A DNA stretch of 64,000 bases, from assembly GCA_050950145.1 (NCBI GenBank), contig JBMNHB010000001.1, forward strand, positions 556,820 to 620,819. The letters are read 5' to 3'. Shown here in pieces: positions 1 to 64,000 of this stretch (positions are counted from its first letter, which is position 1; every line of letters starts with the position of its first letter). The position numbers and the translations under genes are program-made. Source of the DNA: Candidatus Dojkabacteria bacterium. Lineage in GTDB: Bacteria > Patescibacteriota > Dojkabacteria > SC72. Under the pieces are notes generated by a model. It searched no databases and was not told the DNA's origin. It worked only from the letters and a program-made list of their open reading frames with translations.

Positions 1-90
1 AATTGTTCTATGTATAAAAAAGAAGGACTCTTTATATATATACAAACATATATAAAGAGTCCGTTACAACGAACAAAGGATTATTAAAAA

Positions 91-543
91 CTATTGAATA
101 TCTTCATCTCCTTCACCCTCATTAGAAATCTTCTTTTTCATTAAGAAGTGTTCATACTTCTTGAAAATCCTTTCCAGATGGGGAAACACCAACTTTTCCC
201 AGTCATAACGAAGATTAAGTGGGGAAGCCCATTCAGGAAAGTAAAGTTTCAATAAGAGATAGAATTCTCCCTTGACTTTAAAAAGAGAACATCTTTCAAG
301 TTGATCAATCTCACAGATTTCTTGGAAGAATTCTTCTGTTTCCTGAGATACAACACTACGACGACTACGCTCATCGTAATGACGCATACTTTTCCACCCC
401 AATACTTCTCCATTAGTCCTATGTTTAAACTCTGAAGCAATTTCACCAGTAAGTAGTGCCCTAGCTTCATCATCACGGTCATATCCCCCTTGGACCCATA
501 CAAGACAGACACCATGGATAATCTTAAACCTACACTCCGACAT
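91..543 (-). CDS. hypothetical acidic cytoplasmic protein (150 aa)
   Basis: Long ORF, last gene of a co-directional three-gene run after the VirD4-like ATPase. I recognise no motif. Confidence 0.4.
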   Translation of the reverse strand: MSECRFKIIHGVCLVWVQGGYDRDDEARALLTGEIASEFKHRTNGEVLGWKSMRHYDERSRRSVVSQETEEFFQEICEIDQLERCSLFKVKGEFYLLLKLYFPEWASPLNLRYDWEKLVFPHLERIFKKYEHFLMKKKISNEGEGDEDIQ

Positions 544-555
544 TTTTACTCCTTC

Positions 556-1059
556 CTATTCCACCTTTATCCTTTTCTCAAACTTCTCCATCTCTTCAAT
601 GATAAAATCAATTACCTCGAGATTAAACTTTTCCTCTGCAGACAAAGTAAGTTCACCCATAACATGATGGTTATAGTCTAACAACAGAATGGGCTCTTGA
701 TAGGCATCTTTGAATGTTGTAATTGTATTAAAGCTATCTCCTTCATCCAAGTTTGGACTAATGGCTTCTTGTTCAGGATATTCATCATAATATCTCCATC
801 GTTCAAATGTAATGACATTACGAAGATCTTTACTGAGTTTTTCTCTCATTGCCAATATAGTCGACTTAGATAAAACATATCCCTTATCTACAGTAAGATA
901 GGTCCTCCCATTAATCTGTTTGATTATACTAAAAGGACAATCTGGACTATCAATTGGATTTTTAAAGACAAAAATTCTACTGTGCCCTCTCCACTCTTGG
1001 ACTTTTAAAACTGGTTTTTCAAGATAATCGTAAAACATTTTAGTTTCCTTTCTACCCAT
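556..1059 (-). CDS. hypothetical protein (167 aa)
   Basis: Long ORF lying 13 bp from the next gene. No recognisable motif. Confidence 0.4.
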   Translation of the reverse strand: MGRKETKMFYDYLEKPVLKVQEWRGHSRIFVFKNPIDSPDCPFSIIKQINGRTYLTVDKGYVLSKSTILAMREKLSKDLRNVITFERWRYYDEYPEQEAISPNLDEGDSFNTITTFKDAYQEPILLLDYNHHVMGELTLSAEEKFNLEVIDFIIEEMEKFEKRIKVE

Positions 1060-1254
1060 CTAGGTATATATATTTATTTGCACTAATGTGCTCAATACAG
1101 CCCTTAATACATGTTAAGAGGTATATGGAGCACAATAGTTAATAAATAATAGGAAAGAAGATATTAATAAAACCTTTGTTGTTAAAGAACAATATATCTA
1201 CATACTAAGATATAGATACATATGTATATTGTAACACTCTATAGGACTATATGT

Positions 1255-3789
1255 CTACTCCTTCTTATCTTCTACTGGCTTTTTCTCTCTTGGCTTTTTC
1301 TCTGGTTTCAAATCTTCAACCTCCTCTTTCTCCTTAGGTTTTTTAACTTCTTCAGTTTTCTCTACAGACTCCTCTTTCTTCATACTACTCCTATTCCCCT
1401 TCTCACTATATGTCTGTGTACTCCACTTCATAATCTTCTCTTCTATCTCTTCTCTTGGCATACCATATTTCTCCCTAGAATGTAAAACAATCTCATCTCT
1501 AAGATTATACTTCTCAAACCTAACAGGTAAAGACTTAGCACTAAACGGTACAGATGTCATACCATCAATACAAAGCTTAATATACATAGCATATGCATCC
1601 AAAGAAACAAGATCATCAGAAGAAACAACAGGAGCAAACTCCTTCTCTAAAATACTAGCATCAGCCTGACTTACAACAAAAGAACCAAGAGTACCAACAT
1701 TACCAAAAATAGCCTGTCTAACAGTAATAGGTAGTTGATCAATATACTGATTAGTCATAGTAAGATTAAGTTTGTACTTCCTAGCCTCCGAAAGAATCTT
1801 AGCAAAAGACTCTGTAGCAAAGTTCTGAAACTCATCAACATACAGATAGAAATCTGTCCTTTGTTCCTCTGGAATATCTACCCTCTCCATAGCTGTAGCT
1901 TGAAGACGAGTGATTATCATACCTCCAAGAAGAGATGCTGTCTCCTCTCCTAGTCTTCCTTGTGCAAGATTAACAAGAAGAATCTTCTTGTTATCCATGA
2001 TCTCCCTTAGATCAATTGTTGACTTTACCTGGCCAATTATATTTCTTGTAACAGCAGAAGAGATAAATCTACCAACCTTATTCTGTATTGGAGATACTGC
2101 TTCTGCAAGCAACCTATTATTCTCAGCCATCTGTGCAAATTCCTCATTCCAAAATTTGTAAAGAATTGGATCATTAACCTGTTTTAATATGAACTTCCTG
2201 TAATTCTTGTCTGTTAACATTCTAATAACGGCAAGAAGAGTTGTACCCTGTGCCTCCATAACAGTAGCTACAGTATTAGTAAGAATATATTGTAATCTAG
2301 GACCCCAAGAATCACCAAACTGCTTCTTAAATACCTCCACCACCCCATCAGCAATTAAATCTCTCTGTGACTTATCCTTAAGCTCTAAAAGATTAAACCC
2401 TACTGGATGATCAACATCTGTAGGATTAAAGTAAACCACATCCTGCACTCTGTTTGGTGGAATATATGAAAGAAGTTCCTCTACAGTATCACCATGAGGA
2501 TCTACAAAACACGCACCATCTCCAGCTAAAACATCAGAGATGAACATATTCTTAAACAAAGTGGATTTACCAGTACCTGTCTTACCTAAAAGATAGAAGT
2601 GTCTCACCCTATCTCTCCTCTTTATCCCAAATTGTACTTTAACATCTCTGTAATCAGTAGTACCAAAGACTGTAACATCATCATCTGTACTTCTTGGTAA
2701 ATTCATAGGAGGTTCTAACTTCCTAGACCTACTCCAAGCAATATTTGGAGTTTCAACTGATATATTTGGCAAGTGATACAAAGATGCTAACTCCTCAATA
2801 TTTACAATATCCCTCTGATCTCCAATATCTCTTTTGATATAGCTATCATAGATTTCCTTACCTGTACTTGTAGGTTCAGCATACACCAAGTTGTTAAGAT
2901 GGGCAGTAGTAAATTGCTTAAAACTAGCTACAACATCTCTAAGTAACTGCTCTGATCTAAACTGATCCTCAGCCTTTGTTATAACTCTAATCTTAAACTC
3001 AAACCCAACTTTCAACATCTTGTTTGCAATCTCACTCAACTCCTCCTCCTGTCCTGGCAAAAGCTTAACTATCTCCTTAGCTGCTGGTTTAGCATTTGGA
3101 TCGGTATTAAGAGCATCTCCTATACCTTTAGCTAACTTTGAAACTAACTCAGCAAAAGATGGTCCACTCAAACTCTTTCCTTCCTTAATAGCTGTAATAT
3201 ATTCTTTAGACTTCTCCTGCCATGTATTAGAGATTGGCCTCACAATTACCTGTAACCAAACTTTCTCATGCTTGTTTAATTCGGACATAGCTCCAGTTAT
3301 AGCAGCAAGAGGATCTACTTCAAAACTTCTAAATGTCTTTATCGGAAATATTGAATCTTTCTCCATCTCTATCTCACCTGCTGTAACAAAGACTTCCTGA
3401 TCACTCTGTTCCTTTGTATAGTCTTGAACATACTCAATATCAGCATTTGGATACTGTGCATATATCTGACCTTCTATAAAGCGACAAAGATGTTGTGGAG
3501 CTACAACAAAAAACCTAATCCCATCAGCATCAGTAGAGATAATTTCAAAACTAATCACATCTTCACCTCTTTTGTTTCCTCCCAAAATACCATGAATTGA
3601 TGCAAACATCTGCTCTGCTGCCAAAGATGCTTTCTCATTCTCTTTAGGCACAAGTATCTGCATAATCAAAGGATTTCTAACCTCGTTATACACCTCCTCC
3701 TCTTCCGGTTTCTGTCTAAAAAAGAGGAATATCAAACCTAAAAAAAGAAAAGCTCCTATTATTACTACCAACATTAGTGTTAAATCCAT
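1255..3789 (-). CDS. membrane-anchored FtsK/HerA/VirD4-TraG-like P-loop ATPase (type IV secretion coupling-protein-like), with a KE-rich C-terminal tail
   Basis: N-terminal transmembrane segment (LMLVVIIGAFLFLGLIFLFF). Walker A motif LLGKTGTGKSTLF. Walker B-like FYLYVDEFQNF. Lys/Glu low-complexity C-terminus. Confidence 0.55.
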   Translation of the reverse strand: MDLTLMLVVIIGAFLFLGLIFLFFRQKPEEEEVYNEVRNPLIMQILVPKENEKASLAAEQMFASIHGILGGNKRGEDVISFEIISTDADGIRFFVVAPQHLCRFIEGQIYAQYPNADIEYVQDYTKEQSDQEVFVTAGEIEMEKDSIFPIKTFRSFEVDPLAAITGAMSELNKHEKVWLQVIVRPISNTWQEKSKEYITAIKEGKSLSGPSFAELVSKLAKGIGDALNTDPNAKPAAKEIVKLLPGQEEELSEIANKMLKVGFEFKIRVITKAEDQFRSEQLLRDVVASFKQFTTAHLNNLVYAEPTSTGKEIYDSYIKRDIGDQRDIVNIEELASLYHLPNISVETPNIAWSRSRKLEPPMNLPRSTDDDVTVFGTTDYRDVKVQFGIKRRDRVRHFYLLGKTGTGKSTLFKNMFISDVLAGDGACFVDPHGDTVEELLSYIPPNRVQDVVYFNPTDVDHPVGFNLLELKDKSQRDLIADGVVEVFKKQFGDSWGPRLQYILTNTVATVMEAQGTTLLAVIRMLTDKNYRKFILKQVNDPILYKFWNEEFAQMAENNRLLAEAVSPIQNKVGRFISSAVTRNIIGQVKSTIDLREIMDNKKILLVNLAQGRLGEETASLLGGMIITRLQATAMERVDIPEEQRTDFYLYVDEFQNFATESFAKILSEARKYKLNLTMTNQYIDQLPITVRQAIFGNVGTLGSFVVSQADASILEKEFAPVVSSDDLVSLDAYAMYIKLCIDGMTSVPFSAKSLPVRFEKYNLRDEIVLHSREKYGMPREEIEEKIMKWSTQTYSEKGNRSSMKKEESVEKTEEVKKPKEKEEVEDLKPEKKPREKKPVEDKKE

Positions 3790-3834
3790 ATTTGTAAAAT
3801 TTTAAAGTAAAAGTAATGATTTATCAAATATATT

Positions 3835-4974
3835 CTAGAAGCTATACATAGATTTAATATCCTTTCCTAAAACAACAACAATATCCCCTGTTGTCATAAA
3901 ATCAGGTCTACCTTCTACTGTCTCAAACTCTACTGGTATAACATCAGAAACCACTCTGTAGGCATTAGAAAATTTATCCATATTTGAAATATATACTTTA
4001 GTTCTTTCCTCACTGTTTGGTGCATTTCCATACCTAACAACATCACAACAAGTATTAACAATCTTTCTTCCAAAACTAGATGCCACACCTGTAAGCTCAC
4101 TCCCATTATACACCTCTACCCTAACCCTTTCATTCTCCAACCCTCTATCAAGAACTTTTTCAAACAGATCACGGAAAACCTTATCATACTCTGTTGTATT
4201 CAAAACCTTAATCTTATCTCCTGTTACCAAACTTCCTTCCACTAAAAAGTCATCTTCTCCTAGATTTATAATTTTTCTAATATATTTACTCCTACCATAA
4301 CCAGCATTTTGAATCTCTAGTTTAATATCATAGAAAGGAATATTAGAGTAAATCTTCTCATCTAACTTTGCTAGTGAACTAGCATATCTAAACATATGAA
4401 AAAAACCTAAATGACTATTCAAATTCCTAATATTTTCAAGATTAGAACCATCATAATCAAAACTAATAGCTTCTAATGATTCAGAAGAGAAGAAAATATA
4501 TTTATCACTCTTAAAACCTAATAACTGATTGATCTGCCATATTGCATACTCCACTCCCCTACCTTTTTCTAGAAAATCTCCTGCATATCTAAAAGAAGAA
4601 ACAGCTATCTCATTACCAAATTTCTCTTCAAGCCCTGTATAGTAAACATGTGCAGGAAGATATATCACTATCTCAAACTGTTTATCCGGATTAGTTAAAT
4701 ATACATATACATCAGTTATCCTTCTTTGCTCTCCATTTCCTTTTTCTAAAACAATCAAAGTCTTTTTTAAAGAATCAACTCTCTCAGACAATATATATCC
4801 ACTTGAAGAAAACTCTGTTGTAATATCCTTAGTCTTTACAGAAAAGATTACAAAAAGGGAATATATAACATAGAGAAATCCTAATGTTAAAACAATGTAA
4901 AAAAGAATTTTCAAAAAGGGAAATTTCTTTTTCGTACTACTAGATTTTTCTTTTACTCTTCGTCTTCTGGGCAT
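3835..4974 (-). CDS. membrane-anchored LytR-CpsA-Psr (LCP)-like protein
   Basis: Basic N-terminus plus a transmembrane segment. The region RRITDVYVYLTNPDKQFEIVIYLPAHVY resembles the LCP core (RxD..M..vnp..k...lSiPRD). The match is weak. Confidence 0.4.
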   Translation of the reverse strand: MPRRRRVKEKSSSTKKKFPFLKILFYIVLTLGFLYVIYSLFVIFSVKTKDITTEFSSSGYILSERVDSLKKTLIVLEKGNGEQRRITDVYVYLTNPDKQFEIVIYLPAHVYYTGLEEKFGNEIAVSSFRYAGDFLEKGRGVEYAIWQINQLLGFKSDKYIFFSSESLEAISFDYDGSNLENIRNLNSHLGFFHMFRYASSLAKLDEKIYSNIPFYDIKLEIQNAGYGRSKYIRKIINLGEDDFLVEGSLVTGDKIKVLNTTEYDKVFRDLFEKVLDRGLENERVRVEVYNGSELTGVASSFGRKIVNTCCDVVRYGNAPNSEERTKVYISNMDKFSNAYRVVSDVIPVEFETVEGRPDFMTTGDIVVVLGKDIKSMYSF

Positions 4975-5962
4975 TTTTGTAAAGATTAAACGATTCTCTC
5001 TCTCCTTTCATGTTTTCAAAGGAAAGAAGAATTGAAGTTAATTCTATACTATCTGGTACTCCTCCCCTACCTTTCTTTGTAGAGTATAGTGTATCACCAA
5101 CAATGTTAATTCCCAAGTATTCAAGAGTTGCTCTAATTTGGTGCATTCTTCCGGTTTCAATTTTAATCAGTAATTCATTTTCATTAATTGGTTTTACATA
5201 TGTGAGAGCATATTTCCCTCCATTATTAAATTTCTCTGGTGTAAACCTCATCTTCATTCTATTTACATTGTTCCTTTGAACATATCCTTCTAATTTTTCC
5301 CAACTATCATCAACAATGAAATCTCTTGATTCTAAACTTTCAATAACAGAGGAAATATCTACACCTTTCTTAATTTTTTCCTTCAGTATAGTTGGGAAAT
5401 TCTTACTTTCCACATTTGCATGATAAAGTTTAACCACTTTGTGTTCTTCAAATTGTTTTTGATAATACATCTGTGATTCTTGCGTTTTAGCAAAAAGGAT
5501 TAAACCAGAAACTCCTTTATCTAACCTATGAACAACACCTCCTCTTTTAACTCTTTCATCATACTCTCCTTTTGACTGAAGATATCCAACAACATAGTTA
5601 GAAAGTGTATTATCACTGTTTCCAGCTCCTGGATGAACAACTATTCCTGATGCTTTATTTAATATTAGTATTTCACTATTTTCAAAGAAAATATCTAGAT
5701 CACCCTCTTGAGGAACTATTCTTAATCCAGATGTATCTTCCTTTATCTTCTGTTCTAAAAGAGAAACATCTATGTATACAAGATCATTCTCTTTTAATTT
5801 TAATGATGGTTTAACAACTTTTTCATTTACTAAAACTAAATTATCCCAATATTTCTTCAGAAAAGATCTGGTTACTAACTTGAAAGAAGTATCCTTAAGA
5901 ATGTTTAATACAAAAATATCTAACCTCTCTCCAACTGCATCACTAGAAACTCTTTCTTCCAT
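4940..5962 (-). CDS. rluD: RluA/RluD-family rRNA pseudouridine synthase with an N-terminal S4 domain
   Basis: RluA catalytic motif HRLDKGVSGLILFAKT. S4-like N-terminus (RLDIFV...). Confidence 0.8.
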   Translation of the reverse strand: MEERVSSDAVGERLDIFVLNILKDTSFKLVTRSFLKKYWDNLVLVNEKVVKPSLKLKENDLVYIDVSLLEQKIKEDTSGLRIVPQEGDLDIFFENSEILILNKASGIVVHPGAGNSDNTLSNYVVGYLQSKGEYDERVKRGGVVHRLDKGVSGLILFAKTQESQMYYQKQFEEHKVVKLYHANVESKNFPTILKEKIKKGVDISSVIESLESRDFIVDDSWEKLEGYVQRNNVNRMKMRFTPEKFNNGGKYALTYVKPINENELLIKIETGRMHQIRATLEYLGINIVGDTLYSTKKGRGGVPDSIELTSILLSFENMKGERESFNLYKNAQKTKSKRKI

Positions 5963-5965
5963 ATA

Positions 5966-6802
5966 TTATCTCGGTAATCTAATCGGTTTAGTAACCTCCG
6001 GTATTGAGACCTGTCTAACAGATGAGACACTCTCAATAGTTACATTATTAATTTTCTTGGAATCTATTGTATTCATAACTACACCAGCTATATACCAAAC
6101 AAGAAGTATGACAATACCTACTATTGTTACAATTTGAGGAGAAGAAGAGAAATATACGAAACTAATAATTGCCACAGCAATTAGAGCAAAGATGTTTTGT
6201 AGAAGAATTCTTGTAGCATCTTTTCTCTTACCAGTATATATATTCATAAAGATACATTGTAAAATGATGAAAAGAACAAAAGGGATAAGTATCCACACAC
6301 CATGTTTGATCCATATATCATTCTTACTTTGTACCCCTACAAAGAGATATGTTAGAGCTATCATTCCCCAATTTGAAAGATACATAGCAGAAAACAATTC
6401 ACACCATCTCCATTTCTTTCTAAAAATAACTATTAGCGTTTGAGAAAGTAACACACCTAAGAAAGTATACAGAATATCTAGTTGACCATCCCAAAATTGA
6501 AAAAACCTCCACGGTAAAAGTCTGAAGAGATATACCTGATCACCATATCTCTCATATGGTAACCAATACCAAGTATATGATGAGAAATCAGACCAATTAA
6601 GGATGATGTACATAACTCTTCCTATAAATAGGCCTATGATTATGGAGACAATGAAGATATCAAAGACAGAAGAGTTATTCTTCCTACTTCTTACAGCTTC
6701 TTTCCAAAAGACATACAAACCAATGAAGAATATTACAAAAAGACCAATAAGTGGGTTAATACTACGGATAAAACTAATAATATTTGAAATAATCTCAGAC
6801 AC
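5966..6802 (-). CDS. lgt: prolipoprotein diacylglyceryl transferase
   Basis: Multi-pass membrane protein. IGLFIGRVMYII...LFRLLPWRFFQFWDGQLDILYTFLG aligns with the Lgt block LGGRIGYVLF...LFRVWDGGMSFHGG. Confidence 0.6.
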   Translation of the reverse strand: MSEIISNIISFIRSINPLIGLFVIFFIGLYVFWKEAVRSRKNNSSVFDIFIVSIIIGLFIGRVMYIILNWSDFSSYTWYWLPYERYGDQVYLFRLLPWRFFQFWDGQLDILYTFLGVLLSQTLIVIFRKKWRWCELFSAMYLSNWGMIALTYLFVGVQSKNDIWIKHGVWILIPFVLFIILQCIFMNIYTGKRKDATRILLQNIFALIAVAIISFVYFSSSPQIVTIVGIVILLVWYIAGVVMNTIDSKKINNVTIESVSSVRQVSIPEVTKPIRLPR

Positions 6803-6852
6803 TGGTGTTAGTCATACTTAATTAAGTATTATATGATAGCATAAATACAAAG

Positions 6853-7602
6853 CTATCTTCTCCTTTTCTTTTTCTTCTTTTTCTTACTAACTTGATTCTT
6901 TTCTTCAGAGTTTTCTCCCTGATTTTCTTTAATATCTTCTACTTTCTCTTTCTTTCCAAAAATTTTACTATGCAGATCTCTAAGCATATCCCCTATTGCA
7001 ACAGCTACTCCTTTCCTCTCTGTATACCTTACTCTCTTTGCTTCTACTACATCTGCAGCTTCCTCCTTGGATGCTTGAATCTGCTCTTCCATAACTTCCT
7101 TTGTTGGATGTTCCACCTCTATTGGAATAGTGGTTTTACCTGACATTTGATTCCCACAAGATGGACAATATTTATACTGCTTATCCATCTCTAATTCACA
7201 ATTTGAACATTTCATCTTTAAAACATATCTACAGTTTGGACAAAATGTAAAACCAGGATAGAGTTGTGTACCGCACTTAGGACAATCACCCAACTCAGCA
7301 GTTTCATACTTAAGATATCTTCTCTCAAGATCTGCCCAATATATCTCCTCTATCGTCTGGCTTGGTCGGATTAAGAGATAGATAATTAAACCAACAACAA
7401 AAAGAAGAAGAACAAGAAATACATATGCTATCCTTGTTTCTTTATTTGTCGTTCTATCTCCTGAATCTAGCCAAACCCAGTAAACCACAACTATCCAAAA
7501 AGCTCCTAACGCTATACCAAAAAGGGTCCACACAAAACTAAAATCAATCGTGGTTATTCTATCAAAGAAACCTAATACAACATCTTCCATAATTAATATC
7601 AC
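6853..7602 (-). CDS. membrane-anchored double zinc-ribbon protein with a poly-Lys/Arg C-terminus
   Basis: N-terminal transmembrane segment followed by CPKCG...CPNC and CSNC...CPSCG zinc-ribbon pairs. Confidence 0.5.
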   Translation of the reverse strand: MILIMEDVVLGFFDRITTIDFSFVWTLFGIALGAFWIVVVYWVWLDSGDRTTNKETRIAYVFLVLLLFVVGLIIYLLIRPSQTIEEIYWADLERRYLKYETAELGDCPKCGTQLYPGFTFCPNCRYVLKMKCSNCELEMDKQYKYCPSCGNQMSGKTTIPIEVEHPTKEVMEEQIQASKEEAADVVEAKRVRYTERKGVAVAIGDMLRDLHSKIFGKKEKVEDIKENQGENSEEKNQVSKKKKKKKRRR

Positions 7603-7616
7603 TTAACTTAAAAATA

Positions 7617-7700
7617 TGGTCGGGGAGGGAATCGAACCCTCATGCTATTGCTAGCACGGGATTTTGAGTCCCGCGTGTCTGCCAGTTCCACCACTCGACC
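7617..7700 (-). tRNA. tRNA-Leu (anticodon CAA), type II with a long variable arm
   Basis: Reverse complement folds into a cloverleaf: acceptor GGTCGAG, anticodon stem CGGGA/TCCCG with loop CTCAAAA, T-arm GAGGG-TTCGATT-CCCTC, discriminator A. CCA is not encoded. Confidence 0.8.
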
Positions 7701-7742
7701 CTAGCCGAATTATACTAAAGAATCACTTGTTTGGAAAGGTTT

Positions 7743-9065
7743 TTACTTACTGCTTTTATATAGGTTTCTAAAGCTTGCAATTTCAGGAATAAAGGCAAGG
7801 CGAATATCTCCTGTTGGTCCATTCCTATGCTTTGCTACAATTAAATCTCCGATACCTTTTTTCTCAGTATCAGGATTCCATATCTCTTCTCTGTCTATGA
7901 ACATGACAACATCTGCATCCTGCTCAATAGAACCAGACTCTCTTAAGTCTGATAACTGAGGTCTTCTACTCTGTCTCTGTTCAATAGCCCTAGATAGCTG
8001 AGAGAGTGCCACTACAGGAACATCTAATTCTTTTGCAATATTCTTTAATCCTTGTGATATCTCTCCTACTTCTAACACCCTACTCTCTTTACTATTCCCA
8101 TGCATAAGCTGAAGATAGTCAACAAAGATAATATCAACACCACTTTCAACTGCTAATCTTCTTGCTTTTGTTCTTAGGGAATTAATATGTTGACCTGCTT
8201 GATCATCAATAAATATATTTGCATCACCTAACTCACCCATTGTACTTGCCAACTTCATTAACTTCTTATCATCCAACCTTCCCGTTCTCATCTCCCAGAA
8301 AGGAATACCTGATTGCATACCTAAAAATCTCTCCATAATCTGAGTCTTAGACATCTCTAATGAGAAGAATGCAACAGTCTTTTTATCCACTAAGGCGGCA
8401 TACCTCATCATGTCTAATGCTAGCGCAGTTTTACCAACAGAAGGTCTTGCAGCTAATACTATTAAGTCCGATTTCTGAAAACCACCTAACAACTCATCTA
8501 AATCTTTAAATCCAGTAGAAATACCTAAATATGATTCATCTTTCTCTGCTCGTTCTGCCCTCTCATACGCCTCTTTAAGCAGATCTTTAATATGTACAAA
8601 GTTAACCTTAGTACCTGTTTGTGCTACATCAAAAATTTCTTTCTCTGATTTGTCAATAACCTCATCAATTGGAGTATCTTCATTCTTTGCAATAGATGAA
8701 ATTGTACCTGCTGCAGAGATTAATCCTCTTCTAATAGCACTCTCCTTCACAATCTCCCCATACTCCTCAGCATGAGATGAAGTTGCAACAGTTGTTAACA
8801 AATCTGCCAAATATCCAGCACCACCAGCAGCTGTAAGTTTCTTCTGTTTTTTTAATTTATCAACAACTGTAACTAAATCTACAGGAAGAGCATTATTAAA
8901 CAGATCCATAATAGCAGAATAGATTGTAATATGCTTACCATCAAAGAAATGCTCGGGTCTTAGCCATGCAGAAACAGTAATGATAGCGTCTTTGTCCATC
9001 AACATACAGCCAAGTAAGGATTTCTCTACTTCAATGTTTTGTGGTACATTTTTAATTTCTTTCAT
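7743..9065 (-). CDS. dnaB: replicative DNA helicase DnaB
   Basis: GISTGFKDLDELLGGF followed by Walker A ARPSVGKTALALDM. 440 aa. Confidence 0.9.
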   Translation of the reverse strand: MKEIKNVPQNIEVEKSLLGCMLMDKDAIITVSAWLRPEHFFDGKHITIYSAIMDLFNNALPVDLVTVVDKLKKQKKLTAAGGAGYLADLLTTVATSSHAEEYGEIVKESAIRRGLISAAGTISSIAKNEDTPIDEVIDKSEKEIFDVAQTGTKVNFVHIKDLLKEAYERAERAEKDESYLGISTGFKDLDELLGGFQKSDLIVLAARPSVGKTALALDMMRYAALVDKKTVAFFSLEMSKTQIMERFLGMQSGIPFWEMRTGRLDDKKLMKLASTMGELGDANIFIDDQAGQHINSLRTKARRLAVESGVDIIFVDYLQLMHGNSKESRVLEVGEISQGLKNIAKELDVPVVALSQLSRAIEQRQSRRPQLSDLRESGSIEQDADVVMFIDREEIWNPDTEKKGIGDLIVAKHRNGPTGDIRLAFIPEIASFRNLYKSSK

Positions 9066-9073
9066 CTTAAAGA

Positions 9074-9724
9074 TTACTTAAGAAATATAACTTCAACACT
9101 CTTCTGATCCTCCTCTACTCTCTTCCTCGCAAGATTAACAAACCCCTCATCTCTTGCATTAGCGTATCCAAAATACTGTATGAATTCCTCCCTACTCTTC
9201 AATCCCTCATCCTTCTTAGACTCCCCTTTATACGCACAAGGAATCAATATCGCTGGATCAATATTTGAAATAACTTTTTCAATCGTATCGTATTCCATAA
9301 ACATATCTCCATTTCCAACAGGAAGAATCAAAGCATCAACATCTCCTAAATTCTTAACCTTCTCTGGATCAAAATCCTTACCTGTTGCACCCATATATAC
9401 AGTTCTGAGGTTCTTGTCATCAATTATGTAAAATTCCTCATTGATATTTCTTCTAATCATAATTCCACCAACCTCATACTCACCTGCTGTATATATCTCC
9501 ATAATCTTCTCCCTTTTATCTGGTACAACCTTATCCTCTAAGTTTAATTTTTTTAGTATAGAGGTATCATCAGGAGTACTTGGATAATCTGTAAACAATA
9601 CAACATCTGCTGCAGTCTTAGGAAAACTTGCTCCAGATTCTTTAAGAATACCTGGATCTGTAAGTACAGAAATATTATCTGTAGTAAGAAGAAATGTTGT
9701 CCAACCCACCTTTTTTATTTTCAT
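9074..9724 (-). CDS. hypothetical protein, possibly a degenerate MBL-fold (UPF0173-like) protein
   Basis: Size and beta-lactamase-fold-like N-terminus, but no HxHxDH motif is visible. Confidence 0.35.
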   Translation of the reverse strand: MKIKKVGWTTFLLTTDNISVLTDPGILKESGASFPKTAADVVLFTDYPSTPDDTSILKKLNLEDKVVPDKREKIMEIYTAGEYEVGGIMIRRNINEEFYIIDDKNLRTVYMGATGKDFDPEKVKNLGDVDALILPVGNGDMFMEYDTIEKVISNIDPAILIPCAYKGESKKDEGLKSREEFIQYFGYANARDEGFVNLARKRVEEDQKSVEVIFLK

Positions 9725-9797
9725 ACAATATACTGATTAAACTAAAACTAGATACTTAAGTATATCAAATTATCATTGGGCAATTTTACACTTTTTA

Positions 9798-10016
9798 CTA
9801 TTTCAATCCTAATGTATCTTTAATATCTTCAAGCATAGATTCTTTCATCTGCTGTTTGATAAGCTCCGTTTTCAGACTCTCCAAAGAAGATATACTAGCT
9901 TGAAGTTGTGTCATAACTCTACTATCAGATTCTCCCCTAAGAATCATGTTTTTAACACCTCCGACTTGCCCTTCTACCCTCTTAATTCTGTTCTGAATTT
10001 TCACTGGATATTTCAT
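9798..10016 (-). CDS. CsoR/RcnR/FrmR-family (DUF156) transcriptional regulator, Cys-less variant
   Basis: IKRVEGQVGGVKNMI....QLQASISSLESL matches the RLKRIEGQVRGlqrM...Qi.A...AL core. The usual metal-liganding Cys position is Ser. Confidence 0.5.
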   Translation of the reverse strand: MKYPVKIQNRIKRVEGQVGGVKNMILRGESDSRVMTQLQASISSLESLKTELIKQQMKESMLEDIKDTLGLK

Positions 10017-10052
10017 ACTTCAGTATATCACAAAATATTGCCTACTGTTAAC

Positions 10053-10130
10053 CAGACCAGGTCTGTACAAAAACCATTGACAGTAAAGAGCTAACTACTG
10101 TTTTGTTACGATTAGTTAACTTACTATGAG
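10053..10130 (-). promoter_or_regulatory. palindrome-bearing promoter element (family copy 1) upstream of the csoR-like gene
   Basis: CAGACCAGGTCTG palindrome plus a conserved ~60-nt tail ending ...TTAACTTACTATGAG. A -10-like TATACT follows on the minus strand. Confidence 0.5.
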
Positions 10131-10819
10131 TCTTTCTGTAACTTCTTAATCTTTGCAACCATATCAGAGAAATATGTATATACAAAAAAGAGAATGAAAG
10201 ATATTGCAAGAATCTCAAAGGCTTCCTCCCAAAACACAAGAGTTCCGTACCCTTCTTGAAACATAATATTTGGCTTTGTGCTAACAAATTCTATAACTAA
10301 ACCAAGTACAAGAAATATTAAACCGATCATTAAAAGCATTGCTCTTTTCCAATTCTTTTTAATAAACTTCATTAAGAATACCCCTACAACAACAAAGAAA
10401 ATTAAGAAAGGAATTATGTAGTATGGTAACCATGTTGTTGATTCATATCCAAATTCACTTACAACATCCTGCAAATTCCTTTGTCCTTCCTTGATAAAAA
10501 GTTCATTAAAGAAAGTAGGTAGGTTTTCATGTATCTGACCTACTTCATCTAAAGCAAGAAAGAGAAATACAAATGCAAAGAAGATCCAAAAATACTTAAA
10601 CTTACCATCAGTAGAAAGAAATAGATAAAAAGCAAAGAATGAAACCAAAAGGACCTTCATACCTTGATATATCGTAGGTAAATTACTCTCTACATCCAAA
10701 TTAAAAAATGTTTTTTCTGGGAAAAGAGAATGTAAAAGCAGAACAAGTGAATCAACAAAAAGAAAAAGAATTATGAACGATATTAACTTGTTTTGTACAA
10801 TCCAACTCCTTAATTTCAT
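10124..10819 (-). CDS. polytopic membrane protein, hypothetical
   Basis: 231-aa ORF with 6-7 hydrophobic segments. Confidence 0.45.
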   Translation of the reverse strand: MKLRSWIVQNKLISFIILFLFVDSLVLLLHSLFPEKTFFNLDVESNLPTIYQGMKVLLVSFFAFYLFLSTDGKFKYFWIFFAFVFLFLALDEVGQIHENLPTFFNELFIKEGQRNLQDVVSEFGYESTTWLPYYIIPFLIFFVVVGVFLMKFIKKNWKRAMLLMIGLIFLVLGLVIEFVSTKPNIMFQEGYGTLVFWEEAFEILAISFILFFVYTYFSDMVAKIKKLQKDS

Positions 10820-10849
10820 GGGTTAGAATACCATAATACGAAAAAGAAA

Positions 10850-10932
10850 GCGACTATAGTAAATTAACTAATCGTAACAAAAGTATGTTTAATCCTCACC
10901 CAGTAAGAAGAATCTTACAGACCTGGTCTGGT
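10850..10932 (+). promoter_or_regulatory. palindrome-bearing promoter element (family copy 2, inverted) upstream of rpmE
   Basis: The tail TAAATTAACTAATCGTAACAAAAG is the reverse complement of the tail of copy 1. Then ACAGACCTGGTCTGG, then GATAGTATAAT (-10), then 13 nt to the rpmE ATG. Confidence 0.5.
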
Positions 10933-10974
10933 TAATGAAATTGACATACGAAGATTCGGATAGTATAATCCAAC

Positions 10975-11319
10975 TTGCTTATGAAAAAAGACATACATCC
11001 AAAATATAATAATGAATTCAAGATTACATGTTCATGTGGTAATTCTTTTGTTACTGGTTCTACCCTACTTGAAGATGGAATAACAGTAGATATCTGTTCT
11101 AAGTGCCATCCTTTCTATACAGGAGAACAGAAAATTGTTGACACTGACAATGTTGTTAGAAAGTACGAGGAGAGATTAGAGAAATCTAAGAAGATGTCTT
11201 TCACAAGCAAGAAAGAAAAAATGGCTAAAAGAAGAGAGAAGATGGAAAAAATGGCATCTACTCCTGCTACTTCACTCTCTTTAAGAGATATGCTTGCAAA
11301 CGCAAAAATCTCTAAGTAA
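10975..11319 (+). CDS. rpmE: 50S ribosomal protein L31 with a basic C-terminal extension
   Basis: MKKDIHPKY...CSCGN...CSKCHPFYTG. Confidence 0.85.
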   Translation: MLMKKDIHPKYNNEFKITCSCGNSFVTGSTLLEDGITVDICSKCHPFYTGEQKIVDTDNVVRKYEERLEKSKKMSFTSKKEKMAKRREKMEKMASTPATSLSLRDMLANAKISK

Positions 11320-11361
11320 CAGTTTCCAATATAATATAATGTTTTGTGATATCATCTAGAG

Positions 11362-12462
11362 ATGGATATTGAATCATTAAAGAAAAAATATAAAGAAAAT
11401 ACAGCACAAGAAAAAGTTGTTGAGTTGGAAGAGCAGATGAAAAAAGGGATTGAGAGTGGTGATAGGAATATTGGAGATATTAGTGCTGATTTAGCCTACT
11501 ATTCAGAACTCTCATACAAGACTTCAGATATGCAGAAAGCTCTATCCGATTTAGAAAACACAAAAGAGATGGTTAAGAATGAGCAGGATTTAGAGTTAAA
11601 AGAGATGGCATCAGAGGAGATGACTAATCTAGAAGAAAGAATCACATCATTAGACAGTGAGATTAAGAAGCTACAGATATCTAGGAAGTTTGTTGATGAG
11701 GATGATAATAGGTCTGCGATTTTAGAAATTAGAGCTGGTGCTGGTGGTGACGAGGCTGCTCTTTTTGCTGCAGATCTTTTTAGGATGTACAAAAACTATG
11801 CAACTTCAAATGGTTGGAAGATGGAAATAATAGATAGTAATGTTACAGAAGGTGGTGGGTATAAGGAAGTTATCGCACATATTGAAGGTAAGAATGTATT
11901 TAAGAACCTTAAGTATGAAAGTGGTGTTCATAGAGTACAGAGAGTCCCATCTACTGAGTCCTCCGGTAGGATTCACACCTCTACTGCCTCTGTAGCTATC
12001 CTTCCTGAGGCAAAAGACCTAGATATTGTTATTGACCCTGCTGACCTAAGAATAGATGTTATGAGAGCATCTGGAGCTGGTGGACAGAAAGTAAATAGAA
12101 CAGATTCTGCAGTAAGAATAACTCACCTACCCACAGGTATAGTTGCTAGTTGCCAAGAAACAAAACATCAACAACAGAATAGAGAGAAAGCCATGGCTAT
12201 TCTCAGATCAAGACTCTATGACTTAAAAAGACAAGAGGAGGCAGAAAAGAGAGCCGATATGAGGCTTTCACAAATTGGTTCTTCTATGAGAGCAGAAAAG
12301 ATTAGAACTTATAATTTCCCACAAAACAGAATTACAGATCATAGAGTAAAGTTATCATGGCATAATCTAGAATCAATACTTAATGGAAACATACAAGAGA
12401 TGATTGATGACATTAAAGATGGTATTCAAAGTCAACTTTTAGCTCAGGAAGATGAATCTTAA
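11362..12462 (+). CDS. prfA: peptide chain release factor 1
   Basis: GGQ motif (SGAGGQKVN). RF1-type PxT-region [17 protein letters not shown]. Confidence 0.9.
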
Positions 12463-13288
12463 AAAACTTTTTCAGATACAGAAAACTTTAGAAAAGACAG
12501 GATATTTTGATATATCTAGAGTTGCTAATGAGATATATAGCTATTCAGAAGAAAAGGATGTCGAAATAGAAGATATCTTAAAAAGGATAGAGAATGATGA
12601 ACCTTGGGAATATATTCGTGGATATGCAGAGTTTAGAGGTATAAATTTCTTAGTAACAGAAGATACATTAATACCAAGAATAGAGACAGAACAAATTGTT
12701 GATATTGCACTAGACTTAATTAAAAAAAAGAATACCCCCTACTCTAGAATTATTGATATTGGTACAGGAACAGGTTGTATTATTATCTCCCTGTATAAAG
12801 AGTTAAAGAAAAATAAAGAAGAGATAAAGGAGAAAGAAAAAAGAAATCAAGATGAAGAATATATATTTCTAGCAACAGATAGTAGTAAAAAAACTTTAGA
12901 TATTGCAAAAGAGAATGCTAAAAGAAATTCCATTAAGAATATCTCTTTTGTTAAAAAGAATCTGATTAGTATTGAAGATTTAGAAAATAATTCCTTAGTG
13001 TTAGCTAATCTTCCATACATTCCTACTAATATGTATGTGAAATTAGATAGATCTGTTAAAGATTTTGAACCTAAAAAAGCATTAGATGGAGGAAAAGACG
13101 GTCTTAAATACTACAAAGAACTCCTTTCTATTATTCAAGATTCTAAGAAAAAGAATATAGATTTAGTTGTAGAAATAGAGCCTAGCACACTTAAAGATTT
13201 CAAAAAGCTGGTACCTGAAAATACCAACTTAAAGACCATTAAAGATTTTAGGAATCAAGACAGATTCTTACTCCTCCATTTCGCCTAG
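12452..13288 (+). CDS. prmC: release-factor glutamine N5-methyltransferase PrmC/HemK
   Basis: NLPYIP (NPPY motif). SAM-binding DIGTGTGCI. Overlaps prfA by 11 nt. Confidence 0.8.
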
Positions 13289-14500
13289 TACAACTGTAAA
13301 TTTCTGCTCAGCTCCTTCTCTCCAAACCTTTACTTCTACACTCTCCCCTACTTTATGCTTTTGAATCATCTCTGCAAGAGACCTATTAACTTTCTCACCT
13401 CCGAATTCAATTATAAAGTCACCTCGTCTAATGCCTGCTGTGTATGCTGGAGAGAGAGGATCTATTCTTACAACAAGTGCACCTGGTACAACATCTTTGT
13501 AATACAGTGCTTCGTATTCTGAAATCATCTGGTAAGAGACTCCTAAGAATGGTCGGATGAATTTACCATAAGTTCTATACTCCTCTAATCTACTCTTTAC
13601 CTTGTTTATCGGTAATGCAAAGGAAATATTATCCACTCCAGATGTTGTAGCAAAGTTAACACCAATTACTTCTCCTTGTGAGTTAAGTAATGGTCCACCA
13701 GAGTTTCCAGGATTAATTGCAGCATCTGTTTGAATTACCCCCTCATAACTCTTTGTTGTACTACCAAACCAACCAGTACCTGCTGTAACACTTCTATCTA
13801 AGCCACTAATAATTCCAGTTGTAACACTGCCTGAGTACTCTCCCAATGGTGTACCAATTGCAATAGCTTCTTGACCAACGACCAATTTATCAGAATTCCC
13901 TAATTTTAAAGCTTTAATCTCTTTATCTTTCTTATCTATTCTTAAAACAGCAATATCAGAAATATCATCTCTAAGAACTTTAGTCACTTCAAACATATCA
14001 CCGTTATGAGATACAACTTTGTATGTTGCATTTGTATCAGAAACAACATGCTGATTGGTCACAACAATTCCACTCTCATCAACGATAAAGCCTGTTCCAA
14101 TTTTACTAGTTTTATCCCCTACTCCTTCACCTGGTTTAAGCGTAATTTGAGAAACAGCAATACTTACCACTGATTCCTGACTCTCCTTTACAATATTTAT
14201 TGTATTTGCCTCCCTTTCTGTTACAACTAACTCATAACTATCTTTCTTCTCACCACTCTTAAAAGTATCAATATATTTCCTTAAAGGACCTTTCTCTCCA
14301 AAAAGCAAAAACAATATTAATAATGTTGTCATTATTGTTGAGAAACAAACAAGAATTAAACCACCAAAAACAAAGTCAAGAATATTCTTTTTCTTTTTTG
14401 TTTTTTTAACAACAGGAATATCTTTTTTTTCTTCCTTCTTCTCTTCTATTTTTTCAATAACAGGAATATCTTTTTTCCCTTCTTCTTTTTTCTCTTCCAT
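13268..14500 (-). CDS. htrA: HtrA/DegP-family trypsin-like serine protease with a PDZ domain and an N-terminal membrane anchor
   Basis: GNSGGPLLNSQGEVIGVN. His and Asp catalytic blocks. C-terminal PDZ domain. Confidence 0.85.
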   Translation of the reverse strand: MEEKKEEGKKDIPVIEKIEEKKEEKKDIPVVKKTKKKKNILDFVFGGLILVCFSTIMTTLLILFLLFGEKGPLRKYIDTFKSGEKKDSYELVVTEREANTINIVKESQESVVSIAVSQITLKPGEGVGDKTSKIGTGFIVDESGIVVTNQHVVSDTNATYKVVSHNGDMFEVTKVLRDDISDIAVLRIDKKDKEIKALKLGNSDKLVVGQEAIAIGTPLGEYSGSVTTGIISGLDRSVTAGTGWFGSTTKSYEGVIQTDAAINPGNSGGPLLNSQGEVIGVNFATTSGVDNISFALPINKVKSRLEEYRTYGKFIRPFLGVSYQMISEYEALYYKDVVPGALVVRIDPLSPAYTAGIRRGDFIIEFGGEKVNRSLAEMIQKHKVGESVEVKVWREGAEQKFTVVLGEMEE

Positions 14501-14518
14501 ATTCTTTAACTATTTAAT

Positions 14519-15748
14519 TTATTTACTTAATTCCTCAATAGCTTTGTTAAGCTGAGGATCTATACCCTTTTCAAAGTCTGCATTACTGTAAGGAACATTA
14601 ATATCTGGAACAATTGGATTATCCCTATCTATATTCTTCCCATCAGGGAGTAACCATTTAACAACAGTTAAATGAAGACTAGAACCATCATTGAAATCAA
14701 AAATATTCTGTGCAGTACCTTTTCCATATGTCATCCTACCCATCAAAGTTGCTCTTTTTGCCTGTTGTAAAGCTCCTGCAACTATTTCTGAAGCTGATGC
14801 ACTTCCCTCATCAATTAATACTAAAATTTTAGCATCAACTAAAGCACCTCCCTTTGTAGATTCATATTTCTTAACATTTCCCTTAGCATCTCTTTGTTGC
14901 GAGATAACGAAACCTTCATTAAGAATATCATCAACAGCATATATTGCAGCATCAAAATACCCTCCTGGATTACTTCTCAAATCTAAAATTACTCTATCTA
15001 CTTTAGCCTCTTTAATACTTCTAACACTCTTATCCCATTCAGCCTTCCAAGAAGCCAACGAACTATCAGTAAATCTTGACACCTTAAAATGTGCAATGTC
15101 TTTCTTTTCTCCAATAAATTCTAATGTCATACTAGGAACAGTAATCTCCCCTCTGGTTATTTTTACTTCTGTTGTTTGTCTGTCCCCTTTATGCAGAACT
15201 GTCAATGTAACATCTGTACCAGCTTTACCTCTAATCTTAGCAACAGCATCATATACTGTATCTTCTGGAGTAAGAGTATATCCATCTACCTTAACAATGT
15301 AATCTCCAGGTCTAATACCTGCAGCTTTTGCAGGAGATCCATCAATAGGAGCAACAACTACAACCTGACCTTCATGATACCCTAATTCTGCCCCTATTCC
15401 TTCAAAATACTTACCCTCACTTGCAGCATCATATTCCTTTGTCTCTTCTGGATCTAAATATGTCGTCCCGACATCAGAGATTGAACTAATCATCCCTCTT
15501 ATAGCACCATATATCATAGCTTTCTCATCCAACTTGTCAGCATCAACATAGTTTCTCTTTGTAGTCTCCCATACATTCCAAAACATAGTCATATCTGCTT
15601 TCTTTCCAAAAGAGGATGCAGACAATACCATACCAGCGTCTTGCACACTATAATTTCTACCAACAAGTAATCCTACAACAAAAGCTACAACTACTAGCAG
15701 TGAATATCCTAATATTTTCCCATTTTTTTTCTGTTTATCTTCCATCAT
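14519..15748 (-). CDS. ctpA: C-terminal processing (tail-specific) peptidase S41, CtpA-like
   Basis: PDZ domain plus the S41 core NPGGYFDAAI...GSASASEIVAGALQ. Confidence 0.85.
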   Translation of the reverse strand: MMEDKQKKNGKILGYSLLVVVAFVVGLLVGRNYSVQDAGMVLSASSFGKKADMTMFWNVWETTKRNYVDADKLDEKAMIYGAIRGMISSISDVGTTYLDPEETKEYDAASEGKYFEGIGAELGYHEGQVVVVAPIDGSPAKAAGIRPGDYIVKVDGYTLTPEDTVYDAVAKIRGKAGTDVTLTVLHKGDRQTTEVKITRGEITVPSMTLEFIGEKKDIAHFKVSRFTDSSLASWKAEWDKSVRSIKEAKVDRVILDLRSNPGGYFDAAIYAVDDILNEGFVISQQRDAKGNVKKYESTKGGALVDAKILVLIDEGSASASEIVAGALQQAKRATLMGRMTYGKGTAQNIFDFNDGSSLHLTVVKWLLPDGKNIDRDNPIVPDINVPYSNADFEKGIDPQLNKAIEELSK

Positions 15749-15795
15749 CTATTCAAGAAAATTTAATTATGTAATGTCTAGTGAACAATTATACT

Positions 15796-16821
15796 CTAAA
15801 GAGAAATAAATTCTACTGAACCTATATGTATCATTCCTTTAGAACCACCCTCCCACTCTACAGTTAGAAAAGAACCTTCCTCTTCAACCCCAACAATCTT
15901 CCCTATCATTGAATAATTAGAAAGAGAAAGAGATCTTACAGTAGAACCTATTAAATTCTTAACAAAATTTCCTTTTGTTTCTTTTCCTTTATAATCTGAA
16001 AGGAAAAATATCTGACTTTCATCTAAATCAACTACACAGAGACTAGAATCTTTACTTCCAATAGATTTCAAAATCTCATTTCCACAAGATATCTCTCCAA
16101 AACCACCTAATATGCCAAGTGGTAGAGTTTGCTTTCTAAAATCAGAGTAATCCATAGAGTATGTAAGAACAAATGCTGCACCTTTCTCAAAGAGATCCTG
16201 CAAAAGAGATGTATGAAGATGTTTACCAGCAAAAACAATCTTGTTAGTATAATCTTCTCCTTCTGCTTTTACTTTAAGATTAACTCCATCCCCTATTACT
16301 ACAAACTCTCCAAATATTTTACCCTTCTCTTCTTCTTGATACATTTTAGAAAGAACTTTGATATCCATAGCTGATACCTTTGCTTTAACAACAATACCAT
16401 CTACTAGATTCACTTCCATTATTTCTCCAGTAAATGAACTCTTAAAAACAGAATTTGTCTCCTCTCCAAGAATATCTATATATCCACCATCTAATCTACT
16501 TAAATCTACAACCCCCTCTATGGGAGAAATTAGTTTCTTAACAGTTAGACCTCCAGTTGTTTCTTTTTCAACTAAAACATCCCCTTCTTTTACTAATTCT
16601 CCATTAATACAGGTGACATACTTTTTAACATCCCCTGCTGAGATAGGGATCTCGTTTGGAACATAGAAAGTATATGCTTTGGAATTCTGATTCCTTTCAA
16701 GAATAGGATCCCCTACTTTTACCTTCTGTCCTTCTTTAACCAACACTTTATCAGAAGAGGTATAAGGAATTTTGAATTCATAGTCATCATACCTACTTAG
16801 TATTTCATGTTTAATTATCAT
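15796..16821 (-). CDS. hypothetical protein (341 aa)
   Basis: Long ORF. Its start overlaps the upstream ORF's stop by 11 nt. Confidence 0.4.
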   Translation of the reverse strand: MIIKHEILSRYDDYEFKIPYTSSDKVLVKEGQKVKVGDPILERNQNSKAYTFYVPNEIPISAGDVKKYVTCINGELVKEGDVLVEKETTGGLTVKKLISPIEGVVDLSRLDGGYIDILGEETNSVFKSSFTGEIMEVNLVDGIVVKAKVSAMDIKVLSKMYQEEEKGKIFGEFVVIGDGVNLKVKAEGEDYTNKIVFAGKHLHTSLLQDLFEKGAAFVLTYSMDYSDFRKQTLPLGILGGFGEISCGNEILKSIGSKDSSLCVVDLDESQIFFLSDYKGKETKGNFVKNLIGSTVRSLSLSNYSMIGKIVGVEEEGSFLTVEWEGGSKGMIHIGSVEFISL

Positions 16822-18169
16822 TTATCCAAGACTGTAATTTAACTCTGTTTGTATATGCATCAGGACCATAAACTATTGGCCTCTGTCTAAAATCAAACAG
16901 TAAACTCTCTATTTCACTAACCCCTGGTATTGAGATATATTCTAAAGATGTTTCTCCTAAAGGATATGTCTTTGCTCCATTTCTTAGATTCATACTTAAT
17001 ATCATTTTCTCTTCATGTTTTGGTAATTCCATTATGGTATATTGTGAAGAGAGAGCATAGAAATCACTTCTCTCTATATCTAATGACTCAATATTTCCAC
17101 TTAACAATACTCTGTTTCTCTTACTATCTTTTGTTAATGGAATTATTACTTTAGTTAATTTAGGTAGTATAGAGCCTTTTGTTAGTATGATATCTGTACT
17201 TTCTGTTGCATTTACATATGATTTACCAAAAGCTATTGTTTTTAAATCTAAATCAAAGTAACAATCAAAGTTACCTGTTATTTCAAGCCCATCTATAATA
17301 CTTAACATTGTTTTAGACAAACCTAACACTCTAGGAATATTTCCAGTAACTATCATTGCTGTCTTTGTATACTCTCTTCCAAAACCTTCTATTTTTGCTT
17401 TGTTATCTCTGTATATCGAGAAATTTTGAATTGTAGAGTATGCACGAATAATATCTAGTAGAGAATTATCCTGAACAACAAGTGGTTTATCTATCACAAA
17501 ATTACCCCATATATTAAAAAGGTTCTCAGATGATATCTCTGTTGCAAGAAATGCATTAAATCTACTATCTTTAACAGAATCAATTAAGGATATTTCATCT
17601 TTCCATGACAATTTAGACTTTGTGAATGATAATTTACCTGTGGGTTTACCCTTTTCATAATCTGCCTTTACTCTAAATATTGAGAAGTGGAAGAGATCCA
17701 TATCTACTAACATTAGGTCATCTAGATTCATTCTTCGTAAAATTCCCTCTAAAACACTATTCATATATTGATCATCTACCACCCTCAGGGACACATCATT
17801 AGAGAAATCTCTTACAGAATCAAATATCTCTCTGAAAAATTCTTGATTGTCATCTATCTGTACTCTTACTCCAGATATACCATCTCCCTCCTCTTTGAAT
17901 CTTCTAAATGTAAATATTGATGATTTATCTTTATCTACAATGTTCCAATTAAATACATTTTCTAAATTATCAAAGTATTCAAACCAAAAGTCTTTAGTAA
18001 AGACATTGTCATCTAAAAGAAATCTTAAGGAATTGATATCTGTATAGTCAGAAAGTATATATTCTCTGTTGGCATTGTAGTCCATATATGCAAGATATCC
18101 CCAGATACCATTATCTTTAATCAATACATTGATATATGCATTTTTTTCCAATATGGACAGTTTTGGCAT
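16811..18169 (-). CDS. hypothetical protein (452 aa)
   Basis: Long ORF. No signal peptide, transmembrane segment, or recognisable motif. Confidence 0.4.
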   Translation of the reverse strand: MPKLSILEKNAYINVLIKDNGIWGYLAYMDYNANREYILSDYTDINSLRFLLDDNVFTKDFWFEYFDNLENVFNWNIVDKDKSSIFTFRRFKEEGDGISGVRVQIDDNQEFFREIFDSVRDFSNDVSLRVVDDQYMNSVLEGILRRMNLDDLMLVDMDLFHFSIFRVKADYEKGKPTGKLSFTKSKLSWKDEISLIDSVKDSRFNAFLATEISSENLFNIWGNFVIDKPLVVQDNSLLDIIRAYSTIQNFSIYRDNKAKIEGFGREYTKTAMIVTGNIPRVLGLSKTMLSIIDGLEITGNFDCYFDLDLKTIAFGKSYVNATESTDIILTKGSILPKLTKVIIPLTKDSKRNRVLLSGNIESLDIERSDFYALSSQYTIMELPKHEEKMILSMNLRNGAKTYPLGETSLEYISIPGVSEIESLLFDFRQRPIVYGPDAYTNRVKLQSWINDN

Positions 18170-18252
18170 ACTCTATATTACTGAATGTCTAACATATTTT
18201 CAACAAAAAGGGAGGCTTTTAGACCTCCCTTTCTAAACCAAATCTAATTTAC

Positions 18253-18591
18253 CTATTCATTGGAAGAATATGGAAGTAAAGCCATATATCTTGCTCTTCT
18301 AATAGCTAACTTTAACTGTTTCTGGTGTTTGTGACATGCTCCAGACTTCTCTGTAGATATCATCTTACCTCTAACAGATGTAAATTTCTTTAGTTGATAT
18401 ACATCCTTGTACCCTACACTCTTAACACCTGCTTCACATAGAGGACATTTTAGATTCTGAATAATCTTTCTTCTCCTTCGTGGCTTTTTCTTTTGCATAG
18501 AAAAGCTGTCATCCTCTGTAAAAGATCTATCATCATAGACATCATTTAGAGATGGTGTTTGTATATCTGTATTTTTTACTTCCTCTGACAT
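18253..18591 (-). CDS. rpsR: 30S ribosomal protein S18 with an N-terminal extension
   Basis: ...GACHKHQKQLKLAIRRARYMALLPY matches the S18 core ([23 protein letters not shown]). Confidence 0.8.
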   Translation of the reverse strand: MSEEVKNTDIQTPSLNDVYDDRSFTEDDSFSMQKKKPRRRRKIIQNLKCPLCEAGVKSVGYKDVYQLKKFTSVRGKMISTEKSGACHKHQKQLKLAIRRARYMALLPYSSNE

Positions 18592-18609
18592 TCCTTAATA
18601 TATCTTAAA

Positions 18610-19089
18610 TTAAAAAGGTAAATCTTCCTCCAATGGATCCTGATCTTCTTCCTCAGTTTCTTCTACTGGAGCTTCTTCTTTCTTAGATTTCTTAGCTGGT
18701 TTCTCTTCTTCATCTTTCTCCTCTACTCCGTCCATACCTGCACCCTGTTTTCCTTTACTATCTAAAAGAATCATATCCTCTACTCTAATCTCTGTTTTGT
18801 ATCTTGTACTTCCATCTTCTGCTTCCCAACTTCTTGTATTTAGAGAACCTTCAACATATACCTTCATACCCTTTGCAAGTAACTGCTGACAGATCTCTGC
18901 CATTTTGTTCCATGCAACTAAGTTATGGAATTCTGCTATCTCTTTTGTCTCTCCATCTTCATCCTTCCATGACTTATTTGTAGCCATCCCAAATGTGACT
19001 ACTGGAGTCCCAGAGTTTGTATATCTCATCTCTGGGTCTCTTGTTAGGTTTCCTATTAGGAGAACCTTATTTAAAGATCTTGCTGCCAT
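18610..19089 (-). CDS. ssb: single-stranded DNA-binding protein
   Basis: OB-fold N-terminus. Acidic tail ending DLPF. Confidence 0.85.
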   Translation of the reverse strand: MAARSLNKVLLIGNLTRDPEMRYTNSGTPVVTFGMATNKSWKDEDGETKEIAEFHNLVAWNKMAEICQQLLAKGMKVYVEGSLNTRSWEAEDGSTRYKTEIRVEDMILLDSKGKQGAGMDGVEEKDEEEKPAKKSKKEEAPVEETEEEDQDPLEEDLPF

Positions 19090-19149
19090 TTATTTATATA
19101 TAATAATTTAACTTACCTATTACTTTAACCTAAAATTATTAAATCTAGA

Positions 19150-19497
19150 TTAAATCTCAATTTCTTTTTTCTTAATACTCTTCCCTATCTTGGAAGTGTC
19201 ATCAATACTAACTATCATGAATCTCAAAACTTCCTGTTTTAATTGCATCTGTCTTTTTATCTCTGCTATCTCCTCAGGATATACTTTAAAGTCATATACT
19301 ATGTAATATGCTTCATTATGCCCATTTATTGGATATGCTAAATATCTCTTACCCCATACATCTACATCCAAAACCTCTCCACCTACCTCTTTAACACCAT
19401 TTACAAATTCTTTGTGCATTTGTTTTCTTAAATCATCAGGTAACAAAGGTTTAAGAGCAATCATCATCTCATAATTATTCAATTTCTTTACTGCCAT
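19150..19497 (-). CDS. rpsF: 30S ribosomal protein S6
   Basis: Size, and position in a conserved rpsF-ssb-rpsR operon. Confidence 0.7.
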   Translation of the reverse strand: MAVKKLNNYEMMIALKPLLPDDLRKQMHKEFVNGVKEVGGEVLDVDVWGKRYLAYPINGHNEAYYIVYDFKVYPEEIAEIKRQMQLKQEVLRFMIVSIDDTSKIGKSIKKKEIEI

Positions 19498-19587
19498 TTC
19501 TATGTATATTAAATTAACAACTAAAGGATTCTAGCAAAAAAAAGAGAGTAAGACAATATATACTTCTATGATTTTAAATATTTTCAT

Positions 19588-22443
19588 TTAGAATGTCTTA
19601 AATCCTACTTCTTGTTTGTAAGTTGAAGTATCTGTTCCAAAGAATAACTCTGATATCTTAGTATACTTAGGATGATAGTTAACTATTAAAACTGGATTGG
19701 TTACATTAAGTAAACCTAAATCTCGCTGAAGTAAGAGACCTAAATCGTTGTTGTTTTTAGCAAATGATATTAAAGAACCAGATACCTTAACCCCATCTTG
19801 TAGTTTATCTGGCCTATTTGTCTCTGCTAATACCTGTATCTGTCCCCTAGCTATCATAAACGCATCTATTACATCATACTGTACTACTTCTCCTGTTGTT
19901 CTTGATGTGCTATCTATAATGATATTACCTCCTGCAAAGAGTATTAAACCACTAGTTTCAGGATTTTGTCCCCCTGTGCCTGGATTTATCTGTATATTTG
20001 CTATCGCTGTTATATTTGGTCTCACTATTATATCTTGTTCTGACACTACTAATATCTTACCTTGATACGTTGTGATTGTTACAGATTCCCCTGTTGGATC
20101 AGTTGAACCGATATCAATTGATTCCTTAGATTCCCAAATACATACCTCTTTATTGCCACATTGATTTAATGAAGTTATCGATTTAAAACCTAGTTTATAC
20201 CTATCTAATTTTAACTTTAGTAAATCAAATCTATTAGGTTCTAAAGTATTACCATCTGTTACATTAATTACACTGGTTGGATTCTTAAAACTTTCTGACA
20301 TACTTAGTGTAGAAGGATGGTGGGTATGGGTGGTAGTTATTAACTCTGTTCCAAGATTGTATTCTTGTCCAGCTATATCCTTTGGAATATATCCTATCCT
20401 TCCTTGAGAGAATAGTACGCCTCCCTTAGTTGATATCCAACGATTTAAATCAAATGAGGGAGTAGATGTTGCATCTGATGTGATGTAATTACAAGCTTGA
20501 TCATATGCAGTTATATAGAATTGAAGAAGTCCTGAGTCATTTTCATGTATATCTATTTTAGTTGAATTTATTGGAGAATTATAATACCAACCACTACTCA
20601 AAGGATCAATTTTACCTATTAATGATGATGTTGGCGTCCCTAATACTGTAATAGCTGCCTCTGGCAGAGGATCTATTCTCTTAACAGCTCTACCTGAGAT
20701 ACTATTATATACATTTACCACTGTATCTTTTACTCCTGATTCAGTATCATTACTTTGCCAACTTACTGTTGCCTGTCTTTGGTCATTAATTGTACTTGTA
20801 AAACTTCCAATCGTAGGATTAACAAAATCAAAATTCCAATACCATGGAGTTTCTGTCTTTATATTCTTTAAATCTATAAATAGATAAGGTTTGTTAGAAG
20901 GGCCTCTATGACTAAATATATCTGTCATTCCTGCATAGAAATTATATTTACCTGTTAAGAGAGAATCGGTTGGAAATTTTAACTCTAAAATTACTTTATA
21001 TCTGTTGGAATCTTCAGGATCAATACCATGAAAGACTCTCGTTATACTATCTATTACTACTTTTCTTTGACCATTATCATCTACATATATCTCTGTAGTA
21101 CCCTGTGGATGCTCACCATCTACATCTCTCCCCCACCCATGAAGAGTGCCTCCTGGATTATTAGCTTTATATATTGATGTCTTAGATACAAATATTCCAA
21201 TCCTATTTATATCTGAAGTAGTCTTATCACCACCCATCCAATAGGACTTATCTAAATATCCAGCAATACTGCTACCATCTTTTACAAGCCAAAGTACTAC
21301 TCCATTAATATCGTTTACTCCATCTGCATCTGTTCCTGTAATCTCAATTGTTAATGGATTATTTGCTTCTTTACCTGTGAAATCTATTGCTGTACAACCA
21401 GCTGATGTTGTATCGTTACCGTATCTTGTTAAACCTACAATATTAGGCAGTATATCTACTTTGTAATACCCTTTTCTCTCATCACTCTCTTTCCAATTAT
21501 TATCACATTCATTAAGAGTTGAATGCTTAGCTGTGACAGAACCTATTTCTCCTTCTGATAAAGATGTAGGATAGTTATCGCTGTATCTATGTGACGAGGA
21601 ATCTGTACTTGTTACTCCTACTACTCCCCCTATTAGATATCTTATATCTCTAGCACCTGAAGGTAGAGATATTGTAGGTACTCTAGTACGAGTAGGAGAT
21701 ATTATAGGGAACTTAACTCTTGTAGGTTTACTAGAGTCAGTAGAAAGATTACCACTATTAACCCATACATATGCATTTGGATCACTACTATTTGGATCAT
21801 CTCTCCTATCTACTATTAATTCTATTTCTTCTGGAGAAGGTGGTTTGGTATTAGTTTCAGGACGATAACAAACTTTTTTAGGATAAGTTTGTGTACCACA
21901 TTCAGATGAACAAGAACATGTATTTGGACCAGCACATCGCGGACCTGTATATGCATCATAATATCCTGAATCACACCCCTGATTACACGAACATTCGTAT
22001 GATTTATAACAAGTAATCTGACATTGATTAGATTTCCAATTTCCACATTCTGTCCAACAACCATCTTTGAAAGTTTTAGAGCATGTCCTTCCTGAAGAAG
22101 GTGCTGGAGTATAATAACCCTCCTTGCAAGTCGCTGTACAAGAACAGGTGTTATTGCAATTCCATGAACATCCCCCACTCAGATCTTCAAGGCAAGCAGA
22201 ACCCGCCCCCTCATAACAATTCTTACTACACGAGTCATATGAACATCCCCAATCATCTGCACAGGTAGCAGTATTCCAACAATGTATCCAATAGCTTAAA
22301 CATGCATATCCTGGGGCTGACCAGCATTTATATCCTTCAATAGGAGCATCAGTACAATAGCCAGAAGATACAGAAGAAGGTTTTATTAAACCTAATAAAA
22401 GAAAAAAATTGATAAAAAATAAAATACTCCATATTCGCTTCAT
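19588..22443 (-). CDS. 951-aa secreted cysteine-rich surface/adhesin-like protein
   Basis: Signal peptide. The first ~180 aa are very Cys-rich (CSC/CxxC repeats), followed by a long Thr/Ser/Gly/Asn-rich beta-type region. Confidence 0.6.
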   Translation of the reverse strand: MKRIWSILFFINFFLLLGLIKPSSVSSGYCTDAPIEGYKCWSAPGYACLSYWIHCWNTATCADDWGCSYDSCSKNCYEGAGSACLEDLSGGCSWNCNNTCSCTATCKEGYYTPAPSSGRTCSKTFKDGCWTECGNWKSNQCQITCYKSYECSCNQGCDSGYYDAYTGPRCAGPNTCSCSSECGTQTYPKKVCYRPETNTKPPSPEEIELIVDRRDDPNSSDPNAYVWVNSGNLSTDSSKPTRVKFPIISPTRTRVPTISLPSGARDIRYLIGGVVGVTSTDSSSHRYSDNYPTSLSEGEIGSVTAKHSTLNECDNNWKESDERKGYYKVDILPNIVGLTRYGNDTTSAGCTAIDFTGKEANNPLTIEITGTDADGVNDINGVVLWLVKDGSSIAGYLDKSYWMGGDKTTSDINRIGIFVSKTSIYKANNPGGTLHGWGRDVDGEHPQGTTEIYVDDNGQRKVVIDSITRVFHGIDPEDSNRYKVILELKFPTDSLLTGKYNFYAGMTDIFSHRGPSNKPYLFIDLKNIKTETPWYWNFDFVNPTIGSFTSTINDQRQATVSWQSNDTESGVKDTVVNVYNSISGRAVKRIDPLPEAAITVLGTPTSSLIGKIDPLSSGWYYNSPINSTKIDIHENDSGLLQFYITAYDQACNYITSDATSTPSFDLNRWISTKGGVLFSQGRIGYIPKDIAGQEYNLGTELITTTHTHHPSTLSMSESFKNPTSVINVTDGNTLEPNRFDLLKLKLDRYKLGFKSITSLNQCGNKEVCIWESKESIDIGSTDPTGESVTITTYQGKILVVSEQDIIVRPNITAIANIQINPGTGGQNPETSGLILFAGGNIIIDSTSRTTGEVVQYDVIDAFMIARGQIQVLAETNRPDKLQDGVKVSGSLISFAKNNNDLGLLLQRDLGLLNVTNPVLIVNYHPKYTKISELFFGTDTSTYKQEVGFKTF

Positions 22444-22494
22444 TGTTGCCTACTTATATAATTTATGCTTATCAAAACTTAGACTATATTTCAA

Positions 22495-23568
22495 TTATTT
22501 TATAGCACTTATGGTATATAACAATAATTTGTCTAGATTTATTGTCTTATTTTCAAGGTTTTTCCTGGCTTCCTCTACAGAAGAATTGATATAATCCTCG
22601 ACATCTGGTACATACATATCTTCAAAATTTTCGGGCCTTACCACACAAATCGGAAAAAGCTCCTTCTCTCCCAAATCTTTTACAATACCCTGTCGAGGAA
22701 TAATTGGCTCCATATCGATACAACCTTTTAATATGCTTTCTGGTACAATTGTATTGCTTGATACAGTCATAAAATCATATTCCTTGTTAATTTCTAAATC
22801 TGAGAAATTATCTGAGGTTACAATTGATACTCTACCTGTTTCATCAATTCTATTGAGAAATCTTTTGGATTTAAATAAAACGTTGTATCGCTGCCCCTTT
22901 ATCTCCCCTTCCATAAGAAGCTCTAATGTGGAATCATCTAAAGTTATGGATTTGAGAATAAAATTATAGAACAAAACAAAATCTAAATTAGCTCCACCAA
23001 CCGATACACTATCTAATGAGTTATAATTATTTTTTCTAATATCTGCTAATTCCTTAGTTAGAATTCTTGGTCTTAATTTCTTTAAATTGCTGTTTAACTC
23101 AAATAATTTAAATAATTCATTGTCATCTAAAATAGTGAGTTTTATTTTATCTAAAGAATAATTAAAAATTTTCCCCCTTTTATAATCTAAAACCATTTCT
23201 ACTGGTAAAAAAGCATTCTCAACCGCATATGGATTCTCCCAATCTATACTATCTTTTTTTATACACAATGTAGAGTCTCGAAGATCCTTATCATCTTCTA
23301 CTAGCACCTCTACTAAAATACAATCCTCCTCATTTTTTGTCTTAATATCCTTTAAAACTGCTTTACAGTGTAATTTAAGCAATCCCTTATCTTTCTCAAT
23401 TTCACAATCTTGTAACAGCTCTGAGTATTTATCCAAGTTATAAAAAGTTTTAGTGCTAATTATCTGTGAAATTCTATCCTTAAAAATGAGACCTAAAAAA
23501 GCAATTAATAAAAATATAAAGCAAATTATTAGTACAATAATACTTTTTCTATTAATAACAAATTTCAT
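22495..23568 (-). CDS. N-terminally membrane-anchored hypothetical protein
   Basis: Single N-terminal transmembrane segment. Lies immediately downstream of the Cys-rich protein. Confidence 0.45.
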   Translation of the reverse strand: MKFVINRKSIIVLIICFIFLLIAFLGLIFKDRISQIISTKTFYNLDKYSELLQDCEIEKDKGLLKLHCKAVLKDIKTKNEEDCILVEVLVEDDKDLRDSTLCIKKDSIDWENPYAVENAFLPVEMVLDYKRGKIFNYSLDKIKLTILDDNELFKLFELNSNLKKLRPRILTKELADIRKNNYNSLDSVSVGGANLDFVLFYNFILKSITLDDSTLELLMEGEIKGQRYNVLFKSKRFLNRIDETGRVSIVTSDNFSDLEINKEYDFMTVSSNTIVPESILKGCIDMEPIIPRQGIVKDLGEKELFPICVVRPENFEDMYVPDVEDYINSSVEEARKNLENKTINLDKLLLYTISAIK

Positions 23569-23891
23569 AATTTCAGTTTAATATGTTTTTTTTATAATGT
23601 AAAGGCTGGGGGTGTTTAATGGAATTGCAAAAAATACCTACTTATGGTATAATCTGCCACATTATTAGATGGTGTTTTATTTATCATAATAAACCCTTTT
23701 ATTAAATAATGTGCTCTTTAAAAGTATCTATAAATATATAATGATTTAATTCAATATATTTTTAGATTAAATAGCATGTGATGAGATTGCTATTTTAATG
23801 GGATGCACTTTGTATCTATTAACAATATATGTACAGAATGCATTCCATTAGGATGCAAAATCAACAAGAATCCAAAAAGAAGGAGAAAAAA

Positions 23892-24770
23892 ATGAAAAAG
23901 ATAATGTTTTTGCTAATTGTTCTATCTATCCTTTTAGTTGCTTGCGAAGCAACACCTGCAGCGCCAACAGTGGTGCCTACGGATAAACCCACGGAAATTC
24001 CTACCAAGGAACCAACTTCCGTACCAACGGAGGAACCAACTATCGTTCCGACACAGGAGCCAACTCCGGTACCCACCGAGGAAATTCCTGAAAGTTGTCC
24101 ATTGGATAGTTTTTCCGTGCCAGAAGATATCACAATAGACTTGGGAGTATATGGTGAATTCGAACTTACAAACGGAATAGGTTTAGATATATTCGTCATG
24201 CATCCCACGTTACTCAACCCCATACGTGAAGGGGAAGATGTTACCACCTTATACAATGAAGGCGGTAGCTTTTCTTTTCAAATGCCCTCTCCTGGTTTCG
24301 CTTACACTGGTAAAAATACCAGCATCACTGTAGATGGCGAATTTTGGGGAGAAGAAGGCTTTGCTTTCTCAGAATCAGGTGAGCTTGTCATTCCGGCTGG
24401 AGCTCAAGTTATGGTTGAGACAGAGGGTGGATTTGAAGAACAAGAATCACCTATCATCGTCTATTTCCTTTCAGGGACACCAACTAAAGCAGATGATATA
24501 TCTTTACCTGAGAATGCAACTTTAAGCTGTAAAGACCTATGGCAGATTACTATTAATAACATTGATAGTAATGATATTGAACTCTCTGTTAACACGGGAC
24601 ATAATTTGTTGTTTCCTGGAACTGAAGATGATATTCTAGGTATAAAATTCCCGAATAGCACTGATTTCCAACCGTATGAAGAAACATTTCTCCGTAGAGA
24701 GGCTACCCTGAAGATCAAGGGGAACGGTTCCATTACAGGTTTTATATTTGACCTGTACGATAAAGATTAA
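23892..24770 (+). CDS. lipoprotein with a Pro/Thr/Glu-rich linker (xPT repeats)
   Basis: Start moved to the ATG preceded by AGGAG (MKKIMFLLIVLSILLVAC lipobox). A (E/K)PTxVPT repeat follows. Visibly GC-richer than its neighbours, with rare codons (ACG, GCG, CCG). Confidence 0.6.
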   Translation: MKKIMFLLIVLSILLVACEATPAAPTVVPTDKPTEIPTKEPTSVPTEEPTIVPTQEPTPVPTEEIPESCPLDSFSVPEDITIDLGVYGEFELTNGIGLDIFVMHPTLLNPIREGEDVTTLYNEGGSFSFQMPSPGFAYTGKNTSITVDGEFWGEEGFAFSESGELVIPAGAQVMVETEGGFEEQESPIIVYFLSGTPTKADDISLPENATLSCKDLWQITINNIDSNDIELSVNTGHNLLFPGTEDDILGIKFPNSTDFQPYEETFLRREATLKIKGNGSITGFIFDLYDKD

Positions 24771-24916
24771 AATCTTTACGGATTCTGGCTTGTTAGACAG
24801 TATATTTATTTAGATAATCATTATCTATATAAAAATACATACTCTCATCACATGCTAGAATCCTCACTTTTAAATAAATATATATCCTTTTCCATTAAAT
24901 AATAACTCTGTTGAGT

Positions 24917-26023
24917 TTACTTGTTAGACAACACAATCATATAGTCTCCATCTTTAACGATATACTCCTTCCCTACATTCTTTACTAAACCTTTCTCCTT
25001 TGCTTCTGCCCACCCTCCACTATCTATCATACTATCAACATTAACAATATCAGCAGTTACAAAACCTTCTTCTAAATCTGTATGTATAACACCAGCAGCT
25101 TCTTTAGCTGTAGCTCCATTCTGTATACACCAAGCATTACACTCCTTCTGCGAACCAGTATAGAAAGTAATGAGGTTTAGTGTATTGTATGCAGCTTGAA
25201 TAATATCACCTACCAAACCAGGCTTAACATCCAACATACTAATATACTCAGAAACCTCCTCATCAGTCATGTTAACCATCTCACCTACAAACTTAACATC
25301 AACTATTACAACAATATCACCTGTTCTCTCTTCTAATTCCTTCTTCCAACCCTCTACCTTTTCCCTACCAATACCCTCCTTGTAATTAAGTATGAATAAT
25401 CTCTTTTTGTTTGTAAGAAGAAAAAGATCATATATCAATTCCTGTTCCTCATCATTTAGATTCATATCAATTACAGCAATATCATCATTAAGACCTTTCA
25501 TAACCTTCTCTAACACCTCATACTCCTTAATACCCTTCTCATCCCCTACTCTCTTTAACTTCTCAACACTATGTAATCTCTTCTCTACACTCTCAATATC
25601 TTTCAATATTAATTCTGATTGTACAATCTCAAAATCTTCAATTGGATTTATCCTGTCATACACATGAACAATATTAGAACTATCAAATGCCCTAAGCACA
25701 TACATAACTACATCTGTTTCTCTAATATGTGAAAGAAACTGATTACCCAGTCCCTCTCCCTTAGATGCACCTTTAACTAATCCAGCAATATCTACAAATG
25801 TCATAGCTGCAGGTACAACCTTCTCAGCATTAAAATACTCGGACAACCTCTTCAACCTATCATCAGGTATCTCCACAACCCCAACATTCTTATCTATCGT
25901 ACAAAAAGGAAAGTTCTCAGCAGGTACTGTTAACTTTGTTAACGAATTAAAGATTGTAGACTTACCAACATTAGGAAGTCCCACAACCCCAACAGAAAGT
26001 GAATGTGATTTCTTAACTGGCAT
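24917..26023 (-). CDS. ychF: ribosome-binding ATPase YchF (Obg-family GTPase with TGS domain)
   Basis: G1 motif VGVVGLPNVGKST. C-terminal TGS domain. The first 12 codons of the six-frame ORF translate the promoter palindrome, so the start is moved to MPVKK. Confidence 0.85.
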   Translation of the reverse strand: MPVKKSHSLSVGVVGLPNVGKSTIFNSLTKLTVPAENFPFCTIDKNVGVVEIPDDRLKRLSEYFNAEKVVPAAMTFVDIAGLVKGASKGEGLGNQFLSHIRETDVVMYVLRAFDSSNIVHVYDRINPIEDFEIVQSELILKDIESVEKRLHSVEKLKRVGDEKGIKEYEVLEKVMKGLNDDIAVIDMNLNDEEQELIYDLFLLTNKKRLFILNYKEGIGREKVEGWKKELEERTGDIVVIVDVKFVGEMVNMTDEEVSEYISMLDVKPGLVGDIIQAAYNTLNLITFYTGSQKECNAWCIQNGATAKEAAGVIHTDLEEGFVTADIVNVDSMIDSGGWAEAKEKGLVKNVGKEYIVKDGDYMIVLSNK

Positions 26024-26036
26024 AATGGTGTAATTA

Positions 26037-26120
26037 TACCACAGACCTGGTCTGTACATTTTTCCTTACCCCTAAACACTTAAAAGACCAAATTTAAGGT
26101 TTTTTAATCTTACTATGGGA
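26037..26120 (-). repeat. ~85-bp direct repeat A: palindrome-bearing promoter element upstream of ychF
   Basis: ACAGACCTGGTCTGT plus a tail. Near-identical (2 mismatches in ~82 nt) to 27519-27603. On the minus strand it reads ACAGACCAGGTCTGTGGTATAAT, then 9 nt, then ATG. Confidence 0.7.
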
Positions 26121-26126
26121 AGTTAC

Positions 26127-26897
26127 CTAAACACCCTTAAAACTCTCCCTTAGATATTGAATAATATAGTTATAGAAAGAAGAAAGATTCTCTCTCTCAT
26201 CCCTAGGAACAAAAGGACTTAAATCTCTAACAAAATCTTTCTTAGAAAACCAAACCAACCTCTCCTCCAACATCTTAGAATTAATATCATGTATATCATA
26301 GTACTCTAATTTCTTAATCACCAAATCTTTATCAAATCTAGCTCCTAACTCTTGTAAAACCCACAAATCATACAAATCTCTATGCTTAATCCTTGTCATT
26401 ACAGCTCTTACCTTCTCTGCAAATATCTCATTAATACTAAGAACATTCACAAAACTTCTAAATACAATTGGATACTCTGTTCTTAATATACTCTGAGTTG
26501 GTTCAAGAACATTCTCCCTAGTTGAAAAATCCAATTTCACAAACACCCTACCTTCTAAAAATGGAATATCTGCAGTTAAAAGATATGTATATCCTGATAT
26601 ACTCTCTTTTCTTTTAAAAGAAAATGGATATATATTCTCTAACTTCTTTAAAAAAGGAACTATCTTCTCTTCAAATTCATCCTCTTCCATATCTACAGAA
26701 AAATCTAAATCTTCTGAAAACCTCTGCCCTTTATATACCAATCTAATAGCAGTACCACCTTTAAAAAAGATATCTTTAGAAAATGTTTCCTCATACAATT
26801 CTTTAAGAAAAGAAAGTTGTACAAATTCCCTAACTATTACAGCATCTGATATCTGAGTTTTTTTAGATAATTCTTTTACTTGTTTCTTAGTTATCAT
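26127..26897 (-). CDS. abiEii: AbiEii/AbiGii-family nucleotidyltransferase toxin (DUF1814)
   Basis: Signature FKGGTAIRLVY...RFSEDLDFS. Confidence 0.8.
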   Translation of the reverse strand: MITKKQVKELSKKTQISDAVIVREFVQLSFLKELYEETFSKDIFFKGGTAIRLVYKGQRFSEDLDFSVDMEEDEFEEKIVPFLKKLENIYPFSFKRKESISGYTYLLTADIPFLEGRVFVKLDFSTRENVLEPTQSILRTEYPIVFRSFVNVLSINEIFAEKVRAVMTRIKHRDLYDLWVLQELGARFDKDLVIKKLEYYDIHDINSKMLEERLVWFSKKDFVRDLSPFVPRDERENLSSFYNYIIQYLRESFKGV

Positions 26898-27475
26898 AGA
26901 TATTTTGATATGAGAAGTTTAATTTCTTTTTTTGATTTTGAAGACAGAAGAGGAAGATATTCTTCTACACCCCTTTTCTTAATATTTGAAAAATCCATCT
27001 CATTTAGATATTCTTCACTTTTTTTCTTTAAAGCTACCATGTAAAGGTAATCAAAAAGAGCTTTCTCTGGATATGCAATTAAACAATTACCTGATTTGTA
27101 ATATCCCATATACAATCTTTTATTTATCTTAATATATCTATATGTTTTTCCTAATATCTCTTTCTTCTTACTTTTCTTTGATGTTGCAGATGTAATTTCA
27201 AAAGGAAACTGACTCAGTATTCCGTGGTAATTTAAAGCTGTTTCAAAAGAGATATATGAAGGAGAGTAAAGAAAGTTTGCTATCTCAAAGTCAGAAACAT
27301 CAGATTCTGCAACCATGTATTTACCCTTTTCTAGAGATATGAGAATATTCTTTTCAATTAATCTTCTAATATTATTCTCTAAAGTCCTTGTAACTTCTAT
27401 CCCTGTTAATCTAGAGATATCCTGCGTTGTTAAAAGACTTCTTTTATTATTTTCTAACAGATTTGCTGTTTCCAT
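26894..27475 (-). CDS. abiEi: AbiEi-family antitoxin/transcriptional regulator (wHTH)
   Basis: N-terminal wHTH-like LTTQDISRLTGIEVTRTLENNIRRLIEKNIL. Overlaps the AbiEii gene by 4 nt. Confidence 0.65.
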   Translation of the reverse strand: METANLLENNKRSLLTTQDISRLTGIEVTRTLENNIRRLIEKNILISLEKGKYMVAESDVSDFEIANFLYSPSYISFETALNYHGILSQFPFEITSATSKKSKKKEILGKTYRYIKINKRLYMGYYKSGNCLIAYPEKALFDYLYMVALKKKSEEYLNEMDFSNIKKRGVEEYLPLLSSKSKKEIKLLISKYL

Positions 27476-27518
27476 ATACCACCTATTTTAGGTGGTTCGT
27501 GGAAACATGTCAAGAGAT

Positions 27519-27603
27519 AACACCACAGACCTGGTCTGTACATTTATCCTTACCCCCAAACACTTAAAAGACCAAATTTAAGGTTTTTTAATCTTACTAT
27601 GGG
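27519..27603 (-). repeat. ~85-bp direct repeat B: palindrome-bearing promoter element upstream of abiEi
   Basis: Near-identical to repeat A. It diverges after ...CTTACTATGGGA. Confidence 0.7.
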
Positions 27604-27657
27604 AGATTACTTAGTCAACCTTCATCTCCCATACCAAAACATGATATTATAATATTC

Positions 27658-29532
27658 ATGAAATCAAAAAATATTTTACTAACAATTTTGTCTATCTTTT
27701 TTCTTCTCACTACTACCTCTACCCTCTTTGCACAAACAAATCCTGATTTTAAAATTAATACATATACACAGATCTACTACACCACAGGTAAGGACTACGT
27801 AACAGTTATTAATGAATATCAAAGACTTGTTGAAAATAATTCCTACTATTTCACAAAAGAAGGAGAAAAGGTATTCCATATACCAGATGTAAACACAGAT
27901 GAAGAAAATGTGAGAAAGGAAAGAGCATTTAAGCTAGATACTCTCAAAGTTACAGATACTAGGAACAATCCAGTACACTTTACAAAGGAGGAAAAAGGTA
28001 TAGGAGAAGGGATATATATACATATCCCATACTACAGAACTACTACTAAATCCCTACCTTATAAAATTTTAATGACATATGATACTCACGACAATGTAAT
28101 CAAAAGTGGCAACCTAATTACTATAGTTGCATCCTCACTCCCTACTGACACCCTATTTATCAGAAACGACGAAAAAAGCAAAACAACAACAGAATTTAAT
28201 TACGATTTATCCATCATCACCGATAAAAACATCCCTACTCTAGCAAAAGCATATCCCTCTTTTATCAAAGAAGAGAAAGATGAAAAAATATATTACAACT
28301 TCAAAGCAGAAGATAGAATTGGGAAATCACCAACTCTTGAATTTGGAACTTCAGTCATTTATAGATTTGAATTAGAATACGAAACACCAAAAACAGACAA
28401 CCTAATACCTTCCCAATATTCAGAAATATTTAAAGCTCTCTCCACAAACATATATGAAATCTCTTTACCAAGAGAATTCTCAGAAACTGATCAGAAGGTC
28501 ATTATAGATGAGATAATACCAACACCTAGGAAGATATATAGGGATAGTGAAGGAAATGTAATTGCCTCTTTTGAATTAGCTGCAAATAAAGAAGATAGAA
28601 TTAAAGTTACAGGTTATATCTTCTCTAACCAAAATGCACATAATTCGGTGACTAAAAATCCTATGGATATTAGTTTCAGTGAGTACTTAGAAAAAATCAA
28701 AAATGATAAAGGAAGTAGCAAATATTTAACACCTACAAAGTACTGGGAAGTTAAAGATCCTTTTATCCAACAGAAAGCATCAGAGTTAAAAGAAGAAAAA
28801 CAAACACTCTATGATGTAGTTGACGCTGTTTATCAATATGTAAATGACACATTGACTTATGATGAAGTCAAAGCTAGTTCTGAAAATGAAAGGATTGGTG
28901 CAGTAAAAGCCCTGACAGGAGGTGCATCTGTATGTATGGAATATGCAGACTCTATGATTGCAATACTAAGAGCTCAAGGTATACCTGCAAGAGCTGCCTT
29001 AGGTTATGCAAATATTACAGACACTCCAGTAGAATTAATTAGACACCAATGGTTACAGATATGGATTCCTGATTATGGATGGTTAAGTATTGATCCTACA
29101 TTTGAAAGTCCAAACAGAAAAATGGGCCAATTAATTGAAAGAGTACTTTGGGAAACTTTCTACGATGATTCACTTTCAAATATTAGTATCTTTTCTGCAA
29201 ATAAATTAGGTAATTTTAGTGAAGAGAAATTTTCTATAAAAATCTATTCTGTTGAGGAAACCCCTCCAGAGAGGGAATTAAAGAGATATAGCGATATACT
29301 AGATATTGAGAATTCAAATAGATATACTGTTGGTAACTTTACAAATTCACTATTTAAAACAACAGTACTAGGAAAAGCTTTACTCGTAACACTCCCTATT
29401 ATTGTTACTATCGCGCTCCTCATATTCTTCATCGTAATAATAAAACTGGGTATCAAGAAAGTAAAAAAGAAGAAAGAACCAGAGAAAGAGAGAACCCTCA
29501 CAAATAGATCAGTAGGTAGATTTACTACTTAA
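27658..29532 (+). CDS. transglutaminase-like cysteine-protease-fold protein with a signal peptide and a C-terminal membrane anchor
   Basis: Core GGASVCMEYADSMIAILRAQGIPAR (Cys) ...HQWLQIWIPDYGWLSIDPT (His/Asp). C-terminal transmembrane segment plus KKVKKKK. Confidence 0.7.
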   Translation: MKSKNILLTILSIFFLLTTTSTLFAQTNPDFKINTYTQIYYTTGKDYVTVINEYQRLVENNSYYFTKEGEKVFHIPDVNTDEENVRKERAFKLDTLKVTDTRNNPVHFTKEEKGIGEGIYIHIPYYRTTTKSLPYKILMTYDTHDNVIKSGNLITIVASSLPTDTLFIRNDEKSKTTTEFNYDLSIITDKNIPTLAKAYPSFIKEEKDEKIYYNFKAEDRIGKSPTLEFGTSVIYRFELEYETPKTDNLIPSQYSEIFKALSTNIYEISLPREFSETDQKVIIDEIIPTPRKIYRDSEGNVIASFELAANKEDRIKVTGYIFSNQNAHNSVTKNPMDISFSEYLEKIKNDKGSSKYLTPTKYWEVKDPFIQQKASELKEEKQTLYDVVDAVYQYVNDTLTYDEVKASSENERIGAVKALTGGASVCMEYADSMIAILRAQGIPARAALGYANITDTPVELIRHQWLQIWIPDYGWLSIDPTFESPNRKMGQLIERVLWETFYDDSLSNISIFSANKLGNFSEEKFSIKIYSVEETPPERELKRYSDILDIENSNRYTVGNFTNSLFKTTVLGKALLVTLPIIVTIALLIFFIVIIKLGIKKVKKKKEPEKERTLTNRSVGRFTT

Positions 29533-31036
29533 TCTTATACATCTTCTCTATATCAAACATCCCCTTACCGTTAGAGAGCCTATTCTCTGTCATTGCATAC
29601 ATAGTTATTAGCTTGTCTCCCTTTTTAACTGTGTCACCAGGCATCTTGTGTATATATATTCCAGCTTCCTTTACCTTAGGATTACCTAGTGCTCTTGCAA
29701 TACTTACTAGTGCTGTATTATCTATACCACTTACAACTCCATTCCTATCAGAGAGCATATCAGCTGAATATTTTCCACTCTTTATCTCAGAAGAATGGAC
29801 CTCTTTAGTCGCTCCCTGTGCAAACGCTATCTCCCAGAATTTCCTAAGAGCTTTCTTTTCATTTAGTATATTTAGAGCAAATTTCTTACCCTGACCTTTC
29901 TGTACTGTATCAGTCATCTCAAAAATCATACCTGCCATATCCAATATCACCTTTTCTAATTCCACACTCCTTTCCTCATCTCTCTCTAACATCTTTAAAG
30001 CTTCCCTAATCTCAGCATTAGGTCCTATACACCTTCCATCCGGACCTTTAATCAATCTCTTAATCGTTTCACAGTGGATGCCGAATTTTTTGAATAGTTT
30101 CCTGAATTCCCTATCAAGCATAGAAACATCATCAACTCTCTCAACCTTTGAACCTTTACCATATGGAAGATCTATGAGGATATGTGTAATACCCATTGAA
30201 ATTTTCTTAGCAACAATACTAACTAAAACTTTCTGGAACTCCTGAATTCTAAGAGATCTTTCAACATTAATAATTACATCATCAGCAGGTGAAAGTTCTA
30301 ATGAACCACCCCAGAACATACAACCTCCTGTCTTCTTAACAACCTCATATACTTTCTCCTTTGTAAGAGATACTGGCATTACTACCTCCAAAATGTCTGT
30401 AGTACCAGCAGGTGATGTAATAGCTCTAGTTGATGTATTTGGAACAATCAAACCACCAGAGACAAGTATTGGAATTAATGTGGGTGTAATTGCTTTACCA
30501 GCCACACCACCAATGGAGTGCTTATCTGCAATAATCTCCTCACCTGGACGAATGTTCTTAAAATCCATACTATCTCCTGATTCGGCCATACCCTTCGTCA
30601 TCCAATATATCTCATCATCATTAAAACCTGGATTGAAAAATGTTGAAACAAAAAATGCAATCTCTGTCTCCCTCAGTTTCCTAGTACCAATATCTTTCAT
30701 AATAGATTCTAGATCCTCCTTAGAAAGAGGTTGGCCTAACAACTTCCTACTGATTGCATCCAGAGACCTACTTGACTCTGGAATATCCACAAAAATTGAG
30801 GATCCATTTGGTATATCATACGCCTTCCAAATCTCTTCAAACAACCCTATCTGTCCTTCAGGAACTTTTGAGTCTGTTTCCATCACATCAGCATAGAGTT
30901 CTATCTCTCCAAAACCAACCATTATATTCTCTCCCTCTCTTACACCTATTCGTTCAGCATCCTTTCTATTTAACACCACATTAAAATCATCATCCTCTCC
31001 CAAATCTAGATTATGACCAATTAAGTAGGCACCCAT
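29525..31036 (-). CDS. deoA: AMP phosphorylase / thymidine phosphorylase family (archaeal-type, ~500 aa)
   Basis: DKHSIGGVAGK (DKHSTGGVGD motif). Glycosyltransferase family 3 fold. N-terminal extension typical of AMP phosphorylases. Confidence 0.7.
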   Translation of the reverse strand: MGAYLIGHNLDLGEDDDFNVVLNRKDAERIGVREGENIMVGFGEIELYADVMETDSKVPEGQIGLFEEIWKAYDIPNGSSIFVDIPESSRSLDAISRKLLGQPLSKEDLESIMKDIGTRKLRETEIAFFVSTFFNPGFNDDEIYWMTKGMAESGDSMDFKNIRPGEEIIADKHSIGGVAGKAITPTLIPILVSGGLIVPNTSTRAITSPAGTTDILEVVMPVSLTKEKVYEVVKKTGGCMFWGGSLELSPADDVIINVERSLRIQEFQKVLVSIVAKKISMGITHILIDLPYGKGSKVERVDDVSMLDREFRKLFKKFGIHCETIKRLIKGPDGRCIGPNAEIREALKMLERDEERSVELEKVILDMAGMIFEMTDTVQKGQGKKFALNILNEKKALRKFWEIAFAQGATKEVHSSEIKSGKYSADMLSDRNGVVSGIDNTALVSIARALGNPKVKEAGIYIHKMPGDTVKKGDKLITMYAMTENRLSNGKGMFDIEKMYKIK

Positions 31037-31053
31037 AAAAGTTGTATTAAAAA

Positions 31054-32001
31054 TTAATTATCAAAAATCCATGAATAGTGCTCTTTCGCAAGAGAACCAA
31101 CATTACTAGGTAGAACCATTCCGAATTCTGTTAAATAACCAGTTATTAACGATTTATCTACAATCTCAAAAGCAGGATTATACATATGCAAACCTTTAGG
31201 AGCATCCTCCCATAATTCCTTTGACTCTCTAACCTCAATCTTTACTGATTCAAAGAATGAAGTAGGATCTACTTTTAGTAGAGGAGTGACAACATAGAGA
31301 GGTTTACCTGCATAATATGCTGCTATCGCTATACCCCAACTTCCTATCTTATTAATCGTATGACCCTCTGCAGTAATCTGATCACAACCAATAAATACTG
31401 CATCCACCGGAACACTCCCCCTATTTATTGCAAATGACTCTGCTGCACTATCCGCTATCAATGTTGTTTTTACACCCCCTTCTAGTAAACTTTTCGCTGT
31501 CTTTCTCCCTTGTAATCTAGGTCTAGTTTCCGTACACACAACTTCAAAATCTCTATCTCCTTTCCCAATTGATTTAATTAATGATACAGCTGTAGATGAA
31601 TGACAATGTGTTAGAACTTTATCAATATTTGTTAAATTTTTTGTGTTCTTTTCAATAATGTTCCGCTTACTCTCAGCTATGAGATCAAGATATTCATCAC
31701 AGAGTCTTGTAAACTCCTGTTTCATGACCGAAAGCTCTGGTAAAACAGAATATTTCTGTCCGAAAAAATGTTTAATATATGTTACACCGTTTCTCGCCAA
31801 AGGCTCATTATCCCTTGCATGTGCCAGAGCATCCCCTATCTCAAATAATTCATGTAAGAACTCCTTACTATCCTTAACCTTACTTAATTCAATATATAGC
31901 TTCATACCCTCAAAGGTAGAAATCGCTACATTGGTAGCACCCTGAATGTTCAACTTTTGTATATCATTATATATTTTGTCAATTGCAGGATATTTCTCCA
32001 T
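31054..32001 (-). CDS. eIF-2B alpha/beta/delta-family isomerase; probably ribose-1,5-bisphosphate isomerase (E2b2), alternatively MtnA
   Basis: IF-2B family blocks (CHSSTA, TETRPRLQG, GCDQI..NG...NKIG). Adjacent to AMP phosphorylase. Confidence 0.65.
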   Translation of the reverse strand: MEKYPAIDKIYNDIQKLNIQGATNVAISTFEGMKLYIELSKVKDSKEFLHELFEIGDALAHARDNEPLARNGVTYIKHFFGQKYSVLPELSVMKQEFTRLCDEYLDLIAESKRNIIEKNTKNLTNIDKVLTHCHSSTAVSLIKSIGKGDRDFEVVCTETRPRLQGRKTAKSLLEGGVKTTLIADSAAESFAINRGSVPVDAVFIGCDQITAEGHTINKIGSWGIAIAAYYAGKPLYVVTPLLKVDPTSFFESVKIEVRESKELWEDAPKGLHMYNPAFEIVDKSLITGYLTEFGMVLPSNVGSLAKEHYSWIFDN

Positions 32002-32008
32002 ATATTTC

Positions 32009-33397
32009 TTACTCTAATTTTACTTCCTCCATATGTTCTGGGATATATATATCTTTATGTATTTCTTCCTTAAGATTCTGTGCAAAATCATTAATTATCT
32101 CAGGATCTCCATGTACTAAAAATACCTGTCTTGGTGTATGACCAAAGCCTCTTAACCAGTATCTTAAATCTCTTTGATCCCCATGACCAGAAAACCCATT
32201 CAATGTAAATAACTTCGCATTATTCTGATAATCCTGTCCCATTATTTTTACAACCTTCTCTTTATCTACAAATCTTCTTCCTAGAGTCCCCGCTACTTGA
32301 TAACCAACAATTACTAAATGCGTTGTTGGATTCTCAATATTATTCTTTAGGTGATGTAGTATTCTTCCTCCTGTACACATTCCACTTCCTGCGATAATGA
32401 CAACACCTTTCTTCGTTACCAACCTCTTAGATTCTTCTGTAGATTCAATTTTTGTTAGGCCTGGGAAATCAAATGGATCATCTCCTTTCTGAATTAATCT
32501 CTTAGCATCTTCGTCGTAAAAATCAGGATATTGCCTAAATATCTCTGTAGCTCTACTTGCCATTGGACTATCTAGATATACAGGTAAGTCAGAAATTAAT
32601 TTGTTTTCAATAAAGAGGTTTAACTCATACAGAATCTCCTGAGTCCTCTCTATTGCAAAGGAGGGTATCAAAACATTACCTCCTTCTCTTTGAGCACTCT
32701 GAAGAGCTGCAAGGAGCTCTAGGACAGTCTCATTTCTATCCTTGTGCAATCTATTACCATATGTTGACTCACAGATAACATAGTCAGCATCTCTAATCAA
32801 ATCAGGATCATTAACTATCCTTGCACCTGGCTGACCCAAATCCCCAGAAAACACCAACTTTCTTAATCTATCAGCACTGTTCTTTATCCATAATTCTATA
32901 ATCGCAGAACCAAGTATATGACCTGAATCTCTTAATCTAAACTCACAATCAGGAGATAGATTAACAGATGTACCATATGGATACACCTCAAAATATTTCA
33001 TACACTCTTCTACATCTTGTTCTGTAAAAAGTGGTTTCCTCATCTCCTCCATCTTTGCTTTCACTTCCCATCTCTTAGACTCCTCTTCCTGAAGATTAGC
33101 AGAATCCAAAAGAATTACTTTAGCCAAATCCCTAGTTGGTTGTGTACATATTATTCTTCCCTTAAACCCTTGCTTTACCAAAACAGGTATTCTTCCACAG
33201 TGATCAAAGTGAGCATGTGTAAGAAATACAAAATCAATATCAGCAGGATTAAAAGGAAACGGTTCATAATTCCTATCTTCAAGTTCTTCCGGACCTTGAA
33301 AAGCACCACAATCTACCAAGAATTTAAGGTTATCCGTCTTAACAAAAAAACATGAGCCTGTTACAGTTTTTGCACCACCTAGAAACTGTATAGTCAT
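32009..33397 (-). CDS. MBL-fold beta-CASP RNA-metabolising hydrolase (RNase J/CPSF-like)
   Basis: THAHFDHCG motif. Beta-CASP C-terminal region. Start moved to MTIQFLGGAK; the upstream 18 codons of the six-frame ORF are probably leader. Confidence 0.65.
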   Translation of the reverse strand: MTIQFLGGAKTVTGSCFFVKTDNLKFLVDCGAFQGPEELEDRNYEPFPFNPADIDFVFLTHAHFDHCGRIPVLVKQGFKGRIICTQPTRDLAKVILLDSANLQEEESKRWEVKAKMEEMRKPLFTEQDVEECMKYFEVYPYGTSVNLSPDCEFRLRDSGHILGSAIIELWIKNSADRLRKLVFSGDLGQPGARIVNDPDLIRDADYVICESTYGNRLHKDRNETVLELLAALQSAQREGGNVLIPSFAIERTQEILYELNLFIENKLISDLPVYLDSPMASRATEIFRQYPDFYDEDAKRLIQKGDDPFDFPGLTKIESTEESKRLVTKKGVVIIAGSGMCTGGRILHHLKNNIENPTTHLVIVGYQVAGTLGRRFVDKEKVVKIMGQDYQNNAKLFTLNGFSGHGDQRDLRYWLRGFGHTPRQVFLVHGDPEIINDFAQNLKEEIHKDIYIPEHMEEVKLE

Positions 33398-33463
33398 CAA
33401 GTATGAGCAGTTAAAATAATCTACACTACATATTACATTAGATAGAAACATTCATCAAGACAA

Positions 33464-33542
33464 ACAGACCTGGTCTGTAGATTTATCCGTATCAGTAAAG
33501 GACAGAAGGGCTGTTTTTTGGTTTTTTAATCTTCCTATAGGT
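33464..33542 (-). promoter_or_regulatory. palindrome-bearing promoter element (family copy) upstream of the beta-CASP gene
   Basis: ACAGACCTGGTCTGT plus the tail ...GGTTTTTTAATCTTCCTATAGG. Confidence 0.5.
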
Positions 33543-33970
33543 CATTTACCTGTTGAACCAAAACCACCATCTCCTCTCTCTGTTTCTTCTAATTGTTCTA
33601 CTACTTCAAGATTATCTTTAAGAGACAAACATGGGACAATAACTATCTGTGAAAATCTTTCACCATCTGTAAGAATAATATCTTCTGTAGAAGTATTTAC
33701 TACCTGAGCTATAATCTCACCTCTGTAATCACTATCTATAACTCCCACGGAGTTCTTTAACATCAAACCTTTCTTACCAAAAGAAGACCTTACAAAAAGC
33801 AAACCTACATATCCTTTTGGTATCTCTAGATATACTCCTGTATAAACCTCTGTACTCTCTGATGGTTTAATTACTATTGATTTATCTGCCTTTACTTTTA
33901 AATCCGCCCCAGCAGAAAACTCTGTTTTTACCTCTGGAATATACTTTGAATCATCCACTCTAATTCTCAT
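33542..33970 (-). CDS. dut: dUTP diphosphatase
   Basis: GVIDSDYRGEI motif. Confidence 0.8.
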   Translation of the reverse strand: MRIRVDDSKYIPEVKTEFSAGADLKVKADKSIVIKPSESTEVYTGVYLEIPKGYVGLLFVRSSFGKKGLMLKNSVGVIDSDYRGEIIAQVVNTSTEDIILTDGERFSQIVIVPCLSLKDNLEVVEQLEETERGDGGFGSTGK

Positions 33971-35384
33971 TTATCTCCTTAACAATCTTAGATAATTTCT
34001 CTTTTGTATTAAGCATAGGATCATCAAGGACTCTTTCTAAAAGTTCTCTAAGAACCTCACCCATCTTAGGTCCTTTCTCTACCCCTAATTTCTCTAAATC
34101 CTTTCCTGTAATATTTAAATCTGTTACTTTTAGTGCCATATCTTGATGTCTAACATCAGATATCCTTTTTTGTAAAACTGTAATCTCATCAGGTTTAAAA
34201 GATGTGAAAGGATTAGATTGGGCATCCGCCATTCTAAGCTTAAACAAATCATCAATATTCTCCTCTCCTACCCTCTGTATGAATCTTCTAACAGCAGAAT
34301 CAGACCATTTATGCAACTCAATATTCTTTTTTTCTTCTTCACTCATACCCTCTTCAATATGAGGATAGTAGAACATATGATTAAGAATTAATTTCTTTGT
34401 CCTTTCTATCTCACTCTTTGGAAATTTCATTCTTTTCATAATCTGCTCTGCCATATCAGCACCCATTTTGTCATGACCATAGAAATGACCATTGCCCATA
34501 TCTGTCCTTGGTTTTGCAATATCATGAAGAAGTGCAGCCAATTTAACTGAATCCTCAGCAGCATCACATGTCTTTATCGCATGATAGTACACATCATCTG
34601 CATGAAAAAGTTTCTGTTCAACTCCTACTCCCTCCGTCAGTTCTGGCATGAAGATTTGTAAGAGACCTGTCTCTCTCATTAATTCAATACCTACAGAAGG
34701 CTTGGGAGAATTAAGAAGCATTTTCATAAACTCATCACGAATTCTTTCCATTGAAATATTTTCAGCAACTGCCTTAGACTCTTTAATTGCTTCAAATGTC
34801 TGTTCTTCAATTGTAAATCCTAACTGAGCAGCCATTCTACATGCCTTAAAAGATCTCAAACCATCTTCCTTAAACCTCTCAAGCGGTGTACCTACTGCCC
34901 TAACAACTTTCTTCTTAATATCCCCTATTCCATCAAAAGGATCATATATCTCAACCTCTTTTAATTCTTTCCCATCATCTAAGTCTAACTTAGAAAGATC
35001 CACAGCCATTGCATTAAATGTAAAATCTCTCCTACCCAAGTCTTTATCTATCTCATCAACAAACTTAACTGATGAAGGCCATCTACCATCAATATATCCT
35101 GCCTCACTTCTAAATGTAGTTGTTTCAACCTCATAAGTTTCTCCATGTTCATCCTGAACAAGAACAATTACAGTACCAAACTTAGCTCCTGTTGATATTG
35201 ATTTTGGAAACATATTTAACATCTCATCAGGTAGAGCATTAGTTGCCAGGTCATAGTCATGTGGTTTTCTACCAAGGACAATATCCCTAACAGCACCTCC
35301 TACAAGGTAACACTCATACCCCTCTTTTATGAGAATCCTTGCTACTTTTTGTACATAATTTGGTAAATGAATAGTTACTTTCAT
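33960..35384 (-). CDS. cca: CCA-adding tRNA nucleotidyltransferase with an HD domain
   Basis: GGAVRDIVLGRKPHDYDLAT head domain. HD motif LLHDIAK. Confidence 0.8.
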   Translation of the reverse strand: MKVTIHLPNYVQKVARILIKEGYECYLVGGAVRDIVLGRKPHDYDLATNALPDEMLNMFPKSISTGAKFGTVIVLVQDEHGETYEVETTTFRSEAGYIDGRWPSSVKFVDEIDKDLGRRDFTFNAMAVDLSKLDLDDGKELKEVEIYDPFDGIGDIKKKVVRAVGTPLERFKEDGLRSFKACRMAAQLGFTIEEQTFEAIKESKAVAENISMERIRDEFMKMLLNSPKPSVGIELMRETGLLQIFMPELTEGVGVEQKLFHADDVYYHAIKTCDAAEDSVKLAALLHDIAKPRTDMGNGHFYGHDKMGADMAEQIMKRMKFPKSEIERTKKLILNHMFYYPHIEEGMSEEEKKNIELHKWSDSAVRRFIQRVGEENIDDLFKLRMADAQSNPFTSFKPDEITVLQKRISDVRHQDMALKVTDLNITGKDLEKLGVEKGPKMGEVLRELLERVLDDPMLNTKEKLSKIVKEINEN

Positions 35385-36606
35385 ACTTTTTCTTTCTTAA
35401 AACAGAATACCAAAGAAAGAGATCTACAACAAGAAGCATTACACCACAAGTAAGAATACTAAAATCAATATTACCTGTCTTAGGTAGTTCTACAAGAGTA
35501 TCTGTAACACCCAATACTACCCCTTCTTTTTCTGTTTTAATATCTTCCTTCTCTTCTACTTCTTCTGATTCAACATCATCAATCATTAGCTCTTCTTCAG
35601 ATTCTCTCTCTATCCTAATATTCTCTGATGTAAAAATATATGGATTTCTCTGCATACAGAAACTCTCTTGAGATGGCCCCATACTTCCTCCAGCAACCCA
35701 ACCACCATCTTCTCGTTTTGAGAACACAGATATTGATTCAACAGAGAAGGTATTACTAAAATTATTCCCAAGTACAGTGCATTTTCTAGCAACATTATTA
35801 TCCTTTATAACAAAACTACCTAAATCACCATCTTCAAACTCCCCACTAAGTTGGTATTTAACCAAATATTCTTGTTTTCCTTGCAGATTTAAAATCTCTT
35901 TAAAAGAACCATGTTCAAAAGAAATACCATTGTATGGATAGCTAGTAGTATTCTTTACTAAAACCGTAATCTCTACTCCACCTTCAATTCCTTTTACTTC
36001 TGGTTTGGATATCTCTAAGGGTAACTTAATATGGAATCTATCTAAAACAAAACTACCTTTAGCATCAACAGGTATATCTTCTAATCCTGAATATCTTCTA
36101 AAAATACCTTTACGAGTAAACCACTTACCAGAAGAATACAAATTAATTGGTTCTAGGGAAAACTCTTCACTAGTAAAGTTCCCAAATTCTGTTAAATATC
36201 CCAAAAATGAAATATGCCCTCTTGAGTATGCCACAGCTATCTCTTGGATATTAATAGGATGGCTACTTTCATTCCAATAGTGATACAAAACATCTACTGT
36301 CATACCTGGTGGTAAAGCTATATATGTACCTTTACTGTTAATTCTCCTCTTAACACTATCTTGAAACAGAGAAGCTACATCTATATCAAAGAGTTCATAG
36401 GAGGATGTAGCTACAACATCAAAAGGTGAATATGTTATCACTCCATTCTCTACTACTATTTTCTCAGGTAACTCTTCACCTAAAGCATATGATATTGTAC
36501 TGTAAAAACTATTCTGACTAATATCTCCACTATCACTAAAATCATCAGCAAACACAGGAGATGCTAAAAAGAAAAAGAACAGAAAGAAAGGAAGTATTTT
36601 CTTCAT
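35314..36606 (-). CDS. secreted LPxTG-type cell-surface protein
   Basis: Classic signal peptide (MKKILPFFLFFFFLASPVFA). C-terminal LPKTG, then a hydrophobic segment, then RKKK. Confidence 0.6.
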   Translation of the reverse strand: MKKILPFFLFFFFLASPVFADDFSDSGDISQNSFYSTISYALGEELPEKIVVENGVITYSPFDVVATSSYELFDIDVASLFQDSVKRRINSKGTYIALPPGMTVDVLYHYWNESSHPINIQEIAVAYSRGHISFLGYLTEFGNFTSEEFSLEPINLYSSGKWFTRKGIFRRYSGLEDIPVDAKGSFVLDRFHIKLPLEISKPEVKGIEGGVEITVLVKNTTSYPYNGISFEHGSFKEILNLQGKQEYLVKYQLSGEFEDGDLGSFVIKDNNVARKCTVLGNNFSNTFSVESISVFSKREDGGWVAGGSMGPSQESFCMQRNPYIFTSENIRIERESEEELMIDDVESEEVEEKEDIKTEKEGVVLGVTDTLVELPKTGNIDFSILTCGVMLLVVDLFLWYSVLRKKKYESNYSFTKLCTKSSKDSHKRGV

Positions 36607-36668
36607 ATTTAAATATCTCTAAAGTTATATAGAGATATGATACATTGGAGATATTAAATCTAGATTAA

Positions 36669-38312
36669 CTAGGAATGTTTTTCTGGAAGTTCTTCTTTAC
36701 GTACTTTTTCAGTAACATAGAAATTTCTTTTAAACTGCCCCTTGCCCAACATCATCTCTGTGATCGCCTGTATATGAGGAATGAAGTTAAATGTAAGCAT
36801 ATTTACAGAGATTAGATATGTTTCTGCAATATCCAAAAGATTTCTCCACCATTTCCATCCTTTGGGAATGGGAGAGATCTTTCTTCTTAAGTAAACAGTA
36901 AACACATTAGTTAACATTGCTACTGTAAATACAATACTCAATATCCTTGGTAGATTAAAAGAGAATACCGTGTACTTAAACTCTGGGTTAAGTGTAGAAA
37001 TAATCATAAGACCAAATGTCAAAACAAAAACAACTGTAAAAAGCCACATCTGTTCTACAATTGATTTAATCATAGTGGCTCTCTTAAATGCAGATATCCC
37101 ACTACCCTTTCTTAATATTACAGAGAGGGTGATTGGGAATGGAATCTTCCCCCAACCCCATCTGTACTGTTGTTTGTAGAAAGAAACATGTGTACTTACA
37201 TAATCTTTGTTTTCAACAGCATCATTATATGTTGGAACATATACCTCTTGTCCCTTAAATGTTCCTTTACTTCTTACCATGGCGTTCCAGTAAAAAGCAG
37301 TATCATCATTAGGGATTTCAGGATCCCAGAATTCAAATTTCTTAAGTGTATTAAGGTTAACAACATATGATGAAAATGTATCCCTAGTATATATCTCCTC
37401 TTTTCTAAAAAGTGATTTAACTGACCTTTCCACTACCCAAGTGTAAAGAATTGCAAGAGTTGTCATTGTTGAGAAGACTCTAATCAGAGATGGCACACTC
37501 CACAGATTATTATTAAATGTATGTACTGCAGAGGTATAGAAAGAGTTCTCTGGATCCTCTGTTGTTAAGTATCTGTAAACAACAGAAGATAAATATTTAG
37601 GATGTGGTCTTAGGTCTGAATCACATGTAATGAGAAGATAATCATGTAAATCTTTACCTTCCTCTTCAAGTTTCTTTACAAAATTTCTAGCAGCAAAATT
37701 AATATTTGCTCCTTTTACACCTGCTATCTCCCCCTCTATACCAAAAGGATGAACATAGTAAGTCATACTGCCAAATTTATCTCCATATTTCTCTTTTAAT
37801 TTCGCAAAGTTTTCTTTCTGTAAATCCGCTTTTTTCTCTTCCATAGCCATCACAACATCTATCTTCTTAGTATCAATATCACTACTTGACCAAGCATCAA
37901 AGGAAGGATCAAGAATACTAAACTCCTCTCCATATACAGGACACAGGTATATGAATCTCATCTTTTCATATCTTGGATCTTTTAATTCCTCTATCTCCTT
38001 AATCCAATCAGTTGTAATTGCTTCATTCATTCTCCTAACTCCGATATTGATACCTATGACAAATTTCACAGCCCTAAAAAACCAGTATGAAACAAGAAAA
38101 GCCATATATACTACATATGCTGTATCCCACCTAAGCAACGCAAATACAAAAGGTATCAAAAAAAGAGACCAAAAAACCAACCCTGGTATTGTTTCAAAAA
38201 GTCGTTTCTGCCAATGAGGTAAATCAACAGGAAATCCTAAATATCTGTCTTTTGGTCTATATGTCTTTTTTCGTAAGTCTTCTTTCTGTTCCATCTCTCT
38301 GTATTCTACCAC
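36669..38312 (-). CDS. membrane-embedded processive family-2 glycosyltransferase (cellulose/chitin-synthase-like)
   Basis: QQYRWGWG (QxxRW). D,D motifs (ITCDSDL). Multiple transmembrane segments. Confidence 0.7.
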   Translation of the reverse strand: MVEYREMEQKEDLRKKTYRPKDRYLGFPVDLPHWQKRLFETIPGLVFWSLFLIPFVFALLRWDTAYVVYMAFLVSYWFFRAVKFVIGINIGVRRMNEAITTDWIKEIEELKDPRYEKMRFIYLCPVYGEEFSILDPSFDAWSSSDIDTKKIDVVMAMEEKKADLQKENFAKLKEKYGDKFGSMTYYVHPFGIEGEIAGVKGANINFAARNFVKKLEEEGKDLHDYLLITCDSDLRPHPKYLSSVVYRYLTTEDPENSFYTSAVHTFNNNLWSVPSLIRVFSTMTTLAILYTWVVERSVKSLFRKEEIYTRDTFSSYVVNLNTLKKFEFWDPEIPNDDTAFYWNAMVRSKGTFKGQEVYVPTYNDAVENKDYVSTHVSFYKQQYRWGWGKIPFPITLSVILRKGSGISAFKRATMIKSIVEQMWLFTVVFVLTFGLMIISTLNPEFKYTVFSFNLPRILSIVFTVAMLTNVFTVYLRRKISPIPKGWKWWRNLLDIAETYLISVNMLTFNFIPHIQAITEMMLGKGQFKRNFYVTEKVRKEELPEKHS

Positions 38313-39220
38313 TATTCAAACAATTTTTCTGGATATACGCCATCATCTACTAAATCTCGTAGCTTCTCTCTTACTATTGGACCATCTTCTTTGTATGTTA
38401 CTCCAAACCATTTACTATCACTCTGTAAAACCTTAAATTCTACTTCTTTATTAAAAATCATATTATCAAATATTGTAGGAAGAAGGAATTCATCTGTAAG
38501 AGAATCAGGATGTTCCTTTAGAAATTTTTCAAATTTTTCTTCAAGAGTAGTAAATACTGAAGGATGTACTTCAAACATGTTCATGGATATGAAATCATCA
38601 TCTTTTAATTCAACTTTTTCACCATTTAATCTCTCTCCATATATTTTCCCATCTTCTTCTCTCTTTATCTCAAACAATTCTTCAATACTTTCTAAATATC
38701 CATCTTTCTCTTTACATAATCCTCTTTTAACAGTACCATTTTCACTAAGTACATTCTTTAGTTTGTAAGTAGTAATACCATATGTTTTTTCACTACACTC
38801 TTCTTTAAGAAATTTGGCAGAAACTCTAAAAGCATCACTACCATAGAAATCATCTCCATTTATAATAAGTGTAGGTTCTTTAATAGCATCTTTACCCATT
38901 AGAAGTGCATGACCTGTACCCCAAGGTTTTACTCTTTCAGGATTAAGTTTGTACCAACTTGGTAATTTATCTACTGATTGAAATACATACTGTAAATCAA
39001 TTCTATCTTTGTACCTTGTCATAAACATTTCATTGAAAATCTCTTCCATATCAGGTCTGATTACAAAAACAACCTTCTCAAAACCTGCATTAATTGCATC
39101 ATATATTGAATAATCTATGAGTGTTTCTCCACTGGGACCAAAGCCTTCCATCTGCTTAAGACCACCATATCTACTACCCATACCAGCAGCAAGTACAAAA
39201 AGGGAAATATTTTTATTCAT
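38312..39220 (-). CDS. NDP-sugar pyrophosphorylase (nucleotidyltransferase)
   Basis: LAAGMGSRYGGLKQ (GxGxR motif). The start is moved to MNKNISLF because the longer six-frame ORF runs into tRNA-Ser. Confidence 0.65.
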   Translation of the reverse strand: MNKNISLFVLAAGMGSRYGGLKQMEGFGPSGETLIDYSIYDAINAGFEKVVFVIRPDMEEIFNEMFMTRYKDRIDLQYVFQSVDKLPSWYKLNPERVKPWGTGHALLMGKDAIKEPTLIINGDDFYGSDAFRVSAKFLKEECSEKTYGITTYKLKNVLSENGTVKRGLCKEKDGYLESIEELFEIKREEDGKIYGERLNGEKVELKDDDFISMNMFEVHPSVFTTLEEKFEKFLKEHPDSLTDEFLLPTIFDNMIFNKEVEFKVLQSDSKWFGVTYKEDGPIVREKLRDLVDDGVYPEKLFE

Positions 39221-39246
39221 AATGCGTATATGTATAACATTATTTA

Positions 39247-39336
39247 TGGCGGAGAGAGTGGGATTCGAACCCACGGTACAGAAGACTGTACAACGGTTTT
39301 CAAGACCGTCTCTTTCGACCACTCAGACATCTCTCC
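39247..39336 (-). tRNA. tRNA-Ser (anticodon TGA), CCA encoded
   Basis: Reverse complement: GGAGAGA-TG-TCTG..., anticodon loop CTTGAAA, long variable arm, T-arm GTGGG-TTCGAAT-CCCAC, then TCTCTCC-G-CCA. Confidence 0.8.
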
Positions 39337-39365
39337 TGATAATTAGTATTATACCAAAAATATCG

Positions 39366-40292
39366 CTAACCCCATATATTCTTCACAACACTCTCTAATG
39401 TAGGCTCTTCAATATCAATATCTTCTACATCAAACTTATCTATCAAAACCTTAGTAACTTCCTTTATCTTCCCTCTATCTACCAACATTAATCCTGTTGT
39501 TCCATTAAACTCAAGTACCTTACCCAACCCTGAAATTTCTTTCTCCTGATGTACTTCAGGTAATACAAAATGAACAAATTTCTCCTTCACAAATTTCTCT
39601 GTTAATTCAGACAATCTACCATCATACAAAATTTTACCCTTATCAATCATTATTACCCTCTTACAAAGGTTTTTAATATCCTCCATATTATGACTAGTAA
39701 GTATTACTGTTGCCTTCTTTCTCTTGTGATACTCCTCTAAAAAGTCTCTTAATCTCTGTTGAGAAACTACATCTAAACCTAATGTTGGTTCATCTAAAAA
39801 GAGTAATTCAGGACTATGAAGAAGTGATGCAATTAACTCACATTTCATTCTTTCACCTAGTGAAAGTTTTCTAACTGGTATTTGTATTAACTCCTCTACA
39901 CCTAATATTTTAACCATTTCATTGAGATTCTCTTCAAACTCCTTATCCTCTATCTGATATATCTCTTTGTTTAACAAAAATGTATCAATTGCAGGTAATT
40001 CCCACCATAACTGACTCTTGTTACCCATTACAAGTGAGATCCTCTCTAAGAAATCATAGTCTCTTTTTTGAGGAATATATCCCAATACTTCAACCTCCCC
40101 ACTATCCTGAACAAGTAAACCTGTTAAACACTTTAGTGTGGTTGTCTTACCTGCACCATTTTGACCAATGAAGCCTACAAATTCTTCTTTGTATATATCA
40201 AAAGAGATATCATTTACAGCCTTTATCTCTTTCTTACCAACCTGAAATGTTTTACTTAGGTTTTTTACTTGTATAGCTAGTTTTCGTTTCAT
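39366..40292 (-). CDS. ABC transporter ATP-binding protein
   Basis: Walker A GQNGAGKTT. Signature LSLGERMK. Walker B LLFLDEPT. No permease gene adjacent. Confidence 0.8.
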   Translation of the reverse strand: MKRKLAIQVKNLSKTFQVGKKEIKAVNDISFDIYKEEFVGFIGQNGAGKTTTLKCLTGLLVQDSGEVEVLGYIPQKRDYDFLERISLVMGNKSQLWWELPAIDTFLLNKEIYQIEDKEFEENLNEMVKILGVEELIQIPVRKLSLGERMKCELIASLLHSPELLFLDEPTLGLDVVSQQRLRDFLEEYHKRKKATVILTSHNMEDIKNLCKRVIMIDKGKILYDGRLSELTEKFVKEKFVHFVLPEVHQEKEISGLGKVLEFNGTTGLMLVDRGKIKEVTKVLIDKFDVEDIDIEEPTLESVVKNIWG

Positions 40293-41179
40293 TTCAATAT
40301 ACTTTGTGTTGTCTTAAAACTCACCTTTGCTACTTTACTTAACTCATCCATACCATGCTTTGCTAAAAATTCTTTAGCAGAGGGAATAACATTTGATGCA
40401 CCCTTAGGAAAAGAGAAATAGTAACTATCACTCATCTTCTGCATCTCTTCTAAAAATATTGCTCTTGCAAAAACAGATGCACAAGCAACTGCAATATCAG
40501 ACTCACCTTTGTGATACTGTTCAAACTCCACACTTTTACCCAAAGTACCTAATTCGTCCCTCACCCTATTCTGCTTACTTGAAAACTGATCAATTACAAC
40601 TTTCTTACACTCAATATTTTTCTCTTTTAAATCTTCTAATGCCATCTCAATTACTTTAGAATGTTGCTTTGCAAGAAGTATTGCCACATTACCTGTATCC
40701 TTTATCAATCTGTTGTATTCCTCAGGAGAAACAATTGATGGATAGTAGTAAGGATAATCCTTCATCTGCTCATATATCTTCATTATCTTCCCATCAGAAA
40801 ACTTCTTAGAATCCCCTACTCCAATATCTATAAATTTCTTAACAGATTCCTCATTAACAAAACAAGCAACAACTACAAGTGGACCAAAGTAATCACCCTT
40901 CCCTACCTCATCAACACCGATATGAGGCTTCACAGCAACTTCTTTTGTTTCAAGACCTTGCTTCACCTTAGCAACTATCTCATCAAAATCTTCTTTACCT
41001 TGAAAAACTAACTTCCTACTTGTATAGAGAATTGCAACTGACCCATTATCATTCTCCATCCTAAATACCACATACTCATTCTCCATCGGTTCTTTTGTCC
41101 AACCAGCATCTCTAAAGGTTTTCTCCAAACCTAGACATTCATCTAGACTTAATTGTACTGAAACTGTATTTTGCATCAT
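40289..41179 (-). CDS. rnhC: ribonuclease HIII (RNase HII-family with an N-terminal extension)
   Basis: IGVDEVGKGDYFGPLVV catalytic block preceded by a ~80-aa N-terminal domain. Confidence 0.65.
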   Translation of the reverse strand: MMQNTVSVQLSLDECLGLEKTFRDAGWTKEPMENEYVVFRMENDNGSVAILYTSRKLVFQGKEDFDEIVAKVKQGLETKEVAVKPHIGVDEVGKGDYFGPLVVVACFVNEESVKKFIDIGVGDSKKFSDGKIMKIYEQMKDYPYYYPSIVSPEEYNRLIKDTGNVAILLAKQHSKVIEMALEDLKEKNIECKKVVIDQFSSKQNRVRDELGTLGKSVEFEQYHKGESDIAVACASVFARAIFLEEMQKMSDSYYFSFPKGASNVIPSAKEFLAKHGMDELSKVAKVSFKTTQSILK

Positions 41180-42627
41180 ATTTTACTCACAATTTGACCA
41201 TCAGGAGTATCTGAAACAACATATCCCATCTCCTTTATCTCATCTCTTACCTTATCTGCCAATTCATAGTCCTTTTCCTGTTTTGCTTTCAATCTTTTCT
41301 CCAAAAGCTCATCTAATTTCGCACTATCACCTTCGGAATATCCTTCCTCCTTTTTAATATCATCCAAACCTAATCCTAAGACTTTATCAAAATCTAATAC
41401 CGTTGCTAATATATCCTCCTGTTTGTTATCAGATTTAATCATCTCATTTACCAAAGCTAACACTCCAGATATGTTTAGATTATTTCTTAACTCCTTTTTA
41501 AAAGCTTCTACATATTCAGGAAGAACCTTTCCTTTCTTTGTACCCAACTCTACAACCTTTTTCTCTAATGCCAGTCTTGAATTTCTAGCACCATCTAATG
41601 CTTCAAGAGAAAAATTCATCTTTACTCTGTAACCAACCGAGATGAAAAGATATCTAACATCCATTGGGTCATATCCTAATTCTAAAACTTCAGGTAATGT
41701 GTCTGCTCCCTTGCTCTTTGAAAGCTTTTCATTATCTTTGTTTACCAACCATTCATTATGTACCCAATATTTCACAACTGGATGTCCAAAAGCACCTATA
41801 TTCTGTGCTCTTTCATTTGCATGATGTACTGGAATATGATCAATACCTCCTGTATGAATATCAAAGTTCTCTCCTAAGATTGCTGTACCCATTGCAGAAC
41901 ATTCAATATGCCAACCTGGGAATCCATCGCCCCATGGAGATGACCAATTCATCAAATGATCTTCATACTTTCCAACTTTTTTCATCCAAAGAACAAAGTC
42001 AGCGGGATTTCTCTTGTCAGGATCAACTCCTACCTCTTCCCTTACACCAACATCCTTCTCTTCCAACTTCTGACCTGTGAAGATTGTATAGTCAGGAACC
42101 TTTGTTACATCAAAGTATATCGCTTGGTCTGTCTCATATGTATATCCCCTCTCCTCCATTCTCTTAATTATCTCAATCATTTCTTGAATATATTCAGTTG
42201 CTCTTGTCCACCCATACTCTGAAACATTCTCATGATTCAAATCTTCAGGAATCTCCTCTCCATTCGGAGCAAGAATATGTAGTGCTCTGTAATCATCAAG
42301 GACGGAATTTATATATTTGTTTGCAATATCAATAGGTTCTACACCCTCCTTCTCTGCCTGTCTATCCATCTTGTCCTCACCAAAGTCATCACCAAAATCA
42401 TCTTGTGATGTCATATGTCCAACATCAGTGATATTCATCACCCTATTCACCTTGTATCCTAAATACAACAATGCTCTGTGAAGAATATCCCAGTTTACAT
42501 ATGCCCTAATATTTCCCAGATGCATACGGTAGTAAACAGTAGGTCCACAGTTATACATAGATATCACACCCTCCTCATTCGGCTCTATTTCAACAATCTT
42601 TTTGTCTAATGTAGAGTAAAGTTTCAT
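41176..42627 (-). CDS. cysS: cysteinyl-tRNA synthetase
   Basis: MYNCGPTVYYRMHLGN (HIGH region). KLSKSKG (KMSKS). Confidence 0.9.
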   Translation of the reverse strand: MKLYSTLDKKIVEIEPNEEGVISMYNCGPTVYYRMHLGNIRAYVNWDILHRALLYLGYKVNRVMNITDVGHMTSQDDFGDDFGEDKMDRQAEKEGVEPIDIANKYINSVLDDYRALHILAPNGEEIPEDLNHENVSEYGWTRATEYIQEMIEIIKRMEERGYTYETDQAIYFDVTKVPDYTIFTGQKLEEKDVGVREEVGVDPDKRNPADFVLWMKKVGKYEDHLMNWSSPWGDGFPGWHIECSAMGTAILGENFDIHTGGIDHIPVHHANERAQNIGAFGHPVVKYWVHNEWLVNKDNEKLSKSKGADTLPEVLELGYDPMDVRYLFISVGYRVKMNFSLEALDGARNSRLALEKKVVELGTKKGKVLPEYVEAFKKELRNNLNISGVLALVNEMIKSDNKQEDILATVLDFDKVLGLGLDDIKKEEGYSEGDSAKLDELLEKRLKAKQEKDYELADKVRDEIKEMGYVVSDTPDGQIVSKI

Positions 42628-43250
42628 TAAAAATCCCTCCTTCCCTCCAATGCTTTCTTTAAAGTTAATCTGTCAGCATATTCAAGGTCAGCACCTGTAG
42701 GTAACCCCATTGCTAACCTTGTTATCTTTAGTTTACCTTCTTTTAGTTGAGTTTTAAACAGGTCATATATATAACTAGCTGTAGCCTCACCTTCCAAACT
42801 AGGATTTGTTGCAATGATAATTTCTAAACTGTCCACCTCTTCTAATAATTCAACAACCCTCGCTTTCAATTCTTTGAATCTTAATTCCTCCGATGTAATA
42901 CCATCTGCTGGAGAGATTACACCACCAAGTACAAAATATATTCCGTCATATACTCCTGAATTCTCAAAAGCCACAACATCCAATGGTTCTTCAACCACAC
43001 ATATCCTATCTTTTTTTCTTAATGGACTAGAACAGATATTACATTCTTCCTGATCGGAAACATTAAAACACTTCTTACAGTTAACAACACTCTCATCCAT
43101 CTCCACAAGAGCATTAGCCAGTTTAGTGGCATCTTTGTTAGGAGACCTTAGATAGTGATATGCCATCCTTGATGCAGACTTAGGTCCCACACCAGGTAAT
43201 CTACCAAACTCCTCTATTACTTTTTCAACACTTTTGGGTAATACTGTCAT
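42627..43250 (-). CDS. recR: recombination protein RecR
   Basis: HhH N-terminus. C4 zinc finger (CKKCFN...CNIC). Toprim domain. Confidence 0.85.
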   Translation of the reverse strand: MTVLPKSVEKVIEEFGRLPGVGPKSASRMAYHYLRSPNKDATKLANALVEMDESVVNCKKCFNVSDQEECNICSSPLRKKDRICVVEEPLDVVAFENSGVYDGIYFVLGGVISPADGITSEELRFKELKARVVELLEEVDSLEIIIATNPSLEGEATASYIYDLFKTQLKEGKLKITRLAMGLPTGADLEYADRLTLKKALEGRRDF

Positions 43251-43253
43251 ATT

Positions 43254-43553
43254 CTATTTTCCAAACATACTTTTTATCTGATCTAAATCCATGTCTTGAA
43301 CCATCTCTTTCTGTAGTTTCTTCTGATAGTCTTTGAATGCCTCCTTAAAACCTTTTTTAATCTGATCCATCATATCTGGGTCTAGATAATCTTCATCAAT
43401 ATATACATCCTCAAATTCCTGTGCCCCGTTCATGTATATTCTAACCATACCATTCTTAGACTCACCTTTTATCTTCTTCTCTCTTAATCTGCTCTGCATT
43501 TTTTTAGCTTCATTCTGCATCTTTATTAGTTCCATTGGATTTGGTAACCCCAT
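43254..43553 (-). CDS. ybaB: YbaB/EbfC nucleoid-associated protein
   Basis: ~100 aa. Conserved position between dnaX and recR. Confidence 0.75.
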   Translation of the reverse strand: MGLPNPMELIKMQNEAKKMQSRLREKKIKGESKNGMVRIYMNGAQEFEDVYIDEDYLDPDMMDQIKKGFKEAFKDYQKKLQKEMVQDMDLDQIKSMFGK

Positions 43554-43617
43554 ATATTTAAAAACAAAAAATTTATATATCCATTGGTATTATACATGAA
43601 AAAAGGGGAGAATATTA

Positions 43618-43826
43618 GGTCTGGCCTAGGCCTGCCCCCAGTTAAGAAAGTTTTAATCTTAAGGATTATGCCCTCCCCAAAAGGTCTCCTGACCCTCGGC
43701 ACTGGTAGAATGTACGAGTTACAAGTACAGACACAGGAACAGCCACCCCAAAAAAGGTTTGTCAGAAATAAAGATTTTGGACTTTTAAAAAGTTATGAAC
43801 GAAGGTCAGACCTAGGTCAGGCCTGT
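43618..43826. other. GC-enriched intergenic island bounded by CCTAGG-centred palindromes; candidate structured ncRNA or miniature repeat element
   Basis: The 5' end is GGTCTGGCCTAGGCCTG and the 3' end is GGTCAGACCTAGGTCAGGCCTG. Composition is clearly GC-richer than the flanks. The 81-aa ORF across it is implausible as a protein. Confidence 0.3.
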
Positions 43827-43834
43827 TAAACCCA

Positions 43835-45403
43835 CTACACCCCCTCAAATATTGCTTCTATAGCTTTCATCTTACTACTATCCTCCTTAGGTTTGTACTC
43901 TTTCTTTGGTTTCTCAGAAGGTTTAGGTGTTGGTAAATTCCTTAAAACAGTATCAGCATCAGACTTCTCAACAGGCCTCATATCAGGATTAATATCACAA
44001 TCTATAACACATGGTACACCGTAAACTTTCATGAACACCTCTGCGATTACATTCCTACTCTTTGGAATCTCTATCCTTTCTTTGTGAAATGAAAACGGTA
44101 CTTCAATATGTAAAATTCCCTGTTCAAAGGAGATGACATGGGCAGTACCTACAAAAGCATAAAGATGATGGTTATGGGGTCTAATCTCATCTATAAATTG
44201 ATCCCATTTACTCTTTATCTCTTCTAGTGTCACCTCTTTATCCTCAACTGGTTGTTTTAATGGAGTTTCTTTTTTCTCTTCTTCCTGTACGGGTATTTTC
44301 TTCTTCACATCCCTATTCACCATCTTTATCTCCGTACTCACATTTGGTTTCATCATTTCTGGAATAATCATCTCTAATACTAATAGTTGGTTATTCGCGT
44401 ATCTAAGTTTGTTTTCTGCATCCAAGAACAAATTAATTAACTTATGCAATTCTTTAATATCAACATCTTTCATGAATGGAAAATCTTTCTCTACAGTCCC
44501 CTTTATCTTTGCAGTTAAAACTCTTCTAAGAGTATCTAAAACATATGCAGTAAATTGCTGAAGATTAACACCTCCCTGCTCCAATCCTTCAAGTGTTTCT
44601 AATGCCTTACCTCCATCTCCATCCAAAAGACTAGTTAGAAGAAGTATTACTTTCTCAGAATCTGGTAATCCTAATGTCTTTCTTACCTCATCTAATGTGA
44701 TTTCAGACTTATCATGTTCCTGACCACTATAGACAACATCCATTAAAGAAAGAGCATCTCTGTAACTACCTTTTGCATTCTGCACAACAACATCTAACGC
44801 TTCATCCTGGATAGTAATCTTTTCTTCTTTACATATACCCTTAATTAAATCTCTGATTTCATCATCTGTACCAAGTCTAAAGTCATATCTCTGACATCTT
44901 GAAAGAATTGTAGGAGGTAATTTATGTACATCAGTTGTAGCTAAGATAAAAATTACATGTGCTGGAGGCTCTTCAAGAGTCTTTAGAAGTGCATTGAACG
45001 CCTCTGTGGTTAACATATGCACTTCATCAATGATATATACTTTGTATCTACCCTCAGTTGGTGAAAATTCTATCTTCTCTTTCAGTTCTCTAATCTGATC
45101 AATACCTCTATTTGATGCTGCATCAATTTCAATTAAATCTAAGAATGTACCATTGGCTATTGATTTACAGTTATCACACTCCAAACATGGATTCCCATCC
45201 TTCTTAGGTTCTAAACAGTTTATTGCTTTTGCCAATATTCTTGCTGTTGATGTCTTCCCTGTACCTCTTGAACCAACAAAGAGATATGCATGAGCTAACT
45301 GATTCTTCTTAACAGCATTTTTAAGCAGTTTAGTAACATTATCCTGACCTTTTAACTGATCAAAATCCTGTGATCTATATTTTTGATAGAGTACAGTAGA
45401 CAT
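43835..45403 (-). CDS. dnaX: DNA polymerase III subunit gamma/tau
   Basis: Walker A GSRGTGKTSTARILAKAINC. Confidence 0.9.
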   Translation of the reverse strand: MSTVLYQKYRSQDFDQLKGQDNVTKLLKNAVKKNQLAHAYLFVGSRGTGKTSTARILAKAINCLEPKKDGNPCLECDNCKSIANGTFLDLIEIDAASNRGIDQIRELKEKIEFSPTEGRYKVYIIDEVHMLTTEAFNALLKTLEEPPAHVIFILATTDVHKLPPTILSRCQRYDFRLGTDDEIRDLIKGICKEEKITIQDEALDVVVQNAKGSYRDALSLMDVVYSGQEHDKSEITLDEVRKTLGLPDSEKVILLLTSLLDGDGGKALETLEGLEQGGVNLQQFTAYVLDTLRRVLTAKIKGTVEKDFPFMKDVDIKELHKLINLFLDAENKLRYANNQLLVLEMIIPEMMKPNVSTEIKMVNRDVKKKIPVQEEEKKETPLKQPVEDKEVTLEEIKSKWDQFIDEIRPHNHHLYAFVGTAHVISFEQGILHIEVPFSFHKERIEIPKSRNVIAEVFMKVYGVPCVIDCDINPDMRPVEKSDADTVLRNLPTPKPSEKPKKEYKPKEDSSKMKAIEAIFEGV

Positions 45404-45498
45404 ATATCAGATATTAATCTAAAAATTCACCTTTGCCAAGTGAAAATTAATTACCCACCCTTAATTAACTAAGGATTTTTCTTGTACATTATTGACGA

Positions 45499-47337
45499 TT
45501 ACCTTTTTACTACCCTCTTTTCAAAACCTTCTCTTCTTTTTTGTACTAATTTACCATTAACTAAAGAATATGTATCACTTAACCATGTCCAACCTAAACC
45601 TACAAATAATATGATAGCTCCCATTGTTACAATATTTTCAGATTCATCAAAAAGACCTGTTTTAGGTTGTTCTGGTATATCTGAAGGAATAGTTGGAGAT
45701 GGGGTTGGTGTCGGAGATGGAGTTGGAGTCAGAGTTTGATTACAGAGACATTCTGTAAGAGCATCTGTTTCAATTGTTGAACCATCTGGCTTAGTTGCAA
45801 TTACAGTATTTTTATATGTACCAAAATTTTCTTTAGCTACAGTTATTTTGTAGGTAAATAGTTTCTCCTCATTTTTCTTAAGCACAAGAGGTGGATTAAA
45901 TACCCAAGTAATCTTACCATTTGCATATACTCCACCATCTGATATCTCTGTTGGATTAGAAACTGTTTTGTTGTTATCTAGAGTGTCAACTATCTTAGCA
46001 ACTGCACCATCTCCCTCTCCATTATTTGATAATTTTATAGTATATGAGAGGACAGCATATGGGTTGTCAGTATCTTCATTGAAACACTGAGATGATCCTA
46101 CTTTTGTTAATACTAAATCAGCTGGCGAAGCAATATCACAAGTACACATTACTGTCGCATCAGCTTCCATTGTAGTATCATCTCCCTTTGTTACAACAAC
46201 TTGATTATCGTAAGTACCAAAGTTCTCTTTAGAAACATTAATCTTATATGTAAACTTCTTCTCGCCATTAGCTGCTATCTTTAATGGAGTAGAAAATGTC
46301 CAGGTTATCTTACCATTTGCATATACTCCACCATCTGATATCTCAACAGGAGATGACACTACTTTACTATCTAATGTGTCAACAATACTCTTTATCTCTC
46401 CATCACCATCACCTGTATTTTTTACTGTAATTGTATATATAAGTATTCCTCTAGGATCTACTGCATTATTATCAGAGTAACGACATAAGGATTCTCCAGA
46501 TTTTGCAACACTTAAATCTGCTGATTTTGGAGGTGCTGGAGGTTCCTCAACATCAACAGCAATAATTAAGAAGTAATCATTAAAATCGTAGTCTCCTACC
46601 CACTCCATCCAATCTGCCCAACATTGTTGACTAATTATCTTATGTCCTGTATCTTTCACCCAATTAATATCTGCCAAAACAGATGGCTTCCCAAATCTAC
46701 AACATTGCTGTTGCTGAGGTGGTCCCCAAAAACCTGACCCACATGTATTATCGCTGTTAGGATTAATCCACCCTAAGGATGAGTATTGATCTATATTACT
46801 TCCGCAACCCGGTGCAAAGCTTCCAGACCCATTTGTAACATCAGAATCTATTGTAATAACATCTCCTCCTTTCACCTCAATATTCGTTTCTTTGACCTGT
46901 CTCCTATTCCCATCTAAACTATTCATCACAAAAGACTGCCCATTTATCTTGAACCGCGCATACATCGACCCTTCCAAGCTTTTATAATACAGAACTAATT
47001 TCCCTGTCGTATCAGCAGGAATTGTTATCTTAGAAGGAATAGAATAGCCTGAAAGCATATCACCTCTTGCAGATCCAAGAATCACCCCATTTTGATAGTA
47101 AGGTCTACCTGCATTTTTCCATGCAATTAAATCATTTATGGGTTTTTCACCACAACCACCAGCACAACTTCTACACTCAGATGTTTTGTCACTAGCCTCA
47201 CTACTAGTAGGAGAAATCGCACTCTGTTGATTAACTCTCCATAATAGATAACCGCCTGTTCCTACTACTACTAGAAACAATATTGATAATAATATGATAG
47301 CTGTTTTCCTACTCCCACTAAATCTCATACTAGCCAT
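45499..47337 (-). CDS. cell-surface protein, paralogue 1: N-terminal signal anchor, two DUF11-type repeats, PT-linker, C-terminal PKTG sorting signal
   Basis: N-terminus ...GTGGYLLWRVNQQ. Two ~110-aa repeats (TITVKNTGDGDG...ISDGGVYANGKITW). ...TPTPSPTIPSDIPEQPKTG, then a hydrophobic segment, then KRREGFEKRVVKR. Confidence 0.6.
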   Translation of the reverse strand: MASMRFSGSRKTAIILLSILFLVVVGTGGYLLWRVNQQSAISPTSSEASDKTSECRSCAGGCGEKPINDLIAWKNAGRPYYQNGVILGSARGDMLSGYSIPSKITIPADTTGKLVLYYKSLEGSMYARFKINGQSFVMNSLDGNRRQVKETNIEVKGGDVITIDSDVTNGSGSFAPGCGSNIDQYSSLGWINPNSDNTCGSGFWGPPQQQQCCRFGKPSVLADINWVKDTGHKIISQQCWADWMEWVGDYDFNDYFLIIAVDVEEPPAPPKSADLSVAKSGESLCRYSDNNAVDPRGILIYTITVKNTGDGDGEIKSIVDTLDSKVVSSPVEISDGGVYANGKITWTFSTPLKIAANGEKKFTYKINVSKENFGTYDNQVVVTKGDDTTMEADATVMCTCDIASPADLVLTKVGSSQCFNEDTDNPYAVLSYTIKLSNNGEGDGAVAKIVDTLDNNKTVSNPTEISDGGVYANGKITWVFNPPLVLKKNEEKLFTYKITVAKENFGTYKNTVIATKPDGSTIETDALTECLCNQTLTPTPSPTPTPSPTIPSDIPEQPKTGLFDESENIVTMGAIILFVGLGWTWLSDTYSLVNGKLVQKRREGFEKRVVKR

Positions 47338-47421
47338 AATATATATGGTTTAAATAATTTCTCTTTACATATAGTACACAAACTAACAACCTATTACAAG
47401 TAGAAAGTTATATAAAAAGTA

Positions 47422-49821
47422 TTACTGAATTAACTTACTCACTGCCTCTGCCAACATTTGTGAATAAAGACCATAACCAACAGAATTAATAGCTCCAGAT
47501 TGATTTTTTCCAAGTATATCTCCAGCTCCCCTAATTTCTAAATCTCTGTTTGAAAGAAGAAAACCTGATCCTAATTCCTGCGAATTTTTTAAAGCTTCTA
47601 ATCTAAGAGCTGAATTTCCTCTAAGAGAATTATAAAAGAAGTAAGCATACGCTTGTTTCTCAGACCTACCAATTCTTCCACGAATCTGATACATCTGTGC
47701 AAGACCTAACATAGTAGCATCATCTACTATCAAAGTATTAACATTTGGAATATCTAGTCCATTCTCAATTATCGTAGTACAAACTAAAATCTTGGACTCC
47801 CCTTCTACAAACTTCTGCATATTTTTAGATAAAGTTTGAACATTCATCTGACCATGAACCACAGTCACATTCGCTTGTGGGAACATCTTGTCCAATTTCT
47901 CAAACACATTATCTATTGTTTCTACTCGGTTATGTAAAAAGTAAACCTGCCCTTTTCTACTAAGTTCTTTTGTAATGACATCTTTAACAACATCCCAATC
48001 AAACTTACCAAAGTGATTCTCTATCTCAATTCTTCCTGCAGGAGGTGTAGCTAACACAGAGATATCCCTAATTCCAAGTAATGCCATATTCAAGGTTCTA
48101 GGAATTGGTGTTGCTGTAAGAGAGAGTACATTAGTATTCAATTTCTTCCCCTTTATCTTCTCCTTCTGCTTTACCCCAAACTTCTGTTCCTCATCTACTA
48201 CAAGTAAACCTAAGTTTTTAAACTGTACACTGTCACTTAACAAAGCATGTGTACCAACAACAATATCTACAACTCCACTCTTTAATTCTTCAATTACCTT
48301 TTGTTTCTCCTTCTCTCCTACAATCCTAGAAAGTGCTTTGATAGTAAAAGGTGTATTCCTAAACCTATCTTTCAATACTGCATAGTGTTGTTCAACAAGA
48401 ATTGTTGTTGGAGCAAGAAGTGCCACTTGAAAACCTGAATTTGCCACTGCATACATTGCTCTTGTAGCAATCTCTGTCTTACCATACCCTACATCACCTA
48501 CAAGTAATCTATCCATAGGCTTACCTTTCTGAAAATCCTCTACTAAATGCTTTGTGGCAAGTAACTGATCATCAGTATCTTTGAATTGAAAGCTATCTAC
48601 AAAATGCTCAAATTCATCTATCTCTGCCTCATCTGTAAGAAAAGGATTAATATCAACTGTCTCTCTAAGTGCATACAATTGAAGTAACTCCTTTGCAATA
48701 TCCTCAGCTCTCTCCTTAGCTTTCTTAGAAATCCTTCTCCACGTCCCACTATTCAATCCAGTTAGAATTGGTTTAGCTTTCCCAGCACCAATATATTTAG
48801 TTAACTTCTGTGATGCACTAAGAGGCACAAACAACTTATCTTCTCCTGCATACGCTATCTGAATGTAGTAGCCTCCTTCTCTCTGTTGTAGATCCACATA
48901 TTTACCAATACCGTGATCTTCATGCACAACAAAGTCTCCCGGAATGATTTTCTTAAGTATCTCAACAGAACCTGGATCCATATTGATATTCTTTTCCCAA
49001 AATTCAGAGAGATCTAACTCTCCTAACACTTCCATATCTGTTAAAACAAGAAGTTTACCTGCATTAAAAACAAAACCTTTCTTTACAATATTCTTGTATC
49101 TATCATTCAGAAGAAAAACCTCATCTATGGACTCCTTTAGAGACTTCTCTGTCTCAAGTTCATACCTATCTAGATTATTTGTCAGATACAGCACCTCATA
49201 TTCCCTTGTTTTGAAGTTTTTGACTATCTCCTGAGTAACATGAACAGACGAGAACACCTCTATACCCGGAATAGTACGTATTCCAAGGTTTACAACCTCA
49301 CTGGAGGTCAGACCTAGGCCAGGCCTCACAGAAATCCTTACCTGATCCTCTGCCTCTTCATTTCCTACAAGAAGTTGGCTGGTGGAGTCTATGAACGACT
49401 TACTCTGTACACTCTCAATCTTCTTCCTACTAGTACTCTCCACGATATCTATACTCTCCACTTTCTTACCAAACAGACTCAGTCTTACAATATTCTTCAT
49501 ACTAAAAGGCCATACTATGACAATATCTCCCAATACTGCATACTCTCCTTCATCCCATACTCTCTCAACTCTTGTATATCCTAAATCTACAAATGAGGAA
49601 GGATTAAAAGTATCTCCCACTTTAACAGTAAGAAGACTCTTCTCTTTCTCATCTGGTTCTTCTGAGGTAGAGAGCCACACAGTTTTACCCAGAAGTACAC
49701 CCAAAAGCTCTGCTGTAAGCTCAAAGTAACCTTCATCAACATCCGTTACAACCTTTTTGTCTAGAATATCCTGCTTTAACTCTTTAGTATTGGATATTAA
49801 TTTTTCACTTAAGCTATCCAT
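47422..49821 (-). CDS. mfd: transcription-repair coupling factor Mfd, short form lacking the UvrB-homology N-terminal domains and the C-terminal D7 domain
   Basis: CarD/TRCF RNAP-interaction block DFVVHEDHGIGKYV. Helicase motifs LLVGDVGYGKTE and DEEQKFG. Mfd-type post-helicase block LEIRGAGDILGKNQSG. Confidence 0.75.
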   Translation of the reverse strand: MDSLSEKLISNTKELKQDILDKKVVTDVDEGYFELTAELLGVLLGKTVWLSTSEEPDEKEKSLLTVKVGDTFNPSSFVDLGYTRVERVWDEGEYAVLGDIVIVWPFSMKNIVRLSLFGKKVESIDIVESTSRKKIESVQSKSFIDSTSQLLVGNEEAEDQVRISVRPGLGLTSSEVVNLGIRTIPGIEVFSSVHVTQEIVKNFKTREYEVLYLTNNLDRYELETEKSLKESIDEVFLLNDRYKNIVKKGFVFNAGKLLVLTDMEVLGELDLSEFWEKNINMDPGSVEILKKIIPGDFVVHEDHGIGKYVDLQQREGGYYIQIAYAGEDKLFVPLSASQKLTKYIGAGKAKPILTGLNSGTWRRISKKAKERAEDIAKELLQLYALRETVDINPFLTDEAEIDEFEHFVDSFQFKDTDDQLLATKHLVEDFQKGKPMDRLLVGDVGYGKTEIATRAMYAVANSGFQVALLAPTTILVEQHYAVLKDRFRNTPFTIKALSRIVGEKEKQKVIEELKSGVVDIVVGTHALLSDSVQFKNLGLLVVDEEQKFGVKQKEKIKGKKLNTNVLSLTATPIPRTLNMALLGIRDISVLATPPAGRIEIENHFGKFDWDVVKDVITKELSRKGQVYFLHNRVETIDNVFEKLDKMFPQANVTVVHGQMNVQTLSKNMQKFVEGESKILVCTTIIENGLDIPNVNTLIVDDATMLGLAQMYQIRGRIGRSEKQAYAYFFYNSLRGNSALRLEALKNSQELGSGFLLSNRDLEIRGAGDILGKNQSGAINSVGYGLYSQMLAEAVSKLIQ

Positions 49822-49831
49822 ATATTTGAAA

Positions 49832-50395
49832 TTACAGAAGTATTTCTGGAAGAATTGTATTTACAACATCATCAATTACTTCATCAAGTACTATCTGTTC
49901 ATCTTTTGTAAAATTCATCAGTACAAAATCTTCTCCAGGGATGTTTTTTTCAATTCTACTCTCAATTCCTACTCTTACTCTTTGAAACTTAGTTGTTTGA
50001 AGAATCTTTTCTACATCTGCTACTCCATTATGTCCTTTTGGAGATTTACTCTTTTGTATTTTGTATTTACCAAAAGGAATATCTAAATCATCATGAATTA
50101 GTATGAAGTTCTCTTCTAACTTCTCAATGTCATATTTTTTAATAACCTTACTTACTGCTTGTCCTGAGTTATTCATATATGTGAGAGGTTTTTGGAGTAT
50201 CGCTATAACCTTGGAACCTTGTTTAAGAAAGGACATCTCAGACATGAATGTTTTTTCTTCTTCCCAATCAGTTACGGTGTAGTTTTTTTGAAAAAGAAAT
50301 CTTTCTCTTAATCTGTCTAATACAAGAAAACCTACATTATGTCTATTCTTTTGATATTTTTTACCTGGATTGCCCAGCCCTGTTATTAATTTCAT
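49832..50395 (-). CDS. pth: peptidyl-tRNA hydrolase
   Basis: MKLITGLGNPGKKYQKNRHNVGF. Confidence 0.85.
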   Translation of the reverse strand: MKLITGLGNPGKKYQKNRHNVGFLVLDRLRERFLFQKNYTVTDWEEEKTFMSEMSFLKQGSKVIAILQKPLTYMNNSGQAVSKVIKKYDIEKLEENFILIHDDLDIPFGKYKIQKSKSPKGHNGVADVEKILQTTKFQRVRVGIESRIEKNIPGEDFVLMNFTKDEQIVLDEVIDDVVNTILPEILL

Positions 50396-50822
50396 TAAGT
50401 ATATTCTGCAATATATTCTCCTGTTTTACAAACATTTCTTCTTTTTCATTTTCTTTGGTAAATTCACTTACATGATTATATCCTAAAATATGTAGTATTC
50501 CATGAACAATATTTCTAAGTATTTCTTCTTGAAATTTTTCAATAGGAATGTTTTCTAAAATATATTTTGGACAAATATATACTTCTCCAACTAATGGCTT
50601 TGTATTAAGGGTGAATGATAACACATCTGTAACAGAGTCTATACCTCTGTACTGCATATTAAGGTCTTGTATATACTCCTTACTAGTAAAGATTATACCC
50701 ACACTAGAAATATTGTATTCAGAAAAGTGTTTTTTTAATATTTTTTCTAAATCAGAAGATGAGAAAGAAAGCTTAGGATAAAGCTTTTTTAATGTATTCC
50801 AATGCGATATTTCTACTAACAT
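50361..50822 (-). CDS. ybeY: rRNA maturation endoribonuclease YbeY
   Basis: HGILHILGYNH metal-binding motif. Confidence 0.8.
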   Translation of the reverse strand: MLVEISHWNTLKKLYPKLSFSSSDLEKILKKHFSEYNISSVGIIFTSKEYIQDLNMQYRGIDSVTDVLSFTLNTKPLVGEVYICPKYILENIPIEKFQEEILRNIVHGILHILGYNHVSEFTKENEKEEMFVKQENILQNILNEINNRAGQSR

Positions 50823-50824
50823 AT

Positions 50825-51271
50825 CTATGTGTCAAGGAGAGATTCAATAATATCTTTGACCATACCACCTTCTGCTTGCTCAGCTATTTCTTTCATTACT
50901 ACTCCCATTACCTTACCAAAATCTTTCATACCCTCAGCTTCAAGTTCTATTATCTTTGCCTTTACAACCTTCTTTATCTCTTCTTCACTCATCTGTTTAG
51001 GTAAGTACTCTTGAAGAGCTTCTAATTGCTTTGTTTCCCTATCTACAAGGTCCTGTCTTTTTGCTGCAGTAAACTGGACTATTGAATCTTGTATCTTCTT
51101 TACTTCTTTTCTAAGAACTTTTACTATCTCTTTATCATCTAAAGCTTCACCCTTCTCTATCTCAGCATTCTTGATAGCTGCTATAGCCATCTTAAGGATG
51201 TCTTCTTTTGTGGTATTACCCTCTTTTGTAGCAGAAAACATATCTTTTCTTAAAGTTTCTAACAAAGACAT
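50825..51271 (-). CDS. yqeY: GatB/YqeY-domain protein
   Basis: ~150 aa, helical, YqeY-like. Conserved position next to rpsU. Confidence 0.65.
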   Translation of the reverse strand: MSLLETLRKDMFSATKEGNTTKEDILKMAIAAIKNAEIEKGEALDDKEIVKVLRKEVKKIQDSIVQFTAAKRQDLVDRETKQLEALQEYLPKQMSEEEIKKVVKAKIIELEAEGMKDFGKVMGVVMKEIAEQAEGGMVKDIIESLLDT

Positions 51272-51291
51272 TGTGATGTATATAGCTAAAA

Positions 51292-51492
51292 TTATCTAGC
51301 TCTTCTTGCAGCAGCTCTTCTTCTTCTCTTTCTTTTTGCCCATTCTTTTCTTTTAGCAATTTCAAGATCTGCTTTTTTAATTCTGTATGTTTTGTTCTTG
51401 TATGTTTCAAGAATTTTTTCTCTTAGTACTTCTCTATGAAGTCTTTTGAGTGCACTATCTATATTTTCATTAGAATGTACGATAACTGACAT
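51292..51492 (-). CDS. rpsU: 30S ribosomal protein S21
   Basis: 66 aa with an Arg-rich tail (KRKRRRRAAARRAR). Confidence 0.8.
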   Translation of the reverse strand: MSVIVHSNENIDSALKRLHREVLREKILETYKNKTYRIKKADLEIAKRKEWAKRKRRRRAAARRAR

Positions 51493-51547
51493 ATTTACCT
51501 CCTTTAATTAATACAAAGGGATTATACCATAATATATTTAATTTGTA

Positions 51548-53476
51548 CTATCTTTTACTAATTCTTTTTTCAAATCTTGATCTGTTATTCTCTAACATCT
51601 TACCTCTTACTGATATTAGAGATTCTGTTATCCAAGACCATCCTAAGCCTAAGAAGAGTAAGATAGCTCCCATAATTACAATATTTCTTGAGTCATCAAA
51701 GATACCTGTTTCTGGAACTTTCTCAGATGGAGGCTCCCCTGGACAAGTACAATAGTCATTGCAAGTACTCTCTTGACCATATGCATTAGTACATACACTA
51801 CCTGGAGGATCACACTGTTCTCCAGGATCCAGATTACCATCACCACATAATGGATTAACAACATTACACCTTGCCTCTATACTAGCATTAGCTGTCAAAT
51901 CAGATCCTGTACTTGGCTTAGCTGTTACTACATTGTCATACAAACCAAATGCATCCTTCTTTACTGTAAATGAATATGATAACTCCTTAGAACCACCTGC
52001 TGCTATTTGGAATGAACCCCATGTAATTGTTCTATCTGTATGAGAATATACACCACCATCGGATATATCAGTTACAGAACCATCTACCACCTTAGAATCT
52101 AACTTATCAACTACACTAGTTATTGTTCCAGAGGCATCACCCTTGTTTGTAATGAGAATAGTATAAGTTAATTTAGCAATAGGGTTTTCTGTACCATCAT
52201 CTATACATTCTTCAACTACTTTTTTAGCTATGTCCCAAGCAGGATTCTTTTGGGCAACTATTGTAAATGGAAAATCTTTTTTACAAACATCTCCTCCTGC
52301 TCCATAGATGTCTTCCCAACTTATTCTAAGTATATATGCTCCTGGAGTAAGACAGAATGAGGATGTGTTTAAGGTTCCTTCAACAGTTATATTTTTTGCA
52401 TCGTTTGGTGGAGTTTTAGTAAAATCCGTTATTAGGCTTACAAGGTTTGTTTCTGTTACTTCTGCATTTCTTAAGCTTATTTTAATTCTATCTGCTTTTA
52501 CTCCATCTGTATCTCCTGTTTTATATCTGTATGTAAAAGAGTCTCTACAAGTTTCATATGAGCTAGCATTGGGTGTTACAGTTATTGCAGAGTCTGCATC
52601 TTTAGCATCACAAATATTCTCTTTTGGGCTATATTTAACTTCCTTACTACAAACACTTCCACTATTCCCTCCTATATCAACCCAAGAGATTTTTAAGATA
52701 TGTTCATCTGTATTACAGTTTTTATCTCCAGGGATTGTACCAGTTATTTTCTTTGTTTTTCCTACAACTACTTCATTGAAATTTATATTAACACCATCCA
52801 ATGTTACTGTTACTTTACCTACACCATCAGTATCACCTGCAGTATATGAAAAATCAACTTTTGCACAATAATTGGGAATAGTAGGAGAGAGAACTATATT
52901 ATCTTCAGCACCTACAGCATCACAGACATTATCTGCAGCTTTTTTAACACAATATATACGAAATAAATACGGATTTTCACATCCTTTACATACTGCTCCA
53001 CACTGCTGCATACATATTTTACTTGTCTTATCATTCTCACAAGAATTTGGTCTTTCCAAACCATTGTTTTTTAAAAATTCTGCTACCCTTTTAGCTTCTC
53101 CATTTACCATAGCCTCACAACTTGAATCAAATTGGAATTGCTCATATCCACTAGGACAAGGATTTGGAGTACATCCAGGGACAGCATCTTCACAGAGTGG
53201 AGGAAGAACGGTAGCAGTAGTACTATTACAAGGCCTACATGTACATTTATTATGCAAACACCAAGCCACTTGGGGCCAAATACAACTATACGAACATCCA
53301 CTTCCTTTCTCACACCACTCCGCTTCCGCCTCACTATCCGTAGGTGCTACTGTCTTCTGTTGATTAACTCTCCAAAGTAGATATCCACCTGTACCACCTA
53401 CTAATAGAAATAATATAAATAACAATATAATTGTAGTTTTCCTACTAGTATTAAACCTAATATTACTCATTATCAT
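51548..53476 (-). CDS. cell-surface protein, paralogue 2: N-terminal anchor, Cys-rich region, DUF11-type repeat, C-terminal PETG sorting signal
   Basis: N-terminus ...GGTGGYLLWRVNQQKTVAPTDSEA. C-terminus EKVPETGIFDDS, then a hydrophobic segment, then NNRSRFEKRISKR. Confidence 0.6.
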   Translation of the reverse strand: MIMSNIRFNTSRKTTIILLFILFLLVGGTGGYLLWRVNQQKTVAPTDSEAEAEWCEKGSGCSYSCIWPQVAWCLHNKCTCRPCNSTTATVLPPLCEDAVPGCTPNPCPSGYEQFQFDSSCEAMVNGEAKRVAEFLKNNGLERPNSCENDKTSKICMQQCGAVCKGCENPYLFRIYCVKKAADNVCDAVGAEDNIVLSPTIPNYCAKVDFSYTAGDTDGVGKVTVTLDGVNINFNEVVVGKTKKITGTIPGDKNCNTDEHILKISWVDIGGNSGSVCSKEVKYSPKENICDAKDADSAITVTPNASSYETCRDSFTYRYKTGDTDGVKADRIKISLRNAEVTETNLVSLITDFTKTPPNDAKNITVEGTLNTSSFCLTPGAYILRISWEDIYGAGGDVCKKDFPFTIVAQKNPAWDIAKKVVEECIDDGTENPIAKLTYTILITNKGDASGTITSVVDKLDSKVVDGSVTDISDGGVYSHTDRTITWGSFQIAAGGSKELSYSFTVKKDAFGLYDNVVTAKPSTGSDLTANASIEARCNVVNPLCGDGNLDPGEQCDPPGSVCTNAYGQESTCNDYCTCPGEPPSEKVPETGIFDDSRNIVIMGAILLFLGLGWSWITESLISVRGKMLENNRSRFEKRISKR

Positions 53477-53486
53477 ATTATATAAA

Positions 53487-54653
53487 CTATTTAATTCTTC
53501 TTTCTAACCTACTCCTTCTATTATCTCTAATATTCTTTTCTTTCTTTTCTTTAAAATTATCAGAAGTATTAGAAACAAATACATATGCCTTCTTAGGAAG
53601 TGTAGATATCCATGTCCATGCCAAACCTATTACAAGTATAACAGCACCAAAAATCATAGTATGTTTAGAATTATCAAAAATACCTGTATCAGGAACAGTC
53701 GTTGCTGCACCACCACAATCCACAGGACAATTCGCTTTATTCTCACCTTCAGAACATATACCATCTCCACAAGTTACTGGACAATCTCGTGGACAAGTAA
53801 TTGCATTCTCAGGAGGTATACATTTCCCATCTCCACAACCTTCACAATCTGTAGGACAATTATTAACATCCTCCCAAGGATCACATATATTATCACCACA
53901 AGACATTTTAAATTCTGCTTTTACAGTAATATTTGCTTGTACATTTGTATCTGTTCTAGTAGCTGTAGTTACTTTATTATCACTCCATTTATCAAATTTA
54001 TAATTTGTATCTGCTTTTGCTTCAACAGATGTACCATCTTTACCTTTTTCTACTGTTTGAGTTGCACTTCCTACTATACTACCACCAGTACCAGCAGTAT
54101 ATTTAAGTGTAAATTTCTCAACAGGAGCAGTTTCAAAAGTTGCAGTATATGTAGCATCTGCCTGTACATTACTATCTGTTCTAGTTGCTGTAGTTTTACC
54201 ATCACTCCATTGTTTAAATATATAACCTGTGTTAGGTTTGGCTTCAGAACCTATACTTCCTCCTGGATTTACTTCATTCTGCCCTGCATTCGTTACAGTA
54301 CCACCATCACCAGCATTATATGTTATATGATATTTTGATACACCACATGGGTATGTTTCTGTATCCGACCATGCACAACACGTTGTATCCGTACAACCAA
54401 CATTCTCTCTACCCTCTGAATCTCCCATTGGATTACACTGACCATTTGTATCTTTTGGTATATAACAATTAGCACCTGCTTTACACCTACGACACATCTT
54501 AGGTACATAGGCATCACTATCAGTAGGAGCTACAGTCTTAGGTTGATTAACTCTCCATAGTAGGTATCCTCCACCTCCACCTAATAATATTGCACCAATG
54601 ATAAGGACAATAACCATACCCTTACTCCCTACTTTAACATTCATATTACTCAT
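53487..54653 (-). CDS. cell-surface protein, paralogue 3: N-terminal anchor, two Listeria-Bacteroides-type repeats, three CxxxENxxNCPxDC repeats, C-terminal PDTG sorting signal
   Basis: N-terminus ...GGGGGYLLWRVNQPKTVAPTDSDA. Repeats YHITYNAGDGGTV...GYIFKQWSDG and FTLKYTAGTGGSI...NYKFDKWSDN. C-terminus TVPDTGIFDNS plus a hydrophobic segment. Confidence 0.6.
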   Translation of the reverse strand: MSNMNVKVGSKGMVIVLIIGAILLGGGGGYLLWRVNQPKTVAPTDSDAYVPKMCRRCKAGANCYIPKDTNGQCNPMGDSEGRENVGCTDTTCCAWSDTETYPCGVSKYHITYNAGDGGTVTNAGQNEVNPGGSIGSEAKPNTGYIFKQWSDGKTTATRTDSNVQADATYTATFETAPVEKFTLKYTAGTGGSIVGSATQTVEKGKDGTSVEAKADTNYKFDKWSDNKVTTATRTDTNVQANITVKAEFKMSCGDNICDPWEDVNNCPTDCEGCGDGKCIPPENAITCPRDCPVTCGDGICSEGENKANCPVDCGGAATTVPDTGIFDNSKHTMIFGAVILVIGLAWTWISTLPKKAYVFVSNTSDNFKEKKEKNIRDNRRSRLERRIK

Positions 54654-54668
54654 ATATTTAATATATAC

Positions 54669-55808
54669 TTAATTAAATAATTCTTTAATACTATCTATAT
54701 TAACAATATCTTTAATTATTATAAATAGTATCAAAATTATTAAAAAGATAAAACTAATATTAATTATCTTAGACTCTATCTTCTCATCTAACTCTTTCCC
54801 TACTATCCACTCTATCAAAAGTATAAAGACTCTACCACCATCAAGAGCCGGAATTGGGAGAAGATTTACTATAGCTAGGGAGACAGACAGATCAGCAACC
54901 ATACCTATGAAGGTAACTATCCCAAATTTCTTAAAGTAATCAATTACAAAATATATACCAACAGGACCAGAAACAGAATTAGAAAGCTCGGTATAATCTC
55001 CTGTTACTTTAGCTTGTGAGATAAGTCCCTTAAGTTTACTTCCCATCAATATCAAACTATTACGTATATGAGAAAAACCTGCAAAAAGCTTACTCTCTTT
55101 ATACGAAAGAATCACTATGTAATTGGATAGCATAAAAATACCAACCTTACCTTCATCTGAGACTTTAACATTGTAATCAGTACATATATCTTCCACACAA
55201 GCATTAATAGATACATATTCCCCCTTCTTTGACCGAATAATCTTCCCAACATCATCTGTATATTCAATTTTAATACCATTTACAGACTTAACTATTCCTT
55301 TCTCAGGTAAACCAGCTTCTTTAGCACTTCCTCCATCTATCAACTCATACTCAACATCTCCATCCCTCTCCCGATATATTGTCGCTCCAACAGGTTTAAA
55401 ATCTTTAAATTCTTGATTAAGTACTAACTCCCAACCATTTGAAGCTAAAACTATGTAATATATACTAATTGAAAGAAGAATATTCATAGTAACACCAGCA
55501 AGCATAACAATAATTCTCTGCCATTTAGGTTTCTTACTTAGATCTTTCTTCTTCTCTTCTTTTGAAATTTTTAGCTCTTCTGGATCTCCATCTCCAAGAA
55601 TTTTCACATACCCACCAAAAGGTAAAGCTCTAATGCTATACATTGTTTCTCCAATTTTCTTTGAAAAAAGCTTTGGACCAAACCCTATTGCAAATTCAAA
55701 TACCATTGCACCAATTGCTTTTGCTGCAATGAAATGCCCCAACTCATGAACAAAAGTCAAGATACTAATTATGAGAAGAAACAATAATATATTTACAACA
55801 ACAGACAT
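54669..55808 (-). CDS. rseP: RIP site-2 metalloprotease RseP (M50) with a PDZ domain
   Basis: HELGHF (HExxH). PDZ domain. LDGG motif near the C-terminus. Confidence 0.8.
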   Translation of the reverse strand: MSVVVNILLFLLIISILTFVHELGHFIAAKAIGAMVFEFAIGFGPKLFSKKIGETMYSIRALPFGGYVKILGDGDPEELKISKEEKKKDLSKKPKWQRIIVMLAGVTMNILLSISIYYIVLASNGWELVLNQEFKDFKPVGATIYRERDGDVEYELIDGGSAKEAGLPEKGIVKSVNGIKIEYTDDVGKIIRSKKGEYVSINACVEDICTDYNVKVSDEGKVGIFMLSNYIVILSYKESKLFAGFSHIRNSLILMGSKLKGLISQAKVTGDYTELSNSVSGPVGIYFVIDYFKKFGIVTFIGMVADLSVSLAIVNLLPIPALDGGRVFILLIEWIVGKELDEKIESKIINISFIFLIILILFIIIKDIVNIDSIKELFN

Positions 55809-55825
55809 TTCAATTGTATACTAGA

Positions 55826-56371
55826 TTAAATAGTTAAAAGATCTTTCTCTTTTTCGTCTTTAATTACTTCTATCTCTGCATTCGCATCCTTAACAATCTT
55901 CTCACCTTCTTCTCTTAACCTATCTGCCTCATCTTCAGACATACCACTTTTCTGTTGCTCATCTATTGTTTGCATAAACTTCTGTCTAACTTGTCTTACA
56001 GACACCCTTCCATCCTCTATTCTTTCTTTCATGATTTTTACATACTCCTGCCTTCTTTCTTCTGTAAGATCAGGAATTTTAACAAGAACCCTATCTCCTT
56101 CCATAATTGAAGAAAAACCAAGGTTTGCAGAACTTATCCCCTTATTGATATTTTCTAGAATTGTTTTATCCCATGGTTGAATAGCTATTGTTTTAGCGTC
56201 CATTACAGATATTGATGCAAGGTTCTTAACAGGAGATTGTGTCTCATATGCATTTACCAAAACATCTTCTACAAGCTCTGTTGTAGCTCTACCTGTTCTA
56301 ATTTGAGAAAGGTCCTCTTTAACATGTTCTACACACTTTGTGATATCTTCTTTGAATTGATTTATATCCAT
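55826..56371 (-). CDS. frr: ribosome recycling factor
   Basis: 181 aa. IRTGRA motif. Confidence 0.85.
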   Translation of the reverse strand: MDINQFKEDITKCVEHVKEDLSQIRTGRATTELVEDVLVNAYETQSPVKNLASISVMDAKTIAIQPWDKTILENINKGISSANLGFSSIMEGDRVLVKIPDLTEERRQEYVKIMKERIEDGRVSVRQVRQKFMQTIDEQQKSGMSEDEADRLREEGEKIVKDANAEIEVIKDEKEKDLLTI

Positions 56372-56446
56372 ACATATTTCCCAACAATATTATATGGATT
56401 AATTGTATACCAATGTAAGTATGTTGTCTACTAATTTAGAAGAAGG

Positions 56447-56507
56447 AAAGAAGAAAAATGAATACTCTAGTAGAGGAATGTTAAAAAACATTATTCCCCT
56501 ACTAGAG
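56447..56507 (-). terminator. putative intrinsic terminator downstream of the NDT-like gene
   Basis: ~17-bp stem (CCTCTAGTAGGGGAATAATG / CATTCCTCTACTAGAG), loop TTTTTTAA, followed on the minus strand by TATTCATTTTTCTT. Confidence 0.45.
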
Positions 56508-56519
56508 GTAAAAAATTGT

Positions 56520-56996
56520 CTATACACGAGTTTTAAGAAAACTTTCTAAATACCTGAAAGCTTCTTCTTGATTGTTGTATCCTTCCTGATATGGGAACTC
56601 AACAGTAAAACAACCCCGTAGAAGTCCATGCTTGTGATGTCCTTCCTTATCCATCGCTACAATGATATGTTTATCTGGAAATGCCCAAGCAATCTCACAC
56701 ATCGTACCAATAGAGGGTCTGGTCGCATCAGAAAGATCTGCCATAATGACATCACAGCTTCTAACAAGCAGATAATCTCTTTGTGCAATAGAATAATTGG
56801 TTGCCCCAATATTCATAGACTCTGCTCTTTCTTTTAGATTCGGTCTTACGAAATCTTTTTCTATCATAGGACGAACAATTTGACATTTCCCTTCAAATCT
56901 CTCCTTAATCTTAGAATAGTATTCTAAGATACTTTCGAAGTTACCACCACTTATTGGGTGAGCAAAGTACACCCTGTACAAGTCTTTAGAAGACAT
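56520..56996 (-). CDS. nucleoside 2-deoxyribosyltransferase-like protein
   Basis: YRVYFAHPISG plus DYLLVRSCDVIMADLSD...SIGTMCEIAWAF resemble the NDT-fold blocks (YLAGP.F; D..vvA.ld....GTafElG.A). Confidence 0.45.
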   Translation of the reverse strand: MSSKDLYRVYFAHPISGGNFESILEYYSKIKERFEGKCQIVRPMIEKDFVRPNLKERAESMNIGATNYSIAQRDYLLVRSCDVIMADLSDATRPSIGTMCEIAWAFPDKHIIVAMDKEGHHKHGLLRGCFTVEFPYQEGYNNQEEAFRYLESFLKTRV

Positions 56997-57045
56997 ATTA
57001 CCTCCTTATATGTGTATAGACAAATTCTTAAAGAACAAACAATCC

Positions 57046-57588
57046 TTATATCTTTTTCCCTATCATTGCCACTCTATACAAATTTTCTGCCACACTTACT
57101 ATCTCACCACTCTCATCTGAAGCTGACCACTCCATTTCTATTTCATATCCTTCTAGTGTTTCAACAATATTAACACCTTGACCTTCAGGGTTTTGTATAA
57201 AGGTATGTTCAGGATAATCATCTTTAATATTCTCCCACTCACGATTAAGACAAGCCTTCAGATGATTCTGCCAATGTCTGGGATTTATCAATGCCCTATC
57301 TGTCCAATCAGGATGAACCTCCTTTCTTTGTGCAAAATATTCACCAAAAGGAAACTTCAACAAAAGAATATGAATACTATTCATATCGTACTCTTCAGAA
57401 ATATGCTTTAGATTTGGAGGACAACCTTCCTTTTTTCCAAAGTTTGGACATCCTCGCTTATAATTATAGCATGGTTGTACACAAAGGCTATTAGCCGTAC
57501 TTATATCATGCGTAACTATCTGGGCGTTTTCAATAACTATGAAAGTTTTCTCAATGTTTTCTAATTCTACTTTTTCCCTAGTTCCCAC
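57046..57588 (-). CDS. hypothetical Cys-containing protein (possible metal-binding protein)
   Basis: Block CVQPCYNYKRGCPNFGKKEGCPP. 3' end overlaps the tsf start. Confidence 0.4.
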   Translation of the reverse strand: MGTREKVELENIEKTFIVIENAQIVTHDISTANSLCVQPCYNYKRGCPNFGKKEGCPPNLKHISEEYDMNSIHILLLKFPFGEYFAQRKEVHPDWTDRALINPRHWQNHLKACLNREWENIKDDYPEHTFIQNPEGQGVNIVETLEGYEIEMEWSASDESGEIVSVAENLYRVAMIGKKI

Positions 57589-58286
57589 ACTAAGATTCTA
57601 GTTATTTTAAGGGGCTCTCCAATCTTCTGTATTGTCTCATCTAACAACCCAGATATTGTTTTAGATTCATCCTTAAACCACTTCTGTTCTAAAAGACATT
57701 TTTCTGCAAGATACTTATTCAACTTACCTTCTACAATCTTCTCTAACATCTCTTTAGGTTTCTTCTCTTCTGCAAGTTCCTTTGTAAAAGTCTCTTTTAG
57801 ATCCTTTATCTTCTCCTCACCAATATCATCTCTTGAGATGAATTCTGGTTTCATAGCTGCAACTTGGAGAGCTACTTCATGAACGAATGCTCTAAAGTCT
57901 TCATTCTTTGCTACAAAGTCTGTCTTACAAGTAACTTCAGCTAATGCTACTAACTTTCTATCTGTACCGTGTACATATGCATCAATTACTCCCTCAGCTT
58001 TTCCATCTGTATCTCCTGCTACTGGATCATCCCAACCTCTCTCTTTGATAAGTTCAACTGCCTTCTCAAAATCCTTCTCTGCATCCTCATATGCTAATTT
58101 ACAAAGACCTATCTTTGCTCCTGTTAAGCTATGAAGTCTTCCTATAACATCACTTCTTTCATTAATATACTCAACAGCTTTCTTCATATCTCCCTTTGAC
58201 TTAACCAAAGCTTCCTTACAAAGAGCCATACCAGCTGAAGTCTTCGCTCTTAATACTTTAATATCATCAACAGTTACTTTTGCCAT
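57567..58286 (-). CDS. tsf: elongation factor Ts
   Basis: UBA-like N-terminus MAKVTVDDIKVLRAKTSAGMALCKEAL. Confidence 0.85.
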   Translation of the reverse strand: MAKVTVDDIKVLRAKTSAGMALCKEALVKSKGDMKKAVEYINERSDVIGRLHSLTGAKIGLCKLAYEDAEKDFEKAVELIKERGWDDPVAGDTDGKAEGVIDAYVHGTDRKLVALAEVTCKTDFVAKNEDFRAFVHEVALQVAAMKPEFISRDDIGEEKIKDLKETFTKELAEEKKPKEMLEKIVEGKLNKYLAEKCLLEQKWFKDESKTISGLLDETIQKIGEPLKITRILVWELGKK

Positions 58287-58304
58287 ATCTATTTCGTATT
58301 AAAA

Positions 58305-59441
58305 TTATTTAATTGCTTTCTGGATATCTTTTACTGCTTTCTCACCTATTCCCTTAATCTCTAAAAGTTCATCCTTTGACATCTTCTTTAATGCACTTAC
58401 AGATTTAATACCTGCTTCCCCTAAAGCTTTCACTATTCTTGCTGAAAGACCTAAATCGTCCATACCTTTTTTATCTTCCTTCTCTTTTACCTCTTCCGCC
58501 TTCTTTATCTCTGCATCAATATCTTTCTCTTTCTTAACAACTCTAATTACAGATGCTGATGCACCAGCAGATACTTTACCTTCTCTTAATGCTTTCATTC
58601 TCTCCCTATCCTCTTCTTCCATCTTAGCCTGCCTCTCCTTCTCTTCCTGTGCATCTTTTGCCAACTTTGCTAACATAGCTTCATTATCTCTTCTAAGAGA
58701 TATTACAGAGAGTGAGTTCTTTGATTTACCAACTACATCTCCAAACAGATTTACAAACAATGAAATACTCTTTAGAGAGTCATCATTTGCTGGAATTGGA
58801 TAATCAATGATATCAGGATTACTATTTGTATCAATTAGTGAAATGATTGGAATATGCATATTCCTTGCTTCCTTAATTGCATTCTTCTCAACTTCACTAT
58901 CTATTACAATCACTGCCTCTGGAAGTTTATCCATAAACTTAATACCGTTGTACATTCTATTCAATCTCTCAGCATCTCTTTGAAGTAGTAATATCTCTTT
59001 CTTAACTAAGCCTTTTCCTCCTCTAGCGATCTCTTCCTCCATCTTAACCAATGACTGTACACTCTTCTTAATTCCATCAAAGTTGGTAAAAAGACCACCT
59101 GGCCATCTTCTATTTACATAGAACATACCACTCTTCTTTGCTACTTCTTCAACAATTGTAGCTGCTTGTCCTTTAGTTCCAACAATTAAGATATTACCTT
59201 TATTAGCAAAACCTTCAAGCTTAGTTAAAGCTTCCTCAAGCATATCTAATGTTTTAACTAAATCTATAATATGAATACCGTTTCTTACTTCATAGATATA
59301 CTTCTCCATTCTAGGATCCCATGCACTCTTTTTATGACCAAAGTGTGCACCTACCTTAAGTAAATCTAAAAGCTCGGGCATTTGAAAACTTTTGTTTTTA
59401 GTCTCTGTTTTCTCTAAGACCTCTTTTTTGGCGTCTGCCAT
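58305..59441 (-). CDS. rpsB: 30S ribosomal protein S2 with a ~130-aa KE-rich plus helix-hairpin-helix C-terminal extension
   Basis: VGAHFGHKKSAWDPRM S2 core. C-terminus ...LGLSARIVKALGEAGIKSVSALKKMSKDELLEIKGIGEKAV (HhH-like). Confidence 0.85.
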   Translation of the reverse strand: MADAKKEVLEKTETKNKSFQMPELLDLLKVGAHFGHKKSAWDPRMEKYIYEVRNGIHIIDLVKTLDMLEEALTKLEGFANKGNILIVGTKGQAATIVEEVAKKSGMFYVNRRWPGGLFTNFDGIKKSVQSLVKMEEEIARGGKGLVKKEILLLQRDAERLNRMYNGIKFMDKLPEAVIVIDSEVEKNAIKEARNMHIPIISLIDTNSNPDIIDYPIPANDDSLKSISLFVNLFGDVVGKSKNSLSVISLRRDNEAMLAKLAKDAQEEKERQAKMEEEDRERMKALREGKVSAGASASVIRVVKKEKDIDAEIKKAEEVKEKEDKKGMDDLGLSARIVKALGEAGIKSVSALKKMSKDELLEIKGIGEKAVKDIQKAIK

Positions 59442-59575
59442 ATTTGTATTCCTTTCCTTTTAATTAATATTTCTGAAGGATATCTCTATCCAGGATTGGT
59501 CAGAAATATATGAGATATATATTAAACAGCTTGAATTATACTAGGACTATTCTCTTTTTGCAACCAAACAGACCA

Positions 59576-59656
59576 ACAGACCTGGTCTGTAAGATTATCC
59601 GTACCAGTAAAGGACAGAGAGGTCATTTTTAAGGTTTTTTAATCTTTTTATAGGAT
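59576..59656 (-). promoter_or_regulatory. palindrome-bearing promoter element (family copy) upstream of rpsB-tsf
   Basis: ACAGACCTGGTCTGT plus the tail ...GGTTTTTTAATCTTTTTATAGGA. TAGTATAAT (-10) lies downstream on the minus strand. Confidence 0.5.
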
Positions 59657-59675
59657 AGTAAAAAGAGAGGAATTA

Positions 59676-59925
59676 ATGGTATAATATATGTAGTAAGTTG
59701 GGTAGACCCTCTGTGCGGTTGAAAAATACCGAAATGCCTTGGAATCTAGTATTCTGAGACACTATTGAAATAATATAGGTAGAACGGAGGTAATCGCCCA
59801 ACTTCTTATTCCTACGAAACAGTGAAAAGCAGGTGAATCAATGGTATAATATAAATAGTAAGTTGGGTAGACCCTCCGCCGGCTGTAATAATGCCGTATT
59901 ATGTTGGAGGTAATCGCCTAACTTC
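59676..59925. repeat. two tandem copies of a conserved two-stem hairpin element, each starting with TGGTATAATATA
   Basis: Both copies share TGGTATAATATA-TAGTAAGTTGGGTAGACCCTC ... GGAGGTAATCGCC(C/T)AACTTC. The apical region between is 80 nt in copy 1 and 30 nt in copy 2. Copy 2's 3' arm encodes the last 8 codons of the 179-aa gene. Confidence 0.5.
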
Positions 59926-60438
59926 CTGTTTTCTCAAAACAATTTCCTTAAGACCTTCTCTATCCACAACAAAAAGCCTTGTTATTGTTTTCTTTTTATT
60001 TCTTACATTATACAAACTTAATTGCTTTGCAACCTTTTCACTTAACAGTGCATTTCCATAATCTAAAATATAATTTTGTTTATCTGATTCCCTGCCCTTT
60101 TTTATAAGTCTCTTAGCATTGCAATACTTTTTCTTCTGAGGTTTCTTCAACTCCCACTCCTTATCTCTCCATATAAAGTCATTTGTAGGCAAGTATCCAA
60201 CACCATCTTTTGCTGTTTTATCCCTAACAATCCACTTAATTCTATGTCCAAGCTTTGTAAATTTTCTCACAAATTCTCTTTCATGAGGTTTAATAATATC
60301 ATCATCATTAAACTGTTTAACTGTTAATCCAATCCTCTTATACAAAGGAATTTCTACTACCTTTCTACTTTGCTTTTCTATTAATTCTGATGAATGGAAA
60401 CCCTTACCCATCATACCTATATCTCCACCCTTCTCCAT
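59899..60438 (-). CDS. basic hypothetical protein (179 aa)
   Basis: ORF overlapping the radC stop by 22 nt. Lys/Arg-rich. No recognisable motif. Confidence 0.45.
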   Translation of the reverse strand: MEKGGDIGMMGKGFHSSELIEKQSRKVVEIPLYKRIGLTVKQFNDDDIIKPHEREFVRKFTKLGHRIKWIVRDKTAKDGVGYLPTNDFIWRDKEWELKKPQKKKYCNAKRLIKKGRESDKQNYILDYGNALLSEKVAKQLSLYNVRNKKKTITRLFVVDREGLKEIVLRKQEVRRLPPT

Positions 60439-61052
60439 TCATTCTTAGCAACCACAATATGATCTAACAATGTAAGTCCTACCAACTCTAATGCACTATT
60501 TATCCTTCTAGTTATCTCAACATCTTCCATACTAGGCCTACTATCCCCAGATGGATGATTATGTGCTAAAACAACACTACTAGCATTAAATTCTAATGCT
60601 GGAATAATGATATCCCTAGGAAGAACATTAACCCCGTCCAATGTACCAATACATATTGTTTTCTTGGATATAACTTCAAATCTAGAATTAAGAAAGAGAG
60701 CTACAACATGCTCTTGTTTTCGCTTACCAATATATTTTAATACAGAGTATGCATCCTCAGAATTCTTGATAAATATCTTCTCTGTATTACCAATATCGTA
60801 CAATCTTCTTCCAAGCTCAATACCACACAATATCTTCATACCCGTAACCTCTCCAATACCTTCAATATCCCTTATACTATCTAAAGTAATAATCTTCTTA
60901 GCTTCTAAAACAGAACGCATTTTACTTAACAAACTTCTTGATACAGACATAAAGTTCTTACCCTTAATACCCCTACCTATTATTATGGCTAATAACTCCA
61001 TATCAGAAAGTGAATCTATACCTCTCTCTTTGTATTTCTCTCTAGGAAGCAT
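60417..61052 (-). CDS. radC: RadC-like JAB/MPN-domain protein (UPF0758)
   Basis: N-terminal HhH-like region. JAMM motif VLAHNHPSGDSRPS. Confidence 0.8.
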   Translation of the reverse strand: MLPREKYKERGIDSLSDMELLAIIIGRGIKGKNFMSVSRSLLSKMRSVLEAKKIITLDSIRDIEGIGEVTGMKILCGIELGRRLYDIGNTEKIFIKNSEDAYSVLKYIGKRKQEHVVALFLNSRFEVISKKTICIGTLDGVNVLPRDIIIPALEFNASSVVLAHNHPSGDSRPSMEDVEITRRINSALELVGLTLLDHIVVAKNEWRRVEI

Positions 61053-61196
61053 ACTAGATGATAAAGGAGAAATATTAAATCTAGATTAACTATTTTTCTA
61101 AATATGGATATGCTATAACATAGATGTATCACGATGAGAGGACTACCAAAGGTTAACATTGATTACCGCGGGAATGCCTCTCCTTTTGTTTATTAA

Positions 61197-63371
61197 CTAC
61201 TTACTAGTTTTCTTCTTCCCTTTCTTAGCTCTACCCTTCCTAGCATTCTTAATATATGTACAATCAGGATAATTACTACAACCAATAAATGTTCTTCCCC
61301 ACTTACTCCTTCTTTCAACCAAATTATGATTACACTCAGGACATTTCTCTTTCAAAAGTAATGGTATTGTACCCTTACATTCAGGATAATCCTCACATGC
61401 CCAGAACTTACCATACTTACCACTCTTTAATACAACTCCTTTTCCACATTTGGGACACTTTGTCTGCTCTTCATATTTCTCCAAATCAATCTCTATTCCA
61501 CCTGAGAGATCTTTCATACCTTTACACTCAGGGAATTTAGCACAACTTAAGAATCTACCATACCTACCTACTCTAACAACCATCTCTCCACCACATTTTG
61601 GACACTTCTCATCAGATTTACCAAGAATTACAACATCCTCTTTTTTAACATTTTTATCTGCCTCCCCAATACCATCAACCAACATCTTGTACTCCTTGTC
61701 TATCACTGGAACATACTGCTTCTTACCCAAAGAGATATCATCTAGCTCATCTTCAACACCTGCTGTATATGCATAATCAACCAACCGTGTAAAGTTCTTC
61801 CTCAAAAAATTAGTAACTAGTCTCCCTACATCCAAAGGAACAATTGCTTTGTTCTCTTTCACAACATACCCCCTTGCAAGAATCGTAGAAATGATTGATG
61901 CATAAGTAGAAGGTCTTCCTATACCCAAAGCCTCAAGTTTTTTTATCAATGATGCTTCAGTATATCTTGCTGGTGGTTGAGTATATTTCTGCTCATTCAC
62001 AAACTTAACCTTTTCTAACTCATCCCCCTTCTTTATCTCATACATCTCTTGTAAATCTTCACTCTCACTCTTTACATACAAAACCTTTCTAAAACCATCA
62101 AAGAGAACTCTCTCACCACCCATAACAAATTCATATTCTGGAGATTTCAAGTCCTTTGGAACTAATGACACTGTTAAAACTTCAACCTCCTTACTACTCA
62201 TCTGACTAGAAACAGCTCTCTTCCATATCAACTCATATAACTTACCAGCAGAATCACCCAAATCAGCAGCAACCTTCTTAGAATCAACCCAAAAATCTGT
62301 TGGTCTAATTGCCTCATGAGCCTCCTGTGCATTCTTAGCTTTTGTTTTGTAAAAATTCGGTTTCTCTGGAATATATTCCTTTCCATATCTCTCCTCAACT
62401 AACTTCCTAATTCCATCAACAGCTTTCTTACTCAATGTTGTAGAGTCCGTTCTCATATATGTAATGTAACCTGCCTGGTAAAGCTGTTGTGCTACACTCA
62501 TAGTTCTTTTTGATGTAAAACCAATACCATTGTATGCTGATTGTTGAAGTGTAGAAGTAGTAAATGGAGGATATGCATGTTTACTCAACTGCTTCTTTGT
62601 TACATTTTTTACAACAAATTTACTATCTCCAATCTTCTGTTCAAATTCTTTTACCTCTTTCTCATTCTTAGGAATATATTTCTTTCCATCTTTCTTCTGT
62701 AACTTAGCTTCCAATTCATTCTTTCGCTCATCTTTAACAATTACCTTTACATCCCAATACTCTTCAGATTTAAAAGACTCCCTCTCCTCCTCTTTCTCAA
62801 CAACTAATCGTAAAGCAACAGATTGTACTCTACCAGCAGAGAGACCATACCAAATCTTTTTCCAAAGTAATTCAGAAAGTTTGTATCCTACTAACCTATC
62901 TAACACCCTCCTTGCTTTCTGTGCATCAACTAAATCCATATCTATCTTTGATGGTTTTTTAATAGCCTCCTTAATCACACTATCCGTAATCTCATGGAAT
63001 ACAACTCTCTTAGGATCTTTCAAACCTAAAGAATTGGCTGTATGCCATGCAATTGCCTCTCCCTCTCTATCAGGATCCATTGCTAGATACACATTTCCAC
63101 CTTTTGGAATTGCCTTCTTAAGATCTTTTACTACCTTACCCTTACCGTATATCTGCTCCCAAAGAGGTTCATAGCTATTCTCAACATCAACACCTAGCTT
63201 ACTTTTAGGAAGATCAATGATATGACCTACTGTGGCCATCACCTTGTAGTCACTTCCCAAATATCTATTAATTGTCTTTGCCTTTGAAGGAGACTCAACA
63301 ATCAAAAGATTATTGTAATTCTTTATCCCTACAGTCTTTTTAGTTGTTTTTTTGGTTTTTGTTTTTGCCAT
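61197..63371 (-). CDS. topA: DNA topoisomerase I with C-terminal zinc ribbons
   Basis: Toprim N-terminus LLIVESPSKAKTI. Multiple CPxCG zinc ribbons. Lys-rich tail. Confidence 0.9.
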   Translation of the reverse strand: MAKTKTKKTTKKTVGIKNYNNLLIVESPSKAKTINRYLGSDYKVMATVGHIIDLPKSKLGVDVENSYEPLWEQIYGKGKVVKDLKKAIPKGGNVYLAMDPDREGEAIAWHTANSLGLKDPKRVVFHEITDSVIKEAIKKPSKIDMDLVDAQKARRVLDRLVGYKLSELLWKKIWYGLSAGRVQSVALRLVVEKEEERESFKSEEYWDVKVIVKDERKNELEAKLQKKDGKKYIPKNEKEVKEFEQKIGDSKFVVKNVTKKQLSKHAYPPFTTSTLQQSAYNGIGFTSKRTMSVAQQLYQAGYITYMRTDSTTLSKKAVDGIRKLVEERYGKEYIPEKPNFYKTKAKNAQEAHEAIRPTDFWVDSKKVAADLGDSAGKLYELIWKRAVSSQMSSKEVEVLTVSLVPKDLKSPEYEFVMGGERVLFDGFRKVLYVKSESEDLQEMYEIKKGDELEKVKFVNEQKYTQPPARYTEASLIKKLEALGIGRPSTYASIISTILARGYVVKENKAIVPLDVGRLVTNFLRKNFTRLVDYAYTAGVEDELDDISLGKKQYVPVIDKEYKMLVDGIGEADKNVKKEDVVILGKSDEKCPKCGGEMVVRVGRYGRFLSCAKFPECKGMKDLSGGIEIDLEKYEEQTKCPKCGKGVVLKSGKYGKFWACEDYPECKGTIPLLLKEKCPECNHNLVERRSKWGRTFIGCSNYPDCTYIKNARKGRAKKGKKKTSK

Positions 63372-63406
63372 ATCTTAGGTATTATACCATCTTAAAATTT
63401 CTTAAC

Positions 63407-63486
63407 TAGACCTGGTCTGCAAGAAAATCCTCTCCTGTAAAGTATTTAGAGACGATTTTTAACTAAATTTAATAGTACTATAGGAG
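63407..63486 (-). promoter_or_regulatory. palindrome-bearing promoter element (family copy) upstream of topA
   Basis: On the minus strand: tail, then GCAGACCAGGTCTAG, then 18 nt, then TGGTATAAT, then ~10 nt, then the topA ATG. Confidence 0.5.
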
Positions 63487-63492
63487 TATAAA

Positions 63493-64000
63493 TTAAGCAA
63501 AATATACCTGCTCTCCTACTAGCCCAACTATCTCCTTCATATCCTCTACACTTGTTAATATATTTGCACCCTGTTTTGCCAAAAGATTGCATCCCCTAGA
63601 AACCTCACTAGTAATATTCCCAGGTACAACATATACCTCTCTGTTGTAATCTAGTGCTAGTTTTGCAGTAGTAAGTGAACCACTTTTTTCTCCTGCTTCA
63701 ATTACAATAATTTCTTTTGATATCCCCGCTAGTATTCTGTTTCTTTGAATGTAAAAATATTTGAGCATTTTTTGATCTCTTGGATATTCAGCTAGTACTA
63801 GTCCTTTTTTAACAATTTTCTTTAACAATTCAATATTACATCTAGGAATTGCTGTATTTATTCCCCCAGGTACAACAGCAATTGTTTGAATATCTCTTTC
63901 CAAACAGATTCTATGCACATATCCATCAACACCTCTAGCTAATCCACTTACAACTACAATATCCAAATCTCTTAAATATTTACCTAGAAACATCTCTATC
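63493..64000 (-). CDS. dprA: DNA-processing protein DprA/Smf; C-terminal part only, the N-terminus lies beyond the window
   Basis: DprA Rossmann-like block VVSGLARGVDGYVHR...GGINTAIP. The ORF reaches the window edge. Confidence 0.7.
   Translation of the reverse strand, partial: IEMFLGKYLRDLDIVVVSGLARGVDGYVHRICLERDIQTIAVVPGGINTAIPRCNIELLKKIVKKGLVLAEYPRDQKMLKYFYIQRNRILAGISKEIIVIEAGEKSGSLTTAKLALDYNREVYVVPGNITSEVSRGCNLLAKQGANILTSVEDMKEIVGLVGEQVYFA

Follow-up and report, generated by a model that had tools for sequence, protein, structure and literature searches.

An AbiE cassette between two copies of a promoter-associated repeat upstream of ychF in Candidatus Dojkabacteria

How does a two-gene AbiE-like cassette come to lie between two nearly identical copies of a short repeat, directly upstream of the housekeeping gene ychF, and what does the likeness of the two copies say about the age of the arrangement? 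The question is raised by a 64,000-nt stretch of a Candidatus Dojkabacteria genome (contig JBMNHB010000001.1, positions 556,820 to 620,819; hereafter the window), for which it had been proposed, from the letters alone, that the gene pair was acquired recently at this repeat and is expressed from promoters that the repeat supplies. The repeats themselves are as described, with 2 mismatches in 83 nt (at 26062 and 26073) between 26038-26120 and 27522-27604, an offset of 1484; starting the alignment at 26037, as was originally done, adds a third. With a repeat finder, the match between them grows to 106 nt, of which 91% is identical (Table 1). We refer to the copy on the ychF side as E2 and to the copy upstream of abiEi as E1. 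The further members of the same family in the window are indeed much more diverged, with 58-74% identity to the flanking pair; E1 and E2 are 91-98% identical to each other, against a family-wide range of 50-84%.

Table 1. Features of the AbiE locus and copies of the ~80-nt element in the window. The palindromes of the 7 family members start at 10052, 10917, 26041, 27525, 33464, 59576, and 63406.
Feature	Position	Strand	Remarks
Family copy	10052-10131	(-)	upstream of csoR/rcnR-like gene
Family copy	10854-10931	(+)	upstream of rpmE (ribosomal protein L31)
ychF	24917-26023	(-)	368 aa, redox-regulated ATPase YchF
ychF extended -10 box TGGTATAAT	26033-26041	(-)	TATAAT part outside the family-consensus element
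E2, ychF-side copy	26041-26120	(-)	palindrome 26041-26055; distal box CCCATAGTAAGATTAA ~26105-26120; local repeat 26033-26138
abiEii	26127-26897	(-)	DUF1814 nucleotidyltransferase toxin (by homology), 256 aa; carries KGGTAIRL...RFSEDLDFS
abiEi	26894-27475	(-)	antitoxin/regulator (by homology), 193 aa
Inverted repeat CCACCTAAAATAGGTGG	27495-27479	(-)	17 bp, spans -10 box and Shine-Dalgarno; presumed AbiEi operator
abiE own promoter (predicted)	27479-27513	(-)	TTGACA 27513-27508, 17-nt spacer, TAAAAT 27490-27485
E1, upstream of abiEi	27525-27604	(-)	palindrome 27525-27539; distal box ~27589-27604; local repeat 27517-27622
tgl (transglutaminase-like)	27658-29532	(+)	Pfam Transglut_core 1.2e-20; divergent neighbour of ychF, ancestral
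Family copy	33464-33543	(-)	between dut and RNase J-like gene (rnj)
Family copy	59576-59655	(-)	upstream of rpsB
Family copy	63406-63485	(-)	upstream of topA; degenerate palindrome GCAGACCAGGTCTAG

Judged from its sequence, the 1.39-kb unit between the repeats (26127-27513) is a complete AbiE module, here in a member of the Patescibacteria (CPR). The AbiEii signature noted in the original prediction is present, as is the 4-nt overlap (ATGA) of the abiEi stop with the abiEii start that makes the pair a bicistron, and the profile searches proposed at that time support both genes. AbiEii matches Pfam PF08843 at 2.3e-29 (103.5 bits, cut-off 22.5) and the PADLOC AbiEii model at 9e-35; AbiEi matches PADLOC AbiEi at 1.5e-28 over residues 33-189 and NCBIfam TAA_AbiEi at 3.7e-10. 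The one model to fall below its threshold was Pfam AbiEi_4, a winged-helix (wHTH) model, at 21 bits (3.5e-4) against a cut-off of 25 bits, and hence the N-terminal wHTH of AbiEi is weakly shown. Residues G47, G48, R59, D63, D65, K162, R169, D174, and D177 of AbiEii are invariant in 24 homologues and fit nucleotidyltransferase motifs I-IV (hG[G/S]...DhD; K...R; motif IV Asp), as defined experimentally by Dy et al. 2014 (PMC3985639). Single-sequence phmmer searches of the PDB with AbiEi and AbiEii gave no useful match. By homology, AbiEii would be a growth-arresting DUF1814 nucleotidyltransferase toxin neutralised by AbiEi, and the pair an abortive-infection or addiction module.

Expression of the module had been attributed to a TGTTAT-type box within the flanking repeat. 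That box does exist, but it is outscored by TTGACA-N17-TAAAAT, an 11/12 match to the sigma-70 consensus and the top score of the region, which overlaps a 17-bp inverted repeat. In the cassettes of two other loci, L094 and L098, homology to the window starts exactly at TTGACA and stops 8 nt beyond the abiEii stop (window position 26135), and both the promoter and the inverted repeat are kept in homologous cassettes that have no copy of the ~80-nt element. Moreover, the arms of the inverted repeat covary, CCACC/GGTGG versus CCACG/CGTGG (cassettes of L128 and L131). The abiE operon is thus predicted to be driven by its own sigma-70 promoter, and the idea that the cassette reuses a host promoter module has to be given up. 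AbiEi would presumably repress the operon by binding the inverted repeat around the -10 box. AbiE cassettes of Patescibacteria thus move as compact units that run from promoter to stop codon and keep a conserved operator whose arms covary.

A similar correction applies on the ychF side. YchF is a TIGR00092 equivalog (379.5 bits, cut-off 279) with the Pfam domains MMR_HSR1 and YchF-GTPase_C, and its homologues are 368 aa long; the start at 26059, from a mechanically listed ORF of 380 aa, was rejected in favor of the ATG at 26023. The -10 box precedes this ATG by 9 nt, and ychF looks leaderless. The minus-strand sequence ACAGACCAGGTCTGT-GG-TATAAT is found upstream of ychF just as reported, but it does not follow that the element supplies the -10 box, since TATAAT stands 8-9 nt before the ychF ATG in species that lack the element there (L015, L016, L017, L116/117, and L120); the box is therefore ancestral. 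The designation of YchF as an essential GTPase was also too strong, as YchF is named a redox-regulated ATPase and essentiality is unproven. YchF is dispensable in E. coli. The divergent tgl/ychF gene order is conserved in L015-L019, L116-119, and L121.

The ~80-nt element belongs to a family with 7 members in the window, where a scan gave 13 strand-matches against 1.16 expected and members were also recovered by nhmmer. Each has CYATAGTAAGATTAA as its distal box and ACAGACCWGGTCTGT as its proximal palindrome; these ends are conserved, the middle is not, and the length is constant at 78-80 nt. All 7 copies lie upstream of a gene start (rpsB, topA, rnj, rpmE, the csoR-like gene, ychF, and abiE), dispersed singly and in both orientations with no co-oriented array. 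Its presence or absence is polymorphic at 2 orthologous sites, ychF and rnj, the latter lacking it in L015 and L116. The csoR/rcnR-like and rpmE copies form a tail-to-tail pair with a gene for a 231-aa membrane protein in between; in L015 the 2 copies abut and that gene is absent. The family is genus-restricted, previously undescribed, promoter-associated, and found at several gene-content breakpoints. Candidates for gene units gained, lost, or swapped next to it are the AbiE pair of the window, a TPR gene that some strains carry, the membrane-protein gene between the tail-to-tail copies, and dut, lost flush with the distal box.

Several identities for the element were considered. An RNA gene, riboswitch, or terminator was set aside: RNAalifold on 12 copies, both strands, recovered no structure other than the 5-bp stem of the palindrome, where compensatory changes were lacking, the Rfam search had no match at E <= 1, and the palindrome scores weakly as a terminator-like hairpin. 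As for a MITE or other transposon-derived repeat, the polymorphism at the ychF and rnj sites would fit one; terminal inverted repeats and a consistent target duplication were not seen in 13 aligned copies. The symmetry of an integron attC site is absent, the only symmetry being the 15-nt palindrome at one end. The opposite strand of the distal box, CTTACTATAGG, bears what we take to be no more than a resemblance to a T7-type promoter core; as a promoter it would be antisense in 3 of the 7 copies, and a phage-type RNA polymerase is not in evidence. To our knowledge, the palindrome does not fit CsoR-type, FadR/GntR-type, LexA, parS, or dif sites.

Relatives show the locus in several states. Five other species that keep this gene order have tgl and ychF back to back, with neither element nor AbiE; the AbiE-free divergent pair is seen in L015, L016, L017, L019, and L116-119, as expected if the cassette was inserted between the two genes. 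L121 has the empty site that had been anticipated, a single element directly upstream of ychF and no AbiE, although its element shares just 59% identity with those of the window, so that orthology is inferred from position and not from sequence. Within the species, every contig that reaches the site carries the cassette (at least 18 among those retrieved, at 96-100% nt identity), which is therefore not a strain-level novelty, and the abiEi alleles have a pS of 0.16-0.23. One contig of another species, L106, holds a distinct allele of the cassette that is 93-99% identical (pS ~0.15), whereas its flanking genes are 59-91% identical at the nucleotide level. Identity to L106 jumps from 59-88% to 93-99% at ~27620-27660; L106 is known from one metagenome contig of 5 kb, in which the switch adjoins the repeat, so a chimeric assembly is possible. 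Hence, the claim of recent acquisition survives only in part: compared with the age of the species the cassette is young, as L106 indicates, but not on the scale of strains.

The flanking copies themselves point the same way. E2 is invariant in every examined conspecific contig that contains it, whereas E1 varies from strain to strain as a mosaic; the usual number of differences between the two is 7 in the ~80-nt core and 8-9 over 106 nt, and most strains show it. The 2-mismatch identity of this strain could be read as a gene-conversion tract copied from E2, but we downgrade this reading, because the differences are part of a larger ~750-nt divergent tract over abiEi and its promoter (44 of the 54 mismatches between this strain and the L007 type) and because the upstream copy of L106, a third lineage, is near the ychF-side type. 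Both copies share a 5′ GTAAYYTC and a 3′ GGT that lie beyond the family consensus. The high E1/E2 identity seen here thus seems to reflect local duplication with constraint or homogenisation, rather than a very recent arrival. In strains with the TPR gene, a different distal box is joined inside the element, which indicates recombination between family members. In L108, where ychF is 96% identical at the nucleotide level, abiEii is followed directly by TGTGGTATAAT-ychF and the second element copy is missing; this is either a secondary deletion of 81 nt or the original condition, in which the cassette simply inserted and duplicated 6 bp (TGTGGT), and in that case the second copy arose later.

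Cassettes at other sites bear on whether the element travels with AbiE. The closest ones (71-76% aa identity; L094-L102) have no copy of it, so the element is not part of a mobile AbiE unit. At L094, in another Dojkabacteria genome, the homologous AbiE is flanked by unrelated direct repeats of 61 nt (97% identity). The target duplications of these two unrelated insertion sites are of similar size, 106 nt here and 61-95 nt at L094. Flanking direct repeats are not a general hallmark of AbiE, however: among 5 Patescibacteria loci checked they occur in the window and at L094 but are missing at L098, L128, and L131, and none was found at 27 distant AbiE-like loci in viral contigs. Four unrelated metagenome loci do have repeats 0.8-3.5 kb apart, which in the two inspected, L110 and L112, are copies of a gene's 3′ end.

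What, then, produced the arrangement? We consider it probable that a complete AbiE module was inserted into the short divergent tgl/ychF intergenic stretch, at the junction of a resident ~80-nt promoter-upstream element with the ancestral ychF -10 box, and that ~106 nt of the target, made up of the element and a few adjoining bases, was duplicated and now stands on both sides. The element would have been at the ychF site before the cassette, a state represented by L121, with the cassette arriving later, spreading to all conspecific contigs that reach the site, and crossing into at least one other species; since the target is duplicated on both sides, ychF keeps its native upstream context. We see less reason to believe that no duplication occurred at insertion, with either an element of the cassette's own, 1.5 kb from the resident one and later homogenised with it by gene conversion, or an insertion that duplicated 6 bp (TGTGGT) and was followed by a second copy, and regard this as rather unlikely. 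The L108 contig, in which TGTGGT, the last bases of the upstream copy, recurs at the abiEii/ychF junction, would fit it, as would the mosaic upstream copy next to an invariant ychF-side copy and the family-member recombination in the TPR strains. It sits poorly with the bases beyond the consensus that both copies share at both ends and with the closest cassettes elsewhere, which have no element, and the L108 state is known from 1 contig as opposed to at least 18 with two copies.

The scenario closest to the original prediction, in which the acquisition is very recent and strain-level, the 2 mismatches date the event, and both genes use element-supplied promoters, can draw on the 81/83 identity in this strain, the empty sites in other species, and the near-identical cassette across a species boundary. 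We nevertheless hold it to be improbable, given the fixation of the cassette in all conspecific contigs at the site, the greater divergence of the two copies in most strains, the old abiEi alleles (pS about 0.2), the conserved promoter of abiE itself, and a ychF -10 box that is older than the element. That AbiE was ancestral at the locus, with the single-copy and no-copy sites as secondary losses, is very improbable; direct repeats readily recombine to delete what lies between them, leaving one element, as in L121, but the cassette and the element are also missing in five more distant species, cassette divergence from L106 is far below that of the flanking genes, and the L121 copy resembles the window copies no more than a family member picked at random. 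Under the duplication of a resident target, which we prefer, homologous recombination between the direct repeats would allow the cassette to be excised and inserted again. A circle or tandem would then carry the junction TAG-GTAACTTC-element-CTGTGGTGTTATCTC-TTGACA, and a precisely excised site would read tgl-...AAGTAATCTC-element-CTGTGGTATAAT-ychF.

Among known systems, the AbiE of Streptococcus agalactiae and Lactococcus, a type IV toxin-antitoxin and abortive-infection system (Dy et al. 2014; PMC3985639), is the obvious reference. Like the S. agalactiae module, the one described here is bicistronic, with a wHTH-type AbiEi upstream, a 4-nt overlap, a DUF1814 nucleotidyltransferase with the motif I-IV residues, a TAAAAT -10 box, and an inverted repeat in the promoter; it differs in the repeat, which is single, 17 bp long, and centred on the -10 box, where the reference system has two of 23 bp set 3 nt apart. 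Unlike those systems, it resides in a CPR host. The MenAT systems of Mycobacterium tuberculosis, whose DUF1814 toxins modify tRNA acceptor stems (PMC7450476, PMC11375011), share the toxin superfamily and the two-gene layout and are by analogy a likely model for the biochemical target of AbiEii, although the sequence similarity is too low for a phmmer match in the PDB. The AbiE module itself is ordinary, and nothing here overturns current understanding of such systems.

With regard to mobility, one parallel is offered by the minimal mobile elements of Neisseria, cassettes between conserved genes that are swapped by homologous recombination (PMC1797815, PMC3787668). As in that case, a small recombinase-free cassette has conserved housekeeping genes on both sides, relatives have an empty site, and a near-identical cassette occupies the same site across species; in contrast, the Dojkabacteria cassette stands between the two copies of a dispersed repeat that was duplicated over 106 nt. 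The element recalls mobile or reused promoters and promoter-carrying MITEs such as Correia elements (PMC3575422), being a dispersed ~80-nt upstream sequence common to unrelated genes and present or absent in sister species. No terminal inverted repeats or consistent target duplication were seen in it, and the core promoter hexamers lie outside it at a variable distance, with only its ends and length conserved. Recombinase-less cassettes between direct repeats of ~60-130 nt are also reminiscent of CIMEs (att-flanked and integrase-free) and of integron cassettes; unlike attC cassettes, the copies here are single, dispersed, and in both orientations, without an array or attC-like symmetry. In any case, the locus is a clean and fairly ordinary mobile defence cassette. 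It provides a well-documented filled/empty series in an uncultured CPR lineage, a group whose mobile-element biology is very little known, and comprises sites with no element, with one element, and with element-cassette-element.

A more general proposal, that the ~80-nt element is the recombination substrate of cassette capture in Dojkabacteria, with promoter-to-stop units gained, lost, and swapped at its ends, is one to which we give little credence. If it were true, the duplications could be the signature of a specific and undescribed integration mechanism, for example, a long staggered break or the integration of a circle by a palindrome-recognising enzyme acting in trans. In a rough post hoc count on few cases, an element adjoins 4 of the 6 differences in gene content, and elements occupy ~7 of ~55 intergenic regions.

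The AbiE module upstream of ychF is an insertion at a dispersed promoter-associated repeat, copies of which now lie on both sides of it. The original observation, an AbiE gene pair between near-identical repeats, was confirmed by the HMM matches, by a repeat pair mismatched at 2 of 83 positions (26038-26120 versus 27522-27604, an offset of 1484 nt) and by the ATGA overlap of abiEi and abiEii, with one coordinate corrected: ychF starts at 26023, giving a 368-aa product of the length seen in homologues. A 380-aa ychF ORF starting inside the palindrome was rejected as a mechanical artefact, the homologues having 368 aa. The abiEii product matches Pfam PF08843 (2.3e-29) and the PADLOC AbiEii model (9e-35); that of abiEi matches the PADLOC AbiEi models (1.5e-28), NCBIfam TAA_AbiEi (3.7e-10) and, weakly, a Pfam wHTH model. 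Across 24 aligned homologues, the AbiEii nucleotidyltransferase residues G47, G48, R59, D63, D65, K162, R169, D174 and D177 are invariant, and these are the counterparts of the motifs of Streptococcus agalactiae AbiEii whose mutation abolishes toxicity (PMC3985639). It is thus well supported that the locus is a genuine AbiE module of a CPR bacterium, and the system belongs to an already known kind; what could repay more work is the family of repeats, together with the long duplication that flanks the module.

Coordinates of the AbiE locus and of compared loci (window positions unless a locus handle is given)
Feature	Position	Strand	Remark
tgl, transglutaminase-like gene	27658-29532	+	divergent start
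E1, ~80-nt repeat copy upstream of abiEi	27525-27604	-	
Sigma-70 promoter	between E1 and abiEi	-	strong
abiEi	27475-26894	-	
abiEii	26897-26127	-	
E2, second repeat copy, upstream of ychF	26120-26041	-	
TGGTATAAT box	between E2 and ychF	-	
ychF	26023-24917	-	
L094 flanking direct repeats	5280-5384 and 6795-6882		
L110 repeat copies	111-328, 2851-3068, 5335-5411		
L112 repeat copies	569-691, 2892-3020, 5289-5362		
dut comparison sites	L003 1-815; L122 1472-1628; L116 2088-2171		
ychF-rpsF interval counterparts	L015 10095-10417; L116 9150-15763; L120 1987-5711		

Insertion upstream of ychF, as proposed, is borne out by related species. The gene order common to the compared species is CCA-adding enzyme, RNase J, IF-2B-like gene, AMP phosphorylase, tgl and ychF, with the last two directly back to back. 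The tgl-ychF gap measures 31-170 nt in L015, L016, L017 and L019, and 35-90 nt in L116-119 (YchF 89% identical), in all cases with neither AbiE nor the element. The predicted empty site, with one repeat copy directly upstream of ychF, was found in the AbiE-free L121 (YchF 90% identical), where a lone element copy, CTCATAG...ACAGACCAGGTCTGT, directly precedes TGGGATATAAT-ychF and tgl lies on its other side.

The element belongs to a family confined to close relatives. Its palindrome, ACAGACCWGGTCTGT, occurs at seven sites in the window (13 strand-matches versus 1.16 expected by chance), and alignment and an nhmmer profile give a constant length of 78-80 nt, with a distal end CYATAG(T)AAGATTAA, a proximal end TACAGACCWGGTCTGT and an unconserved middle, so that family-wide pairwise identity is 50-84%. 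All window copies lie upstream of gene starts (rpsB, topA, an RNase J-like gene, rpmE, a csoR/rcnR-like gene, ychF and abiEi), with the palindrome on the gene-proximal side. The distance from palindrome to -35 box, reading the hexamers as sigma-70-like, varies from 0 to 12 nt, and at ychF and topA an extended -10 box directly adjoins the palindrome. RNAalifold on 12 copies, in both strands, returned only the 5-bp palindrome stem and no compensatory changes, and an Rfam search with the element gave no match. Three copies were found in the L015 species (YchF 81% identical), one in L121 and none in the 17-20 kb available from each of L016-L019 and L116; at orthologous sites the element is present or absent, the ychF and rnj (RNase J-like) sites being empty in L015 and L116. 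We interpret it as a promoter-upstream module that is proliferating, with the palindrome a likely protein-binding site.

The extent of the cassette can be read from its relatives. The closest AbiE cassettes, in L094 (76% at the amino acid level) and L098/L099 (71%), stand in unrelated contexts and carry no element copy, and nucleotide homology to them begins exactly at TTGACA (27513) and stops at 26135, 8 nt beyond the abiEii stop codon. TTGACA-N17-TAAAAT is the region's best promoter match (11 of 12 positions), and an inverted repeat, CCACCTAAAATAGGTGG, spans its -10 box and the ribosome-binding site; the arms covary in more distant Patescibacteria cassettes (CCACGTATAATACGTGG in L128), as would be expected of an AbiEi operator. 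The cassette is a minimal unit, running from promoter to stop, with putative regulation of its own. Given this promoter and the operator-like repeat, the proposal that abiEi is driven by a TGTTAT box of the element is not supported. In the Dojkabacteria locus L098, four tandem ~32-nt repeats (AATATTAGTAGTTAATTCCTTAAATTAGGCC...; 6763-6893) directly follow abiEii and run into the beginning of a gene for an AAA_14/DUF4143 ATPase.

Nor does the element supply the ychF -10 box, as had been suggested, since the TATAAT is kept at the element-free ychF site of L015; this shows that it is ancestral. L015 has just 31 nt between tgl and ychF, occupied by two -10 boxes set back to back (L015 8957-8989). 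Each stands 7-8 nt from its ATG and no Shine-Dalgarno sequence accompanies it, an arrangement suggestive of leaderless transcripts. In the window, ychF, tgl and topA (26024-26041, 27625-27657 and 63372-63405) likewise lack a Shine-Dalgarno sequence and have the -10 box 7-9 nt upstream of the ATG, a layout suggesting that their mRNAs too are leaderless. The description of ychF as an essential GTPase is unproven.

How the flanking copies arose admits several routes. E1 and E2 are far more alike than either is to other family members, their similarity reaching 106 nt at 91% when extended, and they have in common bases outside the family consensus (GTAAYYTC ahead of the distal box, GGT following the palindrome). 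For these reasons we favour a local duplication of ~106 nt of the target, made during insertion or later. One crossover between the resident element and a circular molecule of element plus cassette would yield exactly the observed structure, and would also allow the cassette to be excised; a long staggered break that was then filled in would give the same result. In L108, one contig that starts inside abiEii, that gene is followed by G-TGTGGTATAAT-ychF and E2 is absent, and the TGTGGT at the junction is also the terminal sequence of E1. Either L108 shows the primary insertion, which duplicated 6 bp, and E2 is secondary, or E2 was lost there through an 81-nt deletion.

Of the other cassettes, that of L094 (Dojkabacteria) also has flanking direct repeats, unrelated in sequence (97% over a 61-nt core, and ~95 nt when one indel is allowed); none were found at L098, L128, L131 and 27 distant viral-contig loci. 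The L094 locus also has another AbiEii-like gene, which is shorter, and, upstream, repeated small hairpins (GTTACACC-NAAGTGGAAC). On two unrelated high-GC metagenome contigs, L110 and L112, two-gene AbiE-like cassettes lie between repeated 3′ ends of the upstream ORF (...KIVVALKETIRLMEEIDEIIPSWPIE*), which looks like serial insertion into the gene's 3′ end, with the end regenerated each time.

The claim that the insertion is recent at the strain level was wrong. Every conspecific contig that reaches the site carries the cassette (L002-L011, L103-105 and L122-127, from many samples), these being the contigs found by way of a YchF or AbiEii that is identical or nearly so, and extending as far as the site. 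Among them E2 is invariant and E1 variable: E1 and E2 differ at 2 positions in the window strain and at 7 in the ~80-nt core in most strains (8-9 over the 106-nt repeat). The E1 variation belongs to a divergent tract of ~750 nt over E1, the promoter and abiEi, and 44 of the 54 mismatches between the window and L007 fall within 27634-26900. Across L003-L007, L103-105 and L122, the promoter and abiEi (26894-27513), with several deep abiEi alleles, are far more polymorphic than the abiEii half (26127-26897): within-species pS is 0.16-0.23 for abiEi (pN/pS about 0.1) versus 0-0.05 for abiEii. The contrast implies either that recombination has broken near the boundary of the two genes or that abiEi alleles were introgressed. 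The cassette is, all the same, young relative to speciation. In L106, AMP phosphorylase and tgl are only 59-91% identical to the window, and from about the tgl start codon through E1, abiEi and abiEii identity is 93-99%, with a cassette allele distinct from those of all known conspecific strains. This suggests that the cassette was recently exchanged between species at this locus, with the caveat that L106 is one short metagenome contig whose identity switch falls beside a repeat.

Some other gene-content breakpoints fall at family members. L003-6 and L123-126 have an additional 595-aa TPR gene between tgl and abiEi; its right junction falls within E1, the middle of which is there joined to another distal box (CCTATAGTTGAAATTTTTG); in L003 (6592-8477; also L004 and L123-126) it corresponds to about 27583-27620 of the window, with 36 nt replaced. 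In the conspecific L003 and L122, dut is deleted with ~12 nt of the gene start left, and the lost stretch stops exactly at the distal box of the element copy at rnj. A tail-to-tail element pair abuts in L015 and encloses a 231-aa membrane-protein gene in the window. In this small sample, and as a pattern noticed post hoc, these breakpoints are suggestive of recombination at or between family members; in the window no element accompanies two other indels, namely the gene at 35314-36606 and the interval from ychF to S6. The dUTPase gene dut (33542-33970) is present in the window strain and L015 and absent in the L116 species. The ychF-rpsF interval (19590-24770) is a gene-content hotspot of large, mostly unannotated proteins whose set differs per species, and its L015 counterpart has only a degenerate element-like match (nhmmer 7e-7). 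Finally, two tandem candidate structured RNAs (59660-59743 and 59825-59908, plus strand), with no Rfam match at E ≤ 1, are each preceded by GGTATAAT and have in common a closing stem AAGUUGGG...CCCAACUU and an inner stem CCCUCYG...CGGAGG, with MFE z-scores of -3.2 and -3.7.
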